A stretch of 64,000 nucleotides of DNA, taken from sequence record NC_103192.1; one strand, written 5' to 3'. Source of the DNA: a phage. How positions within the stretch are numbered: position 1 is the first letter of the stretch; every line of letters begins with the position of its first letter. The position numbers and the translations under genes were made by a program. Below are positions 1 through 64,000 of this stretch, piece by piece. The notes beneath the pieces were generated by a model, which was given only the letters and a program-made list of their open reading frames with translations, did no database searches and was not told the origin of the DNA.

Positions 1-786
1 TTGAGAGACAACCCAGAATACCTTGCTTTCCTTGAAGGTCTGCCAGAACTGGAAAAAGCTCAGCTTCTTCATGGCAACTGGTTTGCCAAACCTGAGGGTG
101 CGAACTATTTCCAAAGATCTTTCCTTCGTGATGCCGATAGAGTGCCCCTTGGATCAGTATCTTGCAGGGCATGGGATAAGGCAGGAACAGAGAGAACTTC
201 CGGTAATAAATTTCCTGACTTTACCGCCAGTGTTAAGGTAAGTAAAGATAGCGACGGTTTTTATTACCTGTCCGGGGATTATTGTCCTGAGAACGTGGAT
301 GACGGTAGGTATTCCACAGGTCTGGAAGGCAAGTTCTGTAAAAAGGCTGGGGAACGAGATGTGATCATCAGGAAACAGGCGCAGTTTGATGGAGATGATT
401 GCATAATCGTATTCTCTGTGGACCCTGGTCAGGCAGGTAAGAGTGAGTTCTTAACCTCCTCCAGATCCTTACTCGCCGAAGGGTTCAGGGTTGAAGAAGA
501 CCCAATGCCTTCCAACAAATCTAAACTGACAAGGTTCTCACCTTTTGCCAATCTTGCACAACAAGGAATGGTGAGGATTGTAAAATCCAGTTTCCATCCT
601 GATACTCTGGAAGCATTTCTGACTGAACTTGAAAAATTCAACGGGGAAAGATCAACATTTAGCAGAAAAGACGACTGGGCAGACTGTGTAGCTTCTGCGA
701 TTAATTTTCTGGAGAAAGAGGAGGTAGCACTTCCTTGTGTGATTCCATCAATCTCATCACCTTCTATGTTCAAGCGTTTTATCTAA
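1..786 (+). CDS. terminase large subunit, C-terminal nuclease part (5' end outside window)
   Basis: ORF open from base 1; acidic Asp motifs (WDKAG..., SVDPGQAG, KDDWADCVASAI) resemble the RNaseH-like terminase nuclease domain; sits immediately upstream of the portal-sized gene. Confidence 0.6.
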   Translation: MRDNPEYLAFLEGLPELEKAQLLHGNWFAKPEGANYFQRSFLRDADRVPLGSVSCRAWDKAGTERTSGNKFPDFTASVKVSKDSDGFYYLSGDYCPENVDDGRYSTGLEGKFCKKAGERDVIIRKQAQFDGDDCIIVFSVDPGQAGKSEFLTSSRSLLAEGFRVEEDPMPSNKSKLTRFSPFANLAQQGMVRIVKSSFHPDTLEAFLTELEKFNGERSTFSRKDDWADCVASAINFLEKEEVALPCVIPSISSPSMFKRFI

Positions 787-789
787 GTG

Positions 790-818
790 TTGCCAATCTT
801 AATTAGATGTGGTAGAAT
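790..818 (+). promoter_or_regulatory. sigma70-like promoter TTGCCA-17-TGgTAGAAT
   Basis: -35 at 790-795, extended -10 at 810-818, 17-nt spacer, read directly from sequence. Confidence 0.45.
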
Positions 819-837
819 AGAGTAATCGGAGATACTA

Positions 838-866
838 GCCCTCTAACACGAGGGCTATTTTGTTAT
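838..866 (+). terminator. stem-loop AGCCCTC/GAGGGCT followed by AUUUUGUU in the portal 5' leader
   Basis: 7-bp inverted repeat 838-857 with U-rich tail; lies downstream of the predicted promoter and upstream of the portal RBS. Confidence 0.35.
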
Positions 867-888
867 ACTGTTTTGAGGGGTAAAGCTT

Positions 889-2445
889 GTGTCCAAAAAG
901 AACCGCAGGAAACACAACGCCACAGCCAAAACTGTGAATAAATCTGGGAACGCAGGCGCACCAACTCATAATGTTCGTATGAGTGAGATCGGTTCTGGCG
1001 CACTTTCCCAAATTATGGCAGAATCGCAATCTATGATGGTTGAGGAATTGCGTTGGCCTCAGCTGATTGCTACAGTGGAGACTATGAAATGTGATTCCAC
1101 AGTTGCTACTGCCTTAGATACAAAATATGTTTTCATCACGAAAGCATTCAATGATTTTAAGATCCTTTATAATGTTAAAAGTGAAGACTCTAAGAAAGCT
1201 GCAGAGCTTATAGAGTATTCTTTGCGTAATTTGGCAAACCAACAAACTCTTCGAGATATTGCAAGAAGCGCAGCTACCTTTAACGAGTATGGTTTTTCAC
1301 TGTTTGAGAAAGTATACCGCAGAGAGAAAGAAGGTAAATACGCCGGGATGCTTCTTATTGATAAAATTGCATTCCGACCTCAGGCCAGTTTGTCCAGATC
1401 AGAGCCGTTTGTCTTTGACAAGAACAGTAGAACACTGACAGGTATTTATCAGTCACCTAATGCATTTCTAAACACTCAGAATGCACGCTGGGCTGGACCT
1501 CTTGCCGCAATGCCTTCAAAAGGCTTTAATGAGCCTGAAATTTTCATCCCTGCTAAAAAGCTTATGCTCATGACCCTGTCAGGAACAGAATCTAACCCTG
1601 CAGGTGTGTCACCTATGATAGGTTGCTACAGATCTTTCCGTGAGAAAGTTCTGATTGAAAACCTTGAGGTTGTTGGCTGTTCCAAAGACCTTGGTGGTGT
1701 GCTTGAGCTGAAAATTCCTTCCAATATTTTGAACAAGGCCAGCATTGACCCGAATTCAATGGAAGGGAGAATGGTTGCAGACCTTATGCTTGACGCAGCA
1801 AACGCCCATAGTGGTGAGCAAAGTTTCTTTATACTTCCGTCTGATAGAGATAAGTCTGGTAAAGAGCTTTACTCCATGACCCTGAAGGGGGTTGACGGTA
1901 TGGGTAAGCAGTATTCCACTAAAGATTTGATTGATGCCCGTAAGAAGGCGATTCTTGACCGTTTCGGTGCTGGCTTTATTAACCTTGGTAACGATAACGT
2001 TGGATCCTTCTCTCTGTCTGAGTCAAAACAATCTATCCATGGTCATTTTGTTCAGCGTGATATAGATATTATCACTGAGGCCTTCAATAAAGATCTTATT
2101 CCACAGCTTCTGGCATTGAATGGTATCATCCTTGAAGATGATGATATGCCTAAACTGAAACCTGGTCTGATTGAAGAAGTGGACATGGAGAGCTTCTCCA
2201 AGTTTGTCCAGAGGATCGGTGCTGTAGGTTACTTGCCAAAAACTCCTGCAGTAATTAATAAGATTCTTGAAGTAGGCGGGTTTGATGAAAGATTTGACGA
2301 AGACATGGATCAGGAAGATCTGATGAAGCTCTTGGGCCAGGACATCAGTAGGGCTGGTGATGGAATGGCTGCAGGATCCACTGGTAACGGCACTTCTAAG
2401 ATGTCATCAACCAGAGATAATTCCATATCCAACATGGAAAATTAA
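889..2445 (+). CDS. portal protein
   Basis: 518 aa, GTG start with GAGGGG RBS; size and position between terminase and scaffold/capsid genes; acidic C-terminus. Confidence 0.6.
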   Translation: MSKKNRRKHNATAKTVNKSGNAGAPTHNVRMSEIGSGALSQIMAESQSMMVEELRWPQLIATVETMKCDSTVATALDTKYVFITKAFNDFKILYNVKSEDSKKAAELIEYSLRNLANQQTLRDIARSAATFNEYGFSLFEKVYRREKEGKYAGMLLIDKIAFRPQASLSRSEPFVFDKNSRTLTGIYQSPNAFLNTQNARWAGPLAAMPSKGFNEPEIFIPAKKLMLMTLSGTESNPAGVSPMIGCYRSFREKVLIENLEVVGCSKDLGGVLELKIPSNILNKASIDPNSMEGRMVADLMLDAANAHSGEQSFFILPSDRDKSGKELYSMTLKGVDGMGKQYSTKDLIDARKKAILDRFGAGFINLGNDNVGSFSLSESKQSIHGHFVQRDIDIITEAFNKDLIPQLLALNGIILEDDDMPKLKPGLIEEVDMESFSKFVQRIGAVGYLPKTPAVINKILEVGGFDERFDEDMDQEDLMKLLGQDISRAGDGMAAGSTGNGTSKMSSTRDNSISNMEN

Positions 2446-2512
2446 AAATTATCAACACAGGGGGTTGCAAAACCTCCTTTGGCGTGATAAAATAATCCAC
2501 ATGGGGAATAAG

Positions 2513-2932
2513 ATGCCACAGGAAGAAATGATTTCCTACGAAATCATCTACGAGCCTGACACTAAAGATGCTCACGGTGAGTGGATGAGTAAAGACACCA
2601 TCAAAAAGGCTAAAGATAACTGGGACGCAGCATACGCCGCAGGCCTAGTTTCTGAAAACCTTTTCCACTTGACCTCTACAGATGCTTTCACCATTGAAAA
2701 GACGTGGATTCAAGAAGAGTTTGATGTTGTAGTAATTGGTACTGAGCAGGTCATCAAGGCTGGCTCTTGGGTTGCTAAAGTTAAATATAACAATCCTGAA
2801 TTATGGGAAGCTAAGAAGGCTGGCATTGTTGGTGGACTAAGCATTCAGGCAACTGGTAATGTTGATGAAGAAACTGGAGAGATCACCAACGTAAACTTCG
2901 GGATCAGTGTTGTAGAAGAGGGCAATGAGTAA
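2513..2932 (+). CDS. XkdF-like protein (putative prohead protease or scaffold-associated)
   Basis: motif YEIIYEPDTKDAHGEWMSKDTIKKA resembles the XkdF/DUF2213 phage family; start uncertain (ATG at 2501, 2513 or 2528); stop overlaps next ATG (TAATG). Confidence 0.35.
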   Translation: MPQEEMISYEIIYEPDTKDAHGEWMSKDTIKKAKDNWDAAYAAGLVSENLFHLTSTDAFTIEKTWIQEEFDVVVIGTEQVIKAGSWVAKVKYNNPELWEAKKAGIVGGLSIQATGNVDEETGEITNVNFGISVVEEGNE

Positions 2933-3912
2933 TGTCTGAAAAAACAATCACTATTAAAGAGAAAGGGATTGCCCTGTGCCATAAGGCGCAAGGCTATAGC
3001 GCTAACAATCGGCCTGTATCTCTTTTAATGAAGAGCGATCTTAAGCCTGAGCAGTTAACAGACGATATTGTTAAGGCACTTCGCCAAGTTACTGTGGAGC
3101 TCAGTTTTGAAGAATACCTGCGTCGTTTTTTCGATATGTGGTATGACGATGCTAAGGCACTGGCTCACCTGCTTGGGTTCGAGATTGAGGAAGAAGCTTG
3201 GGCAAAAGAACACCCAGATTGGGAGTGGGCACAGGCTGATGCAGAGGCTTGTGTGCAGTGGTTAGAAGAACGTTGTGATAACGTAACCATTCACAAAGCT
3301 GCTAAAGAAGGTAAAGATTTAAGTATTGTTGACCAATACACTCTGCTGAAAACCCAACAAGTTTTTGAGCAGATGACCGCTGATCTCTTCGATGAAGAAG
3401 GGAAACTTATTAAAGCGGCACAGGAAACCACAGAAGAAGTTGTTACAGACGCTGTGGACAATGTTGATAAATCCGCAAATACCGAGGAGAATCCGGTGGA
3501 AGACGTAACCAAGTCTCAAGAGTACCTGGACCTGCTGAAACAGTTCGAAGAACTGAAGGCTACCAATGAAAAAGCTGAAGAAATCATCAAGGCTCAGGTA
3601 GAAGTTGAAAAAGCTAAAATGCTGGAAAAAGCTCAAGCGTTAAGCTTCGCTACTGAAGAAGATCACACAACTCTGGTCGAATTCATGCTGGACAAAGCTA
3701 ATGCTTCTGTTGTTGCATTGCTGGAAAAAGCCCAAGCTCGTATTGCTGAACTGGAAGCTGAAGTTGAAAAAGCTAAAGATGAGTTCGCAACTACCGAGCA
3801 AGGCAAAGATGGTGATGTCGTAGTAGATGACATTGCTAAATCTGCTGAAGATATTATTGCTGAAAACGTCGCTAAAGCTCTGGCTCGTGCACGTAAAGAA
3901 TCTAATAAATAA
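2932..3912 (+). CDS. scaffolding protein
   Basis: 326 aa, highly acidic, long Glu/Lys/Ala coiled-coil stretches (AEEIIKAQVEVEKAKMLEKAQ...), located between portal and capsid genes. Confidence 0.55.
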   Translation: MSEKTITIKEKGIALCHKAQGYSANNRPVSLLMKSDLKPEQLTDDIVKALRQVTVELSFEEYLRRFFDMWYDDAKALAHLLGFEIEEEAWAKEHPDWEWAQADAEACVQWLEERCDNVTIHKAAKEGKDLSIVDQYTLLKTQQVFEQMTADLFDEEGKLIKAAQETTEEVVTDAVDNVDKSANTEENPVEDVTKSQEYLDLLKQFEELKATNEKAEEIIKAQVEVEKAKMLEKAQALSFATEEDHTTLVEFMLDKANASVVALLEKAQARIAELEAEVEKAKDEFATTEQGKDGDVVVDDIAKSAEDIIAENVAKALARARKESNK

Positions 3913-3933
3913 TCTGCTTAATAGGGGAAAATA

Positions 3934-4308
3934 ATGATCACCACTCAATATTCTGATATCGTGCTCGGCAAAGTAGATGCAAGCGATGCAGGTTTCAACT
4001 TTAAAGAGATTGAAATTACCCTTACTGCTGATCACGTTGCTGGCGCAGTAGTTACCAAAACTGGCACTCTGGCTAATCAAGATGGCACAGATACCTTTGG
4101 TGTACTGGTTGACCGCGCTCTTCTGCCTGACGATTCTGGTAAAGTTAATCTGGCAGAGCCTCTGAAAGTTGGCGAGAAGTATAAACTGGTTGTTGCTGTT
4201 CGTGGCGTTACTTTCGCTAAAAAACATCTTAAAGTGGCTGGCGGCACGGCTGCACCTGCTGCAGTTCTGGAAGCTCTCGAAGCCAAAGGCAACAAAGTTC
4301 AGGAATAA
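3934..4308 (+). CDS. head decoration-like protein
   Basis: 124 aa, Gly/Ala/Val-rich small protein immediately upstream of the major capsid gene, lambda gpD-like position. Confidence 0.4.
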   Translation: MITTQYSDIVLGKVDASDAGFNFKEIEITLTADHVAGAVVTKTGTLANQDGTDTFGVLVDRALLPDDSGKVNLAEPLKVGEKYKLVVAVRGVTFAKKHLKVAGGTAAPAAVLEALEAKGNKVQE

Positions 4309-4354
4309 TCCTAGATCTTTGGGAAACAAATTTTAAAGTTATTTGGAGAAAATA

Positions 4355-5356
4355 ATGCGTAAAGATGATTTTGGTATTGTTGATTTAGGTGCTACTCTTG
4401 AACTGGTTCCGCGCCAATATCGCCTGATCACTGGTATGGATCTGTTTGAAACCCATCTCGGCACCTCAACAATCGCACAGATCGAACGTGTTGATGAAGT
4501 GGTTGGTGATATCGCCGCTCGCCGTCGTGGTGGTGAACGTAACTACGTTGATAGTGAACGTGCACAGATCAAAAACCTGAACATCCCGTTCTTCCCGCTG
4601 GATAAGGGCATTACTGCTGCGGACGTTCAGAACTTTCGTCGCTACTTCACCCCAGATGCACCGAAAACTGTGCAAGACGTGGTTACTCGTGTAGTTCGTC
4701 GTATTCGTCTGAGCCACGAAACCCTGCGTGAAAAAGCTCTTTTTTCTGCAATTCTGGGTAAATCCTATGCACCTGGTGACAAAACTTGCCAGTATGACTA
4801 TTACAAACTGTGGGGCGTTTCCCAGAAATCTATCGAAATCGATCCTAAAAATGCAGCACAGGACCCGATGGAAGTAATCGAAGATGCACGTCTGCACATT
4901 GCTCTGCAGGCTGGCGACAACGCTGGTGCTTACAACATCATCGCGCTGTGCTCTCCGAAATTCTTCTCTGCACTGGTTCATCATCCGCTGGTAGAGCTGG
5001 CTTACACCTACTACAGCTCTTCTCAGGAACCGCTGCGTCGTCGTCTGGGTGCAGGTGGCGAACAGAGCATTTACCGTGTGTTCGAACACAAAGGCATGAC
5101 CTTCATCGAAGACATCTCTGGTAACATTCCGGACGGTGAGGCTCGCCTGATGCCTATGGGTATCGATCAGATGTTCCAGCTGCACTTTGCTCCAGCTGAC
5201 ACTGTGGAAGATGCAAATACCCCAGCACAAGAACTGTATATGTGGTATAAACACTCTGCCTACCTGAGAGAACAGAAAATCGAATCTGAAACCTCTATGC
5301 TGGCAGTTAACACCCGTCCAGAGCTGGTTGTTAAAGCAACTCTGAAAAGTGAATAA
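4355..5356 (+). CDS. major capsid protein
   Basis: about 333 aa, ATG 4355 with GGAGA RBS (ORF track start 4343 is TTG); strongly biased codon usage; followed by the strongest intrinsic terminator in the window. Confidence 0.7.
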   Translation: MRKDDFGIVDLGATLELVPRQYRLITGMDLFETHLGTSTIAQIERVDEVVGDIAARRRGGERNYVDSERAQIKNLNIPFFPLDKGITAADVQNFRRYFTPDAPKTVQDVVTRVVRRIRLSHETLREKALFSAILGKSYAPGDKTCQYDYYKLWGVSQKSIEIDPKNAAQDPMEVIEDARLHIALQAGDNAGAYNIIALCSPKFFSALVHHPLVELAYTYYSSSQEPLRRRLGAGGEQSIYRVFEHKGMTFIEDISGNIPDGEARLMPMGIDQMFQLHFAPADTVEDANTPAQELYMWYKHSAYLREQKIESETSMLAVNTRPELVVKATLKSE

Positions 5357-5380
5357 TCACTACGGTGATTCATCCCATAT

Positions 5381-5413
5381 GGGGAGGGGGTTCTCCCCCT
5401 CCCCTTTTTATTT
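5381..5413 (+). terminator. rho-independent terminator
   Basis: perfect 10-bp stem GGGGAGGGGG/CCCCCTCCCC, loop TTCT, then TTTTTATTTATT. Confidence 0.8.
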
Positions 5414-5437
5414 ATTAGGGTTTAACAGGAGTGTCCC

Positions 5438-6286
5438 GTGAAGCGAACCGTCTACCCAGTTGAGTATGATCCTCTATTAAGAGTTTTCAACAATCAGTTA
5501 AGTTTTTATCAATTTTTAGCACAATATAACCCAGAAATCAATGTTGGCTTATCAGCCCTGCTGCCACCAACAGAATTCGTTATCGGCAGTGTTCACTATC
5601 CGTGCAGAACGATTGTAGACTTCTTCGAGAAGATTGCAAAACATACAGGCCTGCCAATTGATACTGGTATTTCAACTATCCGTATGGGTGTTATTCTTCT
5701 GTTCTTCACAGAGAACCTTGATGAAAGCACTTTAACACTGCAAAGCGGGGATGTCAATATTACACTCACCCCGTCAGTGTTTAAAGAGGTAGACGCTGCT
5801 TTCCAAGTTTCCGTGGCAGAGGGCCATCTATGGGACCCTGTAGGGATGCCTAAAAAAGTGACCATAAACGATGAGCAATGCAACATTGTTTATGAAGAAG
5901 ATACCCAAACTTTCACCATTGAGTGGCCTAAGAAACGTTCTCAGGTTGTGAATCTTGGGCTGACCTCTACGGTAGCTCCACCGCCTGAACCAGAGCCGGA
6001 GCCGCCTGTAGGTCCTACTGAACCTGGTGGTGGCGGTGAGGAATCCCAAGGCCCGACTGTACCTGAGGAAGGCACTGAGCAGGATCCTGAACAGGCACAA
6101 GAATCAAGATCTTCTCACGGCGATGTTGATGCCATACTGCAGCAAGCCGCAGCTCTTAACAACGAAGATGACAAGAGTGGTTCGAAAGATGCACTCCAAA
6201 CCTTCGCTAAAGAGCACGGTGTTACCTTAAGTAAGGCAAAAACTTTCCAAAATATGATGAAAGATTTTGAGGCTGCACTGGCATAA
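5438..6286 (+). CDS. hypothetical virion protein with Pro/Glu-rich linker
   Basis: 282 aa, GTG start with AGGAG RBS; low-complexity PPPEPEPEPPVGPTEPGGGGEE segment. Confidence 0.45.
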   Translation: MKRTVYPVEYDPLLRVFNNQLSFYQFLAQYNPEINVGLSALLPPTEFVIGSVHYPCRTIVDFFEKIAKHTGLPIDTGISTIRMGVILLFFTENLDESTLTLQSGDVNITLTPSVFKEVDAAFQVSVAEGHLWDPVGMPKKVTINDEQCNIVYEEDTQTFTIEWPKKRSQVVNLGLTSTVAPPPEPEPEPPVGPTEPGGGGEESQGPTVPEEGTEQDPEQAQESRSSHGDVDAILQQAAALNNEDDKSGSKDALQTFAKEHGVTLSKAKTFQNMMKDFEAALA

Positions 6287-6345
6287 TTTTGTTAAGGCCC
6301 CTTCCAAATCAGGAATGGGGCTTTATTTTTACGAGGTATTTTCAA

Positions 6346-6966
6346 ATGGCATGGTATGAAGATGAAGAGATTATCCCGTCACCGCCTAACCATGATGGTG
6401 TAGTCGATACCCCAGAAGAACCCCCAAAAGAAGATCCTGTGCCTCCGGAACCTGATCCAGACCAACCTCTTATTGACATTATGAGGTTATTGCTTGGCAA
6501 TGTTGATGAGGAAACACTCCCTGATGAGGTAATTAAAACATTCCTTGACATGGAGAAGCTGAAACTGAACTATCCGGCGGACCCTGATAAGCTACCCCTG
6601 CTTAAGTACAATGTGCTTGTGCAGCTTGTGCGGTGGCTGATGATGCAGGAAGTGTCCAGTGGTAATGCAAGTATAACTTCCCGTCTGGAAAAAATAGGTG
6701 ATGAGACCATAGAGATTCGTGGTGGATCTACCTACTCCCAATGGAAGGATTTCCTTGATTGGCTGCTGGCACACCCAGACTATGTAGATTCTGAGCTAGA
6801 TGCTTACAGCAGAATGATTATCATTGGTGGTGTTCGTGTAGACGAAGGGATTCGGGTTAAATTTAATAAAAACAGCAACGGACCGTTCGATGTCCAGGGG
6901 ATTACACCTATCAGTGGTCTAAATAACCAACCTCCTCGACACCCAAGACGCAAACGCAGTTTTTAA
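6346..6966 (+). CDS. putative head-tail connector / head completion protein
   Basis: ATG 6346 with GAGG RBS (track start 6289 is TTG inside a hairpin); position after capsid genes; acidic Pro-rich N-terminus. Confidence 0.4.
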   Translation: MAWYEDEEIIPSPPNHDGVVDTPEEPPKEDPVPPEPDPDQPLIDIMRLLLGNVDEETLPDEVIKTFLDMEKLKLNYPADPDKLPLLKYNVLVQLVRWLMMQEVSSGNASITSRLEKIGDETIEIRGGSTYSQWKDFLDWLLAHPDYVDSELDAYSRMIIIGGVRVDEGIRVKFNKNSNGPFDVQGITPISGLNNQPPRHPRRKRSF

Positions 6967-6972
6967 AAATTG

Positions 6973-7001
6973 TTGCTTTTGATGTATCTTTGTGGTAAAA
7001 T
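6973..7001 (+). promoter_or_regulatory. promoter TTGCTT-17-TGgTAAAAT
   Basis: -35 at 6973-6978, extended -10 at 6993-7001. Confidence 0.5.
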
Positions 7002-7019
7002 ACATTAGTGAGGGATATA

Positions 7020-7478
7020 ATGCTAAAGGTTAAATGTCAAACAAGGTTCAACCTAAAGCGTTTAGATCGCTTCTACAAAGAACTTGTGAGACTTGAAAGT
7101 AAAATAATAACCTACGGCTTTTATGATGAACCTCACCCGTCAGGCTTAAATATGGCAACATTGGCAGCTATTCACAACTTCGGTTGGAACGGGCTGCCTG
7201 TTCGCAATTTCATGGAGACGGCCTTTGCATTTCACAGCACGCAACTACAGACCTTGACAGAAAAATTGTTGAGAGCTATGGCTAGAGGATCAAGTGCAGA
7301 GGCTGTTCTTAGGCAGATGGGGGACACAGGGGCCAAAGCTATCCAGTTTGTTATTGAGGCTGGTCAGTTTAGTAACCCTACTGTTAGTGAGCAGTGGGCA
7401 CAAGAGAAGGGCTTCAACGAGGCTATGCGGCATTACGATGTGCTGCTTGAATCTGCAACCTTTAAAATTGGACAGTAA
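7020..7478 (+). CDS. putative neck / head-closure protein
   Basis: ATG 7020 with GAGGG RBS; synteny only. Confidence 0.35.
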   Translation: MLKVKCQTRFNLKRLDRFYKELVRLESKIITYGFYDEPHPSGLNMATLAAIHNFGWNGLPVRNFMETAFAFHSTQLQTLTEKLLRAMARGSSAEAVLRQMGDTGAKAIQFVIEAGQFSNPTVSEQWAQEKGFNEAMRHYDVLLESATFKIGQ

Positions 7479-7497
7479 AAAATAAGGGGGTGGTTGA

Positions 7498-7923
7498 GTG
7501 GCAGCAGGTTATAAGCTGATAGGAAAGAACAGGCTAATACCTCGTAAAACATTCAAAGGTCGCCACAGAGTGTATAACAAAACAGTTGGCAGTCCTTTTG
7601 CTAACGAGGGGTTAGAACTTGAGTATGAAGAGTTTGATGTCTTAGAGTGTGTTGTGCAGCCGTTGACAGGAAGAGCAGCTAAAGATTACTCCTCCCAGAT
7701 AAATCCTGAGGGTGACAGACAGTACGAGGCTTTTACAGTTTACTCCTCAACCAAGTTGTATAGTCCGGACGAAGGAACATATGCAATGGCTGACCAAATT
7801 CAGCTGCCTGACATCCGTGGTGACTTGAAATGGTTTACCGTTTTAAAATGCGATGCATATGTTACCTCTGGTGGTGGGAGATATAGATTTTTTGTGGTAG
7901 AAGAGCCTGAAGGAGAAAACTGA
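7498..7923 (+). CDS. putative tail completion / neck protein
   Basis: 141 aa, GTG start with AAGGGGG RBS; synteny only. Confidence 0.35.
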   Translation: MAAGYKLIGKNRLIPRKTFKGRHRVYNKTVGSPFANEGLELEYEEFDVLECVVQPLTGRAAKDYSSQINPEGDRQYEAFTVYSSTKLYSPDEGTYAMADQIQLPDIRGDLKWFTVLKCDAYVTSGGGRYRFFVVEEPEGEN

Positions 7924-8474
7924 TGGAAGCTTTCGAAAAAGTTTTTTCTGATCTTGAAACAACCATTGCTAAGCTCGTCAAGGTTGCCACAGGAAGAACT
8001 GTAGTTCTGGCAGAAAGCTCTACCATACCGAAGCCGGAAGGTGAGTTTGTACTTTTACAAACCTTGGCGATCAATCCCACCACTTGGGAAGATAATGAGT
8101 TTCAAGATGCGGAGGGTAATGCTTACGTCACCCACAGCTACACTGTTACCTATCTGCTAACAGCCTATCGTGGCAGGGCATATGCTGCACTTAGCAGAGT
8201 ATTGCAAGCAATAAACCTTCCAATGTTTTATGATAAGTATTTCCCTCTGGGATCGTGCTTTGCCTACTCTAACAATTCAACAATCTCACCTCAAAGAGTG
8301 CCGTTGAATAAGCAGACGTATGAAAATAGAGCCACTGTGATGCTGACATTTAACGTAAGGTTTGTTGAAACAGACATTGGGGCTTTTGAGGATCTTGAGG
8401 GAATTAAGGCTGAAATAACCACACACTTCCCTTCACCCAATTCTGGTAAAGCGGTTACAGACAGTGGTCAGTAA
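7923..8474 (+). CDS. putative tail completion / sheath-stabilising protein
   Basis: 183 aa, ATG overlaps previous stop (TGATG), AAGGAG RBS; synteny only. Confidence 0.35.
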   Translation: MEAFEKVFSDLETTIAKLVKVATGRTVVLAESSTIPKPEGEFVLLQTLAINPTTWEDNEFQDAEGNAYVTHSYTVTYLLTAYRGRAYAALSRVLQAINLPMFYDKYFPLGSCFAYSNNSTISPQRVPLNKQTYENRATVMLTFNVRFVETDIGAFEDLEGIKAEITTHFPSPNSGKAVTDSGQ

Positions 8475-8484
8475 TCGTTATAAT
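8455..8484 (+). promoter_or_regulatory. candidate promoter TTACAG-18-TATAAT
   Basis: consensus -10 TATAAT at 8479-8484; weak -35. Confidence 0.35.
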
Positions 8485-8489
8485 TGTGT

Positions 8490-8506
8490 AGTGTAATGAT
8501 TACACT
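8490..8506 (+). promoter_or_regulatory. 17-bp palindrome AGTGTAAT-G-ATTACACT (candidate operator)
   Basis: perfect 8-bp inverted arms around one central base, starting 6 nt after the TATAAT. Confidence 0.3.
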
Positions 8507-8546
8507 GCGTGTTTGATATCCGTGCACAGATATTAAGAGGAAACAA

Positions 8547-9923
8547 ATGCCATATTTAGATAAAGTGGTAGATGTTACAGTTAACCTCGGAACCCAACCT
8601 ATTGACACTGTAGGTTTCGAAACTCCCCTGTTCATCGCTATCCACAACAACTTTACTGAGCGAGCTCGTGTATATGCGGAGCTGGATCAGATGGTGGAGG
8701 ATGGTTTCGCACAAGGCTCTGCGGCGTATGAGTTTGCAGCAAAAGCTTTTGGTGGTGTATTCCCTCCACAATACGTTATGATCGGCAGACAGGCTAAAGA
8801 AAAAACCACCGTAGATTTTAAAGGTATTGCTGCTGCAGCCGATACCGATGTCGTAATGACTATTGCAAAAGGTGGCTACAATACTTCTTTGATAGTTCCT
8901 ATCTCTGGTGGGACAGGTGCAACTCAGATTGCAGAATCAATGAAGACTAAAATCGAAGCAGATGATAACTTGAACGATATCACTGTAGAGGCTGCTGATG
9001 GTGTTATCACCATCACTGGTGACTGTACTGTTGGTTATCATACTGGTAACTATACAATCAAAAATATCGCCAGTTCTGAAAAACCTTCTACAGTAGTTGA
9101 TAAGATCAATGCTGAGCGTGATAATTGGTACTTCCTGTGCCATGAAGACCACACCGACATTGAAGCATGTGCTAAGTGGGCTCAGGCCAATTATAAGCTG
9201 CACGTCTACTCTACTGCAGAAGATGTGACTGGCAAAGATAGTAACATCGCTACCAAACTGAAAGCTGCACAATATGACAGTGTTGGCATGTACGATCCTC
9301 GTGCAGATAAGGACTTCCCGGAGGGTGGTATCATAGGTGCTATGGCATCCAACGATCCGTCCTACGGTGACAGCTTGCACCTAAAACAGATGCCAGGTGT
9401 GATTGCACCATCTCTGACTTTAACTCAGCGTATGGCGATTTGGGAAAACCACGTTAACTTCTACAGAATGATTAACGGTGTTGGCGCTTTCTGGGAAGGT
9501 AAGTGTGCTTCAGGTCAGTATGCAGACGCTATTCGTTTTGCACACTGGATCAAGTTCAGATCTGAAGAATCCATGTTTGGGTACATGCATCGCCGCTCCA
9601 ATATGGGTTTAAGTATGAAGATGTCTGATGATGATCTTCCGGTTATCAAGTCTGTTCTGATGAACAACCCGATCAATACTGGCATTAAGAATGGCGCGAT
9701 CCTGACAGGTTTTGACGAAGACAACAATGTGTTCTACGACCCGATCATCACAGTTCCTAAACGTGCAGAGATCCCAACCAATCAGTTGGCTGCTCGTGTT
9801 CTGGAAGGTGTGAAAGTAGAACTGGTGTATAATAACGCCCTGCACTTCGTTCGTATCCGGATCAACGTCCTTCTGGACAAAGTTGGTTCTAAATCCACCA
9901 ATGCTGTTGCAATGACTGAATAA
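8547..9923 (+). CDS. putative tail sheath protein
   Basis: 458 aa, strong RBS; immediately followed by a 157-aa tube-sized gene, then chaperones and tape measure (myovirus order); no diagnostic motif verified. Confidence 0.5.
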   Translation: MPYLDKVVDVTVNLGTQPIDTVGFETPLFIAIHNNFTERARVYAELDQMVEDGFAQGSAAYEFAAKAFGGVFPPQYVMIGRQAKEKTTVDFKGIAAAADTDVVMTIAKGGYNTSLIVPISGGTGATQIAESMKTKIEADDNLNDITVEAADGVITITGDCTVGYHTGNYTIKNIASSEKPSTVVDKINAERDNWYFLCHEDHTDIEACAKWAQANYKLHVYSTAEDVTGKDSNIATKLKAAQYDSVGMYDPRADKDFPEGGIIGAMASNDPSYGDSLHLKQMPGVIAPSLTLTQRMAIWENHVNFYRMINGVGAFWEGKCASGQYADAIRFAHWIKFRSEESMFGYMHRRSNMGLSMKMSDDDLPVIKSVLMNNPINTGIKNGAILTGFDEDNNVFYDPIITVPKRAEIPTNQLAARVLEGVKVELVYNNALHFVRIRINVLLDKVGSKSTNAVAMTE

Positions 9924-9933
9924 GGAAGCCTAG

Positions 9934-10407
9934 ATGGAAACTCAAATTTTAACTCCTTATGCGTATGACCCTAAAAAGGTCAAACTGTATCTGATGCAGC
10001 AGCGTGTCACTGGCTTCGCTGCTGACACCAAGATTGTTGTTTCAAGAAACGAAGACAACATCTACCCTCATGTTGGTGTGGATGGCGAAATGTCTGCAGC
10101 CCTGTCTCGTAACCAATCTGGTGTTATGACTGTGTCTTTGCAGAACACTTCTGTATGGAACGCTTACCTTTCTGACTGGCAGAAACAGGCATCTATTACT
10201 GGTCTGGTATTCTTCCCGGTTCTACTGGAAGGTAGCCAGGGTCCTGGTATTGCTACAATCGGTTGGATCCAGAAACAGCCTGACCTGACTTACGGAACTG
10301 AAGTAGGTCAACTGGACTGGGATATCGGTATTCTGGATGCATGGCTCAACCGTGACAACATCACTGGTGCTCTCACTGGCCTCGCAGGTCTTGCAGGTAT
10401 TATCTAA
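9934..10407 (+). CDS. putative tail tube protein
   Basis: 157 aa, position between sheath-like gene and chaperones; followed by strong terminator. Confidence 0.5.
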   Translation: METQILTPYAYDPKKVKLYLMQQRVTGFAADTKIVVSRNEDNIYPHVGVDGEMSAALSRNQSGVMTVSLQNTSVWNAYLSDWQKQASITGLVFFPVLLEGSQGPGIATIGWIQKQPDLTYGTEVGQLDWDIGILDAWLNRDNITGALTGLAGLAGII

Positions 10408-10423
10408 GAGCACACCATAGCAT

Positions 10424-10456
10424 AGGCCTCACCTTCGGGTGGGGCTTTTTGCTTTT
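10424..10456 (+). terminator. rho-independent terminator with UUCG tetraloop
   Basis: stem GCCTCACC/GGTGGGGC (one G-U pair), loop TTCG, then TTTTTGCTTTT. Confidence 0.75.
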
Positions 10457-10462
10457 AGGGTT

Positions 10463-10496
10463 TTGACATATTTGTTTGTTTTTAGTATCCTATAAT
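10463..10496 (+). promoter_or_regulatory. promoter region with consensus -35 TTGACA
   Basis: TTGACA 10463-10468; -10 ambiguous (TAGTAT at 15-nt or TATAAT at 22-nt spacing). Confidence 0.4.
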
Positions 10497-10512
10497 AAAG
10501 GAGGAGACAGTC

Positions 10513-12135
10513 ATGGCTAAATTGAGTGCAGAAAGGTTTATCGAAAAAGCTCGTAGGGTTCACGGAGATAAGTACGACTATTCTCTTATAGAATACAAAA
10601 CATGCAAAGATAAGATAGAAATAGTCTGCAATACCTGTGGTAACCACTTCAACCAGACACCGGATAACCATATAAATCTAAAAAGAGGGTGCCCTGTTTG
10701 TGGAGCTGAGAGATCTGCAAAATCAAGAAAGGGTAAGAAATTCCCCCATGAGCGTGGTAACAGGTGCACTACAGAAGAGTGGATCAAGAAGGTACTAAAA
10801 AGATACCCTGAAAATGCTGAAAAGTATGATTATAGTCATGTAGTGTACAAGACCTCTGGAGATAAGGTTGAGATTCATTGCAAAATGTGCGGAAGAATAA
10901 TGCACCAGAAACCTAGCAAGCATTTATCAGGGCAAGGATGCAAGACTTGCGCAGCAAGATCTGTTTCTGCGAAAAAAGTTCCTAGCTTCCAAGAAATAGT
11001 TGAGAGATGTGTAGAAGTGCATGGTAGTGATTATGAGTATTTTGAAGACTCTTATGTGAACACCTCAACACCTATGATGATGCGCCACAAAGAGTGTGGG
11101 AATATCTTCATGCAGCGTCCTGAATTCCATTACGGGAAAGGACAAGGATGCCCTCGTTGCTGTCGAAATCAGTCTAATGGTGAGAAAGAGCTCCTGACGT
11201 TCATTAAAAGTGTGTATAGCGGCGATATTGAAGAGAACGTGCGTATTCTGGACAACTTTAAGGATCCTTCCAAGAAAAAGATGGAGCTGGACATTTATGT
11301 TCCGGAGCTTAAGCTTGCTGTGGAATATAATGGTGCCTACTGGCACTCTGTAGACAGTAAGGGGAAATGGTACCACATCCTGAAAAGGAAGGCCTGTGAA
11401 AAACAAGGTATTCGCATGTTGTCTATCTGGGATTGTGATTGGCAGGATGCTCGGAAAAGACCTATCATTGAGAGATATCTCAAGAATGCTTTAGGAGTCA
11501 AAGACGAGAAGACCGTCTATGCCAGAAAGTGCACAGTTAAAGATGTGGACAATAAAACTTACCGTGACTTTATGGAGAAAAACCACATTCAAGGGTATGC
11601 CCCCGCCAAGGAAGTGAAGAAGGGTCTGTTTACATCTGACGGCGAACTGGTAGCTTGTATGAGTTTTAAAATACTGAAAAACAGAGATCAAAAGGTAACC
11701 CCTTTCGTTATGTGGGATATGGTAAGGTATGCAACAAGCTGTAACGTTCCCGGTGGGCGTAGTAAGCTGTTTAAGCATATCCGAGAAGAGTTTAAGATGG
11801 ATCATGTTCAATCCTTCCTTGACAGAGATTACTTCACAGGCGTGTCCTATAAGGAGGATGGCTGGATTTTGGCAGAGGACGATCAGGTGTCTACTAGCTT
11901 CTGGAGCTACCGTGGTGGCAGAATGCCGAGGCAGGCGTGGTGGAAGTCAAACATCCCAGAGACACTGAAGCATCTCGGGTTGGACGAGTCCTTATACGAT
12001 CCTGAGAAAACACAAGAGTGGAATGCCAAAAATGCAGGCTGCTATATCCTTGAAAACAGTGGCAACTCCCGCTTTGAATGGCACAGCGATGAAGGTAAAA
12101 ATGATCCTGCATACTTGGATTGGTTGAAAGGTTAA
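10513..12135 (+). CDS. free-standing homing-endonuclease-like protein
   Basis: 540 aa; three N-terminal repeats each with paired CxxC motifs (CNTCGN...GCPVCG; CKMCGR...GCKTC; HKECGN...GCPRCC); central ELDIYVPELKLAVEYNGAYWHS resembles a PD-(D/E)xK (Vsr-like) nuclease core; own promoter and terminator. Confidence 0.5.
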   Translation: MAKLSAERFIEKARRVHGDKYDYSLIEYKTCKDKIEIVCNTCGNHFNQTPDNHINLKRGCPVCGAERSAKSRKGKKFPHERGNRCTTEEWIKKVLKRYPENAEKYDYSHVVYKTSGDKVEIHCKMCGRIMHQKPSKHLSGQGCKTCAARSVSAKKVPSFQEIVERCVEVHGSDYEYFEDSYVNTSTPMMMRHKECGNIFMQRPEFHYGKGQGCPRCCRNQSNGEKELLTFIKSVYSGDIEENVRILDNFKDPSKKKMELDIYVPELKLAVEYNGAYWHSVDSKGKWYHILKRKACEKQGIRMLSIWDCDWQDARKRPIIERYLKNALGVKDEKTVYARKCTVKDVDNKTYRDFMEKNHIQGYAPAKEVKKGLFTSDGELVACMSFKILKNRDQKVTPFVMWDMVRYATSCNVPGGRSKLFKHIREEFKMDHVQSFLDRDYFTGVSYKEDGWILAEDDQVSTSFWSYRGGRMPRQAWWKSNIPETLKHLGLDESLYDPEKTQEWNAKNAGCYILENSGNSRFEWHSDEGKNDPAYLDWLKG

Positions 12136-12136
12136 A

Positions 12137-12165
12137 TTGACAATGCACTATAATCATGGTAAAAT
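12137..12165 (+). promoter_or_regulatory. promoter TTGACA-17-TGgTAAAAT
   Basis: consensus -35 at 12137-12142, extended -10 at 12157-12165. Confidence 0.6.
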
Positions 12166-12208
12166 ACACAAATATGGTGCACAACATGACTAATAAGGAT
12201 GCTATAAA

Positions 12209-12682
12209 ATGGCTATAAACTTTAGACCTACAACAGAGATTGATTTAGCAGGGCACAACTTTGTGATCACCCACTGGGGACCGATGAAGGCAATGAAAAA
12301 CATGCCTAAAATCGGTAAGATTGTAGCTGTCCCGCTAGGTGCTATCGGTGGATCTATTCTCTCAGGCGGTCAGAATATGGCAGAGGTACTTCCTACAGCC
12401 CTGGCTTACCTGTTTCAAGAACTTGATGATAACTCTATTGAAGAGTTATTTAAAATCTTGTTCGAAGATATTACCGTGGATGGTGTGGATAAGCTTAACC
12501 CTGATGTTGTGTTTGCAGGGCATCTGCTGGAGATGATTAAGCTGGCAGGTAAGGTTCTGGAGGTTAACTACGGCTGTTTTTTCACACAAGACGGTTTAGG
12601 AAGCCTTCTGGAGATGTTACAGCAGATGGGTATGATTCAGCAGGTGAACAGTCTGGATCAGACTCCGGAAGAGCAGGAATAA
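12209..12682 (+). CDS. tail assembly chaperone (G-like)
   Basis: 157 aa directly upstream of the tape measure gene; contains slippery heptamer; acidic C-terminus. Confidence 0.6.
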   Translation: MAINFRPTTEIDLAGHNFVITHWGPMKAMKNMPKIGKIVAVPLGAIGGSILSGGQNMAEVLPTALAYLFQELDDNSIEELFKILFEDITVDGVDKLNPDVVFAGHLLEMIKLAGKVLEVNYGCFFTQDGLGSLLEMLQQMGMIQQVNSLDQTPEEQE

Positions 12683-12942
12683 GCAAGGTTGTTGTGAGGG
12701 CCAGTGAGTGGGCAGCCAAGAACAGTTCACTTAACTGGTTCGACTTTCTTTGGTGCAGGGTGCTCAAGAATTTCAAAGGGGAAAATTTTGAATCGCTAAA
12801 TCTTGCAGATATGGCGTATTTCCTGAAGCTCTGTGAGTATCTTGATATCGAAGAATTCCTAGATACCGTCCAAAACAGGGAAATGGAGCGGGAGCAGAAG
12901 GCTGCCGCAGCTGCTGCGAAAGCTAAGCGCAGGAGAGGATAA
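12209..12942 (+). CDS. tail assembly chaperone GT-like frameshift fusion (join 12209..12583, 12583..12942)
   Basis: predicted 244-aa product by -1 slip at 12577-12583; downstream part ends in Ala/Lys-rich tail (QKAAAAAAKAKRRRG). Confidence 0.5.
12577..12583 (+). other. -1 programmed ribosomal frameshift slippery site T_TTT_TTC
   Basis: X_XXY_YYZ heptamer in the zero frame of the chaperone ORF; the -1 frame opens at 12568 (TAA at 12565-12567) and stays open to 12942. Confidence 0.6.
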
Positions 12943-12947
12943 TCTAA

Positions 12948-12985
12948 GGGCCGGATTCCTTTTCTGGGATCTGGCCCTTTTTATT
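12948..12985 (+). terminator. stem-loop with U-tract between chaperone and tape measure genes (possible attenuator)
   Basis: GGGCCGGAU/AUCUGGCCC 9-bp stem (one G-U), 12-nt loop, then TTTTTATT. Confidence 0.4.
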
Positions 12986-12996
12986 ATGAGGAAACC

Positions 12997-15333
12997 ATGG
13001 CTACAAACAAAATAGTTGCCACAACAGTCAACAAGATTGGCTTTGAGATAGAGAACTCCTCCTACAAAAAAGCTGTAGAGAAAATTCGCAGTATTGGGAG
13101 GGAGTTCAGGAAACTAGGTGAGGATTTTAACTCAGCCAACCCCATGAGTAGATGGCAGGCGGTAGCTGTTAAAACCCAGCAGACAATGCAGCGGGTTGCC
13201 AGACAGCAATCTCAGGCAAATGCTAAACTGCACAGGGAGAGCGTAGCACAGGCCAAGAAAGAGGCTGCAGTAAGGGCTGCAATAGAACGTAGGGAGAATG
13301 CGAGACGTAAACAAGCTGTAGGTAATCTTACCGCTAAAAATCCAGAAATGGCTAGGATGCGTAAGTTCTACCAGCAGCAAGCTAAAGAGGCCAAAAAGGC
13401 TGCCAAATCTGCACCAGTGTCTTACGGCGGTTATAAGGCACCCAAGGCAAGAGTTTTGGCTAATGCCAAATCTTTCAAGTATATCCCAGGTAACCCTAAT
13501 ATGGGTGGTGTGGCTTCCGACCCTAACCTTGTGAAAGCTCAGACAGCCGCTATGAATCGTTATCATAGACAGCTAAGAAGAGACAGTAAAGCTGGTATGG
13601 ATAATAAGCTTATGTCGGATCGTGAGGCAAGGAGAACCCACCTCTACAACTCTGCGATAAGACTTTCTGCCAAGTACGGAGCCGGATTCCGTGGAAGCTT
13701 GCCAGGATACTCAGAGTTAGAGTCCAGGTTTGCTCGCGGGGAGATGAAAAAGTCAACCTTTAACGCCCACCTGTCAGCTCTGCAGTCCGGATTTAAAAGC
13801 GCCACCAGCCAAACGCTTACACTGGGTGATGCCATGAGAGACTTACGTAGGTCTGTTATTAATGCAACAGCTGCGTACACGGCTTTCTCTGGATTTACTG
13901 CTGTGAACAGATCTGGTCACATGATGGAGGGGGCAAGTGCTGCTCTTACTGCTGTTACTGGAGATCCAAACAAAGCCAACAGTGAGGTTGCGTTTGTCCA
14001 GCAAGAGGCTATGCGTCTTGGCTTTGATCTCAAATCTGGTCTTCAAGGTTACGCCCAAATGTCGGTAAACGCCAAAAACCAGATGACAAATCAGGAAGTG
14101 CATGAGCTGTTTTCTGCATATTCCCAGTATGCTGCTGCTTATGGTGCCGATGAGGTAAAATACCAGCGCGGTATTATGGCAATCCAACAGATGCTTGGCA
14201 AGGGACAAGTAATGTCCGAAGAACTGAAGCAACAACTTGCTGAAGCATTGCCCGGTGCATACGAACCTTTTATCAAGGCCACCAAAGAGGCTTTTGGTCT
14301 TTCTGAACTATCCATGGATCAGTTCATGGATATGATGAAGAAAGGTGAGGTTAAGACAGCCAAGATCATGAAGTATGTGGCTAAGTACATGAACGAGGCA
14401 TCTGCAGCTGGTTATGAAAGAATGCAGAAGTCTAACGTGCTGGCAGAAAACAGACTGAAAACCTTCATCGAACTGACTCGTCAGAAACTGTTCACTCGTT
14501 GGTCTGACGAACTAACAGAGTTCTATTATACACTAATCCGCACTGGTGAGACTCTGCAATTTGTGTGGGATGCCTCTGGTGATTTTGTTAGCGGGTTTGT
14601 GAGAGGCCTTAACTGGGTAGTTGGTGAACTAAACAACACTATAGTCAAGATCCGCATGTTTTTCCTTGAATGGGGGATTAAATGGGGATTCATAACAGCT
14701 AAGACGAAGGAATATTCTGAAGAGCTTCATGACACCTTTAGCTATGCTAAATGGGCAGGGTTTGCTGCTGCCATCATGCTGGTAGTCAACGCCCTAACAA
14801 AAGGTTTTGTCATGGCATCCATGCTTGTAAAAACCTTTAAATTCCTTAACTCTCTAAGGGGTGCAGCTGGAGCAGCAGGTGCCGCTACTACAGAAGGATC
14901 TGGTGGTGGAGCTCCGGCAGGAAAAGGTGGAGGTGGCCTCAAGACACCTGGTGGCAAAGTTGGTCTGCTCGGTAAGCTGGGCATTATCGGTACAATACTA
15001 AGCGCCGGGGAATTATTTAATGACCGTTACAACCCACTAAGTGAAAGAAATCAGCAGCTGGATACTATCAGCGATATGATTCGCAAAGATATCATATCGG
15101 GAGGTAACGGGTTTGTTAATCCTTTGGACACCTTACCGGGAGGGACTCTTCCGTTGCCAGGTGGCCCTGGTTTTGCCTCTCAATTAAGAACTATGGAAAT
15201 GCTACCTTTAGAGATCAGTGATGGGAAAATCACGCTTTCCATAGATGAGGGCGAGTTTAGCAAAATACTTGATGCAAAACTTGAGTGGGAGAACAGTAAA
15301 GATATCAACTTCATGTCTACCGACCTTTGGTAA
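12997..15333 (+). CDS. tail tape measure protein
   Basis: 778 aa, helical Ala/Gln/Lys-rich N-half, Gly-rich segment (GAAGAAGAATTEGSGGGAPAGKGGGG), directly downstream of frameshifted chaperones. Confidence 0.75.
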   Translation: MATNKIVATTVNKIGFEIENSSYKKAVEKIRSIGREFRKLGEDFNSANPMSRWQAVAVKTQQTMQRVARQQSQANAKLHRESVAQAKKEAAVRAAIERRENARRKQAVGNLTAKNPEMARMRKFYQQQAKEAKKAAKSAPVSYGGYKAPKARVLANAKSFKYIPGNPNMGGVASDPNLVKAQTAAMNRYHRQLRRDSKAGMDNKLMSDREARRTHLYNSAIRLSAKYGAGFRGSLPGYSELESRFARGEMKKSTFNAHLSALQSGFKSATSQTLTLGDAMRDLRRSVINATAAYTAFSGFTAVNRSGHMMEGASAALTAVTGDPNKANSEVAFVQQEAMRLGFDLKSGLQGYAQMSVNAKNQMTNQEVHELFSAYSQYAAAYGADEVKYQRGIMAIQQMLGKGQVMSEELKQQLAEALPGAYEPFIKATKEAFGLSELSMDQFMDMMKKGEVKTAKIMKYVAKYMNEASAAGYERMQKSNVLAENRLKTFIELTRQKLFTRWSDELTEFYYTLIRTGETLQFVWDASGDFVSGFVRGLNWVVGELNNTIVKIRMFFLEWGIKWGFITAKTKEYSEELHDTFSYAKWAGFAAAIMLVVNALTKGFVMASMLVKTFKFLNSLRGAAGAAGAATTEGSGGGAPAGKGGGGLKTPGGKVGLLGKLGIIGTILSAGELFNDRYNPLSERNQQLDTISDMIRKDIISGGNGFVNPLDTLPGGTLPLPGGPGFASQLRTMEMLPLEISDGKITLSIDEGEFSKILDAKLEWENSKDINFMSTDLW

Positions 15334-15344
15334 TAAACTGTGTA

Positions 15345-15368
15345 GGGGGCTCTGGCCCCCCTTTACTT
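15345..15368 (+). terminator. hairpin GGGGGC-TCTG-GCCCCC with weak U-tract
   Basis: 6-bp GC stem read from sequence. Confidence 0.45.
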
Positions 15369-15376
15369 CATCAGTG

Positions 15377-15405
15377 TTGTAAAAACGGCTATTTTATGAT
15401 ACAAT
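15377..15405 (+). promoter_or_regulatory. promoter TTGTAA-17-TGaTACAAT
   Basis: -35 at 15377-15382, extended -10 at 15397-15405. Confidence 0.5.
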
Positions 15406-15411
15406 ATTTAG

Positions 15412-16323
15412 ATGGTATCGGAGTGTCCTGGAGAGGTTATGCAAAGTAATATAGTTGATGAAAAAGACCTGTACAAGCCTCGAGAGGTTAAATCTCCAAA
15501 GGCTGAAAAGGCAGAGCAGCAAACCGAAAGCGATGTAAAGTACACCATGTTTGTCAGCGGTCTTAACTATGGCGGTCGCAACATAGAGATGAAGGGTAAA
15601 AACTTTACTAACGATCTTGCCATTATCTTCGATCAGGTTGAGAATTACTCTTTCAAACATTCTGTTGATAAGACGGGGTTTGCGGTGGAAGATAAATCTA
15701 CCCTGTCAGACCACGCTGTAATTAAAGATGGTGTATTTTCTTTTACTGGTAGGGTAAATACATCTCCACATATAATCTATGAGCAAAACTACATCGATAG
15801 GAATACTGACTCTAAAAACCCTGCAGCATCTATGCGACCAGGCGCTGCACTGGAGGCTTTGACTGAGATCATTAATAAGCGCCAGTTGGTTTCTTTGGTT
15901 ACCGAGGAGAGACTCCTTGAGAACTATATCATAACCAGCCTTTCTGCCAGTAAGTCCGTTGGTGAAGGTGCTGCGATGGTGTTTGATGTAGAACTTACAG
16001 AGTTCCGCACATTCTACTTGAACAAGGTTGTTAATGCAACTGTATACAGCAACCCTAAGAAAGTAGGCAAGACCCAGCAAAAAGGTGCTGTCAACGATTG
16101 TAAGAATGGCAGTAACGTAGGTAACAAGAGGGACACAGGGGCATTTGCAGACACTGCATCCACAAATGCTGCAGAAGAGTGGCAGCCATACAAATCTATG
16201 ATGTGGACGGATGAAAACGGTGTTACCCAATCTGCTGCGGATTGGTATTATCAGGAATATGGAAGACCTTCTACCATAGTCCCATCTGAGCAGGGAAACT
16301 ACAACAAAGTTAACGGAAAATAA
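15412..16323 (+). CDS. hypothetical tail/baseplate protein
   Basis: 303 aa; start ambiguous (ATG 15412 leaderless-like, or ATG 15439 with GAGAGG RBS); synteny after tape measure. Confidence 0.4.
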   Translation: MVSECPGEVMQSNIVDEKDLYKPREVKSPKAEKAEQQTESDVKYTMFVSGLNYGGRNIEMKGKNFTNDLAIIFDQVENYSFKHSVDKTGFAVEDKSTLSDHAVIKDGVFSFTGRVNTSPHIIYEQNYIDRNTDSKNPAASMRPGAALEALTEIINKRQLVSLVTEERLLENYIITSLSASKSVGEGAAMVFDVELTEFRTFYLNKVVNATVYSNPKKVGKTQQKGAVNDCKNGSNVGNKRDTGAFADTASTNAAEEWQPYKSMMWTDENGVTQSAADWYYQEYGRPSTIVPSEQGNYNKVNGK

Positions 16324-16335
16324 GGGGAGCGTGTA

Positions 16336-16716
16336 ATGGAGCTTAAAGATTGGTGCATAATCACCTTTGTGTGGGACATTGACGGCTTTCCTGATCAAAC
16401 CATGCGTGTTGTTTTAGACAATGAGACGTATGAAATGCGTATGCAATGGAATGAGAGGGACGAGTCCTGGTGGTTATCTCTTGGTCCGGTAGGTGACAGC
16501 CCTTTAGTAACCAGAAAAGTAACAGCTTGTCAAGATATTTTAGACGGACTGCATTACAGAGATGATTTACCGAAAGGAAGACTGATGGTGCTGTCGTTTA
16601 AAGACGATCAATATTGGGGTAGAGTTGGAAGATATAACCTTGGGGCGAGATCTGAGCTACAACTTGTATACGGCACCCCGGTTGATCTTTACAAGGAACA
16701 GCAAGGGTTAGAATAA
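16336..16716 (+). CDS. hypothetical tail protein
   Basis: 126 aa, AGGGGAG RBS. Confidence 0.4.
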   Translation: MELKDWCIITFVWDIDGFPDQTMRVVLDNETYEMRMQWNERDESWWLSLGPVGDSPLVTRKVTACQDILDGLHYRDDLPKGRLMVLSFKDDQYWGRVGRYNLGARSELQLVYGTPVDLYKEQQGLE

Positions 16717-17714
16717 TGGCAGAGTACAGACGTAGAACATGGCGATTATTGTTTGGTCGTCCGGTAGAGCATGGTGGTAAATCAAAAACCAATATCCCAA
16801 AATCTGTTGAAAAGAAAGGGGAGAGTGATTCCGGAGTTTATGAAGTTAGCTCAGACACTGGTGCTGCCAATATAGAGTTTGACATACAAAAGGACAATAC
16901 CAAAGAGCCAAACAAAGGTTATGTGACAGTTTACAACCTGTCTGACGATACAGTTAACTATCTGGATATGCATCAGGCTGATGCCCTTGCAGTTATGTTT
17001 GAAGCTGGCTATGATAATGAGAACCAGTTGATATTCTCCGGAACTGTGGAGTTTGTTGAAGACAGATGGGAAGGTCCGACCAGAAAAACTAAGTTCATCT
17101 TTGGAGATGGCACTGAGAACATCATTAAGTGCCAAAGCACAAGATCTTATCAGAAAGGCACACCTCTGAACTCTGTGCTTAATGACCTGCTGAAGGATAT
17201 GAACTTGCCAAAAGGTAGGGTTGTTGGTTTTGGAAACCAGACTTTGCAATACTCTATGGCTTTCTCTGGAAACACTGCAGAGAACCTCCGCAGGTTTGCA
17301 AGGCTGACAAACTCAACATTTAGCGTTCAGGATGGGGCTTTATATTGGACCAAGGTTGGAAAAAGGTTCAAGGACTCTGTATTTGAAATAAGTGCAGAAT
17401 CTGGGATGCACGGATCACCTACTCCTAAAAACCCAGAACCTGCTAAAAAACGAAAAGCTAAAGCTGCTGCGAAAGGTGGCACAAGTAAGAAAAAGAAAAA
17501 CCCGAGAGAGGATGTTGGTCTTACTGTAACAACATGCCTTAACGGAGCTATCCTCCCAGAGTCCACCATTTATCTTAAAAGTAGGCAATACACAGGTTTC
17601 TATAAGGTGATCACGGTGCACCATAAGGGCACCATAGAAGGCGGTGATTACACTACAGAGCTTGGCCTTGGGGAAACAATAGGTGGAGTTGTTGACAAAA
17701 CTGAGGAGGTATAA
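16716..17714 (+). CDS. putative baseplate hub protein
   Basis: 332 aa with Lys-rich segment (PAKKRKAKAAAKGGTSKKKKNP); position directly upstream of the gpV-like spike. Confidence 0.4.
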   Translation: MAEYRRRTWRLLFGRPVEHGGKSKTNIPKSVEKKGESDSGVYEVSSDTGAANIEFDIQKDNTKEPNKGYVTVYNLSDDTVNYLDMHQADALAVMFEAGYDNENQLIFSGTVEFVEDRWEGPTRKTKFIFGDGTENIIKCQSTRSYQKGTPLNSVLNDLLKDMNLPKGRVVGFGNQTLQYSMAFSGNTAENLRRFARLTNSTFSVQDGALYWTKVGKRFKDSVFEISAESGMHGSPTPKNPEPAKKRKAKAAAKGGTSKKKKNPREDVGLTVTTCLNGAILPESTIYLKSRQYTGFYKVITVHHKGTIEGGDYTTELGLGETIGGVVDKTEEV

Positions 17715-18391
17715 TGGCAATAAATAGGAAAGATGCTGCCGTAAGATCCTTTATAGAAAAAATAATGAGGGACTACCACACCAGTATCAGGGCTAGAGTT
17801 GTCAGCGTAGATTACAGTATCCCTTCCGCAGCCGTGCAGCCAATAGCTGAAACCACGTTTGATGACGGAGATGTTGAGAGATACCCTCTTATCTATGATG
17901 TGCCAATCCAGGTGATGTCTGCAAACAGTGGGAAGGCAAGGTTAACACTCCCTATTAAGGCTGGAGATGTTGTAGGATTGCAGTTTTCAGAGAGAAATGA
18001 AAACAATAATGATGATCAACAAACTCACGGCCTGTTTCCGGGGTGGGCAATCACCTCTGTTCATTCAGACTCAAACGCCTTACAGATCGATCCTGATAAC
18101 GTAGAGTTATGGAATGATAGGGTTTATTTTAAACTGACACCTTCTGGCGATTTTGAGCTTCAAACACCTGGTGGGACATTACGGTGCGACAGCAGCGGGG
18201 AGTTTTCTTTCACTAACGGGGCTGCCAATTTGCGAGCTGCTGTGGATGGGAATATCAGAATGAATGGTGCTACAATAGACCCATCTGGTAGAATTATAAC
18301 TGCTGCTGGCGTGGATTTGGATTCATTCTATGCAGAATATAAAGGTCATACCCACTCTTGCCCTGATGGCGAGACAAGTGGACCGCACTAA
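17714..18391 (+). CDS. baseplate spike protein (gpV-like)
   Basis: 225 aa; C-terminus GHTHSCPDGETSGPH matches, from memory, the HxH...G..TGSP apex motif of P2 gpV-type spikes. Confidence 0.55.
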   Translation: MAINRKDAAVRSFIEKIMRDYHTSIRARVVSVDYSIPSAAVQPIAETTFDDGDVERYPLIYDVPIQVMSANSGKARLTLPIKAGDVVGLQFSERNENNNDDQQTHGLFPGWAITSVHSDSNALQIDPDNVELWNDRVYFKLTPSGDFELQTPGGTLRCDSSGEFSFTNGAANLRAAVDGNIRMNGATIDPSGRIITAAGVDLDSFYAEYKGHTHSCPDGETSGPH

Positions 18392-18403
18392 TAGAGGGCT
18401 TTC

Positions 18404-19120
18404 ATGGCTACGCTTTATAGTGATATATTGATGGACCCACAGACAGGCGATTTGGCGATAGACAAAGGTCTTGAGTTGATAGATTCAAACCAAGTAAGTC
18501 TGCGCCAGCGCTTGTGGATGAGGTTTAATACGTGGAAGGGGAGCTGGTACTTTGACGAGTTGTTTGGCTTCCCTTATATGGACTTTCTCAGTAAGAAGGT
18601 CATGAAGACTGTTCTTGATAACAAGATTATGGAAGTGGCAAGACAAGAGCCGGATGTGCTAAACATCGTAAACTTCCAGTCTACCATGGATCGAAGATCG
18701 AGAACATACCAAGCGTTCTTTGAGGTTGTTACCAAAGAGAACGAGATTGTAAGGCTGGCTTTTGTAGGTCTTGATCAGTTTACCTACCCACAGCCCGATT
18801 CTGGGACAACCTCTCTCTGTGATGATGAAGGTTGGATTAAGTGGGCTAATAAACTGTACTACCTGATCAACTTCAGATTGCCTAGAACCGGAGATGCCAC
18901 ATGGTGGAACCAGTATGCTGGTCCTGAGATGGAAAACCCGATCCCTGTAGGCTCTCTGTTGACTCAGGATAAAGATCTGCTGATGACTGAGGCAGAACAA
19001 ACCATTAACCGCAATACCTGGACGCTTGCTCCAGATGAGCGCGAATACTCTGGTGTTATTGCTACCTCTAATGATGAGGCTATTGCCAACCAGTCTGGTC
19101 GTGCTATTGATGTTAACTAA
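18404..19120 (+). CDS. baseplate wedge protein (gpW/gp25-like N-terminal domain)
   Basis: N-terminal pattern DILMDPQTGDLAID...LRQRLWMRFNTWKGSWYFDELFGFPY resembles gpW/gp25; 238 aa, so carries an extra C-terminal extension. Confidence 0.45.
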   Translation: MATLYSDILMDPQTGDLAIDKGLELIDSNQVSLRQRLWMRFNTWKGSWYFDELFGFPYMDFLSKKVMKTVLDNKIMEVARQEPDVLNIVNFQSTMDRRSRTYQAFFEVVTKENEIVRLAFVGLDQFTYPQPDSGTTSLCDDEGWIKWANKLYYLINFRLPRTGDATWWNQYAGPEMENPIPVGSLLTQDKDLLMTEAEQTINRNTWTLAPDEREYSGVIATSNDEAIANQSGRAIDVN

Positions 19121-19129
19121 GGAGAAATC

Positions 19130-19798
19130 ATGGCTGTAGCTTATCCTACAATACCAATCCCAGATCTTGAAGATGCAGAAACAGTCTTGAGTGATGACTT
19201 CTTGGTTGTCAACCAGACTGACGGGACAAGAAAGGCTAAGATTGATGATGTTGTCAATGATCTTAGCATTACTAAAATAGTTTATTTCACAGAGGGCGGT
19301 TATCTTAAGAGCAAGAAGGATTTTGCTTATGATCCGGAAACTAAGCGCTACTACACATGGAATGGAGATTATCCTAAAATAATTCTCCCAGATTCCACTG
19401 TAGAGGGTGCCGGAGGTGTGTCTGCAAAAGCATGGTCTGTTTTTGGAGAGCTTGCTGCAACTTCTTCAGGTAGGATAGTTGATTACGGCTCTATTGGTGG
19501 TCAACTTGACATGGATCTTGACGTTGCAGACACGTTTAAAGTTCGGCTCACTTCAAACACCACAATCTCTTTTGAAAATCAAACAGAAGGGCTCGACGGA
19601 GTGGCAAGAACTATAACTGTATGCATAACGCAGACCTCTGGTGGTAACAAAGTTTATTGGCCTGACAATGTTAAATGGGCCTACGGAAGAGATCCTATCC
19701 TAACATTTACAGCTGGCGCAACAGATATTTTCAAGTTGGAAACCTATGATAATGGGCTAACTTGGTACGGGGCATTGATCATCGCAGGAGCTATCTAA
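19130..19798 (+). CDS. short fibre/adaptor protein with conserved N-terminal anchor domain
   Basis: first ~100 aa (DDFLVVNQTDGTRKAKIDDVV...FTEGGYLKSKKDFAYDPE...AKAW) are clearly paralogous to the N-terminus of the 22434 gene product. Confidence 0.45.
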   Translation: MAVAYPTIPIPDLEDAETVLSDDFLVVNQTDGTRKAKIDDVVNDLSITKIVYFTEGGYLKSKKDFAYDPETKRYYTWNGDYPKIILPDSTVEGAGGVSAKAWSVFGELAATSSGRIVDYGSIGGQLDMDLDVADTFKVRLTSNTTISFENQTEGLDGVARTITVCITQTSGGNKVYWPDNVKWAYGRDPILTFTAGATDIFKLETYDNGLTWYGALIIAGAI

Positions 19799-19799
19799 G

Positions 19800-22397
19800 A
19801 TGCGTATTCAACACAACATTGATAACGTATTTCAGATGATCGAGGGGCACAGGAAGTGCCTCGATAACAACACAGGTATTACCAATCTCCCTACACAGAA
19901 CAAACTGGTAAACCAGGATGGACTTATAGCGTCAGGTTGGTCAGGGAGTAAGATAAACAATGATTGGGCAATGCATGAGTCCCAAGCTGTGTTGATTCTG
20001 GGATACATTGAGGCATACAGGGCATCAAAAAGCGATTTTTATCTAGACAGGGCCAAAGAGGCTTGGGAAGCCTACAACAGTCATCTTCTGGGCGTATATG
20101 CAGTAGAAAGTAAAATGCAAAGATTGTCCCACTACCCGTTATCCACAGATGGTGTTCCATCACATGGTGGGTTTAAAGATGTGGTTGTGTCTTTTAACAA
20201 AGGTAGAGGAAAAATCCCAGCAGGATCCCCGACATGGGGAGAATACTTGGACAAGGCTTTTCAGGCGTATAACGGTGTTTTAGGAAGAAACACTGTAGAC
20301 TCTGATGTTTACGGCGGCACAGATGCTAATCCTAATTGGACAACTTCCGGATTAAGTTGGTGGGTTGAGTGGTATATAGCATGGGATGGTAACCGCTATT
20401 GGGCCAACGGTAGCATAGCCGACAGTGGTCATACGTCTGCAGAGTTCGGCACAATCCAACTGCAAGATAAGGGTGTTACAGGCAACCACAAGGTTACCTA
20501 TTGTGTGAGATTGCCTCAAGAGCAAGGCGGATCGGTGATACCTGCTGGATCCCCTGTAATTGTAAATCCTATAAACGTGGTTGCAGACAATCAAGCCCCA
20601 GAGTTAGACGGGGAAGAGATGTGGTGTGACGCTTGTTATCAACTCTATACCTTAACAGGCGAGGAAAAGTATTACACCGCGTTTAAACAGTCTTACAATA
20701 AGTTGCTTAATTTCAGCGATATAAACGCCTACGACAAGCTGTTCAGAAAGACTACGTTGATTAAGGCACCGTTCACAGATGGCACTTGTCTAGTTGCAGG
20801 AACAGTACCTGTCATGAGTAGGGACAGTGACGGATATATCAATTTTAGAATGAACGCACGTCAGCCTTGCGAAATAATCCAAAAAGGGACTACATACAAA
20901 ATAGGCAGAGATGCTGAAATTGTTATGAATTTCGGAGGGGAAGGGGTTCTGTTCCAGCCACATTTCATCCTTAATGATGGCAACAATAACAAAAAACAGT
21001 ACAGAATAGGTGTCCCTTTTGGAGGAGCAGAGGTAACAGAAACAGTTGCCAAGGTTACTGATTTTGTAGAGGTGGTTGGTAAAGACGGTAACCCATATCT
21101 CTTGCCAAAAGAGGAAAACATTGCCGTAAGCGGTGGCGCTAGTGTCAGTATGCAGTATGATACCGACATTTACAACCACTCTGACAACTTCACCCGTTGT
21201 AATATAGCAAGAGGTAAAGTAACTTTCAATTTTGGGAGAGAGATTTCTTTAAACTCAGTAACTTATCGATCAGATGATGAGATGGTAAGGGTCAAATTTC
21301 TTGACAAAGACAGGTGGTTATGGTATGCTGATCTATATGCCACTAATGGACAATGGATAACAGAAACTCTTACTCTAGGAGATTTCAAATTAGATCCGAC
21401 ACAACCTCATCACACCGAAGAAGAGATTAAACCTTTCTTTGCTAATCCTAAGGGGCTCACCTCTGTAGATTTCAGCCTAAGCGACAGGCAGATAGGTAAT
21501 GGCTTGTTTGATCTGTATTGCGTCAACACACTGCCGCAATTTTATATTGCAGATAGAGATGCTTATCTAATCTGGTTTAGCGTATGGATGGCAAGCAAGA
21601 CAGAATCAACCGCTAAGGTTGGCGATTGCTATGTCAGAAACTACAAGCAAGGTGCATACAGGCACACACCAGGTGTGTTCCCTGCCGGAAAGGTGATAGA
21701 TAAGGAAAACTATCTCTTAGAGGAAAGGCCAAATTGGCCCTACCCTGGCATGCAATACCCAGCAGTCTACTGCATGGGTGCAGAAAACATAGATCGCCAT
21801 AGATTGTCAAATACAATAGGCTTTCTGTATGACGCTCAAGTCTGGTATAATAATACATTTAAGACAGAGGGTCCAGTTGCCTCACGTTATGTATGGCAGA
21901 GAGGTAATGAAGGATTAACTGGTTGGTGGGAGATGGTAGATAACTCTAAGCTCCAGTCAAGATCTTTTGTTGCTGCGTGCCGCACAATATATGAGCTCAA
22001 GAAACATAAAGAACCTGTTGATGAAAGACTATTCCTGTTCTGCCAGAAATGGGCATGGTTCCTCAACAGATTCCAGTCATCTCATTCAGGAAATTTGCCT
22101 ACAGACTTTAACACCTCTGGTGGATACTCTTATCAAGATAGAGGAGATAGGATGTGGGTGGTAGGTGAATGGCTTGCAGGTTGCTGCTGGCTAGGTCTGT
22201 GCGGGTATTCAGAAACAATACCTCAAATAGATATTGTTGTAGAAGCCTGTATGAAGCTACTGCAAAAGCACCACTTTATTAATGGGGATAATGTTTTAAA
22301 TGGCTGCTGGGCAGTTTCTGATCCGGTAGGCTATCACTCTGGCGAAATCCTTCGCGGTCTGGGCCTTTATGCTCAATACCGTGGATTGTACCTTTAA
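19800..22397 (+). CDS. tail-associated protein, possible glycan-degrading enzyme
   Basis: 865 aa; aromatic/Trp-rich segments that could fit an (alpha/alpha)6-barrel hydrolase, unverified. Confidence 0.4.
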   Translation: MRIQHNIDNVFQMIEGHRKCLDNNTGITNLPTQNKLVNQDGLIASGWSGSKINNDWAMHESQAVLILGYIEAYRASKSDFYLDRAKEAWEAYNSHLLGVYAVESKMQRLSHYPLSTDGVPSHGGFKDVVVSFNKGRGKIPAGSPTWGEYLDKAFQAYNGVLGRNTVDSDVYGGTDANPNWTTSGLSWWVEWYIAWDGNRYWANGSIADSGHTSAEFGTIQLQDKGVTGNHKVTYCVRLPQEQGGSVIPAGSPVIVNPINVVADNQAPELDGEEMWCDACYQLYTLTGEEKYYTAFKQSYNKLLNFSDINAYDKLFRKTTLIKAPFTDGTCLVAGTVPVMSRDSDGYINFRMNARQPCEIIQKGTTYKIGRDAEIVMNFGGEGVLFQPHFILNDGNNNKKQYRIGVPFGGAEVTETVAKVTDFVEVVGKDGNPYLLPKEENIAVSGGASVSMQYDTDIYNHSDNFTRCNIARGKVTFNFGREISLNSVTYRSDDEMVRVKFLDKDRWLWYADLYATNGQWITETLTLGDFKLDPTQPHHTEEEIKPFFANPKGLTSVDFSLSDRQIGNGLFDLYCVNTLPQFYIADRDAYLIWFSVWMASKTESTAKVGDCYVRNYKQGAYRHTPGVFPAGKVIDKENYLLEERPNWPYPGMQYPAVYCMGAENIDRHRLSNTIGFLYDAQVWYNNTFKTEGPVASRYVWQRGNEGLTGWWEMVDNSKLQSRSFVAACRTIYELKKHKEPVDERLFLFCQKWAWFLNRFQSSHSGNLPTDFNTSGGYSYQDRGDRMWVVGEWLAGCCWLGLCGYSETIPQIDIVVEACMKLLQKHHFINGDNVLNGCWAVSDPVGYHSGEILRGLGLYAQYRGLYL

Positions 22398-22400
22398 CAT

Positions 22401-22424
22401 AGGGGGCTGTTTGCCCCCTTTTCA
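22401..22424 (+). terminator. hairpin AGGGGGC-TGTTT-GCCCCCT + TTTT
   Basis: 7-bp stem read from sequence. Confidence 0.55.
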
Positions 22425-22433
22425 GGAGAAAGA

Positions 22434-25400
22434 ATGGCTGATATTAAAGTTGTCAGAATTGAATCTCTTCCTGCCACTACTGCAGTGACAGAGGATGATT
22501 ACCTGGTTGTTCAACAACCAGACCTGACCCGTCGTGTAAAAATTGGCGATGTTGTCCATGTGGATGGGACTGTTTCTCATGTAATCTCCTTTAAGGAAGG
22601 TGGTAAGTTAAACGGCCCAATGGATTTTGCCTACTTCGAAGAGGAAGACCTCTACCTGCGTTGGAAAGGCGAATTTCCGCACACCGTTCCTGCACTGTCT
22701 TCACCTTACGCTGATGGTGGGATTACCGATGCTGCATGGATGGTATATACAGATCCGTCCTTAAGGGAGGAGCTGGAGTCTACCATTGGCGCATCTATGA
22801 TCATGACAGCCGAAGGGCAGTCTGTCCAGGATGTAATGGATGTTACGGTTCAGACAGCCAACGATGCTAAAGCACTTGCACAGCGGGTAGATTTTGGTAC
22901 AGTGCATACTGTAGGCGATGTTATTCACCTTGTCAACTTTGTTGGTCCTGCAGTTATTGAAGAGGGAAGAACTACTAACTACCCTTCTGTAGCAGCTGGT
23001 GAAAAATTTCTGAACGGTGTGGTATCTCGTCGTGATACTACAACTGTTGATGGTATTTTCCGTGGTGCTACCTCTGGAGCCATGTATACCATTGCAGTAA
23101 CCAATGGTGTGGCAACAACAAAAAGAATAGCCCTTCGTGATGAATTTAAACGCCTGGAGGCAAACAACCCAACAAGAACAATTATCCGTGCCGGAGATGA
23201 TTTAAACACGGCAGGGTACTTGCAGCTTGATGCAACAGGTCGTTGGGGTATGTGGAACCAACAAACAGCCTCGTGGCAACCTCTTGCTATAGAGCAAGGC
23301 GGCACAGGGGCCAGAGATGCCGCAGGTGCACGCATTAATTTAGGGGCTTTCTATAAGCAACGTGCAGCCCTTGAGTCAAATTTTAATATCAATAACTTGA
23401 CTGGTAATCAGGATGGTATATACTACCAGCCGATGACTGCTTATGCAACTGAGGCAAATGGTTACCCTGCAGGTTCTGGTGCTGGTCACTTGATTGTCTG
23501 GCAGAACAATGCTAACGGCGGTACAGGTTGTCGTCAGGAATACTATCCATTCTCTAACGTAGATGTTTGGTATTTGAGAACCTATCAGGCCAACACAAAT
23601 CAGTGGACCGCATGGCAGCCGATGGTCAGACCTCGTAACGATGAGACCTTTAGATCGCACATCGGTCTTGGGTCTAGGAATTCTCCTACCTTCGGGAACC
23701 TTTACTTATCTCAAAGTTCTGCTAATGTTAAGTCGGCATCTGGCATTGTTAACGGGGACAAATACAGTGCTGACGGTGTCCTTGAGCATGGGTATAGGAT
23801 CTATTCCGAGGTAAGAGACGACAATAAGGCGTGGTTAACAATCCACCTGCACAAAGGGGCAAAAGGGTCTGAAACTCATAAATATTTAGGTTTCCGCGAA
23901 GACGGTGTATTAGACTGTCCTAAATACATGCAGGTTGGGGATCTTACTGGTCAGTTGACAAACTGGGGACTTGGAGAGTGGATTCGTAGCTCAGGAGCAG
24001 AAAGAGGCTTCTGGGGGTCCAAGAAAGCCGCCAAGATGGTCATCTGGGATGGTGGGATGGATGAGTCTGGTAACGGCACTCTGGAATGGGGTGTTTATAA
24101 CAACCGGAAGGCCAAGTGGGAACCTTTACCTCACGCCGCAGGTGGTACTGGGGCTACAACTTTAGCAGAAGCTCAAAACCTGTTTAGAATACCTATGGCA
24201 GGTGGGGTTAAGGATTTCTTAACTCTACCAAGAACAGCAGCCATGGTAGATGGTAAATATTACCCTATTATTGTAAGAACAGATCCGTACTATGCATCAG
24301 CTGTTGGGACAGATATTACAATAGTTACAAGATCCTCTGCTGGCGACGACCCTATGAACTGCGCAACACTCCAGTGTCATTACAGAACTGGTGGTTGGAC
24401 AGATCGTGGAGACTCTTTTACTGGTGTTGTAAACTTCTACCAGAACGAAAGAGCAATACTTGGCTGTGTTTCTCCTACTCGCGGAAAACAAGAGTATGTT
24501 GCTTTTTATGTAGAGGCTAGAGCTTTCCCGGTAAGCGTATATACAAGCCGAAACGTGCTTGAGGTATTTACCAGAGAAAATGACTGGCAGGTAGGGAATG
24601 TAACTGATAATCAGGACGGTGTTAAGTTTTGTGCTCCGTTAGAGTCGGCAGACTTAAATCTTGCGATCAAGGGTGGTGGTGTAACAAACACCAGACCTCT
24701 GGTTGAGTTCAAGGGAACACCTGGGTTCTATACAGGCGGTAGTACAGATCGGCACTATGTAGGCACACCTGACAGAATGGTTCTAATGAGTAAGACAGAA
24801 ATGCCTCCTGTAGAGATGTGGTACAACGGTCTTAACTACATTTGCCCAGGCAGCCAAACCACCAGGAAAGCACTGTTCTCTAACGCAGGGTTCCAAGCTG
24901 CATCGGAAGGAACAGAGGATCTGATCAACAATACCTTTACCTCTAAATGCGGTAATGGCGCTGGTCTCAAAGGTCAGGCAGAGTTCAGATCTACTCCAGA
25001 GGCTGGTCAAGTTATTGTTCGTGATGTTGTAGGTTCTGCTCACAGATTCTACAATTTCAATAAAGATGGTACTTTCTCAGCTCCTGGTGGTTTTGTATGT
25101 CATACTGGTGCAGACTGGAACAACCAGTTCGGGCCTAACAACCCGTCAAAAATAATGGCTGGCAACGTCAACGGGCCAGAAGGTTCGATGGTTGTTGGTG
25201 GACTGTCTGTGGCGTTTTCTGGGAATTATGCTTTCCAGATAGCTGGTCGCCTTGATCAGTTGTATACCAGATCTATCGAAGGTGGTACTCATAGACCGTG
25301 GAACAAAATCTTCTCACACAAAGGTGCAGGTCTTGACTCTACAGACCTAAACACTTACGATGGTACTCGTGAGGGCATTTACCACCAACCATTCGATGCC

Positions 25401-26249
25401 AACTCAACATCTGAAAGACATTACCCGGCACCATATGCTGGTCACCTAATTGTTTACCAGAACAATACAAACAATCCGAGAGGCTGCGTACAGGAGTACA
25501 TTACACGTTTTGGTGACAGATACACGCGTGTTGGTAACATGGATAGAACTGGTTCCACTTATATGTGGGAAGTTTGGCGGCATGATTCTGGTAAAGCTAT
25601 CCAGTTACGCCCGAACCGCAATGTTGATGAAACAGATAAAGAGCTGTGCATTCATGTTGGTGGTTCTGAAAATCCCAGCAACAACGGTAACTTACCTAAG
25701 GATAATGCTGTGCTCCATTATTGGGGCAACGGCAGCACAGGAAATCGTCCAAACGTGTTAGAGTTTAAGGTTCTTGACGATTCTCAAGCAAATTGGGTAT
25801 GGCATTGTGGTACCTTGCCGGATAAATCAAGATATCTTTCTGTAAACGGTGCAGTAAACTGTGTATCCGTGAACCAAAACTCTGACCGCGACCTGAAGGA
25901 TAACATAGAAGTTATTCCTAACGCGTTAGAAGCTATCCGGAAGATGAATGGCTATACCTACACTTTAAAAGAGAATGGTATGCCTTACGCAGGGGTAATT
26001 GCTCAAGAGGTTATGGAAGCATTACCTGAAGCGGTTGGATCTTTCGTGCAAAGGAAAGAGGCTCCTGATCCCACTCAAGATGGAACTCCTTTGATAACAG
26101 AGGAAAGATTCTACAGCGTGGATTACGCAGCTGTGACAGGCTTGCTTGTCCAAGTTTGTAGGGAACAGGATGATAAAATAACCGCCCTTGAGGAACAGGT
26201 TAAAAAATTGACAGAGGTTGTTACTGGGTTGCAAGAGAAACTGAAGTAA
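22434..26249 (+). CDS. long tail fibre with C-terminal intramolecular chaperone (peptidase S74-like) domain
   Basis: 1271 aa; N-terminal anchor shared with the 19130 gene product; C-terminal ~140 aa (...NQNSDRDLKDNIEVIPNALEAIRKMNGYTYTLKENG...) matches the self-cleaving chaperone domain of endosialidase/T5 L-shaped fibre type proteins. Confidence 0.7.
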   Translation: MADIKVVRIESLPATTAVTEDDYLVVQQPDLTRRVKIGDVVHVDGTVSHVISFKEGGKLNGPMDFAYFEEEDLYLRWKGEFPHTVPALSSPYADGGITDAAWMVYTDPSLREELESTIGASMIMTAEGQSVQDVMDVTVQTANDAKALAQRVDFGTVHTVGDVIHLVNFVGPAVIEEGRTTNYPSVAAGEKFLNGVVSRRDTTTVDGIFRGATSGAMYTIAVTNGVATTKRIALRDEFKRLEANNPTRTIIRAGDDLNTAGYLQLDATGRWGMWNQQTASWQPLAIEQGGTGARDAAGARINLGAFYKQRAALESNFNINNLTGNQDGIYYQPMTAYATEANGYPAGSGAGHLIVWQNNANGGTGCRQEYYPFSNVDVWYLRTYQANTNQWTAWQPMVRPRNDETFRSHIGLGSRNSPTFGNLYLSQSSANVKSASGIVNGDKYSADGVLEHGYRIYSEVRDDNKAWLTIHLHKGAKGSETHKYLGFREDGVLDCPKYMQVGDLTGQLTNWGLGEWIRSSGAERGFWGSKKAAKMVIWDGGMDESGNGTLEWGVYNNRKAKWEPLPHAAGGTGATTLAEAQNLFRIPMAGGVKDFLTLPRTAAMVDGKYYPIIVRTDPYYASAVGTDITIVTRSSAGDDPMNCATLQCHYRTGGWTDRGDSFTGVVNFYQNERAILGCVSPTRGKQEYVAFYVEARAFPVSVYTSRNVLEVFTRENDWQVGNVTDNQDGVKFCAPLESADLNLAIKGGGVTNTRPLVEFKGTPGFYTGGSTDRHYVGTPDRMVLMSKTEMPPVEMWYNGLNYICPGSQTTRKALFSNAGFQAASEGTEDLINNTFTSKCGNGAGLKGQAEFRSTPEAGQVIVRDVVGSAHRFYNFNKDGTFSAPGGFVCHTGADWNNQFGPNNPSKIMAGNVNGPEGSMVVGGLSVAFSGNYAFQIAGRLDQLYTRSIEGGTHRPWNKIFSHKGAGLDSTDLNTYDGTREGIYHQPFDANSTSERHYPAPYAGHLIVYQNNTNNPRGCVQEYITRFGDRYTRVGNMDRTGSTYMWEVWRHDSGKAIQLRPNRNVDETDKELCIHVGGSENPSNNGNLPKDNAVLHYWGNGSTGNRPNVLEFKVLDDSQANWVWHCGTLPDKSRYLSVNGAVNCVSVNQNSDRDLKDNIEVIPNALEAIRKMNGYTYTLKENGMPYAGVIAQEVMEALPEAVGSFVQRKEAPDPTQDGTPLITEERFYSVDYAAVTGLLVQVCREQDDKITALEEQVKKLTEVVTGLQEKLK

Positions 26250-26256
26250 CTGTTTT

Positions 26257-26286
26257 GCCCTCGCTTCGGCGGGGGCTTTTTGTTTG
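26257..26286 (+). terminator. rho-independent terminator with UUCG tetraloop
   Basis: GCCCTCGC-TTCG-GCGGGGGC then TTTTTGTTTG; shares 13-mer CGCTTCGGCGGGG with the terminators at 31768 and 58128. Confidence 0.75.
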
Positions 26287-26288
26287 TA

Positions 26289-26317
26289 TTGCGTATTAAC
26301 TTAAAATCTGGTAAAAT
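26289..26317 (+). promoter_or_regulatory. promoter TTGCGT-17-TGgTAAAAT
   Basis: -35 at 26289-26294, extended -10 at 26309-26317. Confidence 0.55.
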
Positions 26318-26348
26318 AACTATCATGATTGTTTAACCTGGAGGCACA

Positions 26349-26939
26349 ATGTTTTTATGGGAAAGGCCTAGATACCTTCCGGATATTAGATTGGAGCTGC
26401 TGGCAGATATTGTTACGTTTAAAAGTCCGTTTACAGGTAAAACGCAAAAAGTAACCTATGCCACACCTAATTGGAAAGGCACTTTGACGGTCTCTAATAT
26501 TAGCGAGTCACAGTTACTAGAGCTTAAGAGCTTTGTTGATCAGGTGTATAAAGATGGAAACATCTTTCTTATTAAAACTTACGGTCACTCAGTAACAGCT
26601 AATGAGCCAATCGCCCTTGGGCCTACTGGTAACGACGATTTTTTGAAGACGGTTGGGTGGGAGCCGAACAGAGACATAGCCAGAGCTGGGGATAAAATAT
26701 CTGTCAATGATGAGTTGAAAGTGGTAACAGCTCCAGTACGCAGCGATGGTGTGGGGGCTGCTGTTATAAGCATATCTCCAAGACTTAGAAAACCTATTGC
26801 CGCAGGGGATACTATGAAGATAATAACTCAATCTCCGAAGGGCAGGTTTCATATCAGGGATATTTATAAAATTAAGCAAAAAGTCGATGCTATGCAAAAA
26901 GGTGATAATATAGTTATCAACTTCTTTGAGGATTTCTAA
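26349..26939 (+). CDS. hypothetical tail tip protein
   Basis: 196 aa, GGAGG RBS; first gene of a four-gene block ending with the J-like protein. Confidence 0.4.
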   Translation: MFLWERPRYLPDIRLELLADIVTFKSPFTGKTQKVTYATPNWKGTLTVSNISESQLLELKSFVDQVYKDGNIFLIKTYGHSVTANEPIALGPTGNDDFLKTVGWEPNRDIARAGDKISVNDELKVVTAPVRSDGVGAAVISISPRLRKPIAAGDTMKIITQSPKGRFHIRDIYKIKQKVDAMQKGDNIVINFFEDF

Positions 26940-26940
26940 G

Positions 26941-27492
26941 ATGATTAGAGCGCCATTAGATAATTTATTTCTTGAAAAGCTGGAGCTTGATGGTGTTGAG
27001 ATCTTAATTGCTGCAAAGTTGGAGCTACCGACAGGAACTGTCAGGGTGTGTTCAGGAACCGGTGTTGTAGTAATTGAGGGGCAACATTTTATAGGGATAG
27101 GTGGATCAGCAACATTAACTGCTGTGTCTGAGAAAGATGCCACCAACTTCGGATCTGTGGTAGCGACATTGAACGGGTTTGATCCTAAGTATGTGGGTGA
27201 TCTACTGAAGACGGAGTATTCTGGTTGTCGTGCCACGTTGTACATTACCGCTATGGAGAATGGTCTGCCTGTTACAACCAATGGCTTGTTTGACGGCCTT
27301 ATAACAGATATGGCTATTCAGACAGGTGAGAATAGTGCTTTGTCCATATCCATCTCTTCCATCTTCAACAGTTGGTTAAGAGGTTTTCCTTATCGGTACA
27401 CGGAGGAAAGCCACAGCTCAAGAAACGATAATGACAGATTTTTTAAATATGTGGATCAGGTGGCGAGCCGCCCGATCATTTGGGAGGTTTAA
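26941..27492 (+). CDS. hypothetical tail tip protein
   Basis: ATG 26941 with GAGGA RBS (track start 26926 is TTG). Confidence 0.4.
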   Translation: MIRAPLDNLFLEKLELDGVEILIAAKLELPTGTVRVCSGTGVVVIEGQHFIGIGGSATLTAVSEKDATNFGSVVATLNGFDPKYVGDLLKTEYSGCRATLYITAMENGLPVTTNGLFDGLITDMAIQTGENSALSISISSIFNSWLRGFPYRYTEESHSSRNDNDRFFKYVDQVASRPIIWEV

Positions 27493-27917
27493 TGAGCACA
27501 CGCCCTCGTTTAGTGGATTGGCAAGAAAGATTGTGGAAAGTGTTTGACGAAGAGGCCACCATACCTTTTGAATGGGGATTCCACGATTGCTGCACCTTTG
27601 CAGCTAAGTGTGTTGATGCCCAATACGGAACAGATTTTCTTTCTAACTTCGAAGGAACGTATAAAACAGAGTTGGAAAGCAAAAGATGGTGCATGCTCCG
27701 TTTCAAAACCACACACCTGCCTACTATTTTTGATCTCTTTATGACTCGACTAGATACTCCTAAACAGGTTCAGCGTGGCGATATTGTTATCTTCGAGGGT
27801 CTGAACGGGCTCACCGCTGGTGTGTTCTGGAACAACCAGATTTGGGCGAAAGGTGATAAAGGGGTCTTTATGTTCGATATGAAAGATTCTATCGTTGTTG
27901 ATGTCTGGAGGTATTAA
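27492..27917 (+). CDS. NlpC/P60-like tail protein (gpK-like)
   Basis: 141 aa; Cys motif WGFHDCCTFAAKC and later GDIVIF...G resemble the papain-like NlpC/P60 catalytic core; ATG 27492 with GGGAGG RBS. Confidence 0.45.
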   Translation: MSTRPRLVDWQERLWKVFDEEATIPFEWGFHDCCTFAAKCVDAQYGTDFLSNFEGTYKTELESKRWCMLRFKTTHLPTIFDLFMTRLDTPKQVQRGDIVIFEGLNGLTAGVFWNNQIWAKGDKGVFMFDMKDSIVVDVWRY

Positions 27918-30900
27918 TGCCAATTGCAATGATTGATAACATCGTTGCTTCTGCAAGATCTTCAAGTTATGACTGGAACGCATCCAAGGCAGCTCTGGCT
28001 GACAGCCTGAACACTGTTACCACCAGAACTCTGGATAAGATTTTCGAAGGAAACAAATCTTACAGGAGTCAGCAAGATAGACAAAAACTTCTCAGATCTT
28101 CTGCTGCACCTTGCTCTGTAGTGTATGGGAAGACACGCACATCTGGGTTGCTTGCGTTTTTGGAGCAGGACAGGGACAGAACCCTTCATTGTGCTATTGT
28201 TCTTGCCAATCATCCCTTGGAAGGTATAGAAGATATACTTATCGACGGTAATCCTATTTCTTCGTATGGCGATTTGGTATCGTGGGAGTTACATACCGAC
28301 AGGAAAACCTCTGATCCTTTCATGGGCACACACTGCCCTTCATGGTCACCAGACATGATAGGCAGAGGGATCAGTTGGCTACGTGCCAGCTTCAAGTTTG
28401 ACCCTAACAAGTTTCCTTTTGGGTTGCCAAACGTTACACTTGTCAAGGTTGGTAAAAAATGCTATGATCCTCGTATCAGTAAAGAGGTGTATACCAATAA
28501 CGCGGCCTTGGTGATCCTAGACTATTTAAGAACGTACCTCAAATGTCCTGACGAAACCATTAACTGGGAGTCCTTCAAGGAGGCTGCCAACATATGCGAC
28601 GAGGCGGTAAAAAACGCTGACGGAACCAGTGAGCGACGTTACACCATTAACGGTGAGTTTGACATGGATGAGGCCCCAGCAAGCATTATGGCAGAAATGC
28701 TGAAAGCTTGTGGTGCAGATCTCAGCTATGTAGCTGGTAAGTATGGTTTGCTGGTTGGTGCATACTATGGCCCGGCAACAATGACACTGAGTGAGGATTG
28801 TGTCTGTGGTGAGGTCAAGATCTATCCGGAAGCCTCATTTGACAAAAGATCCAACACAATAACTGGCAGATTCACCAGTCCTACCAAAGGGTATTCTGAA
28901 ACAGATTTTCCATCAGTGTTTGTCCCAGAGTGGATAGAGAAGGATGGAGAAAGAAAGATAATCGATATAGACTATCGCTTTGTTACCAGCCCTTATCAAG
29001 CTCAGCGTGTTTCTGCAATCTTCTTAAGACGTGCCAGAGCTGGCAGGATTATTGAAGTCACCTGCAATATGCGAGGTTTTAAATTTAAGCCTGGCCGTTA
29101 TGTTACAATGGACCTCCCAAGTATTGGTATAGTGGGCCAAGAAATGAGGGTTCTTGAATGGGAGTTTACCAAAAAGGGTGGTGTCAAGGTAAAACTCCGT
29201 CAAGATGCTAAAGAGTGGAATGATGCCACAGGGCAACTTCCGGATTCTGGCGATGTAGATATTCCGATATCTCCATCTGGTGTAGCTCAACCGCAAAACT
29301 TCAGATATTCCGTTCTCCAAGCTGGAGAAGTAACTCACGGTGTTTTGGCTTGGGACAACGTTGGGACCTACGCTCAAAATATTGTGCAGGTAAGAAAGAA
29401 CGGAGAGATTGTTTGGACAGCACAAACAGTTGAGCAGTTTGTCCGAGTAGAAGGCTTGACCAAAGGGTCATACACAGCAACCGTGGTTGCAACATCTTAT
29501 AAAGGTGGCGTATCTCCGGAAGCATATTGTGAGTTCAACATTCAGGCACCTGAAGCTCCTGTTTCTGTAGAGGTTAAGCAAGGATACTTTGCTATCACCT
29601 TGATTCCGCATAGTAGGGATTTAGCAAGTGTTAGCACTCAGTACGACTTTTGGACATCTGGGATGACAAGATTGCCAGATACCAGTGATGCAACCGTTAC
29701 TTCAAAAGCCACCCGCATGGGTGTTGGTTCAACTTGGACATCTGAAGGTCTGCAGAACGATAAGATTTATTATTGGTATATTCGAACCACAAATGCTTTT
29801 GGTAGTTCTCAGTTTGTAGAGTGTGCTGCACGCTGCTATACCTCCATTGAAGATTTGATGCCTCAGATAGATGCTGAATTTAAAAAGACAGAAACTTATA
29901 AAGAGTTGATGAGCACTTTAGATTCCTCTATTGAAGAGGTTGAAAATCGTGTCACAGAACTTAACAAGTACATGGACGGAAGGGTAGATGAGGCATTCCA
30001 ACAACTTGGGGATAGGATAGGTGCTGTAGTTACAGAGACAACTCAGAAGTTTGAGGATGTCAATGGCAATATTACAGCGCTGGATAAGAAACTTGTTGCT
30101 GCACAGAACAAGTTCACCAACGATCTGAACACTGAAAGTGGAAGACTGGCATCCCTGATTGAGACAACCAATAAAGCAACCACTGATCTTCTGAACAAAA
30201 AGACAGAGGCTTTAGACGAGAAATTGGTTGCAGCCAAAGGGGAGTTGGTAGAACAAATAGGTGGAGTGGAGAGCGGATACCTTGCCGGAGATAAAACTCT
30301 GGATGGCAAGATCAATACCCAGAGAACAGAACTTGACGCAAGCATCTTGAGCACCAATAAGGCGACAGTGGATCTTCTTAACAGGACCTCTGAAACTCTG
30401 GATCAAAAGATCAGTCAGACAAACGCGACGGTATCTAAGAACTATACCACCCTTGACGGTAAGATAACTACCGCAAAAACTGATCTCAATACCTTGATTG
30501 CCAATACCAACAAGGCTACCACAGATTTGTTGAATCAGAAAACCTCTGCACTGTCAGAGCAGATAACTTCTGCACGTGGGGAGATTTCTACCAACAAACA
30601 GGCGATTAAGGATTTGGATGGGAAGCTGACCTCCACAAAAACAGCACTGGACGCTACAATCTCCGATACCAACAAAGCAACTGTGGATCTTATTAACGGC
30701 ACAGCGTCAGCTATTCGTCAAGAACTTGCTGTTGCTAAGCAGGAGATCATTAATGATGTTGGGGATGTATCAGAGCTAAGAGCTGCAGTGGCTACAACAT
30801 CTAAGGCTGTGACCGACTTAGAGGGCAAAGTAAATGCTCAATGGGGCACAAAAATACAGGTAGACTCCGCAGGGAATAAGTATGTGGCAGGTATCCAATT

Positions 30901-31756
30901 GGGCATGGAAGGCTCTGGAGGCCAAGTTCAATCATACTTCATGGTTAGTGCAAACAACTTTGCGGTATACAACCCCGGAAATGGAACAGCAACCCTTGCT
31001 TTCGCAATCAAGAACAACCAAGCGTTCTTGAAAGATGCTTTTATAGAGAACGGGACGATCTCTTCTGCCAAGATTGCACAAGAAATTTCGTCAAACAACT
31101 ACGATGGCAACGGGTACCATAAATACGGTCGGTATATTAACAAGAACGGGCACGCCCAGTTTATGGATGTGTGGGTGAAAGGTAATATCAACGCTAGTGC
31201 AGGTAACTTCACAGGGGCAGTTAACGCCACCAGTGGTACCTTCCGTGGAGATGTTTATGCCAATAATGGTAGCTTTAGAGGCACCATAGATGCAACAGGA
31301 GGTACATTCCGTGGACGTGTAGAAGCTTCCGTTATCCGTGCTAACCAGTTCGAAGGTGCAATCGTTGCACATAGGACCTATGGTGACTGCCCTCCGGTAT
31401 ATAACTCGCAGCAGAGGGTTTGCCGTTGGAGGTGGAGATATGTGGACAACGTGCAAGGCCAAGGTAAAAACGTAACATTCTTCTTTAAACTGAACGGTAC
31501 TCGTGCCAACTCTCAACTAAATGCGTGGATAGCTGGTCACCAATTACTTGCTGGCAAGAAGTACGGAAACGATAACGATGGCATGTGTGCAGTTGGGATA
31601 ACAGGTCTAGGTGAACAAACTATAGACATTATTATCGAGATTTACACACCATGGTCAACAGGGAACGTGACAGGCATTACAATATCTTGTCCTACAGTCG
31701 TTGTAAGTCGTTCTAACTCAAGTTTCCAAGGTCCTTGGAATGAGTCTCACGACTAA
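27917..31756 (+). CDS. lambda-J-like central tail fibre / host specificity protein (Phage-tail_3 domain)
   Basis: 1279 aa; N-terminal region (SVVYGKTRTSGLLAFLE...LHCAIVLANHPLEGIEDILIDGNPI...GRYVTMDLPSIGIVGQEMRVLEWEF) matches the gpJ-type domain pattern; central tandem coiled-coil repeats; Gly-rich C-terminus. Confidence 0.65.
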   Translation: MPIAMIDNIVASARSSSYDWNASKAALADSLNTVTTRTLDKIFEGNKSYRSQQDRQKLLRSSAAPCSVVYGKTRTSGLLAFLEQDRDRTLHCAIVLANHPLEGIEDILIDGNPISSYGDLVSWELHTDRKTSDPFMGTHCPSWSPDMIGRGISWLRASFKFDPNKFPFGLPNVTLVKVGKKCYDPRISKEVYTNNAALVILDYLRTYLKCPDETINWESFKEAANICDEAVKNADGTSERRYTINGEFDMDEAPASIMAEMLKACGADLSYVAGKYGLLVGAYYGPATMTLSEDCVCGEVKIYPEASFDKRSNTITGRFTSPTKGYSETDFPSVFVPEWIEKDGERKIIDIDYRFVTSPYQAQRVSAIFLRRARAGRIIEVTCNMRGFKFKPGRYVTMDLPSIGIVGQEMRVLEWEFTKKGGVKVKLRQDAKEWNDATGQLPDSGDVDIPISPSGVAQPQNFRYSVLQAGEVTHGVLAWDNVGTYAQNIVQVRKNGEIVWTAQTVEQFVRVEGLTKGSYTATVVATSYKGGVSPEAYCEFNIQAPEAPVSVEVKQGYFAITLIPHSRDLASVSTQYDFWTSGMTRLPDTSDATVTSKATRMGVGSTWTSEGLQNDKIYYWYIRTTNAFGSSQFVECAARCYTSIEDLMPQIDAEFKKTETYKELMSTLDSSIEEVENRVTELNKYMDGRVDEAFQQLGDRIGAVVTETTQKFEDVNGNITALDKKLVAAQNKFTNDLNTESGRLASLIETTNKATTDLLNKKTEALDEKLVAAKGELVEQIGGVESGYLAGDKTLDGKINTQRTELDASILSTNKATVDLLNRTSETLDQKISQTNATVSKNYTTLDGKITTAKTDLNTLIANTNKATTDLLNQKTSALSEQITSARGEISTNKQAIKDLDGKLTSTKTALDATISDTNKATVDLINGTASAIRQELAVAKQEIINDVGDVSELRAAVATTSKAVTDLEGKVNAQWGTKIQVDSAGNKYVAGIQLGMEGSGGQVQSYFMVSANNFAVYNPGNGTATLAFAIKNNQAFLKDAFIENGTISSAKIAQEISSNNYDGNGYHKYGRYINKNGHAQFMDVWVKGNINASAGNFTGAVNATSGTFRGDVYANNGSFRGTIDATGGTFRGRVEASVIRANQFEGAIVAHRTYGDCPPVYNSQQRVCRWRWRYVDNVQGQGKNVTFFFKLNGTRANSQLNAWIAGHQLLAGKKYGNDNDGMCAVGITGLGEQTIDIIIEIYTPWSTGNVTGITISCPTVVVSRSNSSFQGPWNESHD
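30064..30790 (+). repeat. tandem ~50-aa coiled-coil repeats inside the J-like gene
   Basis: repeated unit ...LDGKI.T.KT.L...I..TNKAT.DLLN... at least four times at protein level, with correspondingly similar DNA units. Confidence 0.5.
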
Positions 31757-31763
31757 CAGTAAA

Positions 31764-31790
31764 GCCCCGCTTCGGCGGGGTTTATTTTTA
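31764..31790 (+). terminator. rho-independent terminator with UUCG tetraloop
   Basis: GCCCCGC-TTCG-GCGGGG then TTTATTTTTA. Confidence 0.75.
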
Positions 31791-31798
31791 TGCTCAGA

Positions 31799-31827
31799 TT
31801 GACTATTGTTACAAAATTTGGTAAAAT
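31799..31827 (+). promoter_or_regulatory. promoter TTGACT-17-TGgTAAAAT
   Basis: -35 at 31799-31804, extended -10 at 31819-31827. Confidence 0.6.
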
Positions 31828-31860
31828 ACCTTGTAGAGATTTTCATACCGGAGGAGTGAC

Positions 31861-33351
31861 GTGGCTAAGTATGGATTGACAGAGGCTGGTTTCGTTATAC
31901 CAACCCTAAATGACCTAATCGTTGAAACTAAGCAAAGCCTGATCCGTGCTTTTGGCGAAAACTTCAACGTACAGAGTAACTCCGTTGCAGATAAGCTGAC
32001 CACTATCTTCAACGAGCGAGAGTATCAACTTATTCTTATGGCAGCATCTGTATACGCATCGCAGACGCTGTATGGGGCAGAAGGTATTTACCTGGATGAG
32101 CTTCTTGGAAGACAGGGTATTTACCGAAGAGGCCGTTCTAAATCATCAGGTACCTGCCAGTTGACAATCAACACAACTGTGCCGTACAATATGATTTATG
32201 ATTCCAAAACTTATACGCTGGACAGTGGCAACTTTGTTCTTAGCAACGATGTGCAAGTAGCAGGGAATCTTATTGCTCACAGAATAAATGCTCCAGACCT
32301 AAGGATTGGGAAATACAACTTTCAAATTACCAACCAGACAGATGGAAGCATCAAAACAAAAAGTCTGGTTTTAACCGATAAGTCTCTGGACTCTTCTGAT
32401 TTACCAAGCTTTTACGGCGAGATTAAGCAATTCATTGTAGATAATACAACCCTGTTGAACGACGATTTGATTCAGATCGATATGTTGACAGGAACGTTGT
32501 GGATAGGATACAATTCGAATCTTGATCAAGTTGGGCTTAATAGCAGAGTAGATTTCAGAGTATCCCCGATTGTAGGTGAAAGAACTATCACCCTAGATGT
32601 TATCGCTAACGAGGCTGGTGAGCTGTCAAGAGAGGCAGAAACCGTGACAACAATGTCGCCTACTCCCAGCGGATTTATCAAGCTTACCAACCGAGAAAGA
32701 TTCAATGAGGGCAGGGATGTTGAGAAGGACTCAGAGTATCGCTTAAGAGCTTCCAGCACTAAACAGTTGACATCTAAAGCTACCCGTCCTGCAATCCTTA
32801 GCGCTGTAAGCGAGGTGAAAGGTGTTGAGAAAGTAAGAGTGTTCTCTAACAACACCGATAAAACGGATGCGAAAGGTATACCACCTTATAAGTTTCAAGT
32901 GGTGGTGTTTGGTGGTGCAACAGAGGATATCTGTCAGGCGCTGTATCAAACCATAGCTTGCACAAACAGAACTTATGGGAATATCTTCTACGATATTACC
33001 ACATCAGACGGTCAAACTGAAAGGATTTATTACTCCAAGGCAAATACCTACCGCCTAGATGTAAGAATTACCTACTCAGGTGCTGCGCTTTCCACAACCG
33101 AAAAAGATGCCATTACAGAGGCTCTTTTGCAGGTTGTTAACGGCTTGGATGTTGCCGATACGTTGTACAATATCCAATTGGTCGGTGCTGCATCAGCTGC
33201 TGTGTCAATAGGCAGATTTAACAGACTGGTAATTCAAGTTAAACCTGTTGGAGCCTCTGATGAAGCTTACACTACAAACGATATTGTTGCGAACATGACC
33301 GAGGTGTTTGACCTCGATGAAAGTAATATAACTTTCCAACAAACTATTTAA
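31861..33351 (+). CDS. baseplate J-like protein (gp6/gpJ family)
   Basis: 496 aa, GTG start with GGAGGAG RBS; N-terminal pattern (...GFVIPTLNDLIVETK...GAEGIYLDELLGRQGIYRRG...) recalled as baseplate-J-like. Confidence 0.5.
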   Translation: MAKYGLTEAGFVIPTLNDLIVETKQSLIRAFGENFNVQSNSVADKLTTIFNEREYQLILMAASVYASQTLYGAEGIYLDELLGRQGIYRRGRSKSSGTCQLTINTTVPYNMIYDSKTYTLDSGNFVLSNDVQVAGNLIAHRINAPDLRIGKYNFQITNQTDGSIKTKSLVLTDKSLDSSDLPSFYGEIKQFIVDNTTLLNDDLIQIDMLTGTLWIGYNSNLDQVGLNSRVDFRVSPIVGERTITLDVIANEAGELSREAETVTTMSPTPSGFIKLTNRERFNEGRDVEKDSEYRLRASSTKQLTSKATRPAILSAVSEVKGVEKVRVFSNNTDKTDAKGIPPYKFQVVVFGGATEDICQALYQTIACTNRTYGNIFYDITTSDGQTERIYYSKANTYRLDVRITYSGAALSTTEKDAITEALLQVVNGLDVADTLYNIQLVGAASAAVSIGRFNRLVIQVKPVGASDEAYTTNDIVANMTEVFDLDESNITFQQTI

Positions 33352-33362
33352 GGCGGCGGGAT

Positions 33363-34049
33363 ATGGCAGAGATTAAGTCGGATGTTAACCACATCCACAC
33401 TCTGCCAGATTTTGTTCAGGGGGGTCTTGATTACCTCCCTGGGGATTTTCTGGCTGAGAAGGTTAATTTAGTCACATTCTTAACCGTATACCTTAAAAGG
33501 TTGGAGAATGTTGATAAAATGCTGGTAGGCTTGGCTGAAGGAAGATTGCTTAACAATGCCAGCGGGAGATACCTTGACGAAGTTGGTAATCAACTTGGTA
33601 TTCTTAGGAATGGTCTTTCAGACGCGGATTTTCGTGCTACGCTGATTATTCAGCAGGCAGCATCATCAAGAGGTGGTACTCGCGAAGATGTCATCTCCAC
33701 CTTGCGACAATTGTTCGGAAGAGACAATTTCGATACGTGGAAAGGTGACAACTTTAGATTTGACATAAATATTAGAAAAACTTGCTTCGACATATTACAG
33801 TCCATCGATCAGATCTTAGATATGCTGCCATTGCCTTGTCATTTGCGTCTTACAGAATCGCAAGGGCAAGCTTTTGGTTTTGAAGGAGACTCTACAGCTC
33901 TTGGCTTCGGATCAGTGTGGGAAGAAAACCAGTTCGGAGTTGGTGGGCTGGCTACTTTGCTGTATGTTCCTGACGTAAGACCTGATTGGGACACCACAAC
34001 TATTTATTGTGAAAGTATTACAGTAAACGCAACTAGACAGGAGGGTTAA
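33363..34049 (+). CDS. putative baseplate wedge protein (gpI-like)
   Basis: 228 aa, immediately downstream of the J-like baseplate gene; synteny only. Confidence 0.4.
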   Translation: MAEIKSDVNHIHTLPDFVQGGLDYLPGDFLAEKVNLVTFLTVYLKRLENVDKMLVGLAEGRLLNNASGRYLDEVGNQLGILRNGLSDADFRATLIIQQAASSRGGTREDVISTLRQLFGRDNFDTWKGDNFRFDINIRKTCFDILQSIDQILDMLPLPCHLRLTESQGQAFGFEGDSTALGFGSVWEENQFGVGGLATLLYVPDVRPDWDTTTIYCESITVNATRQEG

Positions 34050-36121
34050 TGGCAACAGCTGTTTTTAAACCTTACCGTGATTACTCTACGATGGCTGCAC
34101 GGTTTCATTACCGCACAGTTCAGGATACTGCAGTTCCAGGTAGGGATTATGATCATGTTGAGGGAGATGTAACTATCCCGGTTGGAGCAACCAGTATTGA
34201 GATCCCTGTAGAAATTGTTGACAAATTGCCAAACAGGTTGCCAAGAAGCTTCTTTATGGAGTTTTCATCAAACTCCCAAGGGGTTATGATTGGAACACAA
34301 AGAGCGAAATGTACAATAGTTTCAGATGAGAATCTTGACAGAATATCTTGGGATACCGTTGAGGAGAGAATGTTTCACCCAAGATATTGGGTTACAACCA
34401 CACAGCAGACTGAAAGCACCTGCATTGTTGCGGATAATAACTGCTGTATTAACCGTTTAGTGTCAAGAACATATGGAGGCATGGCTGGGTGCATTTGGGA
34501 AACAGTTGACAAGTATGACCATTTCGGCATTGGATTTGATGATCACTACGAGATGAGAAACACCAAGCTTTGGTTCAGAATGTCAATAACCAATGCCAGC
34601 AACTTCTCCACCCCTGAAAAGATGATTATGACTGTAGACCTTGTTGACGGCACAATCATCTATGTTCCTTTAGCTCAATATGCTGTCAGCATCTCAGAGG
34701 ATAAGAATGTTGCAGAAATTCATATTGATTTCGAGGACTGCGTCGGGATGGACCAGAACAACAATATGATGGGTGTTGATCCTCGGCAGGTGAGAAAGAT
34801 TTTAATACCGCTTATGCCTAAAGATTGGGTAAGTAATAGCACAGACCCAAGAACGGAAAATGTAGAGTGCGAGTTGCGTCTAGATCTGCTTCAGCCGGAC
34901 ACAGGCTGGAAAATGATGCAACTTAACAATATCCAGGTGAAAGAGCACGACGTCGGGATCTGCACAGCATATGACGATATGTGGAACGTATCCCCTTTAA
35001 GGGTGTTGAGCAATATCAAGCGTCTGGGCTATACCGGAACCATAAATCATTATGTTGGTATGAGTCATTATTATGACTACACATGGTCAGGAACCCAATG
35101 GTCTATAAACAAAACAGGGGCTCTAAACGCTGCAGCTTATAAATGGCATGATGATTTTATGTACAATGCCAAACGACATGACTTCGACGTTATGCAGTCT
35201 GTAAGCTTCGAGCTTTATAGCGATGCCTGTCCGTTGGAATGGACCCAGAGAGACTGGAACGATAACTACGCTAAAACAGGATATACACCTTGTAGCTACC
35301 TCCTGTCTCCAACCATTGAAGAGGGTATGAATTTCCTTACTGCAGTATTTAAGAATTTTGCATCAGCCGCTATGAGAAACAACCTGCCAGTGATTATGCA
35401 GGTTGGTGAACCGTGGTGGTGGTACAATACCGATACTCGTAGACCTTGTATTTATGATTACCCTACAAAGCAGGCGTTTTATGATGAGACAGGTGAGTAT
35501 GCATTAGATATTGGGACTATTGACGATCCTAAAACTGGTGGTGTTTACGACAAGTATGTAGCATTTTGTCGTGGTAAGCTTGGCGCTCGTATTGCGGCTA
35601 TTTCAAAGGCAATAAAAGCACACGCTGCATCGGCTCAGATGACAGCTTTACTGTTTTTCCCCACTATTATGGAAACCGAGCTTACGCAAAAACTGAACCT
35701 TGCTGACCAATATAAAAAGGAAGCAGGCGCTCTTGATTTCTTCTGCACTGAGTGCTACGATTGGGTGATGCAGGGAGGTATTGAAAAGGCAAAAGAGTCT
35801 GTAAACATACCTATCGTTAAGTTAGGTTGGAAACCGTCTGAAATACAATACCTTGCAGGGTTCGTTCCTAGCAAAGAGCTTGCTCCGGTATATGGCTACG
35901 ACCCAACCAGGAATTACCAAGAATTTTTATGGAGATGTATTTGCGGAAACATGGCAACCATAGAGTATAGATACCCTGAGGTAAAACAGTATGTGTGGGC
36001 ATACCCGCAAGTAATGTCTGACAGCATCACTGTTACCGCCAGAGATTCTACCGTGCTTCATATGGGACAGGTTGCTCTGAAAGGGTATGTAGAAGATGTT
36101 GTCCCGCCAGACTTCTCATAA
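34049..36121 (+). CDS. tail fibre/spike protein with N-terminal Calx-beta-like domain
   Basis: 690 aa; residues ~15-95 (FHYRTVQDTAVPGRDYDHVEGDVTIPVGATSIEIPVEIVDK) fit the Calx-beta pattern; Trp/Tyr-rich C-terminal body. Confidence 0.5.
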   Translation: MATAVFKPYRDYSTMAARFHYRTVQDTAVPGRDYDHVEGDVTIPVGATSIEIPVEIVDKLPNRLPRSFFMEFSSNSQGVMIGTQRAKCTIVSDENLDRISWDTVEERMFHPRYWVTTTQQTESTCIVADNNCCINRLVSRTYGGMAGCIWETVDKYDHFGIGFDDHYEMRNTKLWFRMSITNASNFSTPEKMIMTVDLVDGTIIYVPLAQYAVSISEDKNVAEIHIDFEDCVGMDQNNNMMGVDPRQVRKILIPLMPKDWVSNSTDPRTENVECELRLDLLQPDTGWKMMQLNNIQVKEHDVGICTAYDDMWNVSPLRVLSNIKRLGYTGTINHYVGMSHYYDYTWSGTQWSINKTGALNAAAYKWHDDFMYNAKRHDFDVMQSVSFELYSDACPLEWTQRDWNDNYAKTGYTPCSYLLSPTIEEGMNFLTAVFKNFASAAMRNNLPVIMQVGEPWWWYNTDTRRPCIYDYPTKQAFYDETGEYALDIGTIDDPKTGGVYDKYVAFCRGKLGARIAAISKAIKAHAASAQMTALLFFPTIMETELTQKLNLADQYKKEAGALDFFCTECYDWVMQGGIEKAKESVNIPIVKLGWKPSEIQYLAGFVPSKELAPVYGYDPTRNYQEFLWRCICGNMATIEYRYPEVKQYVWAYPQVMSDSITVTARDSTVLHMGQVALKGYVEDVVPPDFS

Positions 36122-36133
36122 TCAGGAGATAAA

Positions 36134-37174
36134 ATGTCAAAACCTAGTTTTCCATTAGAGATTTGGGCAGAGGAGGATCAGGTTCTGCCTAACACCCACA
36201 GACAGAACAGGCTACGCCCGATTGATGATTTGTGGAGAAAAGGTTGGGATCTTGGTCAAAAGCCATCCTGTGAAGAACTTAACTATATTTTCAATATGCT
36301 CGGGACTTGGGCAAAATACATTGCTGACGAGCAGATCCCCGCTCAAGAAGGCCGTTATCTGGTACGTGATAATAACTTGAGTGATCTTTTGAACATCCCT
36401 GTTGCCCGTAGAAACCTTGGTATTATTACTAAGGAAGAGGCAGACGCCAGGTATGTGAAAGTTGCAGGTGATACAATGACAGGCCCATTGGGTTTGCAAC
36501 GTATCAACTTTAAAGCTGCCGATACAGATAAGGCTTGGATAGAGACAACTATTGGCCCAGATAAGACAACCCTTGACTTTGGGTTAAGTGATAATATTGG
36601 GGCGTTCGATGATGGTGGCACATCTACAGTAGATGCGTTCCGTTGGAGATTCCAGCCAACTCAGCCGGACATTAACCCAGAGTTCACTCTGATGTACCTG
36701 AACGCAATCACGGCTAATCGTGCGTTGTTGAAAGTGGTGGGCAATGTTGAAGTTGTTGATAACATGCGATGTAATAACCTCACCATTAGCAGCACAGCAA
36801 CATTCACCAACTGCAATGTAGCTAGTCAGTTGACGGCTGGGTCAGTATATGTCAATGGTGGTGCAAGTTGTGACAGTATGGTTGTAAGAAGCCAGCATTG
36901 TGTTGTCGGTAACAGAAATGTGGTGCGCTCTGTGAATGGAGTGACGGCTAACGGCAACGGAGATGTAACGATCACCATCCCGCAGACAGGTGTACAGGAT
37001 ATCAGAATCGGTGCAAGACTTGTTGACGGTGTTTCTGAATCTCCGGTTCGCAACGGTTATGTTGTCACAGGTTGGCATTTTGGTGATAAAAAAGAGATGC
37101 GTGGTTCAACCTACTGGGCAGGACCTTTACAAAAACTTGTAAATGGTCAATGGATCACTGTTAATTATGCGTAG
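36134..37174 (+). CDS. tail fibre protein, paralogue A
   Basis: 346 aa; contains GDTMTGPL fibre motif; ends ...YWAGPLQKLVNGQWITVNYA; paralogous along its whole length to the 38189 gene product. Confidence 0.6.
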   Translation: MSKPSFPLEIWAEEDQVLPNTHRQNRLRPIDDLWRKGWDLGQKPSCEELNYIFNMLGTWAKYIADEQIPAQEGRYLVRDNNLSDLLNIPVARRNLGIITKEEADARYVKVAGDTMTGPLGLQRINFKAADTDKAWIETTIGPDKTTLDFGLSDNIGAFDDGGTSTVDAFRWRFQPTQPDINPEFTLMYLNAITANRALLKVVGNVEVVDNMRCNNLTISSTATFTNCNVASQLTAGSVYVNGGASCDSMVVRSQHCVVGNRNVVRSVNGVTANGNGDVTITIPQTGVQDIRIGARLVDGVSESPVRNGYVVTGWHFGDKKEMRGSTYWAGPLQKLVNGQWITVNYA

Positions 37175-37188
37175 ATCGGAGGACTAGC

Positions 37189-37773
37189 ATGAAAATACTT
37201 CAAGAGTTTAAACTTTACCAGCCGGGATCTGGCGAATACTACACCAACAAGGAGACCAAGGAGCTGACTCCTCAGGAGGTTGAGGATTACACAGCATACA
37301 CTGGATATTTTTTACGTAATGATGATGGCGATTGGTATGTGCAATCACGAACACTGCGACAAGAAAATCCAGGCTGTATCTTCCTACTTGTTGACGAGAA
37401 GGGTATTCTTAAGACATCTACAGAAGAACCTGATGCCTTGTGGCCTGCTCCAGGTCTTCGTGTGGTTATCGCCAAAAAAGAAGAGGTACCAGAAAACATT
37501 ATGCTCCACCACGACGCTTTGCGTTTAGTTGGTGATGAATTTGTCACAGACAATGAATTCTTTGTTCAACAGGCAGAGGGTGTCATAGAGACAGAACTTG
37601 CTTGGGCTACTGCTAGAATTGGTGCCTATCAAGACATGATTGACCTTGAATACGATCTTACTGATGACCAAAAACGCAACATCAGAGATTTGAAAATGTA
37701 CAGGGTAAAACTTCTTGAAATAGATACATCTAAAGCCCCTGACATTTTCTTCCCGGAACGACCTACCCTCTAA
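37189..37773 (+). CDS. tail fibre assembly chaperone (Tfa-like)
   Basis: 194 aa; C-terminal ...AWATARIGAYQDMIDLEYDLTDDQKRNIRDLKMYRVKLLEIDTSKAPDIFFPERP fits the conserved Tfa C-terminal pattern. Confidence 0.55.
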   Translation: MKILQEFKLYQPGSGEYYTNKETKELTPQEVEDYTAYTGYFLRNDDGDWYVQSRTLRQENPGCIFLLVDEKGILKTSTEEPDALWPAPGLRVVIAKKEEVPENIMLHHDALRLVGDEFVTDNEFFVQQAEGVIETELAWATARIGAYQDMIDLEYDLTDDQKRNIRDLKMYRVKLLEIDTSKAPDIFFPERPTL

Positions 37774-37784
37774 GAGGAGGTGTT

Positions 37785-38099
37785 GTGGAGTTGGATTTGG
37801 CGGCATTGTACGGTATCTGCATGGGTACCGTTGTCCCGATCTGTGTATGGGCTTTCAACCAGTGGCACACCAAATGGAAAGGCATTTCCAAGAGGTTGGA
37901 TGAACTGGAGAAAGACCTCATCTTAGTGAAAAACAGTATGGTTACAAAAGATAAACTTGATTCCGTTATAGAGACCCGGTTAAGCAAGCTAGAGGCCGAT
38001 ATTAACGACCTTAAGCAGGATGTCAGGACAGATGTCTCCGGTATCCGAGCCGATGTACAAAAGATTTTGCACATGCTCGTAGAGCATAGTAAAAGGTAA
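37785..38099 (+). CDS. small membrane-anchored coiled-coil protein (spanin-like?)
   Basis: 104 aa; N-terminal hydrophobic helix then heptad-like region; GTG start 4 nt after GAGGAGG. Confidence 0.4.
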   Translation: MELDLAALYGICMGTVVPICVWAFNQWHTKWKGISKRLDELEKDLILVKNSMVTKDKLDSVIETRLSKLEADINDLKQDVRTDVSGIRADVQKILHMLVEHSKR

Positions 38100-38108
38100 A
38101 CAAAGGTC

Positions 38109-38141
38109 AGAACGGAAAGGACTCCGTTCTTGCATTTTGTT
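38109..38141 (+). terminator. hairpin AGAACGGA-AAGGAC-TCCGTTCT + TGCATTTTGTT
   Basis: 8-bp stem; U-tract overlaps the next promoter's -35. Confidence 0.5.
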
Positions 38142-38158
38142 CCCTAAAGTGTTAAAAT
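38130..38158 (+). promoter_or_regulatory. promoter TTGCAT-17-TGtTAAAAT
   Basis: -35 at 38130-38135, extended -10 at 38150-38158. Confidence 0.55.
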
Positions 38159-38188
38159 AGTCCTAAGGAATTTTCTCAGGAGAACGTG

Positions 38189-39232
38189 ATGACTAAACCA
38201 GTTATCCCTCTTGATATTTGGGCCAATCAGGATGTTGTGCTTGAAAATACGGGAGAGTTGAATAAGTCTCAACCAAAAAAAGAAGAGAGATTGAAAGGTT
38301 GGGATATGACACAAAGAGTGGCATGTGAAGTTGTTAACTTTGAACTTCACATGCTTTCTGCGTGGTTAAAGCATTTAACAGAAGATGTTGTCCCAGGATG
38401 GGATAATAGATTCTTAAGGGTCACTAATAATCTAGCAGACGTTCCAGACAAAGCTGCTGCACGTCAAGTTCTCAATGTATACTCGCCTGAAGAAATGGAT
38501 GACCTTTATGTTGACAAGACTGGAGACACAATGATCCAGACTCAAACTTTAGGTCTTCAAAGAATTGAGTTTGCATCTGCGTCAACAGACAATGCGGCGA
38601 TATACACCACCATAACTCCAGACAAGACGATGATGGATTTCTGGATTATGGACAACATTGGTGGCGCTGACGGCACAGACCTTGATGATCCTTCTCACCA
38701 AATAGACGGTTTCCGTTGGAGATTTCAACCTTCTGGTGGGCAGCCTGTGTTTTCGGCTATGAAGCTCAATGCTATAACTGCCAACCGTGCAAGACTGGCT
38801 ATCCAAGGAAATCTTGAATGCAATGATGCAAAAAGCTCCTCTGCAAATGCCAATGCGGTAACGATACCAAGAGCCACTGTTAATGGACAACAATCCTGCG
38901 GCAGCGCTCAAATAGGTGGAAGAGTAGATTGTAACGATAAAACCGCCAGGGGTCAATATGCAACAGTTGGTGGAAGAAACGTGGTCCGCAGGGTAAATGG
39001 TAGTAGCGCAGATAGCAGTGGTAACCTTACCATCCCTATGCCTAGTAGAGGTGTTGAGGATGTAAGGATAGCAAACCGTTTCAGAACCACCTACAGAGAA
39101 TCGAGAGTATACCCTGGGCATGTAATGTGCTCCGGCAATTACGCCTATAAACACCCGTATCAGGGCGACTATTGGACTGGTGCTATTCAAAAATTTGTAA
39201 ACGGTCAATGGATCACTATATCTTATGCTTAA
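38189..39232 (+). CDS. tail fibre protein, paralogue B
   Basis: ATG 38189 (MTKPVIPLDIW, parallel to MSKPSFPLEIW of paralogue A); GDTMIQTQTLGLQRIEF motif; ends ...YWTGAIQKFVNGQWITISYA. Confidence 0.6.
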   Translation: MTKPVIPLDIWANQDVVLENTGELNKSQPKKEERLKGWDMTQRVACEVVNFELHMLSAWLKHLTEDVVPGWDNRFLRVTNNLADVPDKAAARQVLNVYSPEEMDDLYVDKTGDTMIQTQTLGLQRIEFASASTDNAAIYTTITPDKTMMDFWIMDNIGGADGTDLDDPSHQIDGFRWRFQPSGGQPVFSAMKLNAITANRARLAIQGNLECNDAKSSSANANAVTIPRATVNGQQSCGSAQIGGRVDCNDKTARGQYATVGGRNVVRRVNGSSADSSGNLTIPMPSRGVEDVRIANRFRTTYRESRVYPGHVMCSGNYAYKHPYQGDYWTGAIQKFVNGQWITISYA

Positions 39233-39241
39233 AGAGGGTAA

Positions 39242-39508
39242 ATGAAATTAACTCAGTTTTTATGGGGACTGGTTGCAGCATCTGATGACCCTACAAAAGT
39301 GTCCCAATCTAAGCTATGGTCAAACATAGGCATGGCAGTGATGACTGGGGTGTTTATTCATATGGGGTATAATGATACGCTTCCTGAATGGTATGCGTGG
39401 ATATACGCACCTTCGGTAGCTTGCCCCCAGCTTATTAGCAAATTCATCTCGCTCCGGTGGGGTTGCCAACACCCTGACCACGTTAAAAACGAAGAGCAAA
39501 AAGCTTAA
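39242..39508 (+). CDS. small membrane protein (holin-like or exclusion-like)
   Basis: 88 aa with two predicted hydrophobic helices; strong RBS. Confidence 0.4.
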   Translation: MKLTQFLWGLVAASDDPTKVSQSKLWSNIGMAVMTGVFIHMGYNDTLPEWYAWIYAPSVACPQLISKFISLRWGCQHPDHVKNEEQKA

Positions 39509-39517
39509 GGAGAAATC

Positions 39518-41263
39518 ATGGCGCAAGACATGACAAGCTTCGAGCAGGCGGTAGATCAAGTAATTGTTGATTCTGAACGTTTGCACTTGATTGTCAACGG
39601 TAACGCTGTGGATGAAGTTGTCGTAGAGGATGGGACCACTATCCCTACGGTACGAAAAGCCATGCTTGACACCCTTTATTTTAAAACGCCGCCGATCCCT
39701 TGGGCGTATGGTGCATCCACAACAGTTTTTAACCAGTTGTATGAGTTTAAAGGAGATACGGGCACTCAGTGGTGGTACGCCCCAGCAGCATCAAAATCTA
39801 ACCCAGTTAGGATGCCAGCAGATCCTTCAGAATCTCCGAACTGGAGATTATATACCGATTCTGCAGTAATGGCAAAATACTACGCAAAACTTAACAGTCC
39901 AAGGTTCGAAGGTGACCCGAGAGTACCTACACCTCCAATGGACGATAAGTCCGAGTCTATAGCAAACACAGAGTTTGTTGTTGACTATGTGGATAGTATA
40001 TTCAAAGCCATGGAGGGGATGAAAGTAACTGTAGGGTCTTTGGTGGTAAAAGGTCTTACAGAACTTGCTAACACCATAGTTGGTGGCACCCTTACCTTGC
40101 ACGGGCCTGTTAATGGAGCGGATTCTACTGCACGCTTCAGGAACCTAATCCTTACTGCAAATACTTCTACATTGACTTTTGCGTGGAGCGATCCTAAGCA
40201 TGCAGACTGGAGAAGCACAGAGCTGCAACCTCATGAAGTATCCACCCACAGAGTTATAGCTGACACTATAACTTCTGGGAAACCAGTGGCTAATAACAAC
40301 GATGTGCATTTTGATGGTCTAGGTAATAACTTTTTTGACTACGTGTACATTCGTGGTAATGCCATGAAGGCAGCCACCGAACCGACATTGCAGGTTGATG
40401 GGACCACTAGGGTTAAGAACCTTGAGGTGACAGGCACCGTTACAGGGATAACCTACTCTGTAGATGGCACCATGATCTACCCTAGCTATATTGAAAGCAC
40501 GGGAGATGCACTGATCAATGGAGATTTAGAGGTTGGCGGGTCTGTAGTCATTCGTGGCACAGCATCTGTCCAGAACATATCTTTAAATACTCTGAGGGTG
40601 AATGAGCGTGCCACTTTTGAAGGAGAGGGGCTTACAGCCAACAAAGGTGTAATTACCGAGCTGACAACCACCACTCTAACTGCAACAACTGCAAACTCTG
40701 AAAACTGCAACGTTACCAGAAACTTGCAGGTAAATGGAGATGTTAGTTTAAACACAGCAGGGACGGGCACTACCCACCTTCACAACCTTGAAATATCAGG
40801 TACAGTGACTGGGTGGCTGCCAGACTTCTCTAATGTCAACTTTGTCTGTAATGGCATTAACTCCAGTGGCAAGATAACCACCTCTCAAGAAATTGAAGCT
40901 GGTAAAACTATTACTGCCCCTGCTTTCCATGCAGGGAAGGTGGAGTTTGACTTAGAGGAGGCTGACGCATCTAGTGGGACATGGACACCTAACGGGCAGG
41001 CCAATATGTATGTTGTCCACGCGAAAGGGGATTTTACAATAGGGCAATGGCCTGGAACATCGGCTGAAGATAAACCTTACCCGTTCACTGCAATCATCTA
41101 TGTCATTCAGGATGCTGTAGGCCACAACGTGACCTTACACGATAAATATGCCATACTGTCGGCTACTCCTGTTATTAACAACAAAGCCAACAGTGTCACC
41201 TTGCTACAATTGACATATTGTGGTGTTGGTGATATTGTGGATGTGGTTATTGCACAACGTTAA
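39518..41263 (+). CDS. tail fibre protein with beta-helical repeats
   Basis: 581 aa; repeated NLEVTGTVTG / NLEISGTVTG type motifs typical of fibre shafts. Confidence 0.5.
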   Translation: MAQDMTSFEQAVDQVIVDSERLHLIVNGNAVDEVVVEDGTTIPTVRKAMLDTLYFKTPPIPWAYGASTTVFNQLYEFKGDTGTQWWYAPAASKSNPVRMPADPSESPNWRLYTDSAVMAKYYAKLNSPRFEGDPRVPTPPMDDKSESIANTEFVVDYVDSIFKAMEGMKVTVGSLVVKGLTELANTIVGGTLTLHGPVNGADSTARFRNLILTANTSTLTFAWSDPKHADWRSTELQPHEVSTHRVIADTITSGKPVANNNDVHFDGLGNNFFDYVYIRGNAMKAATEPTLQVDGTTRVKNLEVTGTVTGITYSVDGTMIYPSYIESTGDALINGDLEVGGSVVIRGTASVQNISLNTLRVNERATFEGEGLTANKGVITELTTTTLTATTANSENCNVTRNLQVNGDVSLNTAGTGTTHLHNLEISGTVTGWLPDFSNVNFVCNGINSSGKITTSQEIEAGKTITAPAFHAGKVEFDLEEADASSGTWTPNGQANMYVVHAKGDFTIGQWPGTSAEDKPYPFTAIIYVIQDAVGHNVTLHDKYAILSATPVINNKANSVTLLQLTYCGVGDIVDVVIAQR

Positions 41264-41272
41264 TATATCTGA

Positions 41273-41297
41273 CCGCTCCTGACGGGGCGGTTTTCTT
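41273..41297 (+). terminator. hairpin CCGCTCC-TGAC-GGGGCGG + TTTTCTT
   Basis: 7-bp stem (one G-U) read from sequence. Confidence 0.55.
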
Positions 41298-41311
41298 ATC
41301 TGGAGAACACA

Positions 41312-44300
41312 ATGCTTCCAATCCCTTTGCTAAAACTTGGTCGTCATTTCCTCGATAAGAGGGGTGGAGTTAAGGAACTTGCTGTTCTGTCATACCCAAT
41401 AGACAACAGTGACGGTACAAGCACTACAGTAGCTTATGTAAATAGCTTAGCTATACTTTTTGACGACGGTCAGCTTAATATTACTGGCTATAACAAGTTC
41501 GGGGAGTGTCGCACTGGGGATCGTAACCCTATAAACTACCCGAGCGAGACGGCCTGGAATGTTGATCATGTGTGGAGAGCAGACCGTGCGTTTGTGATCC
41601 GGACTTTTGATAACCAGTTTTTCTACATCGGTTGCACTGCAGGTCTTATCGGATCCACTGCGGCAGGTGGTAACGATGTTTGCGTAAACGAGTGGACACC
41701 TCTTCCGGAACAGATTGTTCAAGGATTGCACCTTGACACCCACCCAGAGCGCCTTATCGAGGTAATGGGTGGTATTAACAACACTGTTTGGGTTATGGCA
41801 GAGGCTGAGGGTGACGGCATTTTACACCTGTACGGGTCTGGTAACAACACCTACGGATCTTTACATGTAGATAAGAACCAGCATGCAACTCCTGTAAAGA
41901 TTGGTGAAACATCAGAAAATCCTGAAACAGGCCCTTGGAAAAACCCAAGTATCAACTGCGAGGTGCATGACAACTCTGTTATTTTCGGTGGGCCTAGAGG
42001 TTTTTGGATTGCTGGATACGACTTTCTGAGAAACAACAGTAGAAACGACCTTGTTTGGCCCCCTGCTCAGATTACTCGCAACGATTTGAAAGGCATTCCT
42101 GCAGATGAGGAGTGGAAAGGATTCATGTGTGGTCCGAACGGGGCAGTGGTTGCAACACAAAGAATGCACAGACCTGATGACCAACAACTTGTTAACGTAT
42201 TTTATGGTCAAAACGTTTGGGGGGATGATACCTGGCGTGCTTTGAATATAACCTACACCCATGAGGTGATAATGGCTCGTGGGTACGGCACAAGTGGCAT
42301 TTTCTTCAACAATGGTACTAAGCAGTATCGTGGCTTCTCTCGAAACCTGTGCAACGATATTGGCGCACAATCTGCAAACAATAACCCCCGTGCCGATTTT
42401 GTTCATTACCAGGCCCTTGCTACGGCTAAATACGTTGAGCAACGCCTCCCAGTTAGCTGGACAGAGAGTGTTTATTTCCAAGGCATTCACAGAGAAGGTT
42501 TCTTAGGGACCTTTACTGTTGTTAATGGTAAACTTTGGTGGTCAGGCATCCCAAGGGGAAGTTTTGCAGGTTCTAATAACCTGTTTGGTGGCAGACTTAA
42601 TAGTCAAGGGTTCACAGAGGTTCCTGAGAATTGGTATAAAAATGTCCCAGTAGATAGTTGGGGTGTTGATGATATTTTTGACGTTAACGGTGTTAGCAGC
42701 GTTAGCAATATCTACATTGGTGACACGGTAAAGATGAAATTGAAGCCTCAGCCAGAGGGAGCTACGTTCATTATTGACAAGATTGAACTGGTAAATGCTG
42801 CAGGTACGGTTGTTACAGATGCAAATTACCAATTCTCCACCAACTGGAACCACGGCGGGGCCAACGAAGTTGTTGTTACTCAGTATAACAGGAATGTGAA
42901 CAGACGTGGCCTGTACTCTGTAAAAATAACCTATCATGACAAGCATGGCACAGGCAGAACGCACACGACAAGGAACTTGAACTGGAACACCATAGTTCCT
43001 GCGTATCCTTCTGACGGTAAGTGGCATACTGTCGGTAGAAACAAACAGTTCCATGTTAATGACACTGTATACTTCGGGCTGAATGGGACTCAGCCTGCGG
43101 TAGAAGGAGATACATCGTATATGGTCCGACTCCACAGAATGGATGGTGGATCAGTCACTTATGATGTTACCCAAGAGATTTATGATCAGAGACGAAATAC
43201 CTACAACAACTTAGTGCAGACACAGGCCGTATGGGAGTTCAACCCTAACGGCAGAGGTGGTAAAATGTTGCAGGTTAACGAGCAAAACGGAACGTCGTTG
43301 ACTGTCCACGAACACCCAGACCCTTGGCCTGATCCTGGAAAACCTCACCCAGGTGCTCGTACACTGAAAATTGTCAGCCATGATGCAGGATATTTCGGAA
43401 TACGCTGGGAAGCCACAGTAAGATATGCCGACGGGACAACAAACAACATAGGGATTACACTTGGGGGCACCAGTGAGGATAACTCACTGAAAATTGCCTA
43501 CACCCCTAGAGGCATCTCTATTGACAATATGGATGTTGTTCGCAACGGTTACGGAGATGTGAACATCAAAGTTACTCTTGGTGAACATCTTGGCGGGGAA
43601 AGGATCATCATGTACGCCTTTGATCACGACCCACGCACTGACGGAACCTATGCAGACCAAGCGTGGAGCTACCTGATAAGCGCACCTGAGCCAAATACCA
43701 AAGAATTCTACTACGGTATGAAACGGGATGTGTGCAAGAAAACAGGGACACATGACTGGATTGCAATCTGCGTTAAAGATGAACGTACCGCTTGGGACGA
43801 GCCTGTTAACAGATGGTTCATAGGAATTCCCACTCGAAGTGATAAATACGTTGAAGAATATATTGTATGCATGGGCGGCACCAACCTCAACATGTGTTGG
43901 AACGAGGATGCAAACAAATACTCTGATTACGATTATATGAGGGATTACTCTTGCAATCAATGGTTTAACCAAACCGGGTATGCTAATCGACAGTCAAGAG
44001 TAAACCCTGCAATCTTTACAGATACGCAGGTTTTCTTGACAAAACAGGCCAACGAGGTTCAGACCTTCAAGAACAAATACGACCCTAACAAGTGGTTTTA
44101 TAACTGTTATGGCGCATTTTTCTGGGGGCCAGGGGAACTGCCTAACGGGGGATCTTGCTTCGAGGCTGCAACTTACGCCAGTGACAGGTTCATGGGGCAG
44201 GTTAAGAAGTACAAGATAATCCCCGGGCCTGAAACTTTAGGCAACGCTGTTGACCCATATATCATCATGACAGCACTAAGATCGAACATGGACGGAACAT

Positions 44301-46945
44301 CCCTATCTATGCAAGTTCCAGTAACAAACGGGTACAAACGTGTTGTGATGATCATTAAGTGCGACTTAATAGGTAAGCAAGTTCTTGCAGAAAACGGAAC
44401 CTCAACACATCTATTCGAGACTGCTCTGCATTATCAGTTTGCTGATTCACCTTTTGCAGGGGATAAGAGAATATCTGATACAGACAATACTCGATGCAAG
44501 AAATTTATGCTTGGTGGTGGATGGTGGTGGTATGAATTTGATTTAACAGACAAATTCACTGACACGTCTAAAGTGGTGACAGGGCTTCGTCTAGATCTTG
44601 GCGAAAACATGCACAAAAGTGTTTGTGATGGCACCTACGGTGACCCAACAATCTACTTAAAGTATGTCTCTTTTGAGCATCCGGAAGATGTTGTTTACGG
44701 TCCAAAACTGAGATTGTTTGGCAGTTGGATTGCAAAAGACAGGGTAGGCATGGGTAAAAAGGTAAGAGGGTTCTTGGTTGATGCAGGAACAGAAGACATG
44801 CTGGTTAATGCAGTGTGGCCTGAATTACCTGGGACTCAGTGGGATAACTCAGCCAAGTCCATAAACTGGTTCAACATTCACAGAGCTATGTGGACAACTA
44901 ACTGCTACCTGTGGAAAGAGTTGAATGACGGCGCTTTCGGGTTTACAGGTGGCAGAAGAATGGCAATCATTTGCTGGACAACGCTGCAAAGATGTTATGA
45001 CCATGACTACGAGATTGGGGGTAGGGCATGGAAAAATATTAGGGATAGAATCATAACTAACTTCGCAGACCCTAATGGTGGTGGAGCGTATGGCTTCGAC
45101 TGCAGCAGGCTCATCCATTTGAACGGGTCCTCTGCATATAAGAAAGAGGGTTACTCTGGATCTATGATTGAGTGGGGCCTGGTGAAAGATGCTCGCGTAT
45201 TGATGGGTCAACAACTTGCTGCTGCAATAGGACCTAACGCAGTGCAGTCTGTTAAACCAGCGTGGTTCGATATCCCAATATGGTCATCTGGAACACCAGG
45301 AACTGCGGCAATCAACCCTACCACTGGGGATCTGGAAATCTCTTGGGAGGACTTGAAGCAGGTTGGTGGCTGGGATAAGACAGGCTACCAGGTACAATGG
45401 TGGAGATCTGACGGATCGTTAGCGGCTGATGAGTTTGTTAAGGACAATTTCTACACTATGTCCTCTGCAAAAGCACAGCAATTGTTTGGTCAGGCAACTC
45501 CGTCAACGATCACCATGTCCATGTGCTGTAAAGACAACAGGACTGGAGCCTTGGGACCGAGGGTTGCTAAAGTTTTCTCAGGTATTAAATGGAATCTCCC
45601 TGTTCAAAGTGTTTCATGGAAGCAAATAGGTGATAACAAGCTGCTGGTTACTCCTGCCTGTCAGTTCAACGCAACTCTTAACGTTGATCCTGCTGTTGCG
45701 GCAAACTCAGCTAAAGCTTCTGACTTCTCTGTGTCTAACACTGCTATGGCAGATGTGAGGAAGATTGACACACTGAACGCCAGAATTACCTGTAAAAACA
45801 CTTATGGCACATTCCAGATCATCAACAACTTCACAGATGCTGATTCTAAGGTAGTGAGGACAGCAAGCCAGACTATGCAGTTGGGCACTCTGGCATACTC
45901 TGCCCGGATCACTGAACAATCTCCTACTCTTCAGGGTGGGGGTGTTGGTAAGTTGATCACAACACCTGTGTGGAAGCCAAATGAGTGGGTTGTGTTTGAT
46001 TTGACTGTAGACTTCTCCAGTGACAATAACTGGACATGGGTAAGGAATTGCTTGTCACAGTTGATGGGTGGTCCAAGCTCTGTTAGTGATAGCCACGACT
46101 CTACTGACCCCAGCGTGTTCCAGGTTGGTAAAACTCACCCAGAGACGGGAGCAACGTTGCCTGACAGGAAGTATGCTTTGGTTTGCATCTCTTACGGAAA
46201 AGCAGATGTCACCTTCTCAGGGACGCACACTTATAACGGAACTTACAACTTCTCAAGGAAGTATAGTCTCAAGGCAGGTAACATTATAGATGAAGTTGGT
46301 GCGTTGTATAACCCAGGTAACGGCATAGGGATTGTGGGTGGTAAACTGCAGATGCAGGAACCTTCTATTACCCCTTCCAATGTGTCTGGGATTAGAAAGA
46401 CTTGGGAAAGCAGTAATACCAACATTGCAACAGTGGATGCCACCACAGGACTGGTAACATTTAAAGCTACTGGGAATGTCACCATAAAGTTTGTAGTTAC
46501 TGATGATGCAGGGCGCAAAACGTCTTCAACATCTTTTACTGTCAAACAGATGGCACCACAGTGGAGAATGTGGATAGGTACAGCAACAAACGGGGCATAC
46601 CCTAATCCGGCAGGTACTTCTGGTATGAAGACTTTCTCTACAAGCAAACCGATGGAGTACGGCAGCGGTCCTAAGGTAGGGCAGATGGTGTACTTTGGTG
46701 CGTATATTCCTGAAATTATAGGGCTTCCGAGAAGTCAGCTTCAGTTGCTGTTTGGGGCTGGTGTTGACGATCTTGCCACTTTCGGGTATAGCGACAACAT
46801 CGAGGCTGCAAGGAGTTCAGGATGGGTAGGGTTCAGAATGGAGTCTGGAAAGGAAGGCAGGATTCTAGGGACAGCCTCTATAGGTGTTATGTTCCCTGGT
46901 GACCAGCAGTATCGTCTGGGAGCCTACGCGACTTTCTCTCTTTAA
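41312..46945 (+). CDS. giant virion-associated protein (1877 aa) with possible N-terminal beta-propeller and C-terminal Big_2-like Ig domain
   Basis: single uninterrupted ORF with TGGAGAA RBS; N-terminal repeats resembling RCC1-type blades (LFDDGQLNITGYNKFGECRTGD; HLYGSGNNTYGSLHVD); Ig-like segment near residue 1700 (SNVSGIRKTWESSNTNIATVDATTGLVTFKATGNVTIKFVV). Confidence 0.6.
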   Translation: MLPIPLLKLGRHFLDKRGGVKELAVLSYPIDNSDGTSTTVAYVNSLAILFDDGQLNITGYNKFGECRTGDRNPINYPSETAWNVDHVWRADRAFVIRTFDNQFFYIGCTAGLIGSTAAGGNDVCVNEWTPLPEQIVQGLHLDTHPERLIEVMGGINNTVWVMAEAEGDGILHLYGSGNNTYGSLHVDKNQHATPVKIGETSENPETGPWKNPSINCEVHDNSVIFGGPRGFWIAGYDFLRNNSRNDLVWPPAQITRNDLKGIPADEEWKGFMCGPNGAVVATQRMHRPDDQQLVNVFYGQNVWGDDTWRALNITYTHEVIMARGYGTSGIFFNNGTKQYRGFSRNLCNDIGAQSANNNPRADFVHYQALATAKYVEQRLPVSWTESVYFQGIHREGFLGTFTVVNGKLWWSGIPRGSFAGSNNLFGGRLNSQGFTEVPENWYKNVPVDSWGVDDIFDVNGVSSVSNIYIGDTVKMKLKPQPEGATFIIDKIELVNAAGTVVTDANYQFSTNWNHGGANEVVVTQYNRNVNRRGLYSVKITYHDKHGTGRTHTTRNLNWNTIVPAYPSDGKWHTVGRNKQFHVNDTVYFGLNGTQPAVEGDTSYMVRLHRMDGGSVTYDVTQEIYDQRRNTYNNLVQTQAVWEFNPNGRGGKMLQVNEQNGTSLTVHEHPDPWPDPGKPHPGARTLKIVSHDAGYFGIRWEATVRYADGTTNNIGITLGGTSEDNSLKIAYTPRGISIDNMDVVRNGYGDVNIKVTLGEHLGGERIIMYAFDHDPRTDGTYADQAWSYLISAPEPNTKEFYYGMKRDVCKKTGTHDWIAICVKDERTAWDEPVNRWFIGIPTRSDKYVEEYIVCMGGTNLNMCWNEDANKYSDYDYMRDYSCNQWFNQTGYANRQSRVNPAIFTDTQVFLTKQANEVQTFKNKYDPNKWFYNCYGAFFWGPGELPNGGSCFEAATYASDRFMGQVKKYKIIPGPETLGNAVDPYIIMTALRSNMDGTSLSMQVPVTNGYKRVVMIIKCDLIGKQVLAENGTSTHLFETALHYQFADSPFAGDKRISDTDNTRCKKFMLGGGWWWYEFDLTDKFTDTSKVVTGLRLDLGENMHKSVCDGTYGDPTIYLKYVSFEHPEDVVYGPKLRLFGSWIAKDRVGMGKKVRGFLVDAGTEDMLVNAVWPELPGTQWDNSAKSINWFNIHRAMWTTNCYLWKELNDGAFGFTGGRRMAIICWTTLQRCYDHDYEIGGRAWKNIRDRIITNFADPNGGGAYGFDCSRLIHLNGSSAYKKEGYSGSMIEWGLVKDARVLMGQQLAAAIGPNAVQSVKPAWFDIPIWSSGTPGTAAINPTTGDLEISWEDLKQVGGWDKTGYQVQWWRSDGSLAADEFVKDNFYTMSSAKAQQLFGQATPSTITMSMCCKDNRTGALGPRVAKVFSGIKWNLPVQSVSWKQIGDNKLLVTPACQFNATLNVDPAVAANSAKASDFSVSNTAMADVRKIDTLNARITCKNTYGTFQIINNFTDADSKVVRTASQTMQLGTLAYSARITEQSPTLQGGGVGKLITTPVWKPNEWVVFDLTVDFSSDNNWTWVRNCLSQLMGGPSSVSDSHDSTDPSVFQVGKTHPETGATLPDRKYALVCISYGKADVTFSGTHTYNGTYNFSRKYSLKAGNIIDEVGALYNPGNGIGIVGGKLQMQEPSITPSNVSGIRKTWESSNTNIATVDATTGLVTFKATGNVTIKFVVTDDAGRKTSSTSFTVKQMAPQWRMWIGTATNGAYPNPAGTSGMKTFSTSKPMEYGSGPKVGQMVYFGAYIPEIIGLPRSQLQLLFGAGVDDLATFGYSDNIEAARSSGWVGFRMESGKEGRILGTASIGVMFPGDQQYRLGAYATFSL

Positions 46946-46952
46946 CAAGGGG

Positions 46953-46988
46953 TAAATAAAAAGGGGCCAAACGGCCCCTTTCTTTTTA
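46953..46988. terminator. bidirectional intrinsic terminator between convergent operons
   Basis: stem AGGGGCC-AAAC-GGCCCCT flanked by an A-run upstream and T-run downstream. Confidence 0.7.
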
Positions 46989-46991
46989 TAA

Positions 46992-47192
46992 TTAGTAGTA
47001 TTCCCAACACGACCCATCTTCAGACGGCTGGACACGCTTACCTTCATGATCGACATAGGTGTAACCACAGCCTTCACAAATAACAGGTGCTGCATAGCCT
47101 TCCTTCCACTGATCCTCAGTGATCAATCCTTTCAGATCTCCGCAGTCACTACCAAACAACTCTTCAGAACAGTCTTTACAAAAATCAGCCAT
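46992..47192 (-). CDS. small Cys-rich protein (zinc-ribbon-like)
   Basis: 66 aa with CxxC...C and CEGCGY motifs; GGAGA RBS. Confidence 0.45.
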   Translation of the reverse strand: MADFCKDCSEELFGSDCGDLKGLITEDQWKEGYAAPVICEGCGYTYVDHEGKRVQPSEDGSCWEYY

Positions 47193-47261
47193 CTCTATCA
47201 GTCTCCATATTTAACCAATCTATATTACATATTGCCGAAGAAACAGTATTTCATTTCATCA

Positions 47262-47480
47262 TCACAGATCTCCAACAACTTCCCAAATACCCCAGTGAGC
47301 ATCTATATCCTTGATAAAGTATCTTTCTCCACGGTTTGTCCACACACCTATCCCAACTTTACCATCTATCCCATTGTATACATCTGCCTCATACTCTTTG
47401 CCCGGTGTAAAGTGTACACCCATCATAAGGGCTGTTATTCCATTAGGATTTTTAAATTTAACAAATTTTACTTTGCTCAT
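47262..47480 (-). CDS. hypothetical protein
   Basis: 72 aa, AAGGA RBS, tightly packed with neighbours. Confidence 0.4.
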   Translation of the reverse strand: MSKVKFVKFKNPNGITALMMGVHFTPGKEYEADVYNGIDGKVGIGVWTNRGERYFIKDIDAHWGIWEVVGDL

Positions 47481-47481
47481 A

Positions 47482-47811
47482 TTACTTAATCCTTGCAGTT
47501 ACAGTAGCGCTATACCCTATGTAGTTATGAGACATAAAGAATGTAAGCCCTTTAAGTTCAGGATTCTTTCTAAGAAATCGTTTCAATTTTCGAATGCAAT
47601 TAACACCATGATCATAATTTGAGAAATTAAATTTAATACCCTGCTCCATCATAGTACACACTTCTTCATGGGTATGCCATTGTCTATCGTGGTCACAAAA
47701 CCAGTAACCAATACCTTCTTTTTCTTGGATATGCAATCCCCAAAATACTTTATGCATTGGATATTTTGGTTTTCTACCATGATAATGTAGTTTAATATTC
47801 ACATGTGCCAT
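47482..47811 (-). CDS. hypothetical His-rich protein
   Basis: 109 aa, GGAG RBS. Confidence 0.4.
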   Translation of the reverse strand: MAHVNIKLHYHGRKPKYPMHKVFWGLHIQEKEGIGYWFCDHDRQWHTHEEVCTMMEQGIKFNFSNYDHGVNCIRKLKRFLRKNPELKGLTFFMSHNYIGYSATVTARIK

Positions 47812-47844
47812 TTTTTGTTACTCCGTTCTGTATCTGTGATAATG

Positions 47845-47874
47845 AGAATAGCAAACTGGGGTGTGTGCTGTCAA
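47845..47874 (-). promoter_or_regulatory. internal promoter on minus strand TTGACA-18-TATTCT
   Basis: reverse complement of 47869-47874 is TTGACA; -10 is reverse complement of 47845-47850. Confidence 0.4.
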
Positions 47875-47979
47875 CAACATTTTTAAGCGTTTTGGGGAAG
47901 TTTTTTGAAAGGTGGGTGTAATCACAAGAGAGGGTGGAGTTGTTGAAGGCACAGGCCTCTTTTGAGGCCTTAAAATCGA

Positions 47980-48360
47980 TTATGACACTTTGACGTAGCG
48001 CTCTGACAGAGCTGGAAAGCCAAAAGCAGTACCTATACTACCGTATGCTACCCACCATTGAAGTTCATCGTGACACCATTTTCCGATCAGGAAGGTGCTG
48101 GGGTAGCGGGTCAGTATTTTGGCATAAGCTTTAGGATCTGCATCCTCTGGGATAATGATACTTGGAACATCTTTGTTATGACCACAGCAGCAGTTTAGAG
48201 TTTTCAATCCTGCCGCCCATAGACTCATGATAGGCTTAGCCATGCACTTATCAAGGCACACACGTTTTTTGCCGTCACGGAGCTTTTTAGGCACATCAAC
48301 GATAACATTTTGATGCTTGGCACCTTTCACTTTCCAATTATAGGATTTACACTTGCACAT
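47980..48360 (-). CDS. Cys-rich hypothetical protein
   Basis: 126 aa with CKCK...C.DKC...CCCGH motifs suggesting metal binding; GGAGA RBS. Confidence 0.45.
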   Translation of the reverse strand: MCKCKSYNWKVKGAKHQNVIVDVPKKLRDGKKRVCLDKCMAKPIMSLWAAGLKTLNCCCGHNKDVPSIIIPEDADPKAYAKILTRYPSTFLIGKWCHDELQWWVAYGSIGTAFGFPALSERYVKVS

Positions 48361-48518
48361 TTAATCAGTCTCCATCTAGAAAGCAATACTTTACTTAAAG
48401 TCTTTATCACCTGCCACGATTGCATGAATCCACTCATTGTGATGCTCAATAGCGGTGAGATGTAACATGATGTAGTGATCGTCATTGCCAAACATGATAT
48501 GATAGGCTTTGGCAGCAT
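48327..48518 (-). CDS. possible small ORF overlapping the previous gene's 5' end
   Basis: ATG with GGAAG RBS but 34-nt overlap and no recognisable features. Confidence 0.2.
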   Translation of the reverse strand: MLPKPIISCLAMTITTSCYISPLLSITMSGFMQSWQVIKTLSKVLLSRWRLIKCASVNPIIGK

Positions 48519-48566
48519 TTTGATATAACTTCCACATCAGGTAATGATATCTTCGCCTCATGGCTC

Positions 48567-49031
48567 TTACTCCGGTTCAGGATCTGGGTAATCTTCGATA
48601 ATAAAGGGCCATCCGTTCCGCTTAGCCGCAGACTTATACTCGATCTCCTTCATTGCAAACTCTAACTGATTCTTAGCCGGAATACATGCCGGAGAATCAT
48701 CAATCCAGATATCTGGGTAGATATCAAACTGCGCCAGATAGGCTGCCTTCTGGACACCACCAGTATAAAACACACCAACATCGAGATCCTTACGCCAATA
48801 CTCAATGTCTACATTATCTTGAGTAATGAATCGGAAAGTCACAAGGTATACTGTCCACCCTTCCTTTTTCAAGTCCCTAATCAGGCGGGAGAAGATGAAA
48901 GGACTCGCATTAAATGTTCCATCAAAGTCAATGGCAATGATGTGTGTGCCGTGGCGTGTCTCATATGGATTGCTTGTGGTAAGATTGCTGTAGTTAAAAG
49001 GAACTTCTTCCCCGCAGTAGCTGTAGTCCAT
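48567..49031 (-). CDS. HAD-superfamily phosphatase (nucleotidase-like)
   Basis: motif I IAIDFDGTF (DxDGT) and later WIDDS; ATG 49031 with GAAGGTG RBS (track start 49037 is GTG). Confidence 0.5.
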   Translation of the reverse strand: MDYSYCGEEVPFNYSNLTTSNPYETRHGTHIIAIDFDGTFNASPFIFSRLIRDLKKEGWTVYLVTFRFITQDNVDIEYWRKDLDVGVFYTGGVQKAAYLAQFDIYPDIWIDDSPACIPAKNQLEFAMKEIEYKSAAKRNGWPFIIEDYPDPEPE

Positions 49032-49033
49032 AT

Positions 49034-49309
49034 TCACACCTTCTCGTTGATAAATTTACGGGCGGTTTGGTGAGTTGTTTCTGCTGTCTTCAGAATGATA
49101 TTAATCTTATTGTCAAGATCATTCATCTCTGCAGTTAATTCAGGAATCTCTCCGGCATGCATAGTGAAATCATACATAGACATGCCCAGAATCTCATTGA
49201 TTCGGCGGTTGCATTCTGCAGCACGCTGGTTCATTTTCCAAGCTAACACCAGAGCCTCTTGCGTAGCCTCCAGTGCAAAGTCTAATACGTCAGCTTCTTC
49301 TTTCGTCAT
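49034..49309 (-). CDS. hypothetical small helical protein
   Basis: 91 aa. Confidence 0.4.
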   Translation of the reverse strand: MTKEEADVLDFALEATQEALVLAWKMNQRAAECNRRINEILGMSMYDFTMHAGEIPELTAEMNDLDNKINIILKTAETTHQTARKFINEKV

Positions 49310-49364
49310 CTCAGTCTCTCTTGTTGTATTGTTGGTAGGTGCATGAACACCTTATATCTCACTT

Positions 49365-49931
49365 TTATTCAAACTGCAATAGCAAGTCCACCACCGCACT
49401 AGGCCTGTCAACAAATTCCCCAGGCCCACATGCCCATAGAGGGTATCCATCAACATACCGCCATATCCAACCTGCAGTGTGAAGCTCAAGCAGGGCAGTG
49501 CCGTCCTTACTGTCAACCACCCTTTCCCACAGTGTTGGGCAGCGAAGCTTGAGAATCGGGTCCCCGCCCTTATACCCGTCCATGTAGATACCCATTGCAA
49601 AGTTCAGCATCATCTTTTTGTGCACTGATCTTTTACTGAGGGTGCTCATCACTTCCTCTTTGTGAATGTTTGTAAGCTTCTCTTTGGCTACCCGCAGATC
49701 ATTGCAACCATTGTTCAGCAGATCTTCCAGACACTTGATCCGAAGGTCGTGAATGTCTTTGTCGTGTACCGTTGGCACAGGGTCGTAGCGGTATAGCACT
49801 GTTGATACAAGGTTGCTCGGGTGTGGGTCTGACAGCAACCCATAACCCCAATACTCCTCTGTATCTGAAAGGACAAGACACCCAATGTCTCTGTCAAGCT
49901 TTCCTGTGTTGTAAGCCACATTGACCGCCAT
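49365..49931 (-). CDS. hypothetical protein
   Basis: 188 aa, GGAG RBS; no motif recognised. Confidence 0.45.
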   Translation of the reverse strand: MAVNVAYNTGKLDRDIGCLVLSDTEEYWGYGLLSDPHPSNLVSTVLYRYDPVPTVHDKDIHDLRIKCLEDLLNNGCNDLRVAKEKLTNIHKEEVMSTLSKRSVHKKMMLNFAMGIYMDGYKGGDPILKLRCPTLWERVVDSKDGTALLELHTAGWIWRYVDGYPLWACGPGEFVDRPSAVVDLLLQFE

Positions 49932-49933
49932 GA

Positions 49934-50179
49934 CTATAGCTCCACTAGCAAAGTGCTTTCAAAGTGCCGTTCATGCAAACCATTGTAAGGGACCACTTCT
50001 ACAACGCCATCACGGACATATGGGGCCATCATAGTGGTATAATCTCCAAACGGGTTGGTATTGTCACTAACCACAACCACCTTCTGCCCTTCCTTGGCAG
50101 AGTGCCAAATAGATCTGCACTTCATCAGGTGTTCGAGAGCTCCAGGTAAAATTTTGTTACGTTCTTTACGAGTCTTCAT
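49934..50179 (-). CDS. hypothetical protein
   Basis: 81 aa, AAGGAG RBS; start overlaps upstream stop (ATGA). Confidence 0.4.
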   Translation of the reverse strand: MKTRKERNKILPGALEHLMKCRSIWHSAKEGQKVVVVSDNTNPFGDYTTMMAPYVRDGVVEVVPYNGLHERHFESTLLVEL

Positions 50180-50625
50180 AACAGGTATAGCTCCTTATGA
50201 AAGTGATCTTTTAATTTCTCACTGAGAAACTTCTTGATACCTTCCTCTAAAGTGTTTTCGATGTAGTCCAGCTTAACTGCTTCGATGGACATATCATAGA
50301 TCGCCAGCTCTAAGCTGTCAAGTCCCATCATAGCATGAACCATAAGATTTTCATCTTCAGATACATTCAGGGGGCTTCCTATAACATCTGGAGGCAGAAT
50401 AGTTTCCCAATTATTCTGGGTGGTAGTTCTCCCTCCCTCTACTTTACGGCGCAGTTCGAATGTGTTCTTAGTGTAGAACACTTCATAAGAAACGATACGA
50501 CTGTCGCTCTCATAATAAACGAAGTTCAGGTAGGAGCCTAGCCGCAGTCGGCAAACTTCCACCCCAAACCATTGTTTCTTATAAGAATTCAGGCTAATGC
50601 TGTCGCATTCACGTTTGCTCAACAC
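50176..50625 (-). CDS. hypothetical protein
   Basis: 149 aa, GTG start with AAGGAGAG RBS. Confidence 0.4.
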   Translation of the reverse strand: MLSKRECDSISLNSYKKQWFGVEVCRLRLGSYLNFVYYESDSRIVSYEVFYTKNTFELRRKVEGGRTTTQNNWETILPPDVIGSPLNVSEDENLMVHAMMGLDSLELAIYDMSIEAVKLDYIENTLEEGIKKFLSEKLKDHFHKELYLL

Positions 50626-50641
50626 GGCTCTCTCCTTCTTG

Positions 50642-50875
50642 TTAATCTTCGTAAATAATGATTTCTGCTTTAGGTTTTCGTGCTTTCAGGTCCAGCTCTA
50701 TCCAGTGCACCATCGCTGTTTCAAGAAAAACAGCCTGGATGCATCCGTCTTCAGCGTGCCCTACCAGCATAACAAGATCTTCACATTCATCATCTGCATC
50801 ACGGACATACAAGATCTCTCCAGATTCAAAGTCTTTCACAACCTGATTGCTGGATAATTTACGAATTTTTGCCAT
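50642..50875 (-). CDS. hypothetical acidic protein
   Basis: 77 aa, GAGGG RBS. Confidence 0.4.
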   Translation of the reverse strand: MAKIRKLSSNQVVKDFESGEILYVRDADDECEDLVMLVGHAEDGCIQAVFLETAMVHWIELDLKARKPKAEIIIYED

Positions 50876-50876
50876 A

Positions 50877-51140
50877 TCAGAAACCCTCTAAAAAGCTCTT
50901 GTAGAAAATAATCTCAGTATCCACACCAGTCACGATCTTGTCGTTCCAGATTTCATCTGTAAGATAGGTGTCAAAACGCAGCACCTGTGTGGTATTGTCA
51001 CACATCCACTCGGCTGTGACCATGGCAAAAATCTTGGCATCTTCATTATCTGGTGTGAATGTTACCACCTCGCCGCACTTAAACTTTTCGATAGGTTGAG
51101 TGTTAGCTTTCGGTTCTGCGATAGTGATTTTCGTGGTCAT
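50877..51140 (-). CDS. hypothetical protein
   Basis: 87 aa; TAATG overlap with upstream gene. Confidence 0.4.
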   Translation of the reverse strand: MTTKITIAEPKANTQPIEKFKCGEVVTFTPDNEDAKIFAMVTAEWMCDNTTQVLRFDTYLTDEIWNDKIVTGVDTEIIFYKSFLEGF

Positions 51141-51397
51141 TACTCTTCCTCCATAGTTTCACCAAATACTTCGATACGAGCATCGAGCTCGGTTGCTTTC
51201 AGCTCACCAACAAAATCTTTTAGTTCTTTCTCGTCCAGATCGTAAGCCCACACACAAGAAGAACATGCAGATTTCACAATCAGCAGCGTAGATACACGAC
51301 CTGACTCCGTGATCATGCTCACAATGGTTCCTACAGGGAACGTGTTGATAGCTTTTTTAACTGGGCGTTCAGCTTTGATTACTACCTCTGTTGCCAT
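51140..51397 (-). CDS. hypothetical protein
   Basis: ATG at 51397 with GAGAGGA RBS preferred over track start 51406. Confidence 0.4.
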   Translation of the reverse strand: MATEVVIKAERPVKKAINTFPVGTIVSMITESGRVSTLLIVKSACSSCVWAYDLDEKELKDFVGELKATELDARIEVFGETMEEE

Positions 51398-51412
51398 AAA
51401 TAACATCCTCTC

Positions 51413-52873
51413 TTATTTAGCGTACCCGATCAATTCTACAGTTTTCCCAAAGCTTGGGATATAATTTTTATTATACCCTTCGGTGAGAACCCATAAAGTA
51501 TCGTACTTTTTCCACTTGTTGTCAACAACCTTTTGTTCAAAGTTGTGCTCAAAGTAGAGGTCGGTCAGGACGATGACATCTTTTGCATTTGGTATGTTAG
51601 CGTCCAGATACTCGAACACGCAAGCGGCTGTTGTGCCCCATGTTGAGTGGACCTCGTAGTTGATCATCTCGTCGATGTTCCCGCGAGTGTATACTTTAAC
51701 CTCTCCAACCTCAGTTGACCAACAGAACATCGTAACCTTGAACTCTTTATACAGATTGCACAACCCAGTGATCTCATTGAACATTTTCTTTAAAGTTCTT
51801 TGTGAGATCGATCCAGAAACGTCTAAAGCCACCACAATATCTATAGTGTTTTCCGGATTACGACCAGGAACAACAACGTGCTGATTCTTGTTTATAGCTC
51901 CAACTTTTCGCATTGTGCTGGTCAAAGACCCAGATCGGCGACCAGGTTTTCTGTAGGTTAGTTCAGCCTTTCGTTTAGACAGCATACGTTGCTTAATGAT
52001 GTCTATATAATTGATTACAGGCTTGCCTCTGTTTTTGACAAACTCGCGCACAGCCTCAGGGCAACGACCTCCGGAAGCTTGCATTGCTGCTTCCAACATG
52101 TCACCAGAGTCCTGCATGGCCTGATCTTTATCAGATTGACTGATCACGGGTTGTGGCTGATCATACCCCATAGCCTTTCCAAGATCGTCACTTGTGCCAC
52201 CGTTCCCACTCATGTGATCATCGGTTTGTCGTTTATCTCCTTGAGAGTTCTCGCCTTTACCGTTCTTACTTTTACCACTATTCTGATCTCTTTGCTTATC
52301 AAGAACTGCATAGACGTTCTCAGCAATCCATCCATGGAACCTCATGTCACAGTAGCAACTAGCTAAGAAGCCAAAAGGCTTACCTTTTACGAACGTAGTG
52401 CTTTTCCCCTTCGGAAAGAAAACACAAGGGGGCTTGCTAAAGTCAACCACAAGACCTGTGTTGATAACATGATCACAGGCAATATTGAACAGTTCCGGCT
52501 CAAAGCTTTTACCACGGACCAGATGATCGCAGATAATATGCCCCACTTCATGCGATAGAAGAAAGGCCACCTCTTTCACAGATTTGGGGGAATAGAAAAC
52601 CTCAGCCATCTCAAACTGCTCGTCAGTCAGAGATGCTTTAAGAATGGTTTTGCGCTCATCAGCCAGTCCCATAATGAACTCGGGACTGTAATAAATGCGT
52701 TTATGGTCTGTTGCCATGGTGGAGCACCATGTGTGGTTTTCTACGAACTGCAGCCCTGACAATAGTGTGCCATAAAACGGCAGTTTTTCAAGAAGATACA
52801 TGCGTGCTGCCTGCAGCATTCGCAAGGCGTCATCTTTTTGTGCGGCAATGATTTCTGAACTTCTGCTATCCAT
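51413..52873 (-). CDS. VWA-domain protein with N-terminal HExxH metallopeptidase-like domain
   Basis: zinc motif SHEVGHIICDH; C-terminal MIDAS-like VVALDVSGSIS; ATG 52873 with GGAG RBS (track start 52894 is TTG inside a hairpin). Confidence 0.6.
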   Translation of the reverse strand: MDSRSSEIIAAQKDDALRMLQAARMYLLEKLPFYGTLLSGLQFVENHTWCSTMATDHKRIYYSPEFIMGLADERKTILKASLTDEQFEMAEVFYSPKSVKEVAFLLSHEVGHIICDHLVRGKSFEPELFNIACDHVINTGLVVDFSKPPCVFFPKGKSTTFVKGKPFGFLASCYCDMRFHGWIAENVYAVLDKQRDQNSGKSKNGKGENSQGDKRQTDDHMSGNGGTSDDLGKAMGYDQPQPVISQSDKDQAMQDSGDMLEAAMQASGGRCPEAVREFVKNRGKPVINYIDIIKQRMLSKRKAELTYRKPGRRSGSLTSTMRKVGAINKNQHVVVPGRNPENTIDIVVALDVSGSISQRTLKKMFNEITGLCNLYKEFKVTMFCWSTEVGEVKVYTRGNIDEMINYEVHSTWGTTAACVFEYLDANIPNAKDVIVLTDLYFEHNFEQKVVDNKWKKYDTLWVLTEGYNKNYIPSFGKTVELIGYAK

Positions 52874-52885
52874 TAAAACTCCAGA

Positions 52886-52902
52886 AGGGGCCAACGGCCC
52901 CT
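52886..52902 (-). terminator. hairpin between minus-strand genes (partial terminator/processing site)
   Basis: AGGGGCC-AAC-GGCCCCT inverted repeat with U-run downstream on the minus strand. Confidence 0.35.
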
Positions 52903-52906
52903 GTCA

Positions 52907-53896
52907 TTATTTAACGTGCTTGAAAATACCAGCCAACTCGGTCATTGTCATGCGAGTGGTCTTCATAAGGTCTGTCATAGCCTTCTCCATAATTGGAGAT
53001 ACTACCATAAAGTTACCTTTGGTGAAACCTTTATTCCAGTCGGTCACTAATAACGGTTTAAGTCCTGCCCCGAAACGCTCACCAGTTAAAGCACAGCATT
53101 TTCGAATGTACGTGCTCTTAAATTGGCTGAATGACAGATCAACTTTCATACCTGCATCGTAGAACGTCTGGCAATAGAAAGTGTAGGCTTTAGCAATCTC
53201 AACATCGTCAGGCAGTGCAGGAACCTCTTCTGTAAGCCCTTCTTCGACCTTTTGAGGCTCTTTTTCCTCTTCGTGAGCCTGTTGCGTCATTTCTTCAATC
53301 TCTTCTGTTACAGGCTCATTTACGATGTCAGAAATGTGCTTGTTGGCTTCACGATTAGCCATGAAGTTTTTAAAATCCTGCATTGGTGACATATCTTCCT
53401 CCCATTCTTCGTCAAAGAGTGCCAGTTTATCCTCTTCCGTTCCATATTGCAAGATGAAATCTTCAAAAGTGTAATCACCTTTCAATTTCTCCATGCGCTC
53501 TTCGCTCAGGTGAAGCATCATCTGCTGGACAATTTTTCGATCAGTTTTGTCTTTAATCAAGACTGCGGTCTTTTTATCTACCAGACAGTCCTTCAGGGAG
53601 TTGCACCTTAACCCAACCACACAACAGTTATCAATTGCGTAAGGACCTTCATCATCTATCCGCTCTAAGGATGGATAGAAAGGATTGCCCAACCCGTTTT
53701 CATCTGTGTGCATGTCAAAAGGTATAAGGGTATAGTCGCACACCCCCTCTCCTAAAAGTTTTTTACCAAATAGGAGGTATTCTTCCCATGACAGGTTGAA
53801 CTCTATATCTCGTTTCCGTGCATTATTTTGTTTGCGTCTGTATTTTTTGAGCAGGCGCTCTAACTCTTCTGGTGTATAATATTTTTCAAGATTCAT
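52907..53896 (-). CDS. HNH-like nuclease-domain protein (two Cys-rich modules, acidic linker)
   Basis: segment GVCDYT...HTDENG...SLERIDDEGPYAIDNCCVVGLRCNSLK fits an HNH-like C...N...CxxCN..K pattern; second Cys module near C-terminus; ATG 53896 preferred (53962 is TTG without RBS). Confidence 0.4.
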   Translation of the reverse strand: MNLEKYYTPEELERLLKKYRRKQNNARKRDIEFNLSWEEYLLFGKKLLGEGVCDYTLIPFDMHTDENGLGNPFYPSLERIDDEGPYAIDNCCVVGLRCNSLKDCLVDKKTAVLIKDKTDRKIVQQMMLHLSEERMEKLKGDYTFEDFILQYGTEEDKLALFDEEWEEDMSPMQDFKNFMANREANKHISDIVNEPVTEEIEEMTQQAHEEEKEPQKVEEGLTEEVPALPDDVEIAKAYTFYCQTFYDAGMKVDLSFSQFKSTYIRKCCALTGERFGAGLKPLLVTDWNKGFTKGNFMVVSPIMEKAMTDLMKTTRMTMTELAGIFKHVK

Positions 53897-53927
53897 AAGT
53901 CGTCTCTTGTGCTTTGTAGGTGAAGAA

Positions 53928-53956
53928 ATCTTATCAAGTGCCTCAACAGATGTCAA
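53928..53956 (-). promoter_or_regulatory. leftward promoter TTGACA-17-TAAGAT
   Basis: -35 is reverse complement of 53951-53956, -10 is reverse complement of 53928-53933. Confidence 0.5.
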
Positions 53957-53969
53957 CCTCAAAAACGTG

Positions 53970-53998
53970 TTGACTTTACTCTAAATCCACGATATAGT
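53970..53998 (+). promoter_or_regulatory. rightward promoter TTGACT-17-TATAGT
   Basis: -35 at 53970-53975, -10 at 53993-53998. Confidence 0.5.
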
Positions 53999-54038
53999 GC
54001 ACCCATTCTAAAGAAAACGAACACAGGATCACTTAATC

Positions 54039-54938
54039 ATGTCAAATCTTAACAGCTTTAGCACTCGGTGGAAACAAGATATCACAACCAATCTCTCAGC
54101 AGGGGATATCCTTTCTGCAATTTACGAGGCCTTGGATGATAAAGCTACTTCAAAATCGGTCTGTACCAACCCGCTAATTCCTATAGTAATGAAGGTGATT
54201 GAACGTAGGTTGGTATCCGGATCTGATAAGTGGACATATCTGGATAATGGAGGCCACACTTACTCCAACGGATATGTTGATATAAAAGTGGAATACGCAG
54301 TATCATATCGCCGGAGCGGCTCTGTAACTTTCAACTTCTCTGGTGGTTTCCGATCTCTGGCAACTTCACCTTTTGTTTCCTCAGAGGAGAAGTTTGAACT
54401 TCCGTTCCTTTGGATGATGGCTAACGCGACAGGCAAAACCCCTGTAAGCATTCGCGTAAAATACAACTACAACGGATCTAGTAAGATCTATGCCGAGAGT
54501 GTCTCAGCAAGTTTTTATTTTGTGATGGGAGATGGAATCCTCAAACATATAAAGATGTGTGATATGCATGATGTTATAAATGAAGTAACTGATAAGAATG
54601 TTCTAGTAAAAGACCTCAACAATTTTTATACACCTGGAGACTATTACGTCAACCGTCCACTGTGCATCTTTAATGCCGCACACCCTTTAGGTGAGTATTT
54701 GATCGCCAATAGCGATATTGCCAATAACCGCTTCGAGGTAGCAAGAGTACAGAATGAGGTGTTGACATCTTGCAAGAGTGGTGATAAGTTTACCGAAGAA
54801 GAGATGAGTGTTTTAGAAATGATGGGATATAAGTGTAGCCTTTGGGTAGATGAGGTGTTTAATGACGGCATCTATGGACAGGATATTTACCCGTTAAAGA
54901 AGTATACTGATTCCAGTTTAATTTACGCGGAGATTTGA
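54039..54938 (+). CDS. hypothetical protein
   Basis: 299 aa, first gene of the rightward operon. Confidence 0.45.
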   Translation: MSNLNSFSTRWKQDITTNLSAGDILSAIYEALDDKATSKSVCTNPLIPIVMKVIERRLVSGSDKWTYLDNGGHTYSNGYVDIKVEYAVSYRRSGSVTFNFSGGFRSLATSPFVSSEEKFELPFLWMMANATGKTPVSIRVKYNYNGSSKIYAESVSASFYFVMGDGILKHIKMCDMHDVINEVTDKNVLVKDLNNFYTPGDYYVNRPLCIFNAAHPLGEYLIANSDIANNRFEVARVQNEVLTSCKSGDKFTEEEMSVLEMMGYKCSLWVDEVFNDGIYGQDIYPLKKYTDSSLIYAEI

Positions 54939-54940
54939 CT

Positions 54941-55213
54941 ATGATGAAGTCATGTGGTAGTGTATATTATGTTGGTGAGGATGTTCAGGCAGATAGTGTG
55001 TGGAAATCCATTAAGTCCACCACCGACGATGCCTTCTTGAGCGGGTTATGTTTCCCCAATCCAGGAGACATTCTCCCTCACCCTGGAGATTTTGTTGTCA
55101 ACAAGACGGACGGTTATACCGTGTGCCTGATGGTTGAAAAAATCTTTTTAGACACTAGACACAATCACCGTCTTGTGCTAAAATTTCAAGAATGTAAAAT
55201 GACAGTTGCCTAA
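54941..55213 (+). CDS. hypothetical protein
   Basis: ATG 54941 with GGAGA RBS (track start 54935 is TTG). Confidence 0.35.
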   Translation: MMKSCGSVYYVGEDVQADSVWKSIKSTTDDAFLSGLCFPNPGDILPHPGDFVVNKTDGYTVCLMVEKIFLDTRHNHRLVLKFQECKMTVA

Positions 55214-55226
55214 GGAGGCCTTACCG

Positions 55227-55583
55227 ATGTCCAAAGTTACTTATCGTGCAGCTATTTACTGCAATGAACAACCAATCAATAATGACGGTCACTGCCTTTT
55301 TAAAGAAAATCAGTTGGGCTGTATTGTCCTCCCTGATGAAGGGGAAGGTTATCTGATTGCATTGACAGGGTTTGAGCCTGAAGCCTTGGAAGCCAATCTG
55401 GACTACCTGGTAGAGAAGGGTGCTGCAGACCTGGTTGCCAATGGCCTCTCCATAAGCCTTGAAGAAGTGGAGCGCTTCATGGGCAATTACCGTGTAGTGC
55501 GTGAGTTTACTGTCGAGGTGGAAACTCCAGAGTGGGGTAGCACTGAAACTAATGCTGAAGAAAAAGAAGAGGAGGTAGAATAA
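55227..55583 (+). CDS. hypothetical acidic protein
   Basis: ATG 55227, 8 nt after TAAGGAGG. Confidence 0.4.
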   Translation: MSKVTYRAAIYCNEQPINNDGHCLFKENQLGCIVLPDEGEGYLIALTGFEPEALEANLDYLVEKGAADLVANGLSISLEEVERFMGNYRVVREFTVEVETPEWGSTETNAEEKEEEVE

Positions 55584-55840
55584 TGAAAGTGCAAATCTTG
55601 ACTAATGCCGAGAAGATGTTTATCGAAGATACGCCTTTTGAAACTGGTGAGCTACAGTTTGTATATTTTGTTGACTTAGATAAGGTTTTTCCTGCGCTGA
55701 ATCTGGGTTTGGAGAAAGTACCTTATAAAACTCTATGCCAGGTTGTCCGTGCCTTAGCGGCAGATGGGGAGTTCCGCACCCTTGAAGATATCCAGACCTG
55801 TGGGTATCTTGAACTGCAACGAGAAGAAGAGGTGGACTGA
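55583..55840 (+). CDS. hypothetical protein
   Basis: 85 aa, GGAGG RBS, TAATG coupling. Confidence 0.4.
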   Translation: MKVQILTNAEKMFIEDTPFETGELQFVYFVDLDKVFPALNLGLEKVPYKTLCQVVRALAADGEFRTLEDIQTCGYLELQREEEVD

Positions 55841-55842
55841 TA

Positions 55843-56223
55843 ATGGCCCAGTGGAAGACAACAGTTGACCTTCATGATCAGTGGTTAGGACGCATCACCG
55901 AAGACGGGAAACTAGTGGAGTGGGACAACAAGCATGTTAGCGAGTTGGCAAGCATTGTGGCTGGTAAATTACGCTCCAAGTTCCCTGAACAACTGGATCC
56001 TGATAGTTCAAAGTTCGATCCTGAGTTGGAGGATGTTGTATACTACTTCGACACCGTTGATGACTACGACGCGTGGTTTGCAGCACGGGAGCTTTACCCA
56101 CAAGGCTCTGCTATGCGCCAGATGGAAGAAGATTATCCTCCGTGTGAGCAATTCAATAGTGCAATGACTTGCCTCTATGATTGGGCAGATAAGAACCTTG
56201 TCTGGATTCGGACTGCATTTTAG
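55843..56223 (+). CDS. hypothetical acidic protein
   Basis: 126 aa, GAGGTGG RBS. Confidence 0.4.
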   Translation: MAQWKTTVDLHDQWLGRITEDGKLVEWDNKHVSELASIVAGKLRSKFPEQLDPDSSKFDPELEDVVYYFDTVDDYDAWFAARELYPQGSAMRQMEEDYPPCEQFNSAMTCLYDWADKNLVWIRTAF

Positions 56224-56267
56224 TGGGCAGGAATGGCGGCAAGGATGCTGCTTAAGGAGTAGTAGAG

Positions 56268-56537
56268 ATGTTATACCAGCAATATGAACTTCGTGCAGAA
56301 AAAGAGTTAAATTTTGACAAAGATATTCACAGATATTATTATGGGAAAGTTAGAGGGCAAGCAAGAAAGTGTACTCCAACACTCTTTTATGCCAGCAGAC
56401 GACTAGCGCCAGAAGAGGCAACAGCAGAAAGGGTTGCATATGGCTGGAGAGTTGCGTATGATATTGACAGATCCGATGTGATGTCTGTTTTGGAAAACTT
56501 TGAAAACACTTACACACAAGTAGAGGACTTTTACTAA
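56268..56537 (+). CDS. hypothetical protein
   Basis: 89 aa, AAGGAG RBS. Confidence 0.4.
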   Translation: MLYQQYELRAEKELNFDKDIHRYYYGKVRGQARKCTPTLFYASRRLAPEEATAERVAYGWRVAYDIDRSDVMSVLENFENTYTQVEDFY

Positions 56538-57721
56538 TGTCAAGAAACGTATTCGAAAGTGGTCAAATCACTGTCCGCGAGTTGCCAGCTATTATTCAAT
56601 TTGCCCAGCGTCATAACCGATCTGTCCTGATTTTAGGACCGATGGGTGTGGGGAAGAGCCAGGTGATGAAGCAGATTGCTGATAATATGTTCGGTGAGCG
56701 AGATGACAACCTGGTTGACGTGCGGCTGTCAGATAAAGATCCTGCTGACTTGTCTGGACTACCTATCCCTGTAGAGGCAGATGGAACTACACGCACAGTG
56801 TTTGCAATTCCAGAATTTTGGCCTGCAGACTCGGACTGGAGCGGAATTATCTTTCTGGATGAGCTTACTCATGCAGATAACTACCTGCAGAAGGTTGCAA
56901 TGCAAATTATGCTCGACCACAAGTGCGGCACCTATGCATTTCCTAAGGGCTCTGTTTTTGTAGCTGCAGGTAACCGTTCTACAGATGGTACGGTTCTTTC
57001 GGCGCTCGAAGCTCCTCTGGCTAACCGCTTTATCATTGTAGAAGTTACAAGCAATGCAGAGGTGTTTATTGAGGACTATGCATTCCTTAATGGGGTGCAC
57101 TCCTCTGTAATTGGATATTTGAAAAGAGTTCCATCAGCTATTGATAATTATGAGGCTATGGCTGAGATTAATTGTCCATCTTTTGCCACACCGCGATCTT
57201 GGGTTGCTGCATCTGATATCTTGCACGATTTTGACAGCGGTATTATTTCTGACGCTATGGCCCGTGTTCTTCTGCAAGGTGCTATTGGTCACACTGCAGC
57301 GGTAGAGATCTGGACTTACCACACCAAGAAACGCAATTTACCGGAAATCGGTCGGATTATGGCAGGTGGCTGCAAAGAATACGTAGGTCCTAAGCAGCCA
57401 GACATTTTGTGGATTCTTGGATCTGAAGGTTGTATCGCTATTCGTAATATGATGGAAAATGCAAGTATCTCAGACGAAGATCTTGTCAGCTGCGTGGCAA
57501 ACTTCCTCGATTTCCTTTGGGAAAACTTCAAGGACGAGAACCGAGATTTTGTATTCTCAGTCTTTATGGCGATGATGAAACCTAATGCCTTAGGAAATGC
57601 CTTGCTTATCGGTAAAGGGCGTGACAAGATTGTTGCTCAGCTGATCAAAGCATACCCAAACCTGATGAAGATTGTAAAAGAGTTTGGTGAAGAGTTTAGC
57701 GCCATTTTGGCTAAAGCTTAA
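56537..57721 (+). CDS. MoxR-like AAA+ ATPase (AAA_5 type)
   Basis: Walker A LILGPMGVGKSQ, Walker B IIFLDELTHA, sensor-1 FVAAGNRS, Arg-finger region LEAPLANRF. Confidence 0.65.
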   Translation: MSRNVFESGQITVRELPAIIQFAQRHNRSVLILGPMGVGKSQVMKQIADNMFGERDDNLVDVRLSDKDPADLSGLPIPVEADGTTRTVFAIPEFWPADSDWSGIIFLDELTHADNYLQKVAMQIMLDHKCGTYAFPKGSVFVAAGNRSTDGTVLSALEAPLANRFIIVEVTSNAEVFIEDYAFLNGVHSSVIGYLKRVPSAIDNYEAMAEINCPSFATPRSWVAASDILHDFDSGIISDAMARVLLQGAIGHTAAVEIWTYHTKKRNLPEIGRIMAGGCKEYVGPKQPDILWILGSEGCIAIRNMMENASISDEDLVSCVANFLDFLWENFKDENRDFVFSVFMAMMKPNALGNALLIGKGRDKIVAQLIKAYPNLMKIVKEFGEEFSAILAKA

Positions 57722-57730
57722 GGGGGTTGT

Positions 57731-58111
57731 ATGGCTAAAGTAGGTAAGCGGGGAAACTACCTGGTGGTATTGACCGAGGAGCCGGAGAAGGAGTACGAAT
57801 GCAGCTCCACTTGCGTGATCGATATCCGAGAAAAAGATGTAGATGAAATCTGGTTTAAAATATTGGACGCTTGCGATAGCAGTGATTATTTCTTCATCTA
57901 TGTCAACGATAAGGCTGGGTTCTTCCATGACGACGGAGAGTTGCCGTATGAAATCTATGAACTTGTAGAGGCTTGCCATCGTGGAGATGCGGAGTTATTT
58001 GGCTTACGGCTGAAAAGCGGTAAATTCTTCTACCAAGACGAGTGCATGAATCTTCACAACTTCGTAGAGGGAACTTGCAACGATGGAGAGATTTTGGCAC
58101 ACTACGACTAA
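57731..58111 (+). CDS. hypothetical Cys-containing acidic protein
   Basis: 126 aa, AGGGGG RBS. Confidence 0.4.
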   Translation: MAKVGKRGNYLVVLTEEPEKEYECSSTCVIDIREKDVDEIWFKILDACDSSDYFFIYVNDKAGFFHDDGELPYEIYELVEACHRGDAELFGLRLKSGKFFYQDECMNLHNFVEGTCNDGEILAHYD

Positions 58112-58123
58112 TTTCTAAGACCA

Positions 58124-58151
58124 CCCCCGCTTCGGCGGGGATTTTCTATTT
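58124..58151 (+). terminator. rho-independent terminator with UUCG tetraloop
   Basis: CCCCCGC-TTCG-GCGGGG then ATTTTCTATTT. Confidence 0.7.
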
Positions 58152-58160
58152 GGAGCTATT

Positions 58161-58661
58161 GTGAAAATTAAAATCTTTGCTATTATTTTGAGCGCATTTT
58201 TATCGCTGCCTGTTGTTGCAGCACCCAAACAAAAAGTATATCACACCTGCAAGCCATCGGATACTAAGGAGAACATTCTGGCATGCAATATCTACAGGGA
58301 AGCCAGAGGAGATGGCACGATGGGTATGCTGGCATCAGGGTTTGCCACACTAAACAGGAAATCTCACCCCAAATACCCGGACACCATAAGAAAGATTGTC
58401 TACCAACCTAACCAGTTTTCGTGGACAAACCACGGCAAAACTTTTAAGGTGACAGAAAAAGATTCATGGGATCACGCTAAAAGTCTTGCAAAGATGCTTC
58501 TAAAGGTCTATAATAACAACCATGTTGCATACATGGCTATGGATATAACAGGTGGAGCAACGCACTATCATACAACAAAAGTACGACCGAAATGGGCAAA
58601 AAAGATGCAGAGGACAGCTCAATTCGGGAGTCATATCTACTACAAGGAGCGCAATAAATGA
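58161..58661 (+). CDS. secreted SleB-like cell wall hydrolase (endolysin candidate)
   Basis: N-terminal signal-peptide-like MKIKIFAIILSAFLSLPVVAAP; core NIYREARGDG...ATLNR...PDTIRKIVYQPNQFSW fits the Hydrolase_2 (SleB) pattern. Confidence 0.6.
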   Translation: MKIKIFAIILSAFLSLPVVAAPKQKVYHTCKPSDTKENILACNIYREARGDGTMGMLASGFATLNRKSHPKYPDTIRKIVYQPNQFSWTNHGKTFKVTEKDSWDHAKSLAKMLLKVYNNNHVAYMAMDITGGATHYHTTKVRPKWAKKMQRTAQFGSHIYYKERNK

Positions 58662-60640
58662 TTGTAAACAGTAATGAAACTAAAGCAGTACTAACCGGAA
58701 ATATGGAGGTCACCAGGGGCTCAATTTCTCTGAACAAAGAGACTTTTGGGCTAATCATTAAAGGGATTTACGAAGATAAGGTGCTGGCAAGCTGCCGTGA
58801 ACCAATCTTCAATGCCGTGGACTCCCATGTTGAGTCTGGACGAGGTGATGTACCGATCATTATTCACTCTCCTACAGACCTTGAACCATACTTCTTTGTG
58901 CAGGACGTTGGATTGGGCATGTCAGAAGAGATGGTCCGCAACACTTTCATGAACCTCGGGGAGTCAACCAAGCGCAACAGCAACGCTCTGGTAGGTAATA
59001 AAGGTGTAGGTTCAAAGGCCCCGTTCAGCATGGTGGACACTTTCGATGTGATCAGTGTGCACAACGGTGTTGAAAGCACATATCTGTTGTTCTTGGATCA
59101 GGGTATCCCAAACGTTACCAAGATCCGCGAGCGGAAGACTGAAGAGCACAACGGGGTAAAAGTTCAGTTCCATGTTAAGAAAGAGCATGTCCTGAAATAT
59201 CGCACTGCTATTGCATCGTGCTTACGCTATGCGAAGTTTCCGTTCACCGTCACCGACCCTATGACCAGTAAAATGCTGGAAGGTGACAAGGTTGAGGCGC
59301 AGTATCACTACGAGAAAGATGGTTGGAAAATGACTATCCTAAAGGGCTATACCAGCTCTGACGAGAGTCGTGTGGTAATGGGGCACCAACCTTACCGATC
59401 TAAATTTCTGGAAACATTGACAGACTACCCTGCAATCTGTGTAGAGATCCCTATCGGGGATTGCAATATTAACCCAGGGCGTGAATGGACTATAGAGGGT
59501 CACGACGATGGTGGATTCCAAGAGCGTCTGGAGGCTTTTGTCAAAGAGGGTATCCGCCTACGTGGGGCAGAAGTTGTTGCGGAATTAGAGACAGCAAAAA
59601 CATCCTCAGAAGCACGCGAGATGATGAAGAACAGTGGAGTGTTCGGGCACATCTTCGGTAAAAATTTTATGTGGGAACGATGGGAAGAGACAGGACTAGG
59701 AAGCTTGGGAGATTGCGAGATCTTCGCTGGCGGCTTAAATAAAGGCCGTATAGGTTACGCCTGCTACGGAAAGGTAGAATTCTTACGGGGAGTCTATTTA
59801 GTATTTAACGACGGAGACGGCAAATATAACCGAAATAAGTGTAACTACTTAAGCGAGATCACCGGACGCAACGTTTTCTATTGCCGAAACACGGATCTGG
59901 TGAAAGAGTTTAAAGAGGCGGCACACCATCCTTTCTTTGCAGATACGGTCAAATTGTTATCAGAGCTCCCTCGCCGACCTGCGAAGAAAGGTGAAACAAA
60001 AACTCATTATGAGCCAGGCTATTGGGTTAAAAAACTTGAGAAGGATGGTTACTTCCGTCGTGAGCGTATTACTAAGGCAGAGTTCAAGAAGATTAAGCAC
60101 TGCATTCCTTATGAGGGTGATATCCAACGTGGAAGTTGTTGGCTGGGACAGCTAAGTAACATCTACCAGCAAAATTATGACCGTGTGCGTGCGGCACTCC
60201 AGATTCCTGAAGGGGAAGATCTGTACCTGGTATCAGAATCTCGTCTGCTTTGGACTGATCCTGATTGCCAGTATGTTACAGAGAAAAATGTGGAACATTT
60301 GTTGAAAGAGGACGCCTGGAAATTCTTACTGACTCGCGCAGCAAATGAAACTTCATATGACAGCCTGTATAGACAATTAGGGAAAATTATCCCCATGCAA
60401 GATTTTGGAAATTATCGGCCACATTTTCACAAGTGGGAAGGTAACACCGCGTGGAAGCACAGTGAGCTAAATCATCGTGCCAAAATCTTAATCGCCAACC
60501 GAGTCAAGTGCGGGAAGGCCTATATTGCAAGATTGGAAAAGAAATATCCACTTTTGAAGCATGTGGGCTTGAAATATTGGGACACTCCTGCTATGATTGA
60601 ATACCGTGAACTGATCGACGCAAAGAATAACACCAAATAA
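58658..60640 (+). CDS. rIIA: rIIA-like protein with N-terminal GHKL-type ATPase fold
   Basis: 660 aa; N-box-like EPIFNAVDS, G1-like FVQDVGLGM, G2-like GNKGVGSKAPF; ATGA overlap with upstream gene. Confidence 0.55.
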   Translation: MIVNSNETKAVLTGNMEVTRGSISLNKETFGLIIKGIYEDKVLASCREPIFNAVDSHVESGRGDVPIIIHSPTDLEPYFFVQDVGLGMSEEMVRNTFMNLGESTKRNSNALVGNKGVGSKAPFSMVDTFDVISVHNGVESTYLLFLDQGIPNVTKIRERKTEEHNGVKVQFHVKKEHVLKYRTAIASCLRYAKFPFTVTDPMTSKMLEGDKVEAQYHYEKDGWKMTILKGYTSSDESRVVMGHQPYRSKFLETLTDYPAICVEIPIGDCNINPGREWTIEGHDDGGFQERLEAFVKEGIRLRGAEVVAELETAKTSSEAREMMKNSGVFGHIFGKNFMWERWEETGLGSLGDCEIFAGGLNKGRIGYACYGKVEFLRGVYLVFNDGDGKYNRNKCNYLSEITGRNVFYCRNTDLVKEFKEAAHHPFFADTVKLLSELPRRPAKKGETKTHYEPGYWVKKLEKDGYFRRERITKAEFKKIKHCIPYEGDIQRGSCWLGQLSNIYQQNYDRVRAALQIPEGEDLYLVSESRLLWTDPDCQYVTEKNVEHLLKEDAWKFLLTRAANETSYDSLYRQLGKIIPMQDFGNYRPHFHKWEGNTAWKHSELNHRAKILIANRVKCGKAYIARLEKKYPLLKHVGLKYWDTPAMIEYRELIDAKNNTK

Positions 60641-60650
60641 GGAGACAGCT

Positions 60651-61856
60651 ATGATTTTCATCTACGAACATTTCAAAACTCGTAAAGAAGCACGTGACCG
60701 CCGTGCAGAGCTTGAGAAGAAGGGTTTCACATGCGCTATTGAGAAAGGTAACACAACCTGGACACTGGCAGTGGGTGCCCCAGAGTTGTTCGATCCTGAC
60801 CGTGACAGCGTCTGCTACACCCGTGAGGATTTTGAAACCCGTGAAGAGGCCCGTTTATTTCGATATGGGCTGGAAGATAACGGTAAGTACGCCATGATCT
60901 TAGACTTAGGAGAAGGTTCCGTTAAACGTTGGGGCGTGGTATATCCGCTGTGTGTTGTTCACGGTGTAGGGTTCACTGGGGTAGCAATCAAGTCAGAAGA
61001 ACCTTTAGTAGAAGTAAAAGACCCGGTGCTGGAGGTGGTGAGCAGTGTGTCTCAGCAACAGACCCGAAGCATCGAGCCTTTGGTGGTTATTTGCGGAGAA
61101 CTCCTCCAGATCACCTGTAACGAAGGCATTTTTGAAATTCGCCGCAGTGAAAGTGAGGAAGTTTACCAGAAAGTTTTCGACCATATCTCTGTTCAGGAAT
61201 ATGATGAGGCAATTGGTGAAATCCTTGTCTGGCTGGAACGCAAGAATGAGTTCACCACACTTGCAGACAACCTGATCATGAAAGATGGCAAGCTCTACTA
61301 CTACGGTGTAGAGATGCGATCCACCATTGCAAAGAAAATTGAGAAAGATTATGCAGATGGAACACTGGATGACCGCTATGTGAAATTCCTCGTTCGCCTG
61401 CTACGCAATCCTTCTGCAAAATCTGTAAACATGCTCTACGATTTTATGCAGGCCAACGATATCCAGATTGCAGAAGATGGTCGAATCATTTGCTACAAAG
61501 GGGTTCAGTTTAACGGCAGCAAATGGGTGGATTGGCACAGTGGTAAAGTTCCACAATACCAGGGTGCTTTTGTATCCATGCCTCGTAACTTTGTAGAGGA
61601 TGATCCGGAAGCTGCGTGCTCCTATGGCTTACACTGCGCCAGCAAAGAGTATGCAAAGAGCTACGGCACTGTAATGATGGTTATGGTTGATCCTGCAGAT
61701 GTGGTTAGTGTGCCATACCAACACAATAGCGCTAAGTGCCGTGCATGCCGCTATGAGATTGTGGTAGCTCCGGAAGCACGCAAAGATGGAGACCCTATCG
61801 AATATGTAGTTGATCGTGACGGTAACACTATCGACATTCTTTACGAGGAGGCGTAA
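60651..61856 (+). CDS. rIIB: rIIB-like protein
   Basis: 401 aa; C-terminal region (LYDFMQANDIQIAEDG...GLHCASKEYAKSYG...VMVDPADVVSVPYQHNSAKCRACRYEIVV) resembles the conserved rIIB core as recalled from T4; adjacent to rIIA-like gene. Confidence 0.55.
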   Translation: MIFIYEHFKTRKEARDRRAELEKKGFTCAIEKGNTTWTLAVGAPELFDPDRDSVCYTREDFETREEARLFRYGLEDNGKYAMILDLGEGSVKRWGVVYPLCVVHGVGFTGVAIKSEEPLVEVKDPVLEVVSSVSQQQTRSIEPLVVICGELLQITCNEGIFEIRRSESEEVYQKVFDHISVQEYDEAIGEILVWLERKNEFTTLADNLIMKDGKLYYYGVEMRSTIAKKIEKDYADGTLDDRYVKFLVRLLRNPSAKSVNMLYDFMQANDIQIAEDGRIICYKGVQFNGSKWVDWHSGKVPQYQGAFVSMPRNFVEDDPEAACSYGLHCASKEYAKSYGTVMMVMVDPADVVSVPYQHNSAKCRACRYEIVVAPEARKDGDPIEYVVDRDGNTIDILYEEA

Positions 61857-63226
61857 TGGAAAAAGGGCAGTATGATGTAGGCACAGATGCTGCCCTCGTT
61901 GCAATCATGAGTGGTGAGAATGTCTTCGTTTCAGGACCTGCAGGTTGTGGGAAGACGTATCTCATCAACATGATCCAGTCAATGTATGGAGACTCTTGCA
62001 TAACGGTTGCCCCGACAGGGGTAGCCGCTTTAAACGTTAATGGAGCAACAGCACACCGAACATTCGATCTTGCAGCAGGTGTGAGCATGGAGTCGGACTG
62101 GACCGCAATAAGGGCAAAAACAGCAAAGCCTTTGAAAAGCAAGGCATTTACCATCCTAATTATCGATGAAATCTCTATGATCCGTGCTGATAAGTTTATA
62201 GAGATGGATAGGAAACTCCGCTTCCTTCGAAAAAATGACAAACCTTTCGGAGGCATACAGGTCATATTGTTTGGCGATTTTTACCAGGCACCTCCTGTTG
62301 TCTCTTCTATGGAGAAGGAAGCCTACTTCAACTTCTACCATACGGACCTGTGTTGCTATACCGAATCTTGGAAAGAGCTTGACCTCCACAACATAGCCCT
62401 AGTAGATCAGTTCCGACAGGAGTCTATTCGATTTGCCACAATGCTCAACTGTGTTCGTGAGGGTCGTCGCATAAAAGAGGTTGTAGCAGAACTTAATGCT
62501 CGCTGTTACAAAGGCGGTGTACCAACAGACGCTCTCACAATTTGCGCTACCAACAAACAAGCGGAGGAAGTGAACAGAAGGTTCTATGATGCCATCAACG
62601 CCCCAGAGAAGGTATACACTGGTGAAATGAAAGGTAAGTTTCCCTCCACCCTGCCAGTTGAGCAGGAGATGAAGTTGAAAATTGGCATGAAGGTCATGAT
62701 AACCGCTAACGATGTTGACCCGACTCACAAAGTACCTTATTATGTTAACGGAACACGTGCCACAATTGTTAAATTTAAGAACAAGGCGGTGGTGGTAGAG
62801 CTTGAAGATGGAACACAGGTTGACATAGAGCAGAGGTTGTGGGAGAATAACGAGTATAAGCCATCTCAGAGATACAACATTGCAGAAAGGAAGATGGAGA
62901 AGTTTATAGAGAGGGTAGTGATTGGGTCATACAAGCAACTTCCTCTGAAATCTGGGTACGCCGTAACATCTCATAAAAGTCAAGGACTTACGCTAGATTG
63001 TTACAACCTAGACCTTGGAAAGAACGGGGCTTTCTCTCCTGGGATGACGTATGTTGCTTTGAGTCGAGTTAAGACAATACAAGGAATAAACTTGTTGCGT
63101 CCACTAAGAGAAGTTGACATTATTGTTGACCCGCGAGTCGTAGAGTTTTACAATACAACATTCCCTGACTTAGACAAAATTGTCAGGAAAGATTTTGAAA
63201 CCAGAACTGAAGAGGGGGACGTATGA
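61856..63226 (+). CDS. SF1B DNA helicase (Dda/PIF1/RecD-like)
   Basis: Walker A GPAGCGKT, Walker B IIDEISM, motif ILFGDFYQAPPV. Confidence 0.65.
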   Translation: MEKGQYDVGTDAALVAIMSGENVFVSGPAGCGKTYLINMIQSMYGDSCITVAPTGVAALNVNGATAHRTFDLAAGVSMESDWTAIRAKTAKPLKSKAFTILIIDEISMIRADKFIEMDRKLRFLRKNDKPFGGIQVILFGDFYQAPPVVSSMEKEAYFNFYHTDLCCYTESWKELDLHNIALVDQFRQESIRFATMLNCVREGRRIKEVVAELNARCYKGGVPTDALTICATNKQAEEVNRRFYDAINAPEKVYTGEMKGKFPSTLPVEQEMKLKIGMKVMITANDVDPTHKVPYYVNGTRATIVKFKNKAVVVELEDGTQVDIEQRLWENNEYKPSQRYNIAERKMEKFIERVVIGSYKQLPLKSGYAVTSHKSQGLTLDCYNLDLGKNGAFSPGMTYVALSRVKTIQGINLLRPLREVDIIVDPRVVEFYNTTFPDLDKIVRKDFETRTEEGDV

Positions 63227-63564
63227 GTTTGTGGAGAAATATAGTTAACTACGTGTGCGGCAATCCAACTCCTGAAGAGAAGGATGTTGTGATTCACGAT
63301 TTTACTAAAAGATCTCGTGAAAAAGATCTACTGCTAACAAAGGTGACTGATAAAGATCCTGCAGTAGGGGACTGGGCAGGTTTTGCGTTCACATCGGACA
63401 AATACACCTTTAACAAAGGTGACTATCTTGTTGTGGATTTTAACGAGGACATCGAGGGTGCTGAACCTTACTATCAGACCCTTATCGTTGCAGGGTGTGT
63501 TAATCTCTCTGCAGGTATGCACAGTTTGATTCTTTTTGAGCTTGACTCTGAAGACCTCCAGTAG
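63223..63564 (+). CDS. hypothetical protein
   Basis: 113 aa, GAGGGGGA RBS, ATGA overlap with helicase gene. Confidence 0.4.
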   Translation: MSLWRNIVNYVCGNPTPEEKDVVIHDFTKRSREKDLLLTKVTDKDPAVGDWAGFAFTSDKYTFNKGDYLVVDFNEDIEGAEPYYQTLIVAGCVNLSAGMHSLILFELDSEDLQ

Positions 63565-63625
63565 TAAGATGTGAGTATAAAGGGGAGGCACTCCTCCCCA
63601 CAAAAACTAAGGAGAGCACCAAACG

Positions 63626-64000
63626 ATGAGTAAAACCAAATTAGAACTTACCTGGATAGGTAAAAACGAGCGCAAAAAGTTAGAGCCGCACATTTTGTTA
63701 GAAGATTCTAGCAAGTCTTACCACAGCCAGAAAGTGACCGAAAACGATATTTTTGATAATAAACTGATTTTTGGAGATAACTTATTAGCATTGAAGGCGC
63801 TAGAGCAAGAGTATGCAGGCAAAGTGAAGTGTGTTTACATAGACCCACCATTCAATACTGGAAGGGCTTTTGAGCACTACGATGATAGCCTTGAGCATTC
63901 CATTTGGCTGGGCTTAATGAGGGATAGGTTAGAAATAATTCGTAATCTTCTAAGTGATGATGGGGTAATATTCGTTCACTTAGATGATTGCGAGATGGCG
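63626..64000 (+). CDS. N6-adenine DNA methyltransferase, Type III Mod-like (3' end outside window)
   Basis: N-terminus LTWIGKN...LIFGDNLLALK...KVKCVYIDPPFNTG...HYDD...HSIWLGLMRDRL matches the Mod-type layout with DPPF/Y motif IV. Confidence 0.65.
   Translation, partial: MSKTKLELTWIGKNERKKLEPHILLEDSSKSYHSQKVTENDIFDNKLIFGDNLLALKALEQEYAGKVKCVYIDPPFNTGRAFEHYDDSLEHSIWLGLMRDRLEIIRNLLSDDGVIFVHLDDCEMA

Follow-up and report, generated by a model that had tools for sequence, protein, structure and literature searches.

A predicted Sec-exported SleB-type cell wall hydrolase of an rV5-like phage, probably accessory to a separate endolysin

The closest described counterpart of the gene considered here is gene 2 of phage rV5, which was annotated in 2013 as 'cell wall hydrolase, 166 aa, PF07486' (rV5 Table S3, PMC3606486); the authors of the rV5 study regarded gp89, and not gp2, as 'an obvious lysin'. 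Work published in 2020 on the homologue of phage CB7, CB7_83, reported a signal peptide, conservation across the Vequintavirinae and toxicity upon expression in E. coli, the latter given there as 'data not shown' (PMC7344957). The coexistence of such an enzyme with another one has also been described for other phages. In T5-like phages an M15 endolysin is encoded beside the holin, and a SleB-type open reading frame is located far off in the early region. In Phapecoctavirus, enzymes of the families PF00959 and PF07486 coexist, and a SleB-type open reading frame accompanies a different canonical endolysin in the phages BME3 and PVP-SE1, in Septuagintavirus and, as reported together with the CB7 homologue, in Certrevirus (PMC7344957). 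During infection by Pseudomonas phage PAK_P3, cell-wall precursors accumulate, an effect which has been tentatively tied to the homologue gp151 as a potential AMG (PMC4933390). The literature, therefore, already covers the gene (as rV5 gp2), the domain and signal peptide of its product and the pattern of 'two lysins'.

The locus and its gene neighbourhood

The stretch of DNA that was analysed (the window; 64,000 nucleotides of record NC_103192.1) starts within the gene for the large terminase, at TerL residue 255. Over its region 56500-61000, 121 phage records match it with 90-96% identity, and rV5-like Escherichia phages (Vequintavirinae, Vequintavirus) with genomes of about 135-140 kb account for almost all of them. 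By this similarity the source can be assigned to an rV5-like Vequintavirus, an E. coli phage with a genome of about 137 kb, of which a 64-kb window holds under half. The following features are discussed below.

58125-58151, plus strand: intrinsic-terminator-like hairpin (CCCCGC-TTCG-GCGGGG) with T-run, ATTTTCTATTT, read from the sequence and kept in seven related loci
58152-58155, plus strand: Shine-Dalgarno sequence GGAG, 5 nt upstream of the GTG start
58161-58661, plus strand: open reading frame for a predicted exported SleB/CwlJ-type (Hydrolase_2) muralytic enzyme of 166 aa, equivalent to rV5 gp2 (Pfam, PHROG, PDB, AF2, tblastn)
58161-58220, plus strand: predicted signal peptide, residues 1-20, with a predicted signal peptidase I cut between VVA and AP (hydropathy, -3/-1 rule)
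58221-58658, plus strand: putative mature periplasmic domain, residues 21-166 (predicted cleavage, model)
58299-58301, plus strand: codon of Glu47, the predicted catalytic glutamate, within the motif Y-x-E-[AS]-R-G (alignment to SleB)
58658-60640, plus strand: rIIA-like gene, the ATG of which overlaps the hydrolase stop (ATGA); the 3' end of the hydrolase gene contains the AAGGAG that belongs to rIIA

The open reading frame was confirmed exactly at 58161-58661 with its GTG start, and its product is 99.4% identical to that of rV5 (NC_011041; tblastn). Among public assemblies, 1,246 index blocks carry a gene for an identical protein, and the contigs concerned are about 95% identical to the window at the DNA level. 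The independently chosen phage MaxTheCat (Bas57), whose DNA is about 96% identical, shows 18 nucleotide differences within the hydrolase gene and no amino-acid change, indicating that the protein is under purifying selection. Six further loci likewise have no amino-acid differences, which in their case follows from the way they were retrieved, namely by an exact match of the protein.

The hydrolase gene resides in a replication block, with a gene for a MoxR-like ATPase upstream and the genes for rIIA, rIIB, helicase, primase and polymerase downstream. Its immediate neighbours encode rIIA and a soluble protein of 126 aa, the latter a homologue of T5.083 (rV5 Table S3, PMC3606486). No holin or spanin gene was found next to the hydrolase gene, and a scan of the window for proteins with two TM segments (KD19, the 19-residue Kyte-Doolittle mean, of at least 1.6) detected none. 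An adjacent holin, as it has been proposed for Certrevirus, was rejected for this locus, since neither here nor in the six other lineages that were fetched does the gene have a TM protein as neighbour.

Homologues of the hydrolase are present in 1,265 phage records (tblastn), and the neighbours of the gene differ in every other lineage that was fetched; those of the homologues in Mydovirus, Certrevirus, Stephanstirmvirinae, T5-like and Pseudomonas phages are genes other than rIIA. Two potential partnerships were considered and dropped on this basis. The hydrolase and the product of the upstream gene are not likely to form a pair of enzyme and inhibitor, as their linkage is not conserved; a tblastn search around the SleB gene of a T5-like phage revealed nothing T5.083-like up to a distance of 4 kb. 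Similarly, a functional coupling of hydrolase and rIIA through the ATGA overlap is unsupported, given that this adjacency is confined to Vequintavirus.

A SleB-type domain behind a predicted signal peptide

The assignment of the protein to the SleB/CwlJ-type hydrolases is based on several searches. The Pfam family Hydrolase_2 (PF07486, 'Cell Wall Hydrolase') matches residues 51-161 with 70.4 bits (gathering cutoff 27 bits) and an E-value of 2.1e-19, covering positions 2-100 of the 100 profile positions, and PHROG 938, labelled 'endolysin', matches with an E-value of 1.7e-27. By sequence, only two PDB entries proved to be related, 4F55 and 4FET, both of them Bacillus SleB catalytic domains. An AF2 model built from an alignment of 11 sequences reached a mean pLDDT of 88.6 and is confident from residue 21 on, with the globular domain beginning at about residue 28. 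When this model was compared with the PDB by Foldseek, the same two structures were the only significant matches (E of 0.001 or below), with a probability of 1.0 and TM values, normalised to the target, of 0.72-0.79.

Within the hydrolase motif Y-R-E-A-R-G-D, Glu47 aligns to the first glutamate of the SleB sequence 'YGESRGE' in 4F55 and 4FET, which we take to be the catalytic residue (E151 in B. anthracis), in agreement with the chain numbering of the PDB alignment. The residue is near-invariant across the homologues of the hydrolase. To act as a lytic transglycosylase, SleB requires one catalytic glutamate (PMC12331253), and the shared fold and motif suggest that the phage protein may likewise cleave glycan strands. 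At the same time, the hydrolase scored 48.3 bits with the SleB equivalog model (NCBIfam TIGR02869, spore_SleB), far under the cutoff of 236.5, and matched this model at positions 83-201 only, corresponding to the catalytic half. A Pfam scan of the protein returned Hydrolase_2 alone and found no peptidoglycan-binding domain. Judged from these profile scores, the protein is a member of the wider family and not an orthologue of SleB.

The first 20 residues consist of an n-region MKIK, an h-region IFAIILSAFLSL and a c-region PVVA, followed by A-P-K. The h-region comprises 12 hydrophobic residues with a maximum KD19 of 2.29, and the segment ends with a Val/Ala site (VVA followed by A) that conforms to the -3/-1 rule. 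The call of a signal peptide is thus rule-based, relying on hydropathy and the -3/-1 rule and not on a dedicated predictor. In the AF2 model, the segment is detached from the globular domain and has a pLDDT of 51-54. Cleavage at the predicted site would release a mature protein of 146 aa and 16.9 kDa with a pI of about 10, in which Cys30 and Cys42 may pair as a disulfide. Homologues from Mydovirus (KB57), Certrevirus (CR9), Stephanstirmvirinae (ALITA and anhysbys) and a T5-like phage (HildyBeyeler), which are 34-53% identical to the hydrolase, similarly possess signal peptides with AxA-like sites, and the retention of this feature at such a distance lends comparative support to the export signal. 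Equivalents of both cysteines occur in the four myovirus homologues (KB57, CR9, ALITA and anhysbys), and one of them in that of the T5-like HildyBeyeler. In place of such a signal, the homologues of PAK_P1 and Nankokuvirus bear a TM segment at the N-terminus and lack an AxA site.

The N-terminus is, thus, predicted to be a textbook cleavable Sec signal as opposed to the weakly hydrophobic domain of a SAR endolysin, and the identity as a SAR endolysin was discarded based on the strongly hydrophobic h-region and the VVA/A site, again by rule. Taken together, SleB-type identity and export of the hydrolase are highly probable. These results bear out the earlier note on this DNA, which had proposed from the letters alone a signal-peptide-like N-terminus (now backed by hydropathy, cleavage site and the signals conserved among homologues) and a SleB-type core (backed by Hydrolase_2, the PDB sequence matches and AF2/Foldseek); the note had also correctly placed the gene in an early/replication block, as judged from the MoxR-like ATPase, rIIA, rIIB, helicase, primase and polymerase genes around it, and had recognized that an adjacent lysis cassette is missing. 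The N-termini of three related proteins, P0006, P0007 and P0009, resemble those of lipoproteins and likewise point to the envelope.

The signals in front of the gene are consistent with a low level of synthesis. The GC-rich hairpin ends 10 nt ahead of the Shine-Dalgarno sequence of the hydrolase and, counted with its T-run, just before it; it is invariant across the seven related loci. An identical sequence is listed for rV5 as the rho-independent terminator t003 with a dG of -16.0, and the same table lists no promoter for genes 2 or 1 (rV5 Table S4, PMC3606486). In KB57, CR9 and PAK_P1, too, a comparable hairpin stands directly upstream of the homologue, and a sigma70-like promoter (TTGCAA-N17-TACAAT or TATACT) comes after the hairpin in ALITA and anhysbys. 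GTG or TTG serves as start codon of the homologues in four lineages. An upstream terminator in combination with a weak GTG start suggests that little hydrolase is made, and the gene might be expressed at low dose through read-through of the terminator. A low dose would be in keeping with the toxic effect that expression of the CB7 homologue is reported to have. This picture could shift if a phage-specific promoter has escaped recognition or if the RNA is processed at the hairpin. Further downstream, a promoter-like site with 10 of 12 matches is present within the hydrolase open reading frame at 58486-58514 and could serve rIIA.

Lysis genes of close relatives and the role of the enzyme

In the earlier note, the hydrolase was put forward as the endolysin candidate of this phage, and another canonical endolysin elsewhere in the genome was named as the observation that would speak against it. 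The close relatives do carry one. In MaxTheCat, the annotation of which was surveyed in full and its lysis labels examined anew, the endolysin bas57_0207 (156 aa), which adjoins the DNA ligase and corresponds to rV5 gp89, matches the lysozyme R of phage lambda (PDB 1AM7) over its full length with an E-value of 3e-56; it gave no Pfam match and displays no hydrophobic N-terminus or export signal. LysECP26, a member of the gp89 family from an rV5-like phage, is 62% identical to lambda R, and the purified enzyme lysed 29 of 29 Gram-negative strains (PMC9728275). The gene for the lambda-R-type endolysin was identified in 115 phage records (megablast), and a SleB-like protein of at least 95% identity likewise in 115 phage records (tblastn).

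The remaining lysis genes of MaxTheCat are dispersed. The i-spanin, with an N-terminal TM segment, and the o-spanin, with a lipobox-like LLCGC signal, both match a PHROG labelled 'Rz-like spanin' and are encoded immediately upstream of TerL, as has also been described for rV5, PVP-SE1 and CB7 (PMC7344957). Two holin candidates, bas57_0112 and the rV5 gp129-like bas57_0168, the latter bearing two TM segments and, at its C-terminus, a high density of charges, are located elsewhere in the genome. In the relatives, no recognized holin adjoins the lambda-R-type endolysin, so that these genes do not form a cassette. When endolysin, spanins and holin candidates of MaxTheCat were compared with the window by tblastn, none of them matched; TerL and the portal protein were the only MaxTheCat proteins that did. 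Going by relatives of about 95-96% identity, the main lysis genes of such phages would be located beyond the window, and the apparent absence of an endolysin would be due to the window covering 64 kb of a genome of about 137 kb. Since these relatives possess a lambda-R-type endolysin, the SleB-like protein represents a second muralytic enzyme, and both its biochemical identity and this status are well supported.

The lysis functions are, thus, scattered in this phage group, as the earlier note had supposed, but the genes concerned differ from the two small membrane proteins that it had named. In the product of 37785-38099, a single N-terminal TM segment is clearly visible at residues 3-24, and the charged stretch behind it looks helical or coiled-coil. 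The protein falls into PHROG 5345, a group without known function, and is kept in the fibre module of 223 records, where it is labelled as hypothetical, membrane or tail-fibre protein. The product of 39242-39508, although assigned to PHROG 1322 ('membrane protein'), is only weakly hydrophobic (maximum KD19 of 1.05); its conservation extends over 368 records, Stephanstirmvirinae included. Both are conserved across the Vequintavirinae, and neither has a holin or spanin annotation or a family match pointing to lysis.

The statement that the hydrolase is the only recognizable peptidoglycan hydrolase holds for the window by the searches applied here, with one caveat. The DUF6950 baseplate protein encoded at 27480-27917 is labelled 'cell wall hydrolase' in one relative; it matched DUF6950 alone in Pfam and a PHROG of unknown function, a single-sequence AF2 model had a pLDDT of 41, no PDB relative was found by sequence or profile, and we found no mention of DUF6950 in the literature. 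No muralytic domain emerged when the tape measure, baseplate and hub proteins in the window were scanned with Pfam, and the label 'tail lysozyme' on 17714-18391 was set aside, as only the N-terminal domain of a central-spike protein and no lysozyme domain was found there.

Based on these data, our preferred reading, to which we assign a probability of about 0.6, is that the hydrolase is an accessory, holin-independent, Sec-exported and low-dose SleB-type muralytic enzyme of the periplasm and not the principal endolysin, with final lysis being left to genes beyond the window, those for a lambda-R-type endolysin, a holin and spanins. According to this model, most of the mRNA that covers the gene would stem from read-through at the terminator, and with the weak GTG start little protein would be made. 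The 20-residue signal peptide would direct the product to Sec and would be cut by signal peptidase I after VVA, as predicted from the sequence; the mature basic domain of 146 aa would then fold in the periplasm, possibly with a disulfide between Cys30 and Cys42. There, Glu47 would act as catalytic acid in a SleB-like cleavage of the peptidoglycan glycan strands, an activity that is suggested by fold and motif. Low-level nicking, independent of the membrane, might weaken or remodel the sacculus during infection, while final lysis would be accomplished by the cytoplasmic lambda-R-type endolysin, the holin and the Rz/Rz1-type spanins, which all close relatives encode outside the region of the window. 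The weakest step of this model is the physiological purpose of an early periplasmic activity, and the role of the enzyme is much less certain than its identity and export.

An active hydrolase in the periplasm before assembly is complete would seem risky, which leaves room for a role other than lysis. The enzyme might be a non-lytic remodeller of the periplasmic peptidoglycan that changes the sacculus early so as to block superinfection, accommodates an enlargement of the cell, releases muropeptides or precursors in an AMG-like fashion or counteracts a host defence tied to the envelope. Such a function would suit the position of the gene in the early/replication block, the sigma70-like promoter in front of the Stephanstirmvirinae homologues, the early region of T5-like phages in which the homologues reside and the signals for low expression; it would also be in line with the maintenance of the gene beside an independent endolysin in many lineages, and with the view of PAK_P3 gp151 as a potential AMG linked to the accumulation of cell-wall precursors (PMC4933390). 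However, the toxicity upon over-expression suits a lytic enzyme equally well, and the adjacency to rIIA/rIIB is limited to Vequintavirus and, not being conserved beyond it, provides no argument for a shared function. We therefore consider a purely non-lytic role possible but rather doubtful. It might be speculated, with similar reserve, that in rV5-like phages, T5-like phages and Stephanstirmvirinae the exported SleB-type enzyme serves as an early, low-dose editor of the sacculus that is throttled by a conserved terminator and a weak start. If so, the host sacculus would be re-engineered to exclude superinfecting phages, to evade envelope-sensing defence or to feed muropeptide or precursor pools.

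Less likely still, and in our view improbable, is that the hydrolase is the principal endolysin and acts independently of a holin in the manner of Lys44 of the Oenococcus phage fOg44, being secreted early and unleashed upon depolarisation of the membrane. A cleavable signal peptide together with a muralytic domain, the hallmark of Sec-secreted endolysins, is predicted here, and the label 'endolysin' is attached to the protein in several database records, among them RefSeq rV5 and those of the phages ECP2303 and ECP2309. A canonical endolysin, in comparison, accumulates in the cytoplasm without an export signal, is linked to a holin/spanin cassette and is the sole or principal muralytic enzyme of its phage, whereas the hydrolase bears a Sec signal by rule, lacks such a cassette and, judged from the relatives, is not the principal enzyme. 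The reading as principal endolysin is further opposed by the lambda-R-type endolysin without export signal in all close relatives, by the lytic activity of its family member LysECP26 and by the choice of gp89 over gp2 as lysin of rV5 by its authors. In addition, the second enzyme recurs in T5-like phages with a holin-adjacent M15 endolysin, and an upstream terminator and a GTG start are ill-suited to the bulk production of a late protein.

A catalytically dead protein that binds peptidoglycan or regulates, for example as a periplasmic modulator, the lysis machinery would be compatible with the score far under the SleB equivalog cutoff and with the absence of the natural SleB substrate from E. 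coli. Against this very unlikely reading stand the glutamate of the catalytic motif and other family-invariant residues, which have been retained under purifying selection, as well as the toxicity of the CB7 homologue (PMC7344957; data not shown there). Least credible of all is a virion-associated lysin for local digestion of peptidoglycan at DNA injection. Many phage tails do carry enzymes of muralytic fold, but such lysins are present in virions and encoded in the structural module, whereas this gene belongs to the replication block. Moreover, the predicted cleavable Sec signal would take the protein out of the cytoplasm, where virions assemble. No tryptic peptides of gp2 appear in the MS tables of rV5 virions (weak negative evidence, as only 19 proteins were detected there), and the text on the 26-protein CB7 virion set does not count the homologue among the structural proteins that it names, describing CB7_55 as the sole structural gene outside the CB7 structural gene region.

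Thus, in several lineages of large virulent phages that infect Gram-negative bacteria, a second wall enzyme, exported and of the SleB type, is retained at a great distance from the holin-linked endolysin. As such an enzyme reaches the peptidoglycan without a holin, its role could also bear on the design of enzybiotics.

Comparison with described wall enzymes

With Bacillus SleB and CwlJ (4F55, 4FET, PF07486), the hydrolase shares the catalytic fold and the motif Y-x-E-[AS]-R-G-[ED]. Like CwlJ it is a single-domain protein, whereas SleB has an N-terminal peptidoglycan-binding domain which is missing from the phage enzyme, a predicted periplasmic protein from the phage of a Gram-negative host. 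SleB needs muramic-delta-lactam, which is not present in the peptidoglycan of E. coli. The specificity of the hydrolase must, therefore, differ from that of SleB, with ordinary peptidoglycan as the substrate.

Lambda R, rV5 gp89 and LysECP26 resemble the hydrolase in being small, basic, single-domain proteins and predicted glycan-strand cleavers with one catalytic glutamate, but are unrelated to it in fold and family. In addition, gp89 is holin-dependent and lacks an export signal, and genes of its type are absent from the window, while the hydrolase is predicted to be exported. Export is the feature that it has in common with Lys44 of fOg44, Lyz of P1 and R21 of phage 21, muralytic enzymes that are Sec-exported independently of a canonical holin. 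These three are, however, the sole endolysins of their phages, whereas the hydrolase coexists with another. Moreover, the SAR domains of P1 Lyz and R21 are weakly hydrophobic and remain uncleaved, in contrast to the strongly hydrophobic h-region with its AxA-type site in the hydrolase; the homologues of PAK_P1 and Nankokuvirus, with a TM segment and no AxA site, look nearer to the signal-anchor type.

The T5-like SleB open reading frames (AKFV33 ORF81, HildyBeyeler bas33_0077) and PAK_P3 gp151 belong to the family of the hydrolase at 35-40% identity. The T5-like homologue shares with it the signal peptide, the location in the early region and the coexistence with another endolysin, in that case a holin-linked M15 enzyme, but has no adjacent T5.083-like gene. 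In Certrevirus, a candidate holin with two TM segments overlaps the homologue and rIIA/rIIB are not present, whereas here the overlap is with rIIA and no TM protein is adjacent. The orthologues within the Vequintavirinae include CB7_83 of a Pectobacterium phage and CR3_087 of a Cronobacter phage, and the former, like the hydrolase, has both a signal peptide and a Hydrolase_2 domain. Finally, rV5 gp2 has the same length, the same neighbours (the T5.083-like gene, the MoxR ATPase and rIIA) and the same terminator t003, and there is essentially no difference between it and the hydrolase described here.

Sequences flanking and within the hydrolase gene

The SleB-like hydrolase gene (58161-58661, + strand), which starts with GTG, is accompanied by the following features:

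57731-58111: acidic 126-aa protein of PHROG 12370, encoded upstream of the hydrolase gene
58125-58151: GC-rich hairpin followed by a T-run, directly 5' of the hydrolase gene
58486-58514: sigma70-like promoter match TTGCAA-17-TATAAT (10/12 positions), inside the hydrolase ORF

In rV5-like phages, KB57, CR9 and PAK_P1, the SleB-like gene is immediately preceded by a GC-rich hairpin with a T-run. In ALITA and anhysbys, which belong to the Stephanstirmvirinae, the hairpin comes first and is followed by a sigma70-like promoter 5' of the SleB-like homologue. GTG or TTG starts for SleB-like genes occur in four lineages, and the combination of upstream hairpin and such start codons looks like a conserved way of throttling a toxic gene. 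The promoter-like site within the ORF precedes the rIIA ATG by about 145 nt and could provide rIIA and rIIB with a transcript of their own without the need for terminator read-through. The product of the upstream neighbor 57731-58111 is listed in rV5 Table S3 (PMC3606486) as a homologue of T5.083 and is shared with T5; in the T5-like phage HildyBeyeler, the T5.083-like gene does not adjoin the SleB-like gene.

Three more distantly related proteins of about 155 aa (P0006, P0007 and P0009) share 35-38% identity with the hydrolase, and in each the plain signal peptide is replaced by a lipoprotein-like N-terminus (...ALLFSTASC-D/E), which suggests a membrane-tethered variant of the SleB-like enzyme.

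Among the database records, about 16-23 phages titled 'Campylobacter phage' (host field C. jejuni), including MG065635, MG065659, MG065672 and MG065676, share 96-99% identity with rV5-like phages of E. coli. The whole set looks mislabelled or contaminated; some of the records are partial (59-75 kb).

Proteins of the baseplate and fibre modules

27480-27917: DUF6950 family member in the baseplate module; annotated in BASEL as 'cell wall hydrolase'
37785-38099: 104-aa protein with an N-terminal TM segment, then a charged stretch, helical or coiled-coil in appearance
39242-39508: 88-aa protein, PHROG 1322 'membrane protein'

In the DUF6950 protein, H-D-C-C is conserved, and this element and the motif Q-R-G-D-[IV]-V are reminiscent of NlpC/P60 enzymes, yet no conserved His is seen; no relatives were found in the PDB. 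The 37785-38099 product is retained in the tail-fibre module in 223 Vequintavirinae records. Its tblastn match in PVP-SE1 overlaps genes 43, 44 and 45, the first two being annotated as membrane proteins and the third as a tail fibre assembly protein. The 39242-39508 product is kept in 368 records, among them Stephanstirmvirinae and some Aeromonas phages; as it is only weakly hydrophobic (maximum 19-residue Kyte-Doolittle mean, 1.05), its membrane status is doubtful.

Lysis and candidate lysis genes of relatives outside the window

1-786: 3' portion of the large terminase gene (TerL); the window begins at residue 255/515
L003:24285-24491 (- strand): MaxTheCat bas57_0206, 68 aa, outside the window, directly adjoining the lambda-R-type endolysin gene

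In relatives, an Rz/Rz1-type spanin pair is located just 5' of TerL and, since the window starts inside TerL, the pair is lost at its edge. The bas57_0206 product is hydrophobic at its N-terminus (MKDFLLAILFMAACLACGVVFAG...) and acidic in its C-terminal part; it is an unannotated candidate for a lysis partner such as a holin, an antiholin or another regulator.

Follow-up and report, generated by a model that had tools for sequence, protein, structure and literature searches.

Two closely spaced genes on the plus strand of phage sequence NC_103192.1 were analyzed within the window, that is, the whole 64-kb stretch of DNA under study. The first, rIIA (58658..60640), encodes a protein of 660 aa and the second, rIIB (60651..61856), a protein of 401 aa, both from ATG start codons. 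A sequence-only reading had described an rIIA/rIIB-like pair at 58658-61856, and the open reading frames lie exactly there. The rIIA stop codon and the rIIB start codon are separated by a 10-nt gap, and a Shine-Dalgarno sequence for rIIB, AAGGAGA, can be read on the same strand at 60639..60645; ribosome-binding sites are present in the sequence for both genes.

The pair is flanked by two further plus-strand genes. Upstream is a SleB-like cell-wall hydrolase (58161..58661; Pfam Hydrolase_2, E = 2.1e-19), a protein outside the rII family with a hydrophobic, signal-like N-terminus, whose stop codon overlaps the start of rIIA (ATGA). Downstream is a Pif1/Dda-like helicase (61856..63226; Pfam PIF1, E = 9.2e-33; phrog_325, E = 2.5e-111) whose ATG overlaps the stop codon of rIIB (TAATG). 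The closely adjoining rIIA and rIIB genes form one operon, and a terminator-like GC hairpin with a T-run after it (58125..58140, plus strand), located by a consensus scan and by inspection of the sequence, is the predicted 5' boundary of a hydrolase-rIIA-rIIB-helicase block. A σ70 promoter scan returned 17 sites where 13.2 ± 3.6 were expected. Since this total is not above chance, no promoter is claimed at 58486-58514 or at 60569-60597, where promoter-like sites occur internally. An Rfam scan of positions 57500-63500 gave no match, and no tRNA was found over the whole 64-kb window.

The test set for membership in the rII families was a profile search, and both proteins were recovered by it. 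Residues 1-656 of rIIA match positions 1-722 of the phrog_612 'RIIA' profile (E = 6.5e-124), and residues 132-375 of rIIB match phrog_609 'RIIB' (E = 1.2e-61). The founder proteins of phage T4 are assigned to the same two PHROGs, T4 rIIA falling in phrog_612 with E = 9e-250. In direct comparisons with T4 rIIA, BLASTP gave E = 3e-21 and hhalign a probability of 99.95 over aa 1-309. For rIIB, BLASTP aligned aa 172-371 with the T4 protein at 37% identity (E = 4e-39) and hhalign aligned aa 151-373 with a probability of 99.9. Precomputed assignments place PF26926 (Phage_T4_rIIB) on the representative P0001, which is 99% identical to this rIIB, and on every listed homologue. Thus, the rIIB-like C-terminal region proposed for the 401-aa protein is present, and it spans aa ~150-373, well beyond the extreme C-terminus. 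Neither the NCBIfam nor the PADLOC library contains an rII model. Scans of both libraries returned nothing for rIIB and, for rIIA, sub-threshold hits far under the cut-offs (sacsin, HSP90, BbrUII/HgiDII, TmtA), and no known defense-system protein in them matches either protein. The Pfam matches to DUF7003, SACS and influenza CM1 were likewise sub-threshold and were set aside. That the two genes are members of the rIIA and rIIB families is regarded as virtually certain.

The pair is already known, and the copies found here are intact, standard ones in an rV5-like E. coli phage. Approximately 120 GenBank phage records are 96–97% identical to the region and many already label the genes rIIA and rIIB. 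The Vequintavirus relatives, among them rV5, slur16, FV3, Murica and the BASEL phages MaxTheCat and DrSchubert, carry the same genes in identical organization, labeled rIIA/rIIB or 'membrane integrity protector', and differ by point substitutions only. Over the 5-kb stretch around the pair, the best match among the collected records is 96.7%, and none is identical. The convention for rV5-like genomes is to begin the sequence at rIIA (PMC4591320). Since dozens of public genomes carry the annotation, the finding is correct but ordinary. In several public records the two appear under other names ('hypothetical', 'rIII', 'ribonucleotide reductase', 'SPOR domain protein'). On a wider scale, rIIB has been placed in ~5% of phages (PMC13434031), and 2,864 of 50,697 records were counted in this analysis.

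A reading of the two frames as decaying, non-functional remnants or as chance open reading frames was also considered, and its probability is negligible. Against slur16, both genes have a DNA identity of 94–97% and a protein identity of 98–99%, with dN/dS values of 0.038 for rIIA and 0.025 for rIIB at a dS of 0.15–0.28. The high identity and low dN/dS exclude chance frames, and both genes are, from these sequence comparisons, under strong purifying selection. The frames are also full length and collinear with those of the ~120 relatives, no catalytic or signature residue has been lost, and both genes have ribosome-binding sites. Nothing was found in favor of decay, and the selection and conservation analyses refute it.

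The rIIA protein consists of an N-terminal GHKL ATPase and transducer-like domain (aa ~25–310) and a family-specific C-terminal region (aa ~310–660). The N-terminal arrangement is of the Hsp90/GyrB/MutL/MORC type, although rIIA belongs to no single one of those families. GHKL-type ATPase motifs had been read in the 660-aa protein, and a regular-expression scan located them at 58799..59020 (plus strand). The N-box is E48xxxN52xxD55, the G1 motif is D83xG85xG87, and the G2/ATP-lid motif is G113xxG116xG118, together with K120. Over aa 50-147, the Pfam model HATPase_c_3 scores 35 bits (E = 1.8e-8), above its cut-off of 25, and the GHKL (Bergerat) fold was confirmed on the AF2 model. The ATP-binding residues are invariant in an alignment of 19 homologues (A2) and in a second of 11 very divergent rIIA proteins (A4), which together cover T4, RB43, N4-like, Streptomyces, Microbacterium, Xanthomonas and Citromicrobium phages. 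The predicted ATP-binding and catalytic residues are therefore intact and universally conserved. Further along, the transducer-like second domain contains R275-E276 (59480..59485, plus strand), a pair that likewise shows no variation in either alignment. It lines up with the 'SRE' of T4 rIIA and is a candidate γ-phosphate sensor.

The T4 rII proteins have been reported, including in GenBank notes, to be associated with the inner membrane. The rIIA protein studied here looks soluble, with a 19-residue Kyte-Doolittle maximum of 0.93 and no predicted transmembrane segment, and its sequence gives no sign of a membrane-spanning association. A PDB sequence search identified no solved relative for either rIIA or rIIB; the lowest E-values belonged to a chance match to topoisomerase III-beta (0.07) and a weak GHKL match to TRAP1 (0.10). 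The best structural matches of the rIIA AF2 model include the ATPase domains of type II topoisomerases, MutL, MORC and SMCHD1, and the scores of Hsp90-family chaperones equal or exceed those of these DNA enzymes. Identity to the GHL/MORC class (Hsp90/TRAP1, GyrB/ParE, T6 topoisomerase II ATPase, MutL, MORC2/3, SMCHD1) is only 9–16%. The C-terminal 350 residues of rIIA are unrelated to any protein of this class, and the client-binding, DNA-gate and endonuclease domains of its enzymes were not detected in rIIA. Pfam likewise detected no DNA-binding domain.

A comparison with T4 separates a common core from lineage-specific parts. T4 rIIA (NP_049616, 725 aa) and rIIB (NP_049889, 312 aa) are in the same A-then-B order as the present pair. 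The two rIIA proteins have the GHKL and second-domain module in common with identical catalytic motifs; however, identity is only 28% over aa 1-190, and past aa ~310 they align through the family profile only. The rIIB proteins share a core at only 37% identity. The N-terminal part is ~145 aa of SPOR-like repeats and linker in the present rIIB and ~85 aa, HTH-like, in T4. The neighbors differ as well, being topoisomerase gene 60 and denB in T4 rather than the hydrolase and helicase. In phage RB43, ORF001c 'rIIA-rIIB' (YP_238977, 1049 aa) contains both modules in the order found here but as a single fused polypeptide, where the present phage has two genes divided by a stop codon and the 10-nt spacer. 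A-then-B adjacency was also observed in metagenomic relatives and in six divergent phages (Daubenski, Xoo-sp13, Pumpernickel, LUZ7, PC79-13 and RXM).

The conserved rIIB core (61092..61769, plus strand; aa ~148-373) corresponds to aa 87-306 of T4 rIIB. It carries the signature MPR..V..(x)CSxGLH..Y..P.DVV.VP..K.R..Y, and it retains, as T4 does, all 12 residues that do not vary in a comparison of 11 divergent rIIBs: F246, L262, G277, C323, G326, H328, Y334, P348, D350, P355, K362 and R364. Solved structures include no relative of this core, which spans ~220 residues in PF26926.

The preceding part of rIIB is a lineage-specific module (60651..60956, plus strand) of two β-α-β-β repeats at aa 3-42 and 54-102, and a poorly conserved linker (60957..61076, plus strand; aa ~103-142) that is predicted to be disordered (pLDDT = 26–29) and is variable and gapped in the homologue alignment A1. 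The repeat unit resembles the β-α-β(-β) unit of the SPOR domain. With a cut-off of 21 bits, SPOR (PF05036) scored 19.2 bits on the full protein and 23.4 bits on a fragment; the match covers aa 8-42 only, equivalent to profile positions 12-49 of a ~76-residue domain, and homologues P0006, P0075 and P0081 have no SPOR match. The N-terminus (MIFIYEHFKTRKEARD...) has neither a signal peptide nor a transmembrane segment that would place it in the periplasm or elsewhere outside the cytoplasm. An exhaustive phmmer search with the module returned only four representatives and, as a result, it is not definable as a domain family. The module matched P0154, a repeat-rich surface protein that itself matches SPOR and has similar repeats. 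P0153, with Fib_succ_major repeats, was rejected as a probable repeat-driven false positive. Also discarded was a membrane anchor at aa 95-113, the site of the Kyte-Doolittle maximum of rIIB (1.69); the segment is not predicted to span the membrane, is not conserved in homologues, and was modeled as a β-strand leading into the low-confidence linker.

An HTH was not matched by Pfam in the present rIIB, while aa 7-50 of T4 rIIB match HTH_7, HTH_28 and HTH_29 just under the cut-offs. Since N- and C-terminal extensions differ widely across the family, the absence of a T4-type HTH is no argument against membership. The candidate end module of rV5-like phages is thus the pair of SPOR/RNP-like repeats. 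In the rIIBs of T4, PC79-13, Xoo-sp13 and RXM it is an HTH-like segment, located at either the N- or the C-terminus and scoring just below the Pfam cut-offs.

The sequence-only reading had also attributed to rII proteins a role in exclusion and defense evasion by a mechanism that is still unclear, and this matches the literature (PMC8594841, PMC10312443, 10.1101/2025.11.20.689424). T4 rIIA and rIIB are needed only when RexAB is present (PMC8594841; 10.1101/2025.11.20.689424). A gasdermin system of Lysobacter requires RIIB for its activation and needs no other trigger, and expression of RIIB by itself is toxic (PMC10312443). In the BASEL study, in which only wild-type phages were used, the Vequintavirinae were not listed among the few RexAB-sensitive phages (PMC8594841).

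Since the two proteins are fused in RB43 and are always neighbors, we infer that they work as a complex. In such a complex, rIIA would probably be an ATP-driven dimerizing clamp or chaperone-like motor, and rIIB its partner bearing a variable targeting module; both ATP hydrolysis by rIIA and formation of the complex are predictions. Judged solely from the T4 and T6 precedents, the pair would be a dispensable accessory module, made during infection, that stops RexAB-type abortive-infection systems from killing the infected cell through a membrane depolarization set off by phage replication intermediates. RIIB itself may also be a signal that is detected by other defense systems such as gasdermin/CARD. 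Points that weigh against the analogy are the low identities to the T4 proteins, the rIIA C-terminal half that aligns through the profile only, the differing rIIB N-terminus and the absence of a predicted transmembrane segment. Whether the role in rV5-like phages is protection against abortive infection as in T4 is judged to be an even call. The explanation as a whole, in which rII identity is weighted above predicted function, is considered very probable.

Two other functions were weighed against protection from abortive infection. In one, the pair would belong to the DNA replication or recombination machinery, and rIIA would be a GHKL clamp on DNA, comparable to MutL, MORC or a topoisomerase ATPase domain, that acts with the adjacent helicase; defense evasion would be a by-product, for example when replication intermediates are hidden from RexA-like sensors. 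The structural matches to DNA enzymes are consistent with this, as are the stop/start overlap of rIIB and the helicase, a rIIB-then-helicase synteny kept in two to three diverged lineages (L005, L006, L007), the topoisomerase II genes that adjoin the rII genes of T4 and RB43, and the HTH-like T4 rIIB N-terminus and some rIIB C-termini. However, the helicase linkage is absent from the six divergent phages named above (0/6), the Hsp90-family chaperones match rIIA at least equally well, the present rIIB has no HTH, and no DNA-binding domain was detected in rIIA. The T4 rII genes are, moreover, dispensable without RexAB (10.1101/2025.11.20.689424). Taken together, a replication role appears unlikely. 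Control of lysis timing or envelope integrity, with the secreted hydrolase as a partner and the SPOR-like repeats of rIIB binding peptidoglycan, is highly improbable. It would account for the 'lysis inhibitor' label that PHROG and RefSeq give both proteins, the near-threshold SPOR score, a GenBank record that names rIIB 'SPOR domain-containing protein', and the overlap of the hydrolase gene with rIIA. The hydrolase is also upstream of rIIA in L006 and L007 but not in L005, so that the two are not linked throughout.

The N-terminus of rIIB is unlike that of T4 and, therefore, the targets of rV5-type rII proteins may differ. A bolder extension, which is distinctly unlikely, treats rIIB as an enzyme or a modular adaptor, with the invariant core residues C323, H328, D350, K362 and R364 as a potential catalytic or metal-binding cluster and with an end module that aims the rIIA ATPase at lineage-specific cellular targets. 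Such targets are possibly envelope-linked since the secreted SleB-like hydrolase is co-transcribed. If this were true, rV5-type rII would counter host systems other than those of T4 rII, and a swap of targeting modules would be a handle on what rII proteins bind.

The rII genes are historically famous for Benzer's fine-structure mapping and for the triplet code. They are also central to the current arms race, both in countering RexAB and through RIIB as a trigger of bacterial gasdermin/CARD systems. The practical value of the present analysis is modest in that it supports the correct annotation of mislabeled public records, and its residue list and domain boundaries are usable for rII biochemistry in a second model phage. 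While no new kind of system is presented, rV5-like phages carry the standard pair under strong selection, with the universal residues now documented and the rIIB accessory module shown to vary by lineage.

The two adjacent plus-strand ORFs at 58658–60640 (660 aa) and 60651–61856 (401 aa) are members of the rIIA and rIIB families, respectively. A sequence-only reading had placed them at exactly these positions and proposed that they form an rII pair. The profile search was decisive in this regard since both proteins match rII PHROGs: rIIA matches phrog_612 (RIIA) over aa 1–656 (E = 6.5e-124) and rIIB matches phrog_609 (RIIB) over aa 132–375 (E = 1.2e-61). T4 rIIA and rIIB (from NC_000866) are assigned to the same two families. 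By BLASTP, rIIA is 28% identical to T4 rIIA over aa 1–190 (E = 3e-21), and rIIB is 37% identical to T4 rIIB over aa 172–371 (E = 4e-39), which, together with the phrog_609 match, confirms the rIIB-like region proposed earlier in the 401-aa protein. Profile-sequence alignments with the T4 proteins reach aa 1–309 for rIIA (probability 99.95) and aa 151–373 for rIIB (probability 99.9). Thus, the sequence-only reading was right in both observation and interpretation. A Pfam family for rIIB, PF26926 (Phage_T4_rIIB), is precomputed on a 99%-identical cluster representative and on all other listed homologues; the local Pfam scan of rIIB was empty because the copy used lacked this family. NCBIfam and PADLOC contain no matching models for either protein, and neither has sequence relatives among solved structures.

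A megablast search of 50,697 phage records identified 120 with 90–97% identity to the region 58161–63226. Most are named Escherichia phages, and all of those whose taxonomy was checked belong to Vequintavirus (rV5-like myoviruses). Many of these records already give the pair rIIA/rIIB names, as a 'lysis inhibitor', a 'membrane integrity protector' or a 'protector from prophage-induced early lysis'. The pair is a known landmark of the rV5-like group. The locus is a well-known, routinely annotated gene pair in a well-sampled genus. Sixteen unannotated 'Campylobacter phage' records with Campylobacter jejuni as the host, including MG065655, MG065658, MG065659, MG065661, MG065662 and MG065674, are approximately 96–99% identical to E. 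coli rV5-like phages in this region; their host label looks doubtful. Four further records contain clear rIIB (and rIIA) homologues under wrong or uninformative names: AP018813.1 (T2, 162904–163410), MZ502379.1 (Shinka, 161238–161744), OK040790.1 (Pumpernickel, genes 228–229) and OL631479.1 (ECML-10). The labels in use are 'ribonucleotide reductase beta subunit', 'rIII lysis inhibitor', 'hypothetical protein' and 'SPOR domain-containing protein'.

Strong constraint acts on both genes, and neither is disrupted. Against the close Vequintavirus relative slur16, the differences are 99.5 synonymous and 16.5 non-synonymous for rIIA (dS 0.28, dN/dS 0.038) and 35.5 and 3.5 for rIIB (dS 0.15, dN/dS 0.025). 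These selection data exclude a non-functional pair. The spacer between the two genes is 10 nt and contains the Shine-Dalgarno sequence AAGGAGA; the rIIA start codon overlaps the stop codon of the gene upstream (ATGA), and the rIIB stop codon overlaps the start codon of the gene downstream (TAATG). All opposite-strand ORFs within the pair are 73 aa or less.

The GHKL-type ATPase motifs attributed to the 660-aa protein are all present (E48xxxN52xxD55, D83xG85xG87 and G113xxG116xG118), and the Pfam HATPase_c_3 score exceeds the cut-off. When eleven highly divergent rIIA sequences are aligned, from phages that include T4, RB43, an N4-like podovirus, a Suspvirus (Ounavirinae) phage, a Citromicrobium siphovirus, a Xanthomonas jumbo phage and phages of Streptomyces and Microbacterium, 20 positions prove invariant, among them R47, E48, N52, D55, H57, D83, G85, S103, K105, G113, G116, G118, K120, R275 and E276. 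The ATPase site is intact and universally conserved. The structural matches to rIIA, with the figures listed for each, were TRAP1 (17.1), GRP94 (16.1), ParE (16.0), the phage T6 topoisomerase II ATPase domain (15.8), MORC2 (15.5), SMCHD1 (14.7), MutL (14.6) and histidine kinases (8–9). Since the top matches align over approximately 250–320 residues compared to approximately 110 for the histidine kinases, the rIIA N-terminus resembles a two-domain module. The first ~310 residues look like an ATPase and transducer module of the Hsp90/GyrB/MutL/MORC class, whose second domain carries the invariant R275, a candidate phosphate sensor. The remaining ~350 C-terminal residues are family-specific, and no transmembrane segment was predicted in rIIA.

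According to a predicted model (pLDDT = 72) and alignments, rIIB has three parts. The conserved core (aa ~148–373) is common to T4 rIIB (aa 87–306), with twelve invariant positions across eleven divergent rIIB proteins (F246, L262, G277, C323, G326, H328, Y334, P348, D350, P355, K362 and R364). In a viral predicted-structure library, the 31 matches with E ≤ 0.001 are all phage proteins, ranging in length from 147 to 1049 residues; the named ones are called rIIB or a synonym with the single exception of a 'Transposase'. A variable linker (aa ~103–142), predicted to be disordered, connects the core to an N-terminal module (aa 3–102) of two beta-alpha-beta-beta units that share the motif F-x-T/S-R-x-E/D-A-R ... 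W-x-V. The internal repeat score of 44 was reached by none of 1000 shuffled sequences (20.1 ± 3.8).

Against Pfam SPOR (cut-off 21 bits), the first of these units reaches 19.2 bits when the full protein is scanned and 23.4 bits when a fragment is. The SPOR match is absent from the scanned rIIB homologues at 37–50% identity, and the N-terminus has no export signal. An exhaustive phmmer search with the module found essentially just close rIIB relatives and one repeat-rich surface protein. The module is SPOR-like in shape only. In P0154, a surface-protein-like record of 1340 aa, many ~37-residue repeats at aa ~400–760 ('K.EA...KAELEK.GY.V.V') closely resemble the rIIB repeat and match both Pfam SPOR and a DAHP-synthase ferredoxin-like domain, pointing to a small beta-alpha-beta unit of a generic kind. 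T4 rIIB instead begins with an HTH-like segment (aa 7–50) just under the Pfam cut-offs, a segment that is absent from rV5-type rIIB. HTH-like segments, also just below the cut-offs, are found at the C-termini of the RXM (aa 323–358) and Xoo-sp13 (aa 314–348) rIIB proteins. Thus, rIIB has a constant core with variable end modules, of which the rV5-type N-terminal module is one variant. A 498-aa record from one 3.3-kb ENA contig, P0005, joins TPR repeats to a 98%-identical C-terminal half of rIIB and is probably an assembly chimera, not a real fusion.

The two genes are tightly coupled. By tblastn, the rIIB core is present in 2,864 of the 50,697 phage records (5.6%), and each of the six divergent loci examined has an rIIA-type gene immediately 5' of it in the same orientation, as do metagenomic relatives at 37–50% identity. 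RB43 differs from the window in having one natural fusion (1049 aa; NC_007023, 1–3150, minus strand) with the modules in the same order. Window rIIA matches aa 30–181 of the fusion (E = 3e-25) and rIIB matches aa 874–1040 (E = 3e-28); since both modules are joined in RB43, phrog_609 also matches the GHKL domain. As read from sequence, the fusion supports a physical cooperation of rIIA and rIIB; it may also be a sequencing artefact.

The genes that flank the pair are less constant. A SleB-like cell-wall hydrolase (58161–58661, plus strand; Pfam Hydrolase_2, E = 2.1e-19), which starts with GTG and has an N-terminus resembling a signal peptide, ends in the overlap with rIIA and differs from slur16 by 17 synonymous and no non-synonymous changes. 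A Pif1/Dda-like helicase (61856–63226, plus strand) starts at the rIIB stop codon. The helicase is also directly 3' of rIIB, with a stop/start overlap, in the diverged relatives L005 (7228–8616), L006 (7236–9518) and L007 (7236–8543). The rIIA-rIIB-helicase order is thereby found in the window and two further diverged lineages in which rIIB identity is only 37–50% across the three. One of these lineages keeps the hydrolase 5' of rIIA (the Klebsiella-phage-type L006 and L007) and the other has lost it (L005). A helicase next to rII was not seen in T4, N4-like, Streptomyces, Xanthomonas and other phages, and none of six divergent phages has either gene linked to rII. The hydrolase and helicase are regarded as context of the lineage and not as components of the system.

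Upstream, a strong GC-rich terminator-like hairpin (CCCCGCTTCGGCGGGG, 58125–58140, plus strand) followed by a T-run lies 5' of the block, just 20 nt from the hydrolase start codon, with no good sigma-70-type promoter in between. Two genes upstream of rIIA is a MoxR-like AAA+ ATPase (56537–57721, plus strand; phrog_1297, E = 8.5e-110) with only weak Pfam AAA matches. At ~46000–54000, the sign of both GC and AT skew flips, and the bigger ORFs are on the minus strand; this block is divergently transcribed from the plus-strand remainder of the window.

T4 rII is dispensable when defence systems are absent and is needed to escape RexAB (PMC8594841; 10.1101/2025.11.20.689424). When expressed alone, RIIB is toxic, and it is necessary and sufficient as the trigger of a gasdermin/CARD defence system (PMC10312443). 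The BASEL Vequintavirinae, studied as wild-type phages only, are sensitive to Fun/Z and are not among the few phages listed as RexAB-sensitive (PMC8594841). By analogy with T4 and T6, the window pair would be dispensable without defence systems and required to escape RexAB. Within the pair, rIIA is probably a clamp or chaperone-like motor that dimerises and is driven by ATP, and rIIB is probably its partner with a variable targeting end.

A replication-linked role, with rIIA as a GHKL DNA clamp that works with the helicase, would agree with the structural matches and with the gene order seen locally, but is unlikely given that this order is missing elsewhere and that rII is dispensable in T4. 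The database labels, the adjoining hydrolase and the SPOR-like repeats of rIIB would fit a role in lysis or at the envelope; however, export signals are absent and the hydrolase linkage is inconsistent, making such a role very improbable. The window pair departs from the T4 archetype only in the N-terminal module of rIIB and in the genes next to the pair. All close relatives have these two departures, which leave the kind of system unchanged. The interest of the locus lies in the mechanism of rII proteins in general, not in the copy in the window.

Follow-up and report, generated by a model that had tools for sequence, protein, structure and literature searches.

A Type III Mod-like adenine methyltransferase gene of an rV5-like coliphage, captured from a cellular system without its C-terminal domain

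The window analyzed in this work, that is, the whole stretch of 64,000 nucleotides of the phage record NC_103192.1, ends inside a gene whose product, as supported by profile, sequence and fold comparisons, is a beta-class N6-adenine DNA methyltransferase that stands alone and derives from the Mod subunit of a Type III restriction-modification system. Comparison with its relatives in phages and bacteria shows that the gene is part of a cellular mod gene taken up by the phage, and that it is an orphan, that is, a Mod-type methylase without a restriction partner. Taken as a whole, we consider it probable, although far from certain, that it is a stand-alone accessory methylase that was captured, lacks both the C-terminal domain and Res, and pre-marks the phage DNA against the parental system. 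The features of the window that are relevant for this analysis are the following:

63223..63564, + strand: gene for a 113-aa hypothetical protein, orthologue of rV5 gp231, on the upstream flank
63542..63570, + strand: candidate sigma-70-like promoter, TTGACT-17-TAAGAT, 9/12 match, from a motif scan
63582..63599, no strand assigned: G+C-rich intergenic hairpin, GGGGAGG-CACT-CCTCCCC, part of the phage insertion site
63609..63614, + strand: AAGGAG ribosome-binding site, 11 nt upstream of the ATG at 63626
63613..64000, + strand: segment of bacterial origin, 92.8% nucleotide identity to E. coli mod (locus L083, 8987-9377)
63626..64000, + strand: Mod-like N6-adenine methylase gene, first 125 codons, orthologue of rV5 gp230 and RudolfGeigy bas52_0070
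63647..63667, + strand: LTWIGKN, conserved start of the Mod N-terminal region, aligning with EcoP15I Mod ~52-70
63842..63853, + strand: catalytic motif IV DPPF (within DPPFNTG), aa 73-76 of the ORF

Translation of positions 63626-64000 on the plus strand gave 125 codons with zero stops, starting at the ATG at 63626 and with the frame open past the window edge; the product starts with MSKTKLELTWIGKNERKK, contains VYIDPPFNTGRAF internally, and ends in HLDDCEMA at the edge. The D-P-P-Y/F form of motif IV is typical of N6-adenine amino-methyltransferases. The Pfam profile PF01555 (N6_N4_Mtase) matched residues 67-124 with its model positions 1-58 (E = 3.2e-11), and the PADLOC MTase_III model PDLC03636 spanned residues 1-125 (E = 7.4e-71, vs. 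5.8e-20 for the best Type II PADLOC model on the same 125 residues). The ORF and its methylase motifs are thus real and far above chance. In the scan for promoters and terminators near the start, the counts were about those expected from shuffled sequence, and the sites are given as candidates only. No tRNA genes were found within the 64-kb window.

The first-pass annotation had proposed a Type III Mod-like adenine methyltransferase from the N-terminal layout of the product, with LTWIGKN followed by DPPF. The top PADLOC models were all MTase_III, both for the 125 residues and for the full-length relative described below, and the nearest solved chains by sequence were the Mod subunits of H. pylori (6k0w), EcoP15I (4zcf), and Mbo45V (7dsu). 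Residues 2-88 of the ORF aligned with residues 52-138 of EcoP15I Mod, where the counterpart of LTWIGKN (~52-70) borders the N-terminal domain (aa 14-60), a part of the Mod dimer interface (PMC4490356). For the fold comparison, the parent protein from E. coli, 96% identical, was modelled (pLDDT 83, pTM 0.76), and the best match of this model was EcoP15I Mod (4zcf_A, E = 1.7e-22), with other Mods next. These profile, sequence, and fold matches supported both the identification and the layout that had been proposed.

The last 3 kb of the window presented 90-98% nucleotide identity to 116 phage records, nearly all of them from Vequintavirus, and the genes upstream are orthologues of rIIA, rIIB, and a PIF1-like helicase together with the 113-aa ORF. 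By these comparisons the window belongs to a Vequintavirus, an rV5-like E. coli myovirus. Sixteen records labelled as Campylobacter phages (MG0656xx: C5, C7, C9, A112b, and others) matched the same 3 kb at 90% or more, the five of them that were listed being ~98% identical, as E. coli Vequintaviruses are; in addition, the E. coli "plasmid" CP057073.1 in PLSDB is 137,565 bp long, the size of a phage genome, and carries the same 441-aa gene. These host or replicon assignments are probably mislabelled.

The 125 residues of the ORF were identical to the start of bas52_0070 of Escherichia phage RudolfGeigy, which is, like rV5 gp230, 1326 nt long and encodes 441 aa; with this length the stop codon of the window ORF would lie near 64951. 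Since the window stops at codon 125, whatever follows in the gene was judged only from the ~98%-identical relatives. In the 441-aa relative, PF01555 covered residues 67-393, with a long central insert that corresponds to the recognition domain, motif I (FGGSGTT) was located at ~aa 366-372, and PDLC03636 matched with E = 6.9e-205 over its positions 2-444 of 575. The order of motifs in these relatives is that of the beta class, namely IV-VIII, the recognition domain, and then X and I. The first-pass annotation would have abandoned its proposal for an ORF truncated shortly after position 64000; in the relatives the ORF goes on to 441 aa and includes both the recognition domain and motif I, although a C-terminal domain of ~130 aa is missing. 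The gene is already known as an annotated accessory gene of rV5-like coliphages: rV5 gp230 (YP_002003732.1) and its orthologues are annotated as "putative adenine methyltransferase" or "Type III R-M methylation subunit," the rV5 annotation of 2008 already points out that the product resembles the amino-terminal part of an adenine methylase from bacteria, and more than 80 rV5-like genomes have been deposited with the gene annotated.

The gene matched full-length and in a single piece in all the Vequintavirus-type records listed (34/34). An ORF stopping just past position 64000 was considered and rejected: the first homologue search, with the 125-aa query, had returned short fragments only (180 and 193 aa), and these came from frameshifted gene copies in two metagenome contigs, with 1-nt indels in homopolymer runs. 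In one of the two contigs a second gene was split as well, so that both signs are as an assembly error would give. Neither contig is the genome of the window and, being only 96-97% identical to it, they are uninformative about it.

Two alternatives had been left by the first-pass annotation, an orphan protective methylase or a part of a larger carried system such as Type III R-M or BREX, and it had called for a look downstream for Res or PglZ-type genes. This look was taken in the annotated relatives, where the gene is followed on its 3′ side by three small ORFs, a Dcm-like C5 methylase, a primase/helicase, and a DNA polymerase, rV5-type genes with neither Res nor PglZ among them and with no PglZ/BrxC-type genes annotated beside the methylase; 83 related records covered this 5.4-kb stretch to 80% or more. 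The cognate Res of E. coli found no homologue by tblastn among 50,697 phage records, where a single weak helicase match occurred in a Vibrio phage; in the same way no cognate Res was found in Vequintavirus records, and neither a Res nor an SNF2 homologue was found within the window. No BREX model was present among the 21 PADLOC matches of the 125 residues, nor among the best 25 of the 58 matches of the full-length relative. The absence of a cognate Res from the phage records and from the surroundings of the gene in its relatives indicated that the gene is an orphan, and the larger carried system lost its ground. The Dcm-like C5-cytosine methylase, also an orphan, lies in RudolfGeigy at L001:14216-14980, ~1.3 kb past the end of the mod gene and outside the window; it was found three small genes 3′ in all the relatives examined, including those without the Mod-like gene.

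Homology between the phage and the E. coli mod gene ran from 13 nt before the ATG to ~9 nt past the phage stop. The captured segment comprises ~1.36 kb of mod, from 13 nt before its start to ~codon 451, placed between two phage genes (the 113-aa gp231 orthologue and the next downstream gene bracket the insertion site) and standing under pre-existing phage intergenic signals. The AAGGAG at 63609-63614 coincides with the 5′ junction between phage sequence and captured bacterial segment. Near the other end the phage gene lacks 11 nt of the bacterial gene and the frame shifts at ~codon 439 of the donor (...KDK, then SDQ and TAA); due to this frameshift the phage product ends after 441 aa, and past the deletion the homology persists for ~25 nt, reaching the ATG with which the next phage gene starts. 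The G+C content was 38-41% over the insert vs. 44-48% in the flanks.

Around 30% of the Vequintavirus genomes lacked the gene (navn, SophiaRose, ECML-10, phiWec196, and others) and presented a clean empty site, in which the next gene follows directly on the same hairpin and ribosome-binding site and starts with the same ATG (navn, L088:3445-3506, vs. window 63565-63625). These phages are natural gene-negative controls. The hairpin at 63582-63599 was therefore kept in phages without the gene; in a more distant Vequintavirus-like contig (L085:9345-9400), the segment with the hairpin and the ribosome-binding site was present on either side of the methylase gene, and this doubling suggests an insertion structure different from, or older than, that of rV5-type genomes. 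Short matches were found at the junctions, AAA-N-GATGA in the phage and CAGAAATG at either end of the donor segment, which are compatible with a microhomology-mediated recombination.

The scan of bacterial genomes for homologues returned 80 loci, the closest being those of Catenovulum agarivorans (95% aa and 92.7% nt identity) and of a gammaproteobacterial MAG. Among complete E. coli genomes, 24 of 5426 carried a chromosomal copy of mod, ~94.5% identical in nucleotides. The identity between the phage gene and the E. coli chromosomal mod was 93.7% over 1363 aligned nucleotide positions, and the E. coli Mod (WP_024226319.1, 568 aa) was ~96% identical to the phage protein over the first ~438 codons. 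The E. coli gene is part of an island adjoining tRNA-Sec (selC; L083:4115-13464), which contains a small HTH protein, a DrmD-like SNF2 helicase (964 aa), AbiD, a hypothetical protein, Mod, and REase_III; the 568-aa Mod matched positions 1-572 of the 575 of PDLC03636, and the adjoining REase_III has 912 aa. In the 44 cellular loci that were examined in detail, a full-length Res homologue was located just 3′ of mod in 42 (one exception was a contig edge) and an SNF2 helicase 5′ of mod in 38. With Res and SNF2 present at these frequencies, the parent is a genuine Type III system plus an extra helicase. MANTIS (Gao_RL) was considered as the parent system and discarded, as it uses an AAA+ ATPase, a co-regulator, a methylase, and a helicase-nuclease, and not SNF2-Mod-Res. 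No named description of an SNF2 helicase together with a Type III arrangement was found in a literature search.

The order SNF2 (DrmD-like) helicase, Mod, and Res is conserved in the cellular module, and the variable slot between helicase and mod holds defence genes (AbiD in E. coli, Abi_2 and AIPR in locus L004, and Kiwa KwaA/KwaB in locus L087). In Methyloprofundus (L022) and Methylophaga (L024), Res and SNF2 were ~97% identical to those of the E. coli island L083, whereas the best segment of Mod reached only ~50% identity; these values indicate an exchange of recognition-domain alleles in an otherwise near-identical, widely travelled island. The dS between the mod genes of E. coli and Catenovulum was only 0.11. 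In L087 (4810-6588), mod was split into ORFs of 452 and 139 aa exactly at the border between core and C-terminal domain, with the Res beside it intact; the split may be due to a frameshift or an error of sequencing, or the C-terminal polypeptide may be naturally separate.

The phage proteins ended at 441-447 aa, without the ~130-aa C-terminal domain of all the intact cellular homologues measured (472-672 aa, n = 73). None of 150 phage records covered 80% or more of the full-length Mod, and the 86 near-identical phage records all ended at residues 438-443. Two other phage forms were found, one in the more distant Vequintavirus-like contig, with a different tail (P0128, 447 aa), and one in an otherwise unrelated phage contig in which only the methylase gene is Vequintavirus-like (P0173, 444 aa, 86-87% nucleotide identity). 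In three phage forms or contexts the homology to the bacterial mod ended near codons 431, 446, and 451, in all cases just past the conserved GGGGFRYY end of the core. Four parts are distinguished in EcoP15I Mod: the N-terminal domain, the methylase core, the recognition domain, and, at aa 539-644, the C-terminal domain. The first two hold the dimer together, Mod2 is active as a methylase on its own, and one protomer (ModA) contacts Res extensively with its C-terminal domain (PMC4490356). Judged by position, the phage proteins stop exactly where an EcoP15I-type C-terminal domain would begin. A family profile of 30 sequences aligned only the N-terminal region, the core, and the recognition region to PDB Mods, and a model of the isolated C-terminal domain (pLDDT 90-97 in its core) had no Foldseek match below E = 0.037; a role of the missing domain in Res docking is thus suggested only by its position and its co-occurrence with Res. 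The recurrent loss of this domain is a modest new detail.

A bolder reading, which we regard as rather unlikely, is that phages repeatedly capture mod and trim it at the same border, the C-terminal domain being a liability: a full-length phage Mod would bring the host Res onto the phage DNA, and the trimmed form would pre-mark the genome and might also hinder the host enzyme by site occupancy or by formation of mixed dimers. If this were true, a Mod without its C-terminal domain would constitute a distinct and recurrent class of counter-defence, and not an incidental orphan methylase.

With regard to function, the dN/dS ratio was 0.144 between RudolfGeigy and rV5, 0.066 between RudolfGeigy and the L085 contig (dS 0.48), and 0.06-0.11 between the phage and E. 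coli genes, and the DPPF and FGGSGTT motifs are intact in the phage protein. The values of 0.07-0.14 among phage copies argue for a working protein. The central variable stretch (~aa 180-330) presented only three conservative substitutions between the phage and E. coli proteins; with recognition domains so nearly identical, both enzymes probably share their target sequence.

As a phage counter-measure to restriction, orphan methylases are textbook knowledge, and the likeliest role that we infer for this one is the pre-methylation of phage DNA against the parental system. The phage protein would dimerise like Mod2 and hemimethylate adenine, on one strand of a short asymmetric site, in replicating phage DNA, and the loss of the C-terminal domain would keep it from joining the host Res in a restriction complex. 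Virions would then leave every host with the mark of the parental SNF2-Mod-Res system of E. coli and, the progeny being already marked, would escape that system at the next infection. This would be the "Trojan horse" strategy known from orphan methylases that mobile elements carry (PMC12707154). In the BASEL study (PMC8594841), Vequintavirinae were reported to be exceptionally sensitive to the restriction systems under test, among which the cognate SNF2-Mod-Res system was not included; in view of this sensitivity any protection by the gene would be narrow, and its absence from ~30% of Vequintavirus genomes indicates that it is dispensable. The literature found on rV5 gp230 or Vequintavirus methylation consisted of annotation-level mentions, with no methylome or restriction data. 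What is added here is the donor system, the exact capture junctions, the presence/absence polymorphism, and the removal of the same domain in several phage lineages. Since natural pairs of gene-positive and gene-negative phages (RudolfGeigy and navn) and E. coli strains with the parent island exist, both protection and the coupling between the Mod C-terminal domain and Res are readily testable, with a bearing on host-range prediction for therapeutic Vequintaviruses.

In our judgment it is extremely improbable that a larger defence or restriction module carried by the phage (Type III R-M, BREX, or similar) starts with this gene and continues past the window edge. The window cannot show what comes after position 64000, Res does follow the cellular homologues in 42 of 44 loci, and in a temperate Lactobacillus phage a restriction subunit is encoded near a long Mod-like gene; however, the ~98%-identical relatives continue with the small ORFs, the Dcm-like methylase, the primase/helicase, and the DNA polymerase, the tblastn search found the cognate Res neither in the 50,697 phage records nor in the window, and no BREX model appeared among the PADLOC matches listed. 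A functionless remnant of a bacterial gene, acquired by illegitimate recombination and whose loss is pending, would explain a truncated copy with a frameshifting 11-nt deletion that is missing from many relatives and frameshifted in two metagenome contigs, in a phage group broadly sensitive to restriction (PMC8594841). Nevertheless, we find this very unlikely given the dN/dS of 0.07-0.14 between phage copies with dS up to 0.48, the full-length single-piece matches in 34/34 of the Vequintavirus-type records listed, the intactness of all catalytic motifs, and the clean removal of a whole domain at the end of the core in three independent forms; the metagenome indels, in homopolymer runs and accompanied by another split gene, look like assembly errors.

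The remaining readings grant the protein an activity of a different kind. The methylase could serve phage development (timing of gene expression, replication, or packaging) rather than restriction evasion, and Dam-type methylation does serve P1 packaging. The gene stands among early and replication genes (rIIA/rIIB, helicase, primase, and polymerase), and regulatory roles of phage orphan methylases have been noted in reviews (PMC12707154); on the other hand, ~30% of close Vequintaviruses do without the gene, with a clean empty site, which makes an essential developmental role unlikely, and a recognition domain so similar to that of a host restriction system points to mimicry of the mark of that system, so that we hold this reading, too, to be unlikely. 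Instead of or besides a protective methylase, the truncated Mod could be an anti-restriction protein acting by site occupancy or mixed dimers with the host Mod. The N-terminal and core regions that it keeps are 96% identical to those of the host Mod and correspond to the regions forming the EcoP15I dimer interface, whereas the C-terminal domain, which in EcoP15I contacts Res (PMC4490356), was lost at three different junctions, suggesting selection against it. This argument is purely inferential and likens the domain to that of EcoP15I by position, the profile aligning other regions only; moreover, a mixed dimer keeps one host C-terminal domain and could still bind Res, and a pure decoy has no need of catalytic and cofactor motifs conserved under purifying selection. 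We therefore see only a small chance for it, slightly below that of the developmental role.

rV5 gp230 and RudolfGeigy bas52_0070 share with the window the upstream synteny (rIIA, rIIB, PIF1-like helicase, and 113-aa ORF) and 98% nucleotide identity; no difference between the genes is detectable in the window, the other 316 codons lying outside it. The E. coli Mod WP_024226319.1, with near-identical copies in Catenovulum agarivorans and the gammaproteobacterial MAG, resembles the phage protein in having a nearly identical recognition domain, but it has a C-terminal domain of ~130 aa and a Res gene directly after it, whereas the phage copy has neither. EcoP15I Mod (4zcf) shares with the phage protein the beta-class order of motifs, an aligned N-terminal region and core, and the position of the recognition domain, although identity is only ~18-20% and EcoP15I works as Mod2Res1. 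Among the large lytic myoviruses, Campylobacter phage NCTC12673 also has a Mod-derived protein, gp096 (392 aa, 37-40% identity), and the Mod-like orphans of Campylobacter phages have, like the gene studied here, no adjoining Res and no C-terminal domain; in contrast, they belong to a distant lineage, also lack the first ~40 residues, and had Campylobacter and not E. coli as donor. The Dam enzymes of T4 and P1 are, like the product of the phage gene, methylases without a nuclease partner. Their methylase class is a different one, and at their palindromic site both strands are methylated; for a Mod-type enzyme, the expectation is an asymmetric site of which a single strand receives the mark. For orphan methylases in general, a protection of DNA that leaves the cell has been proposed (PMC12707154).
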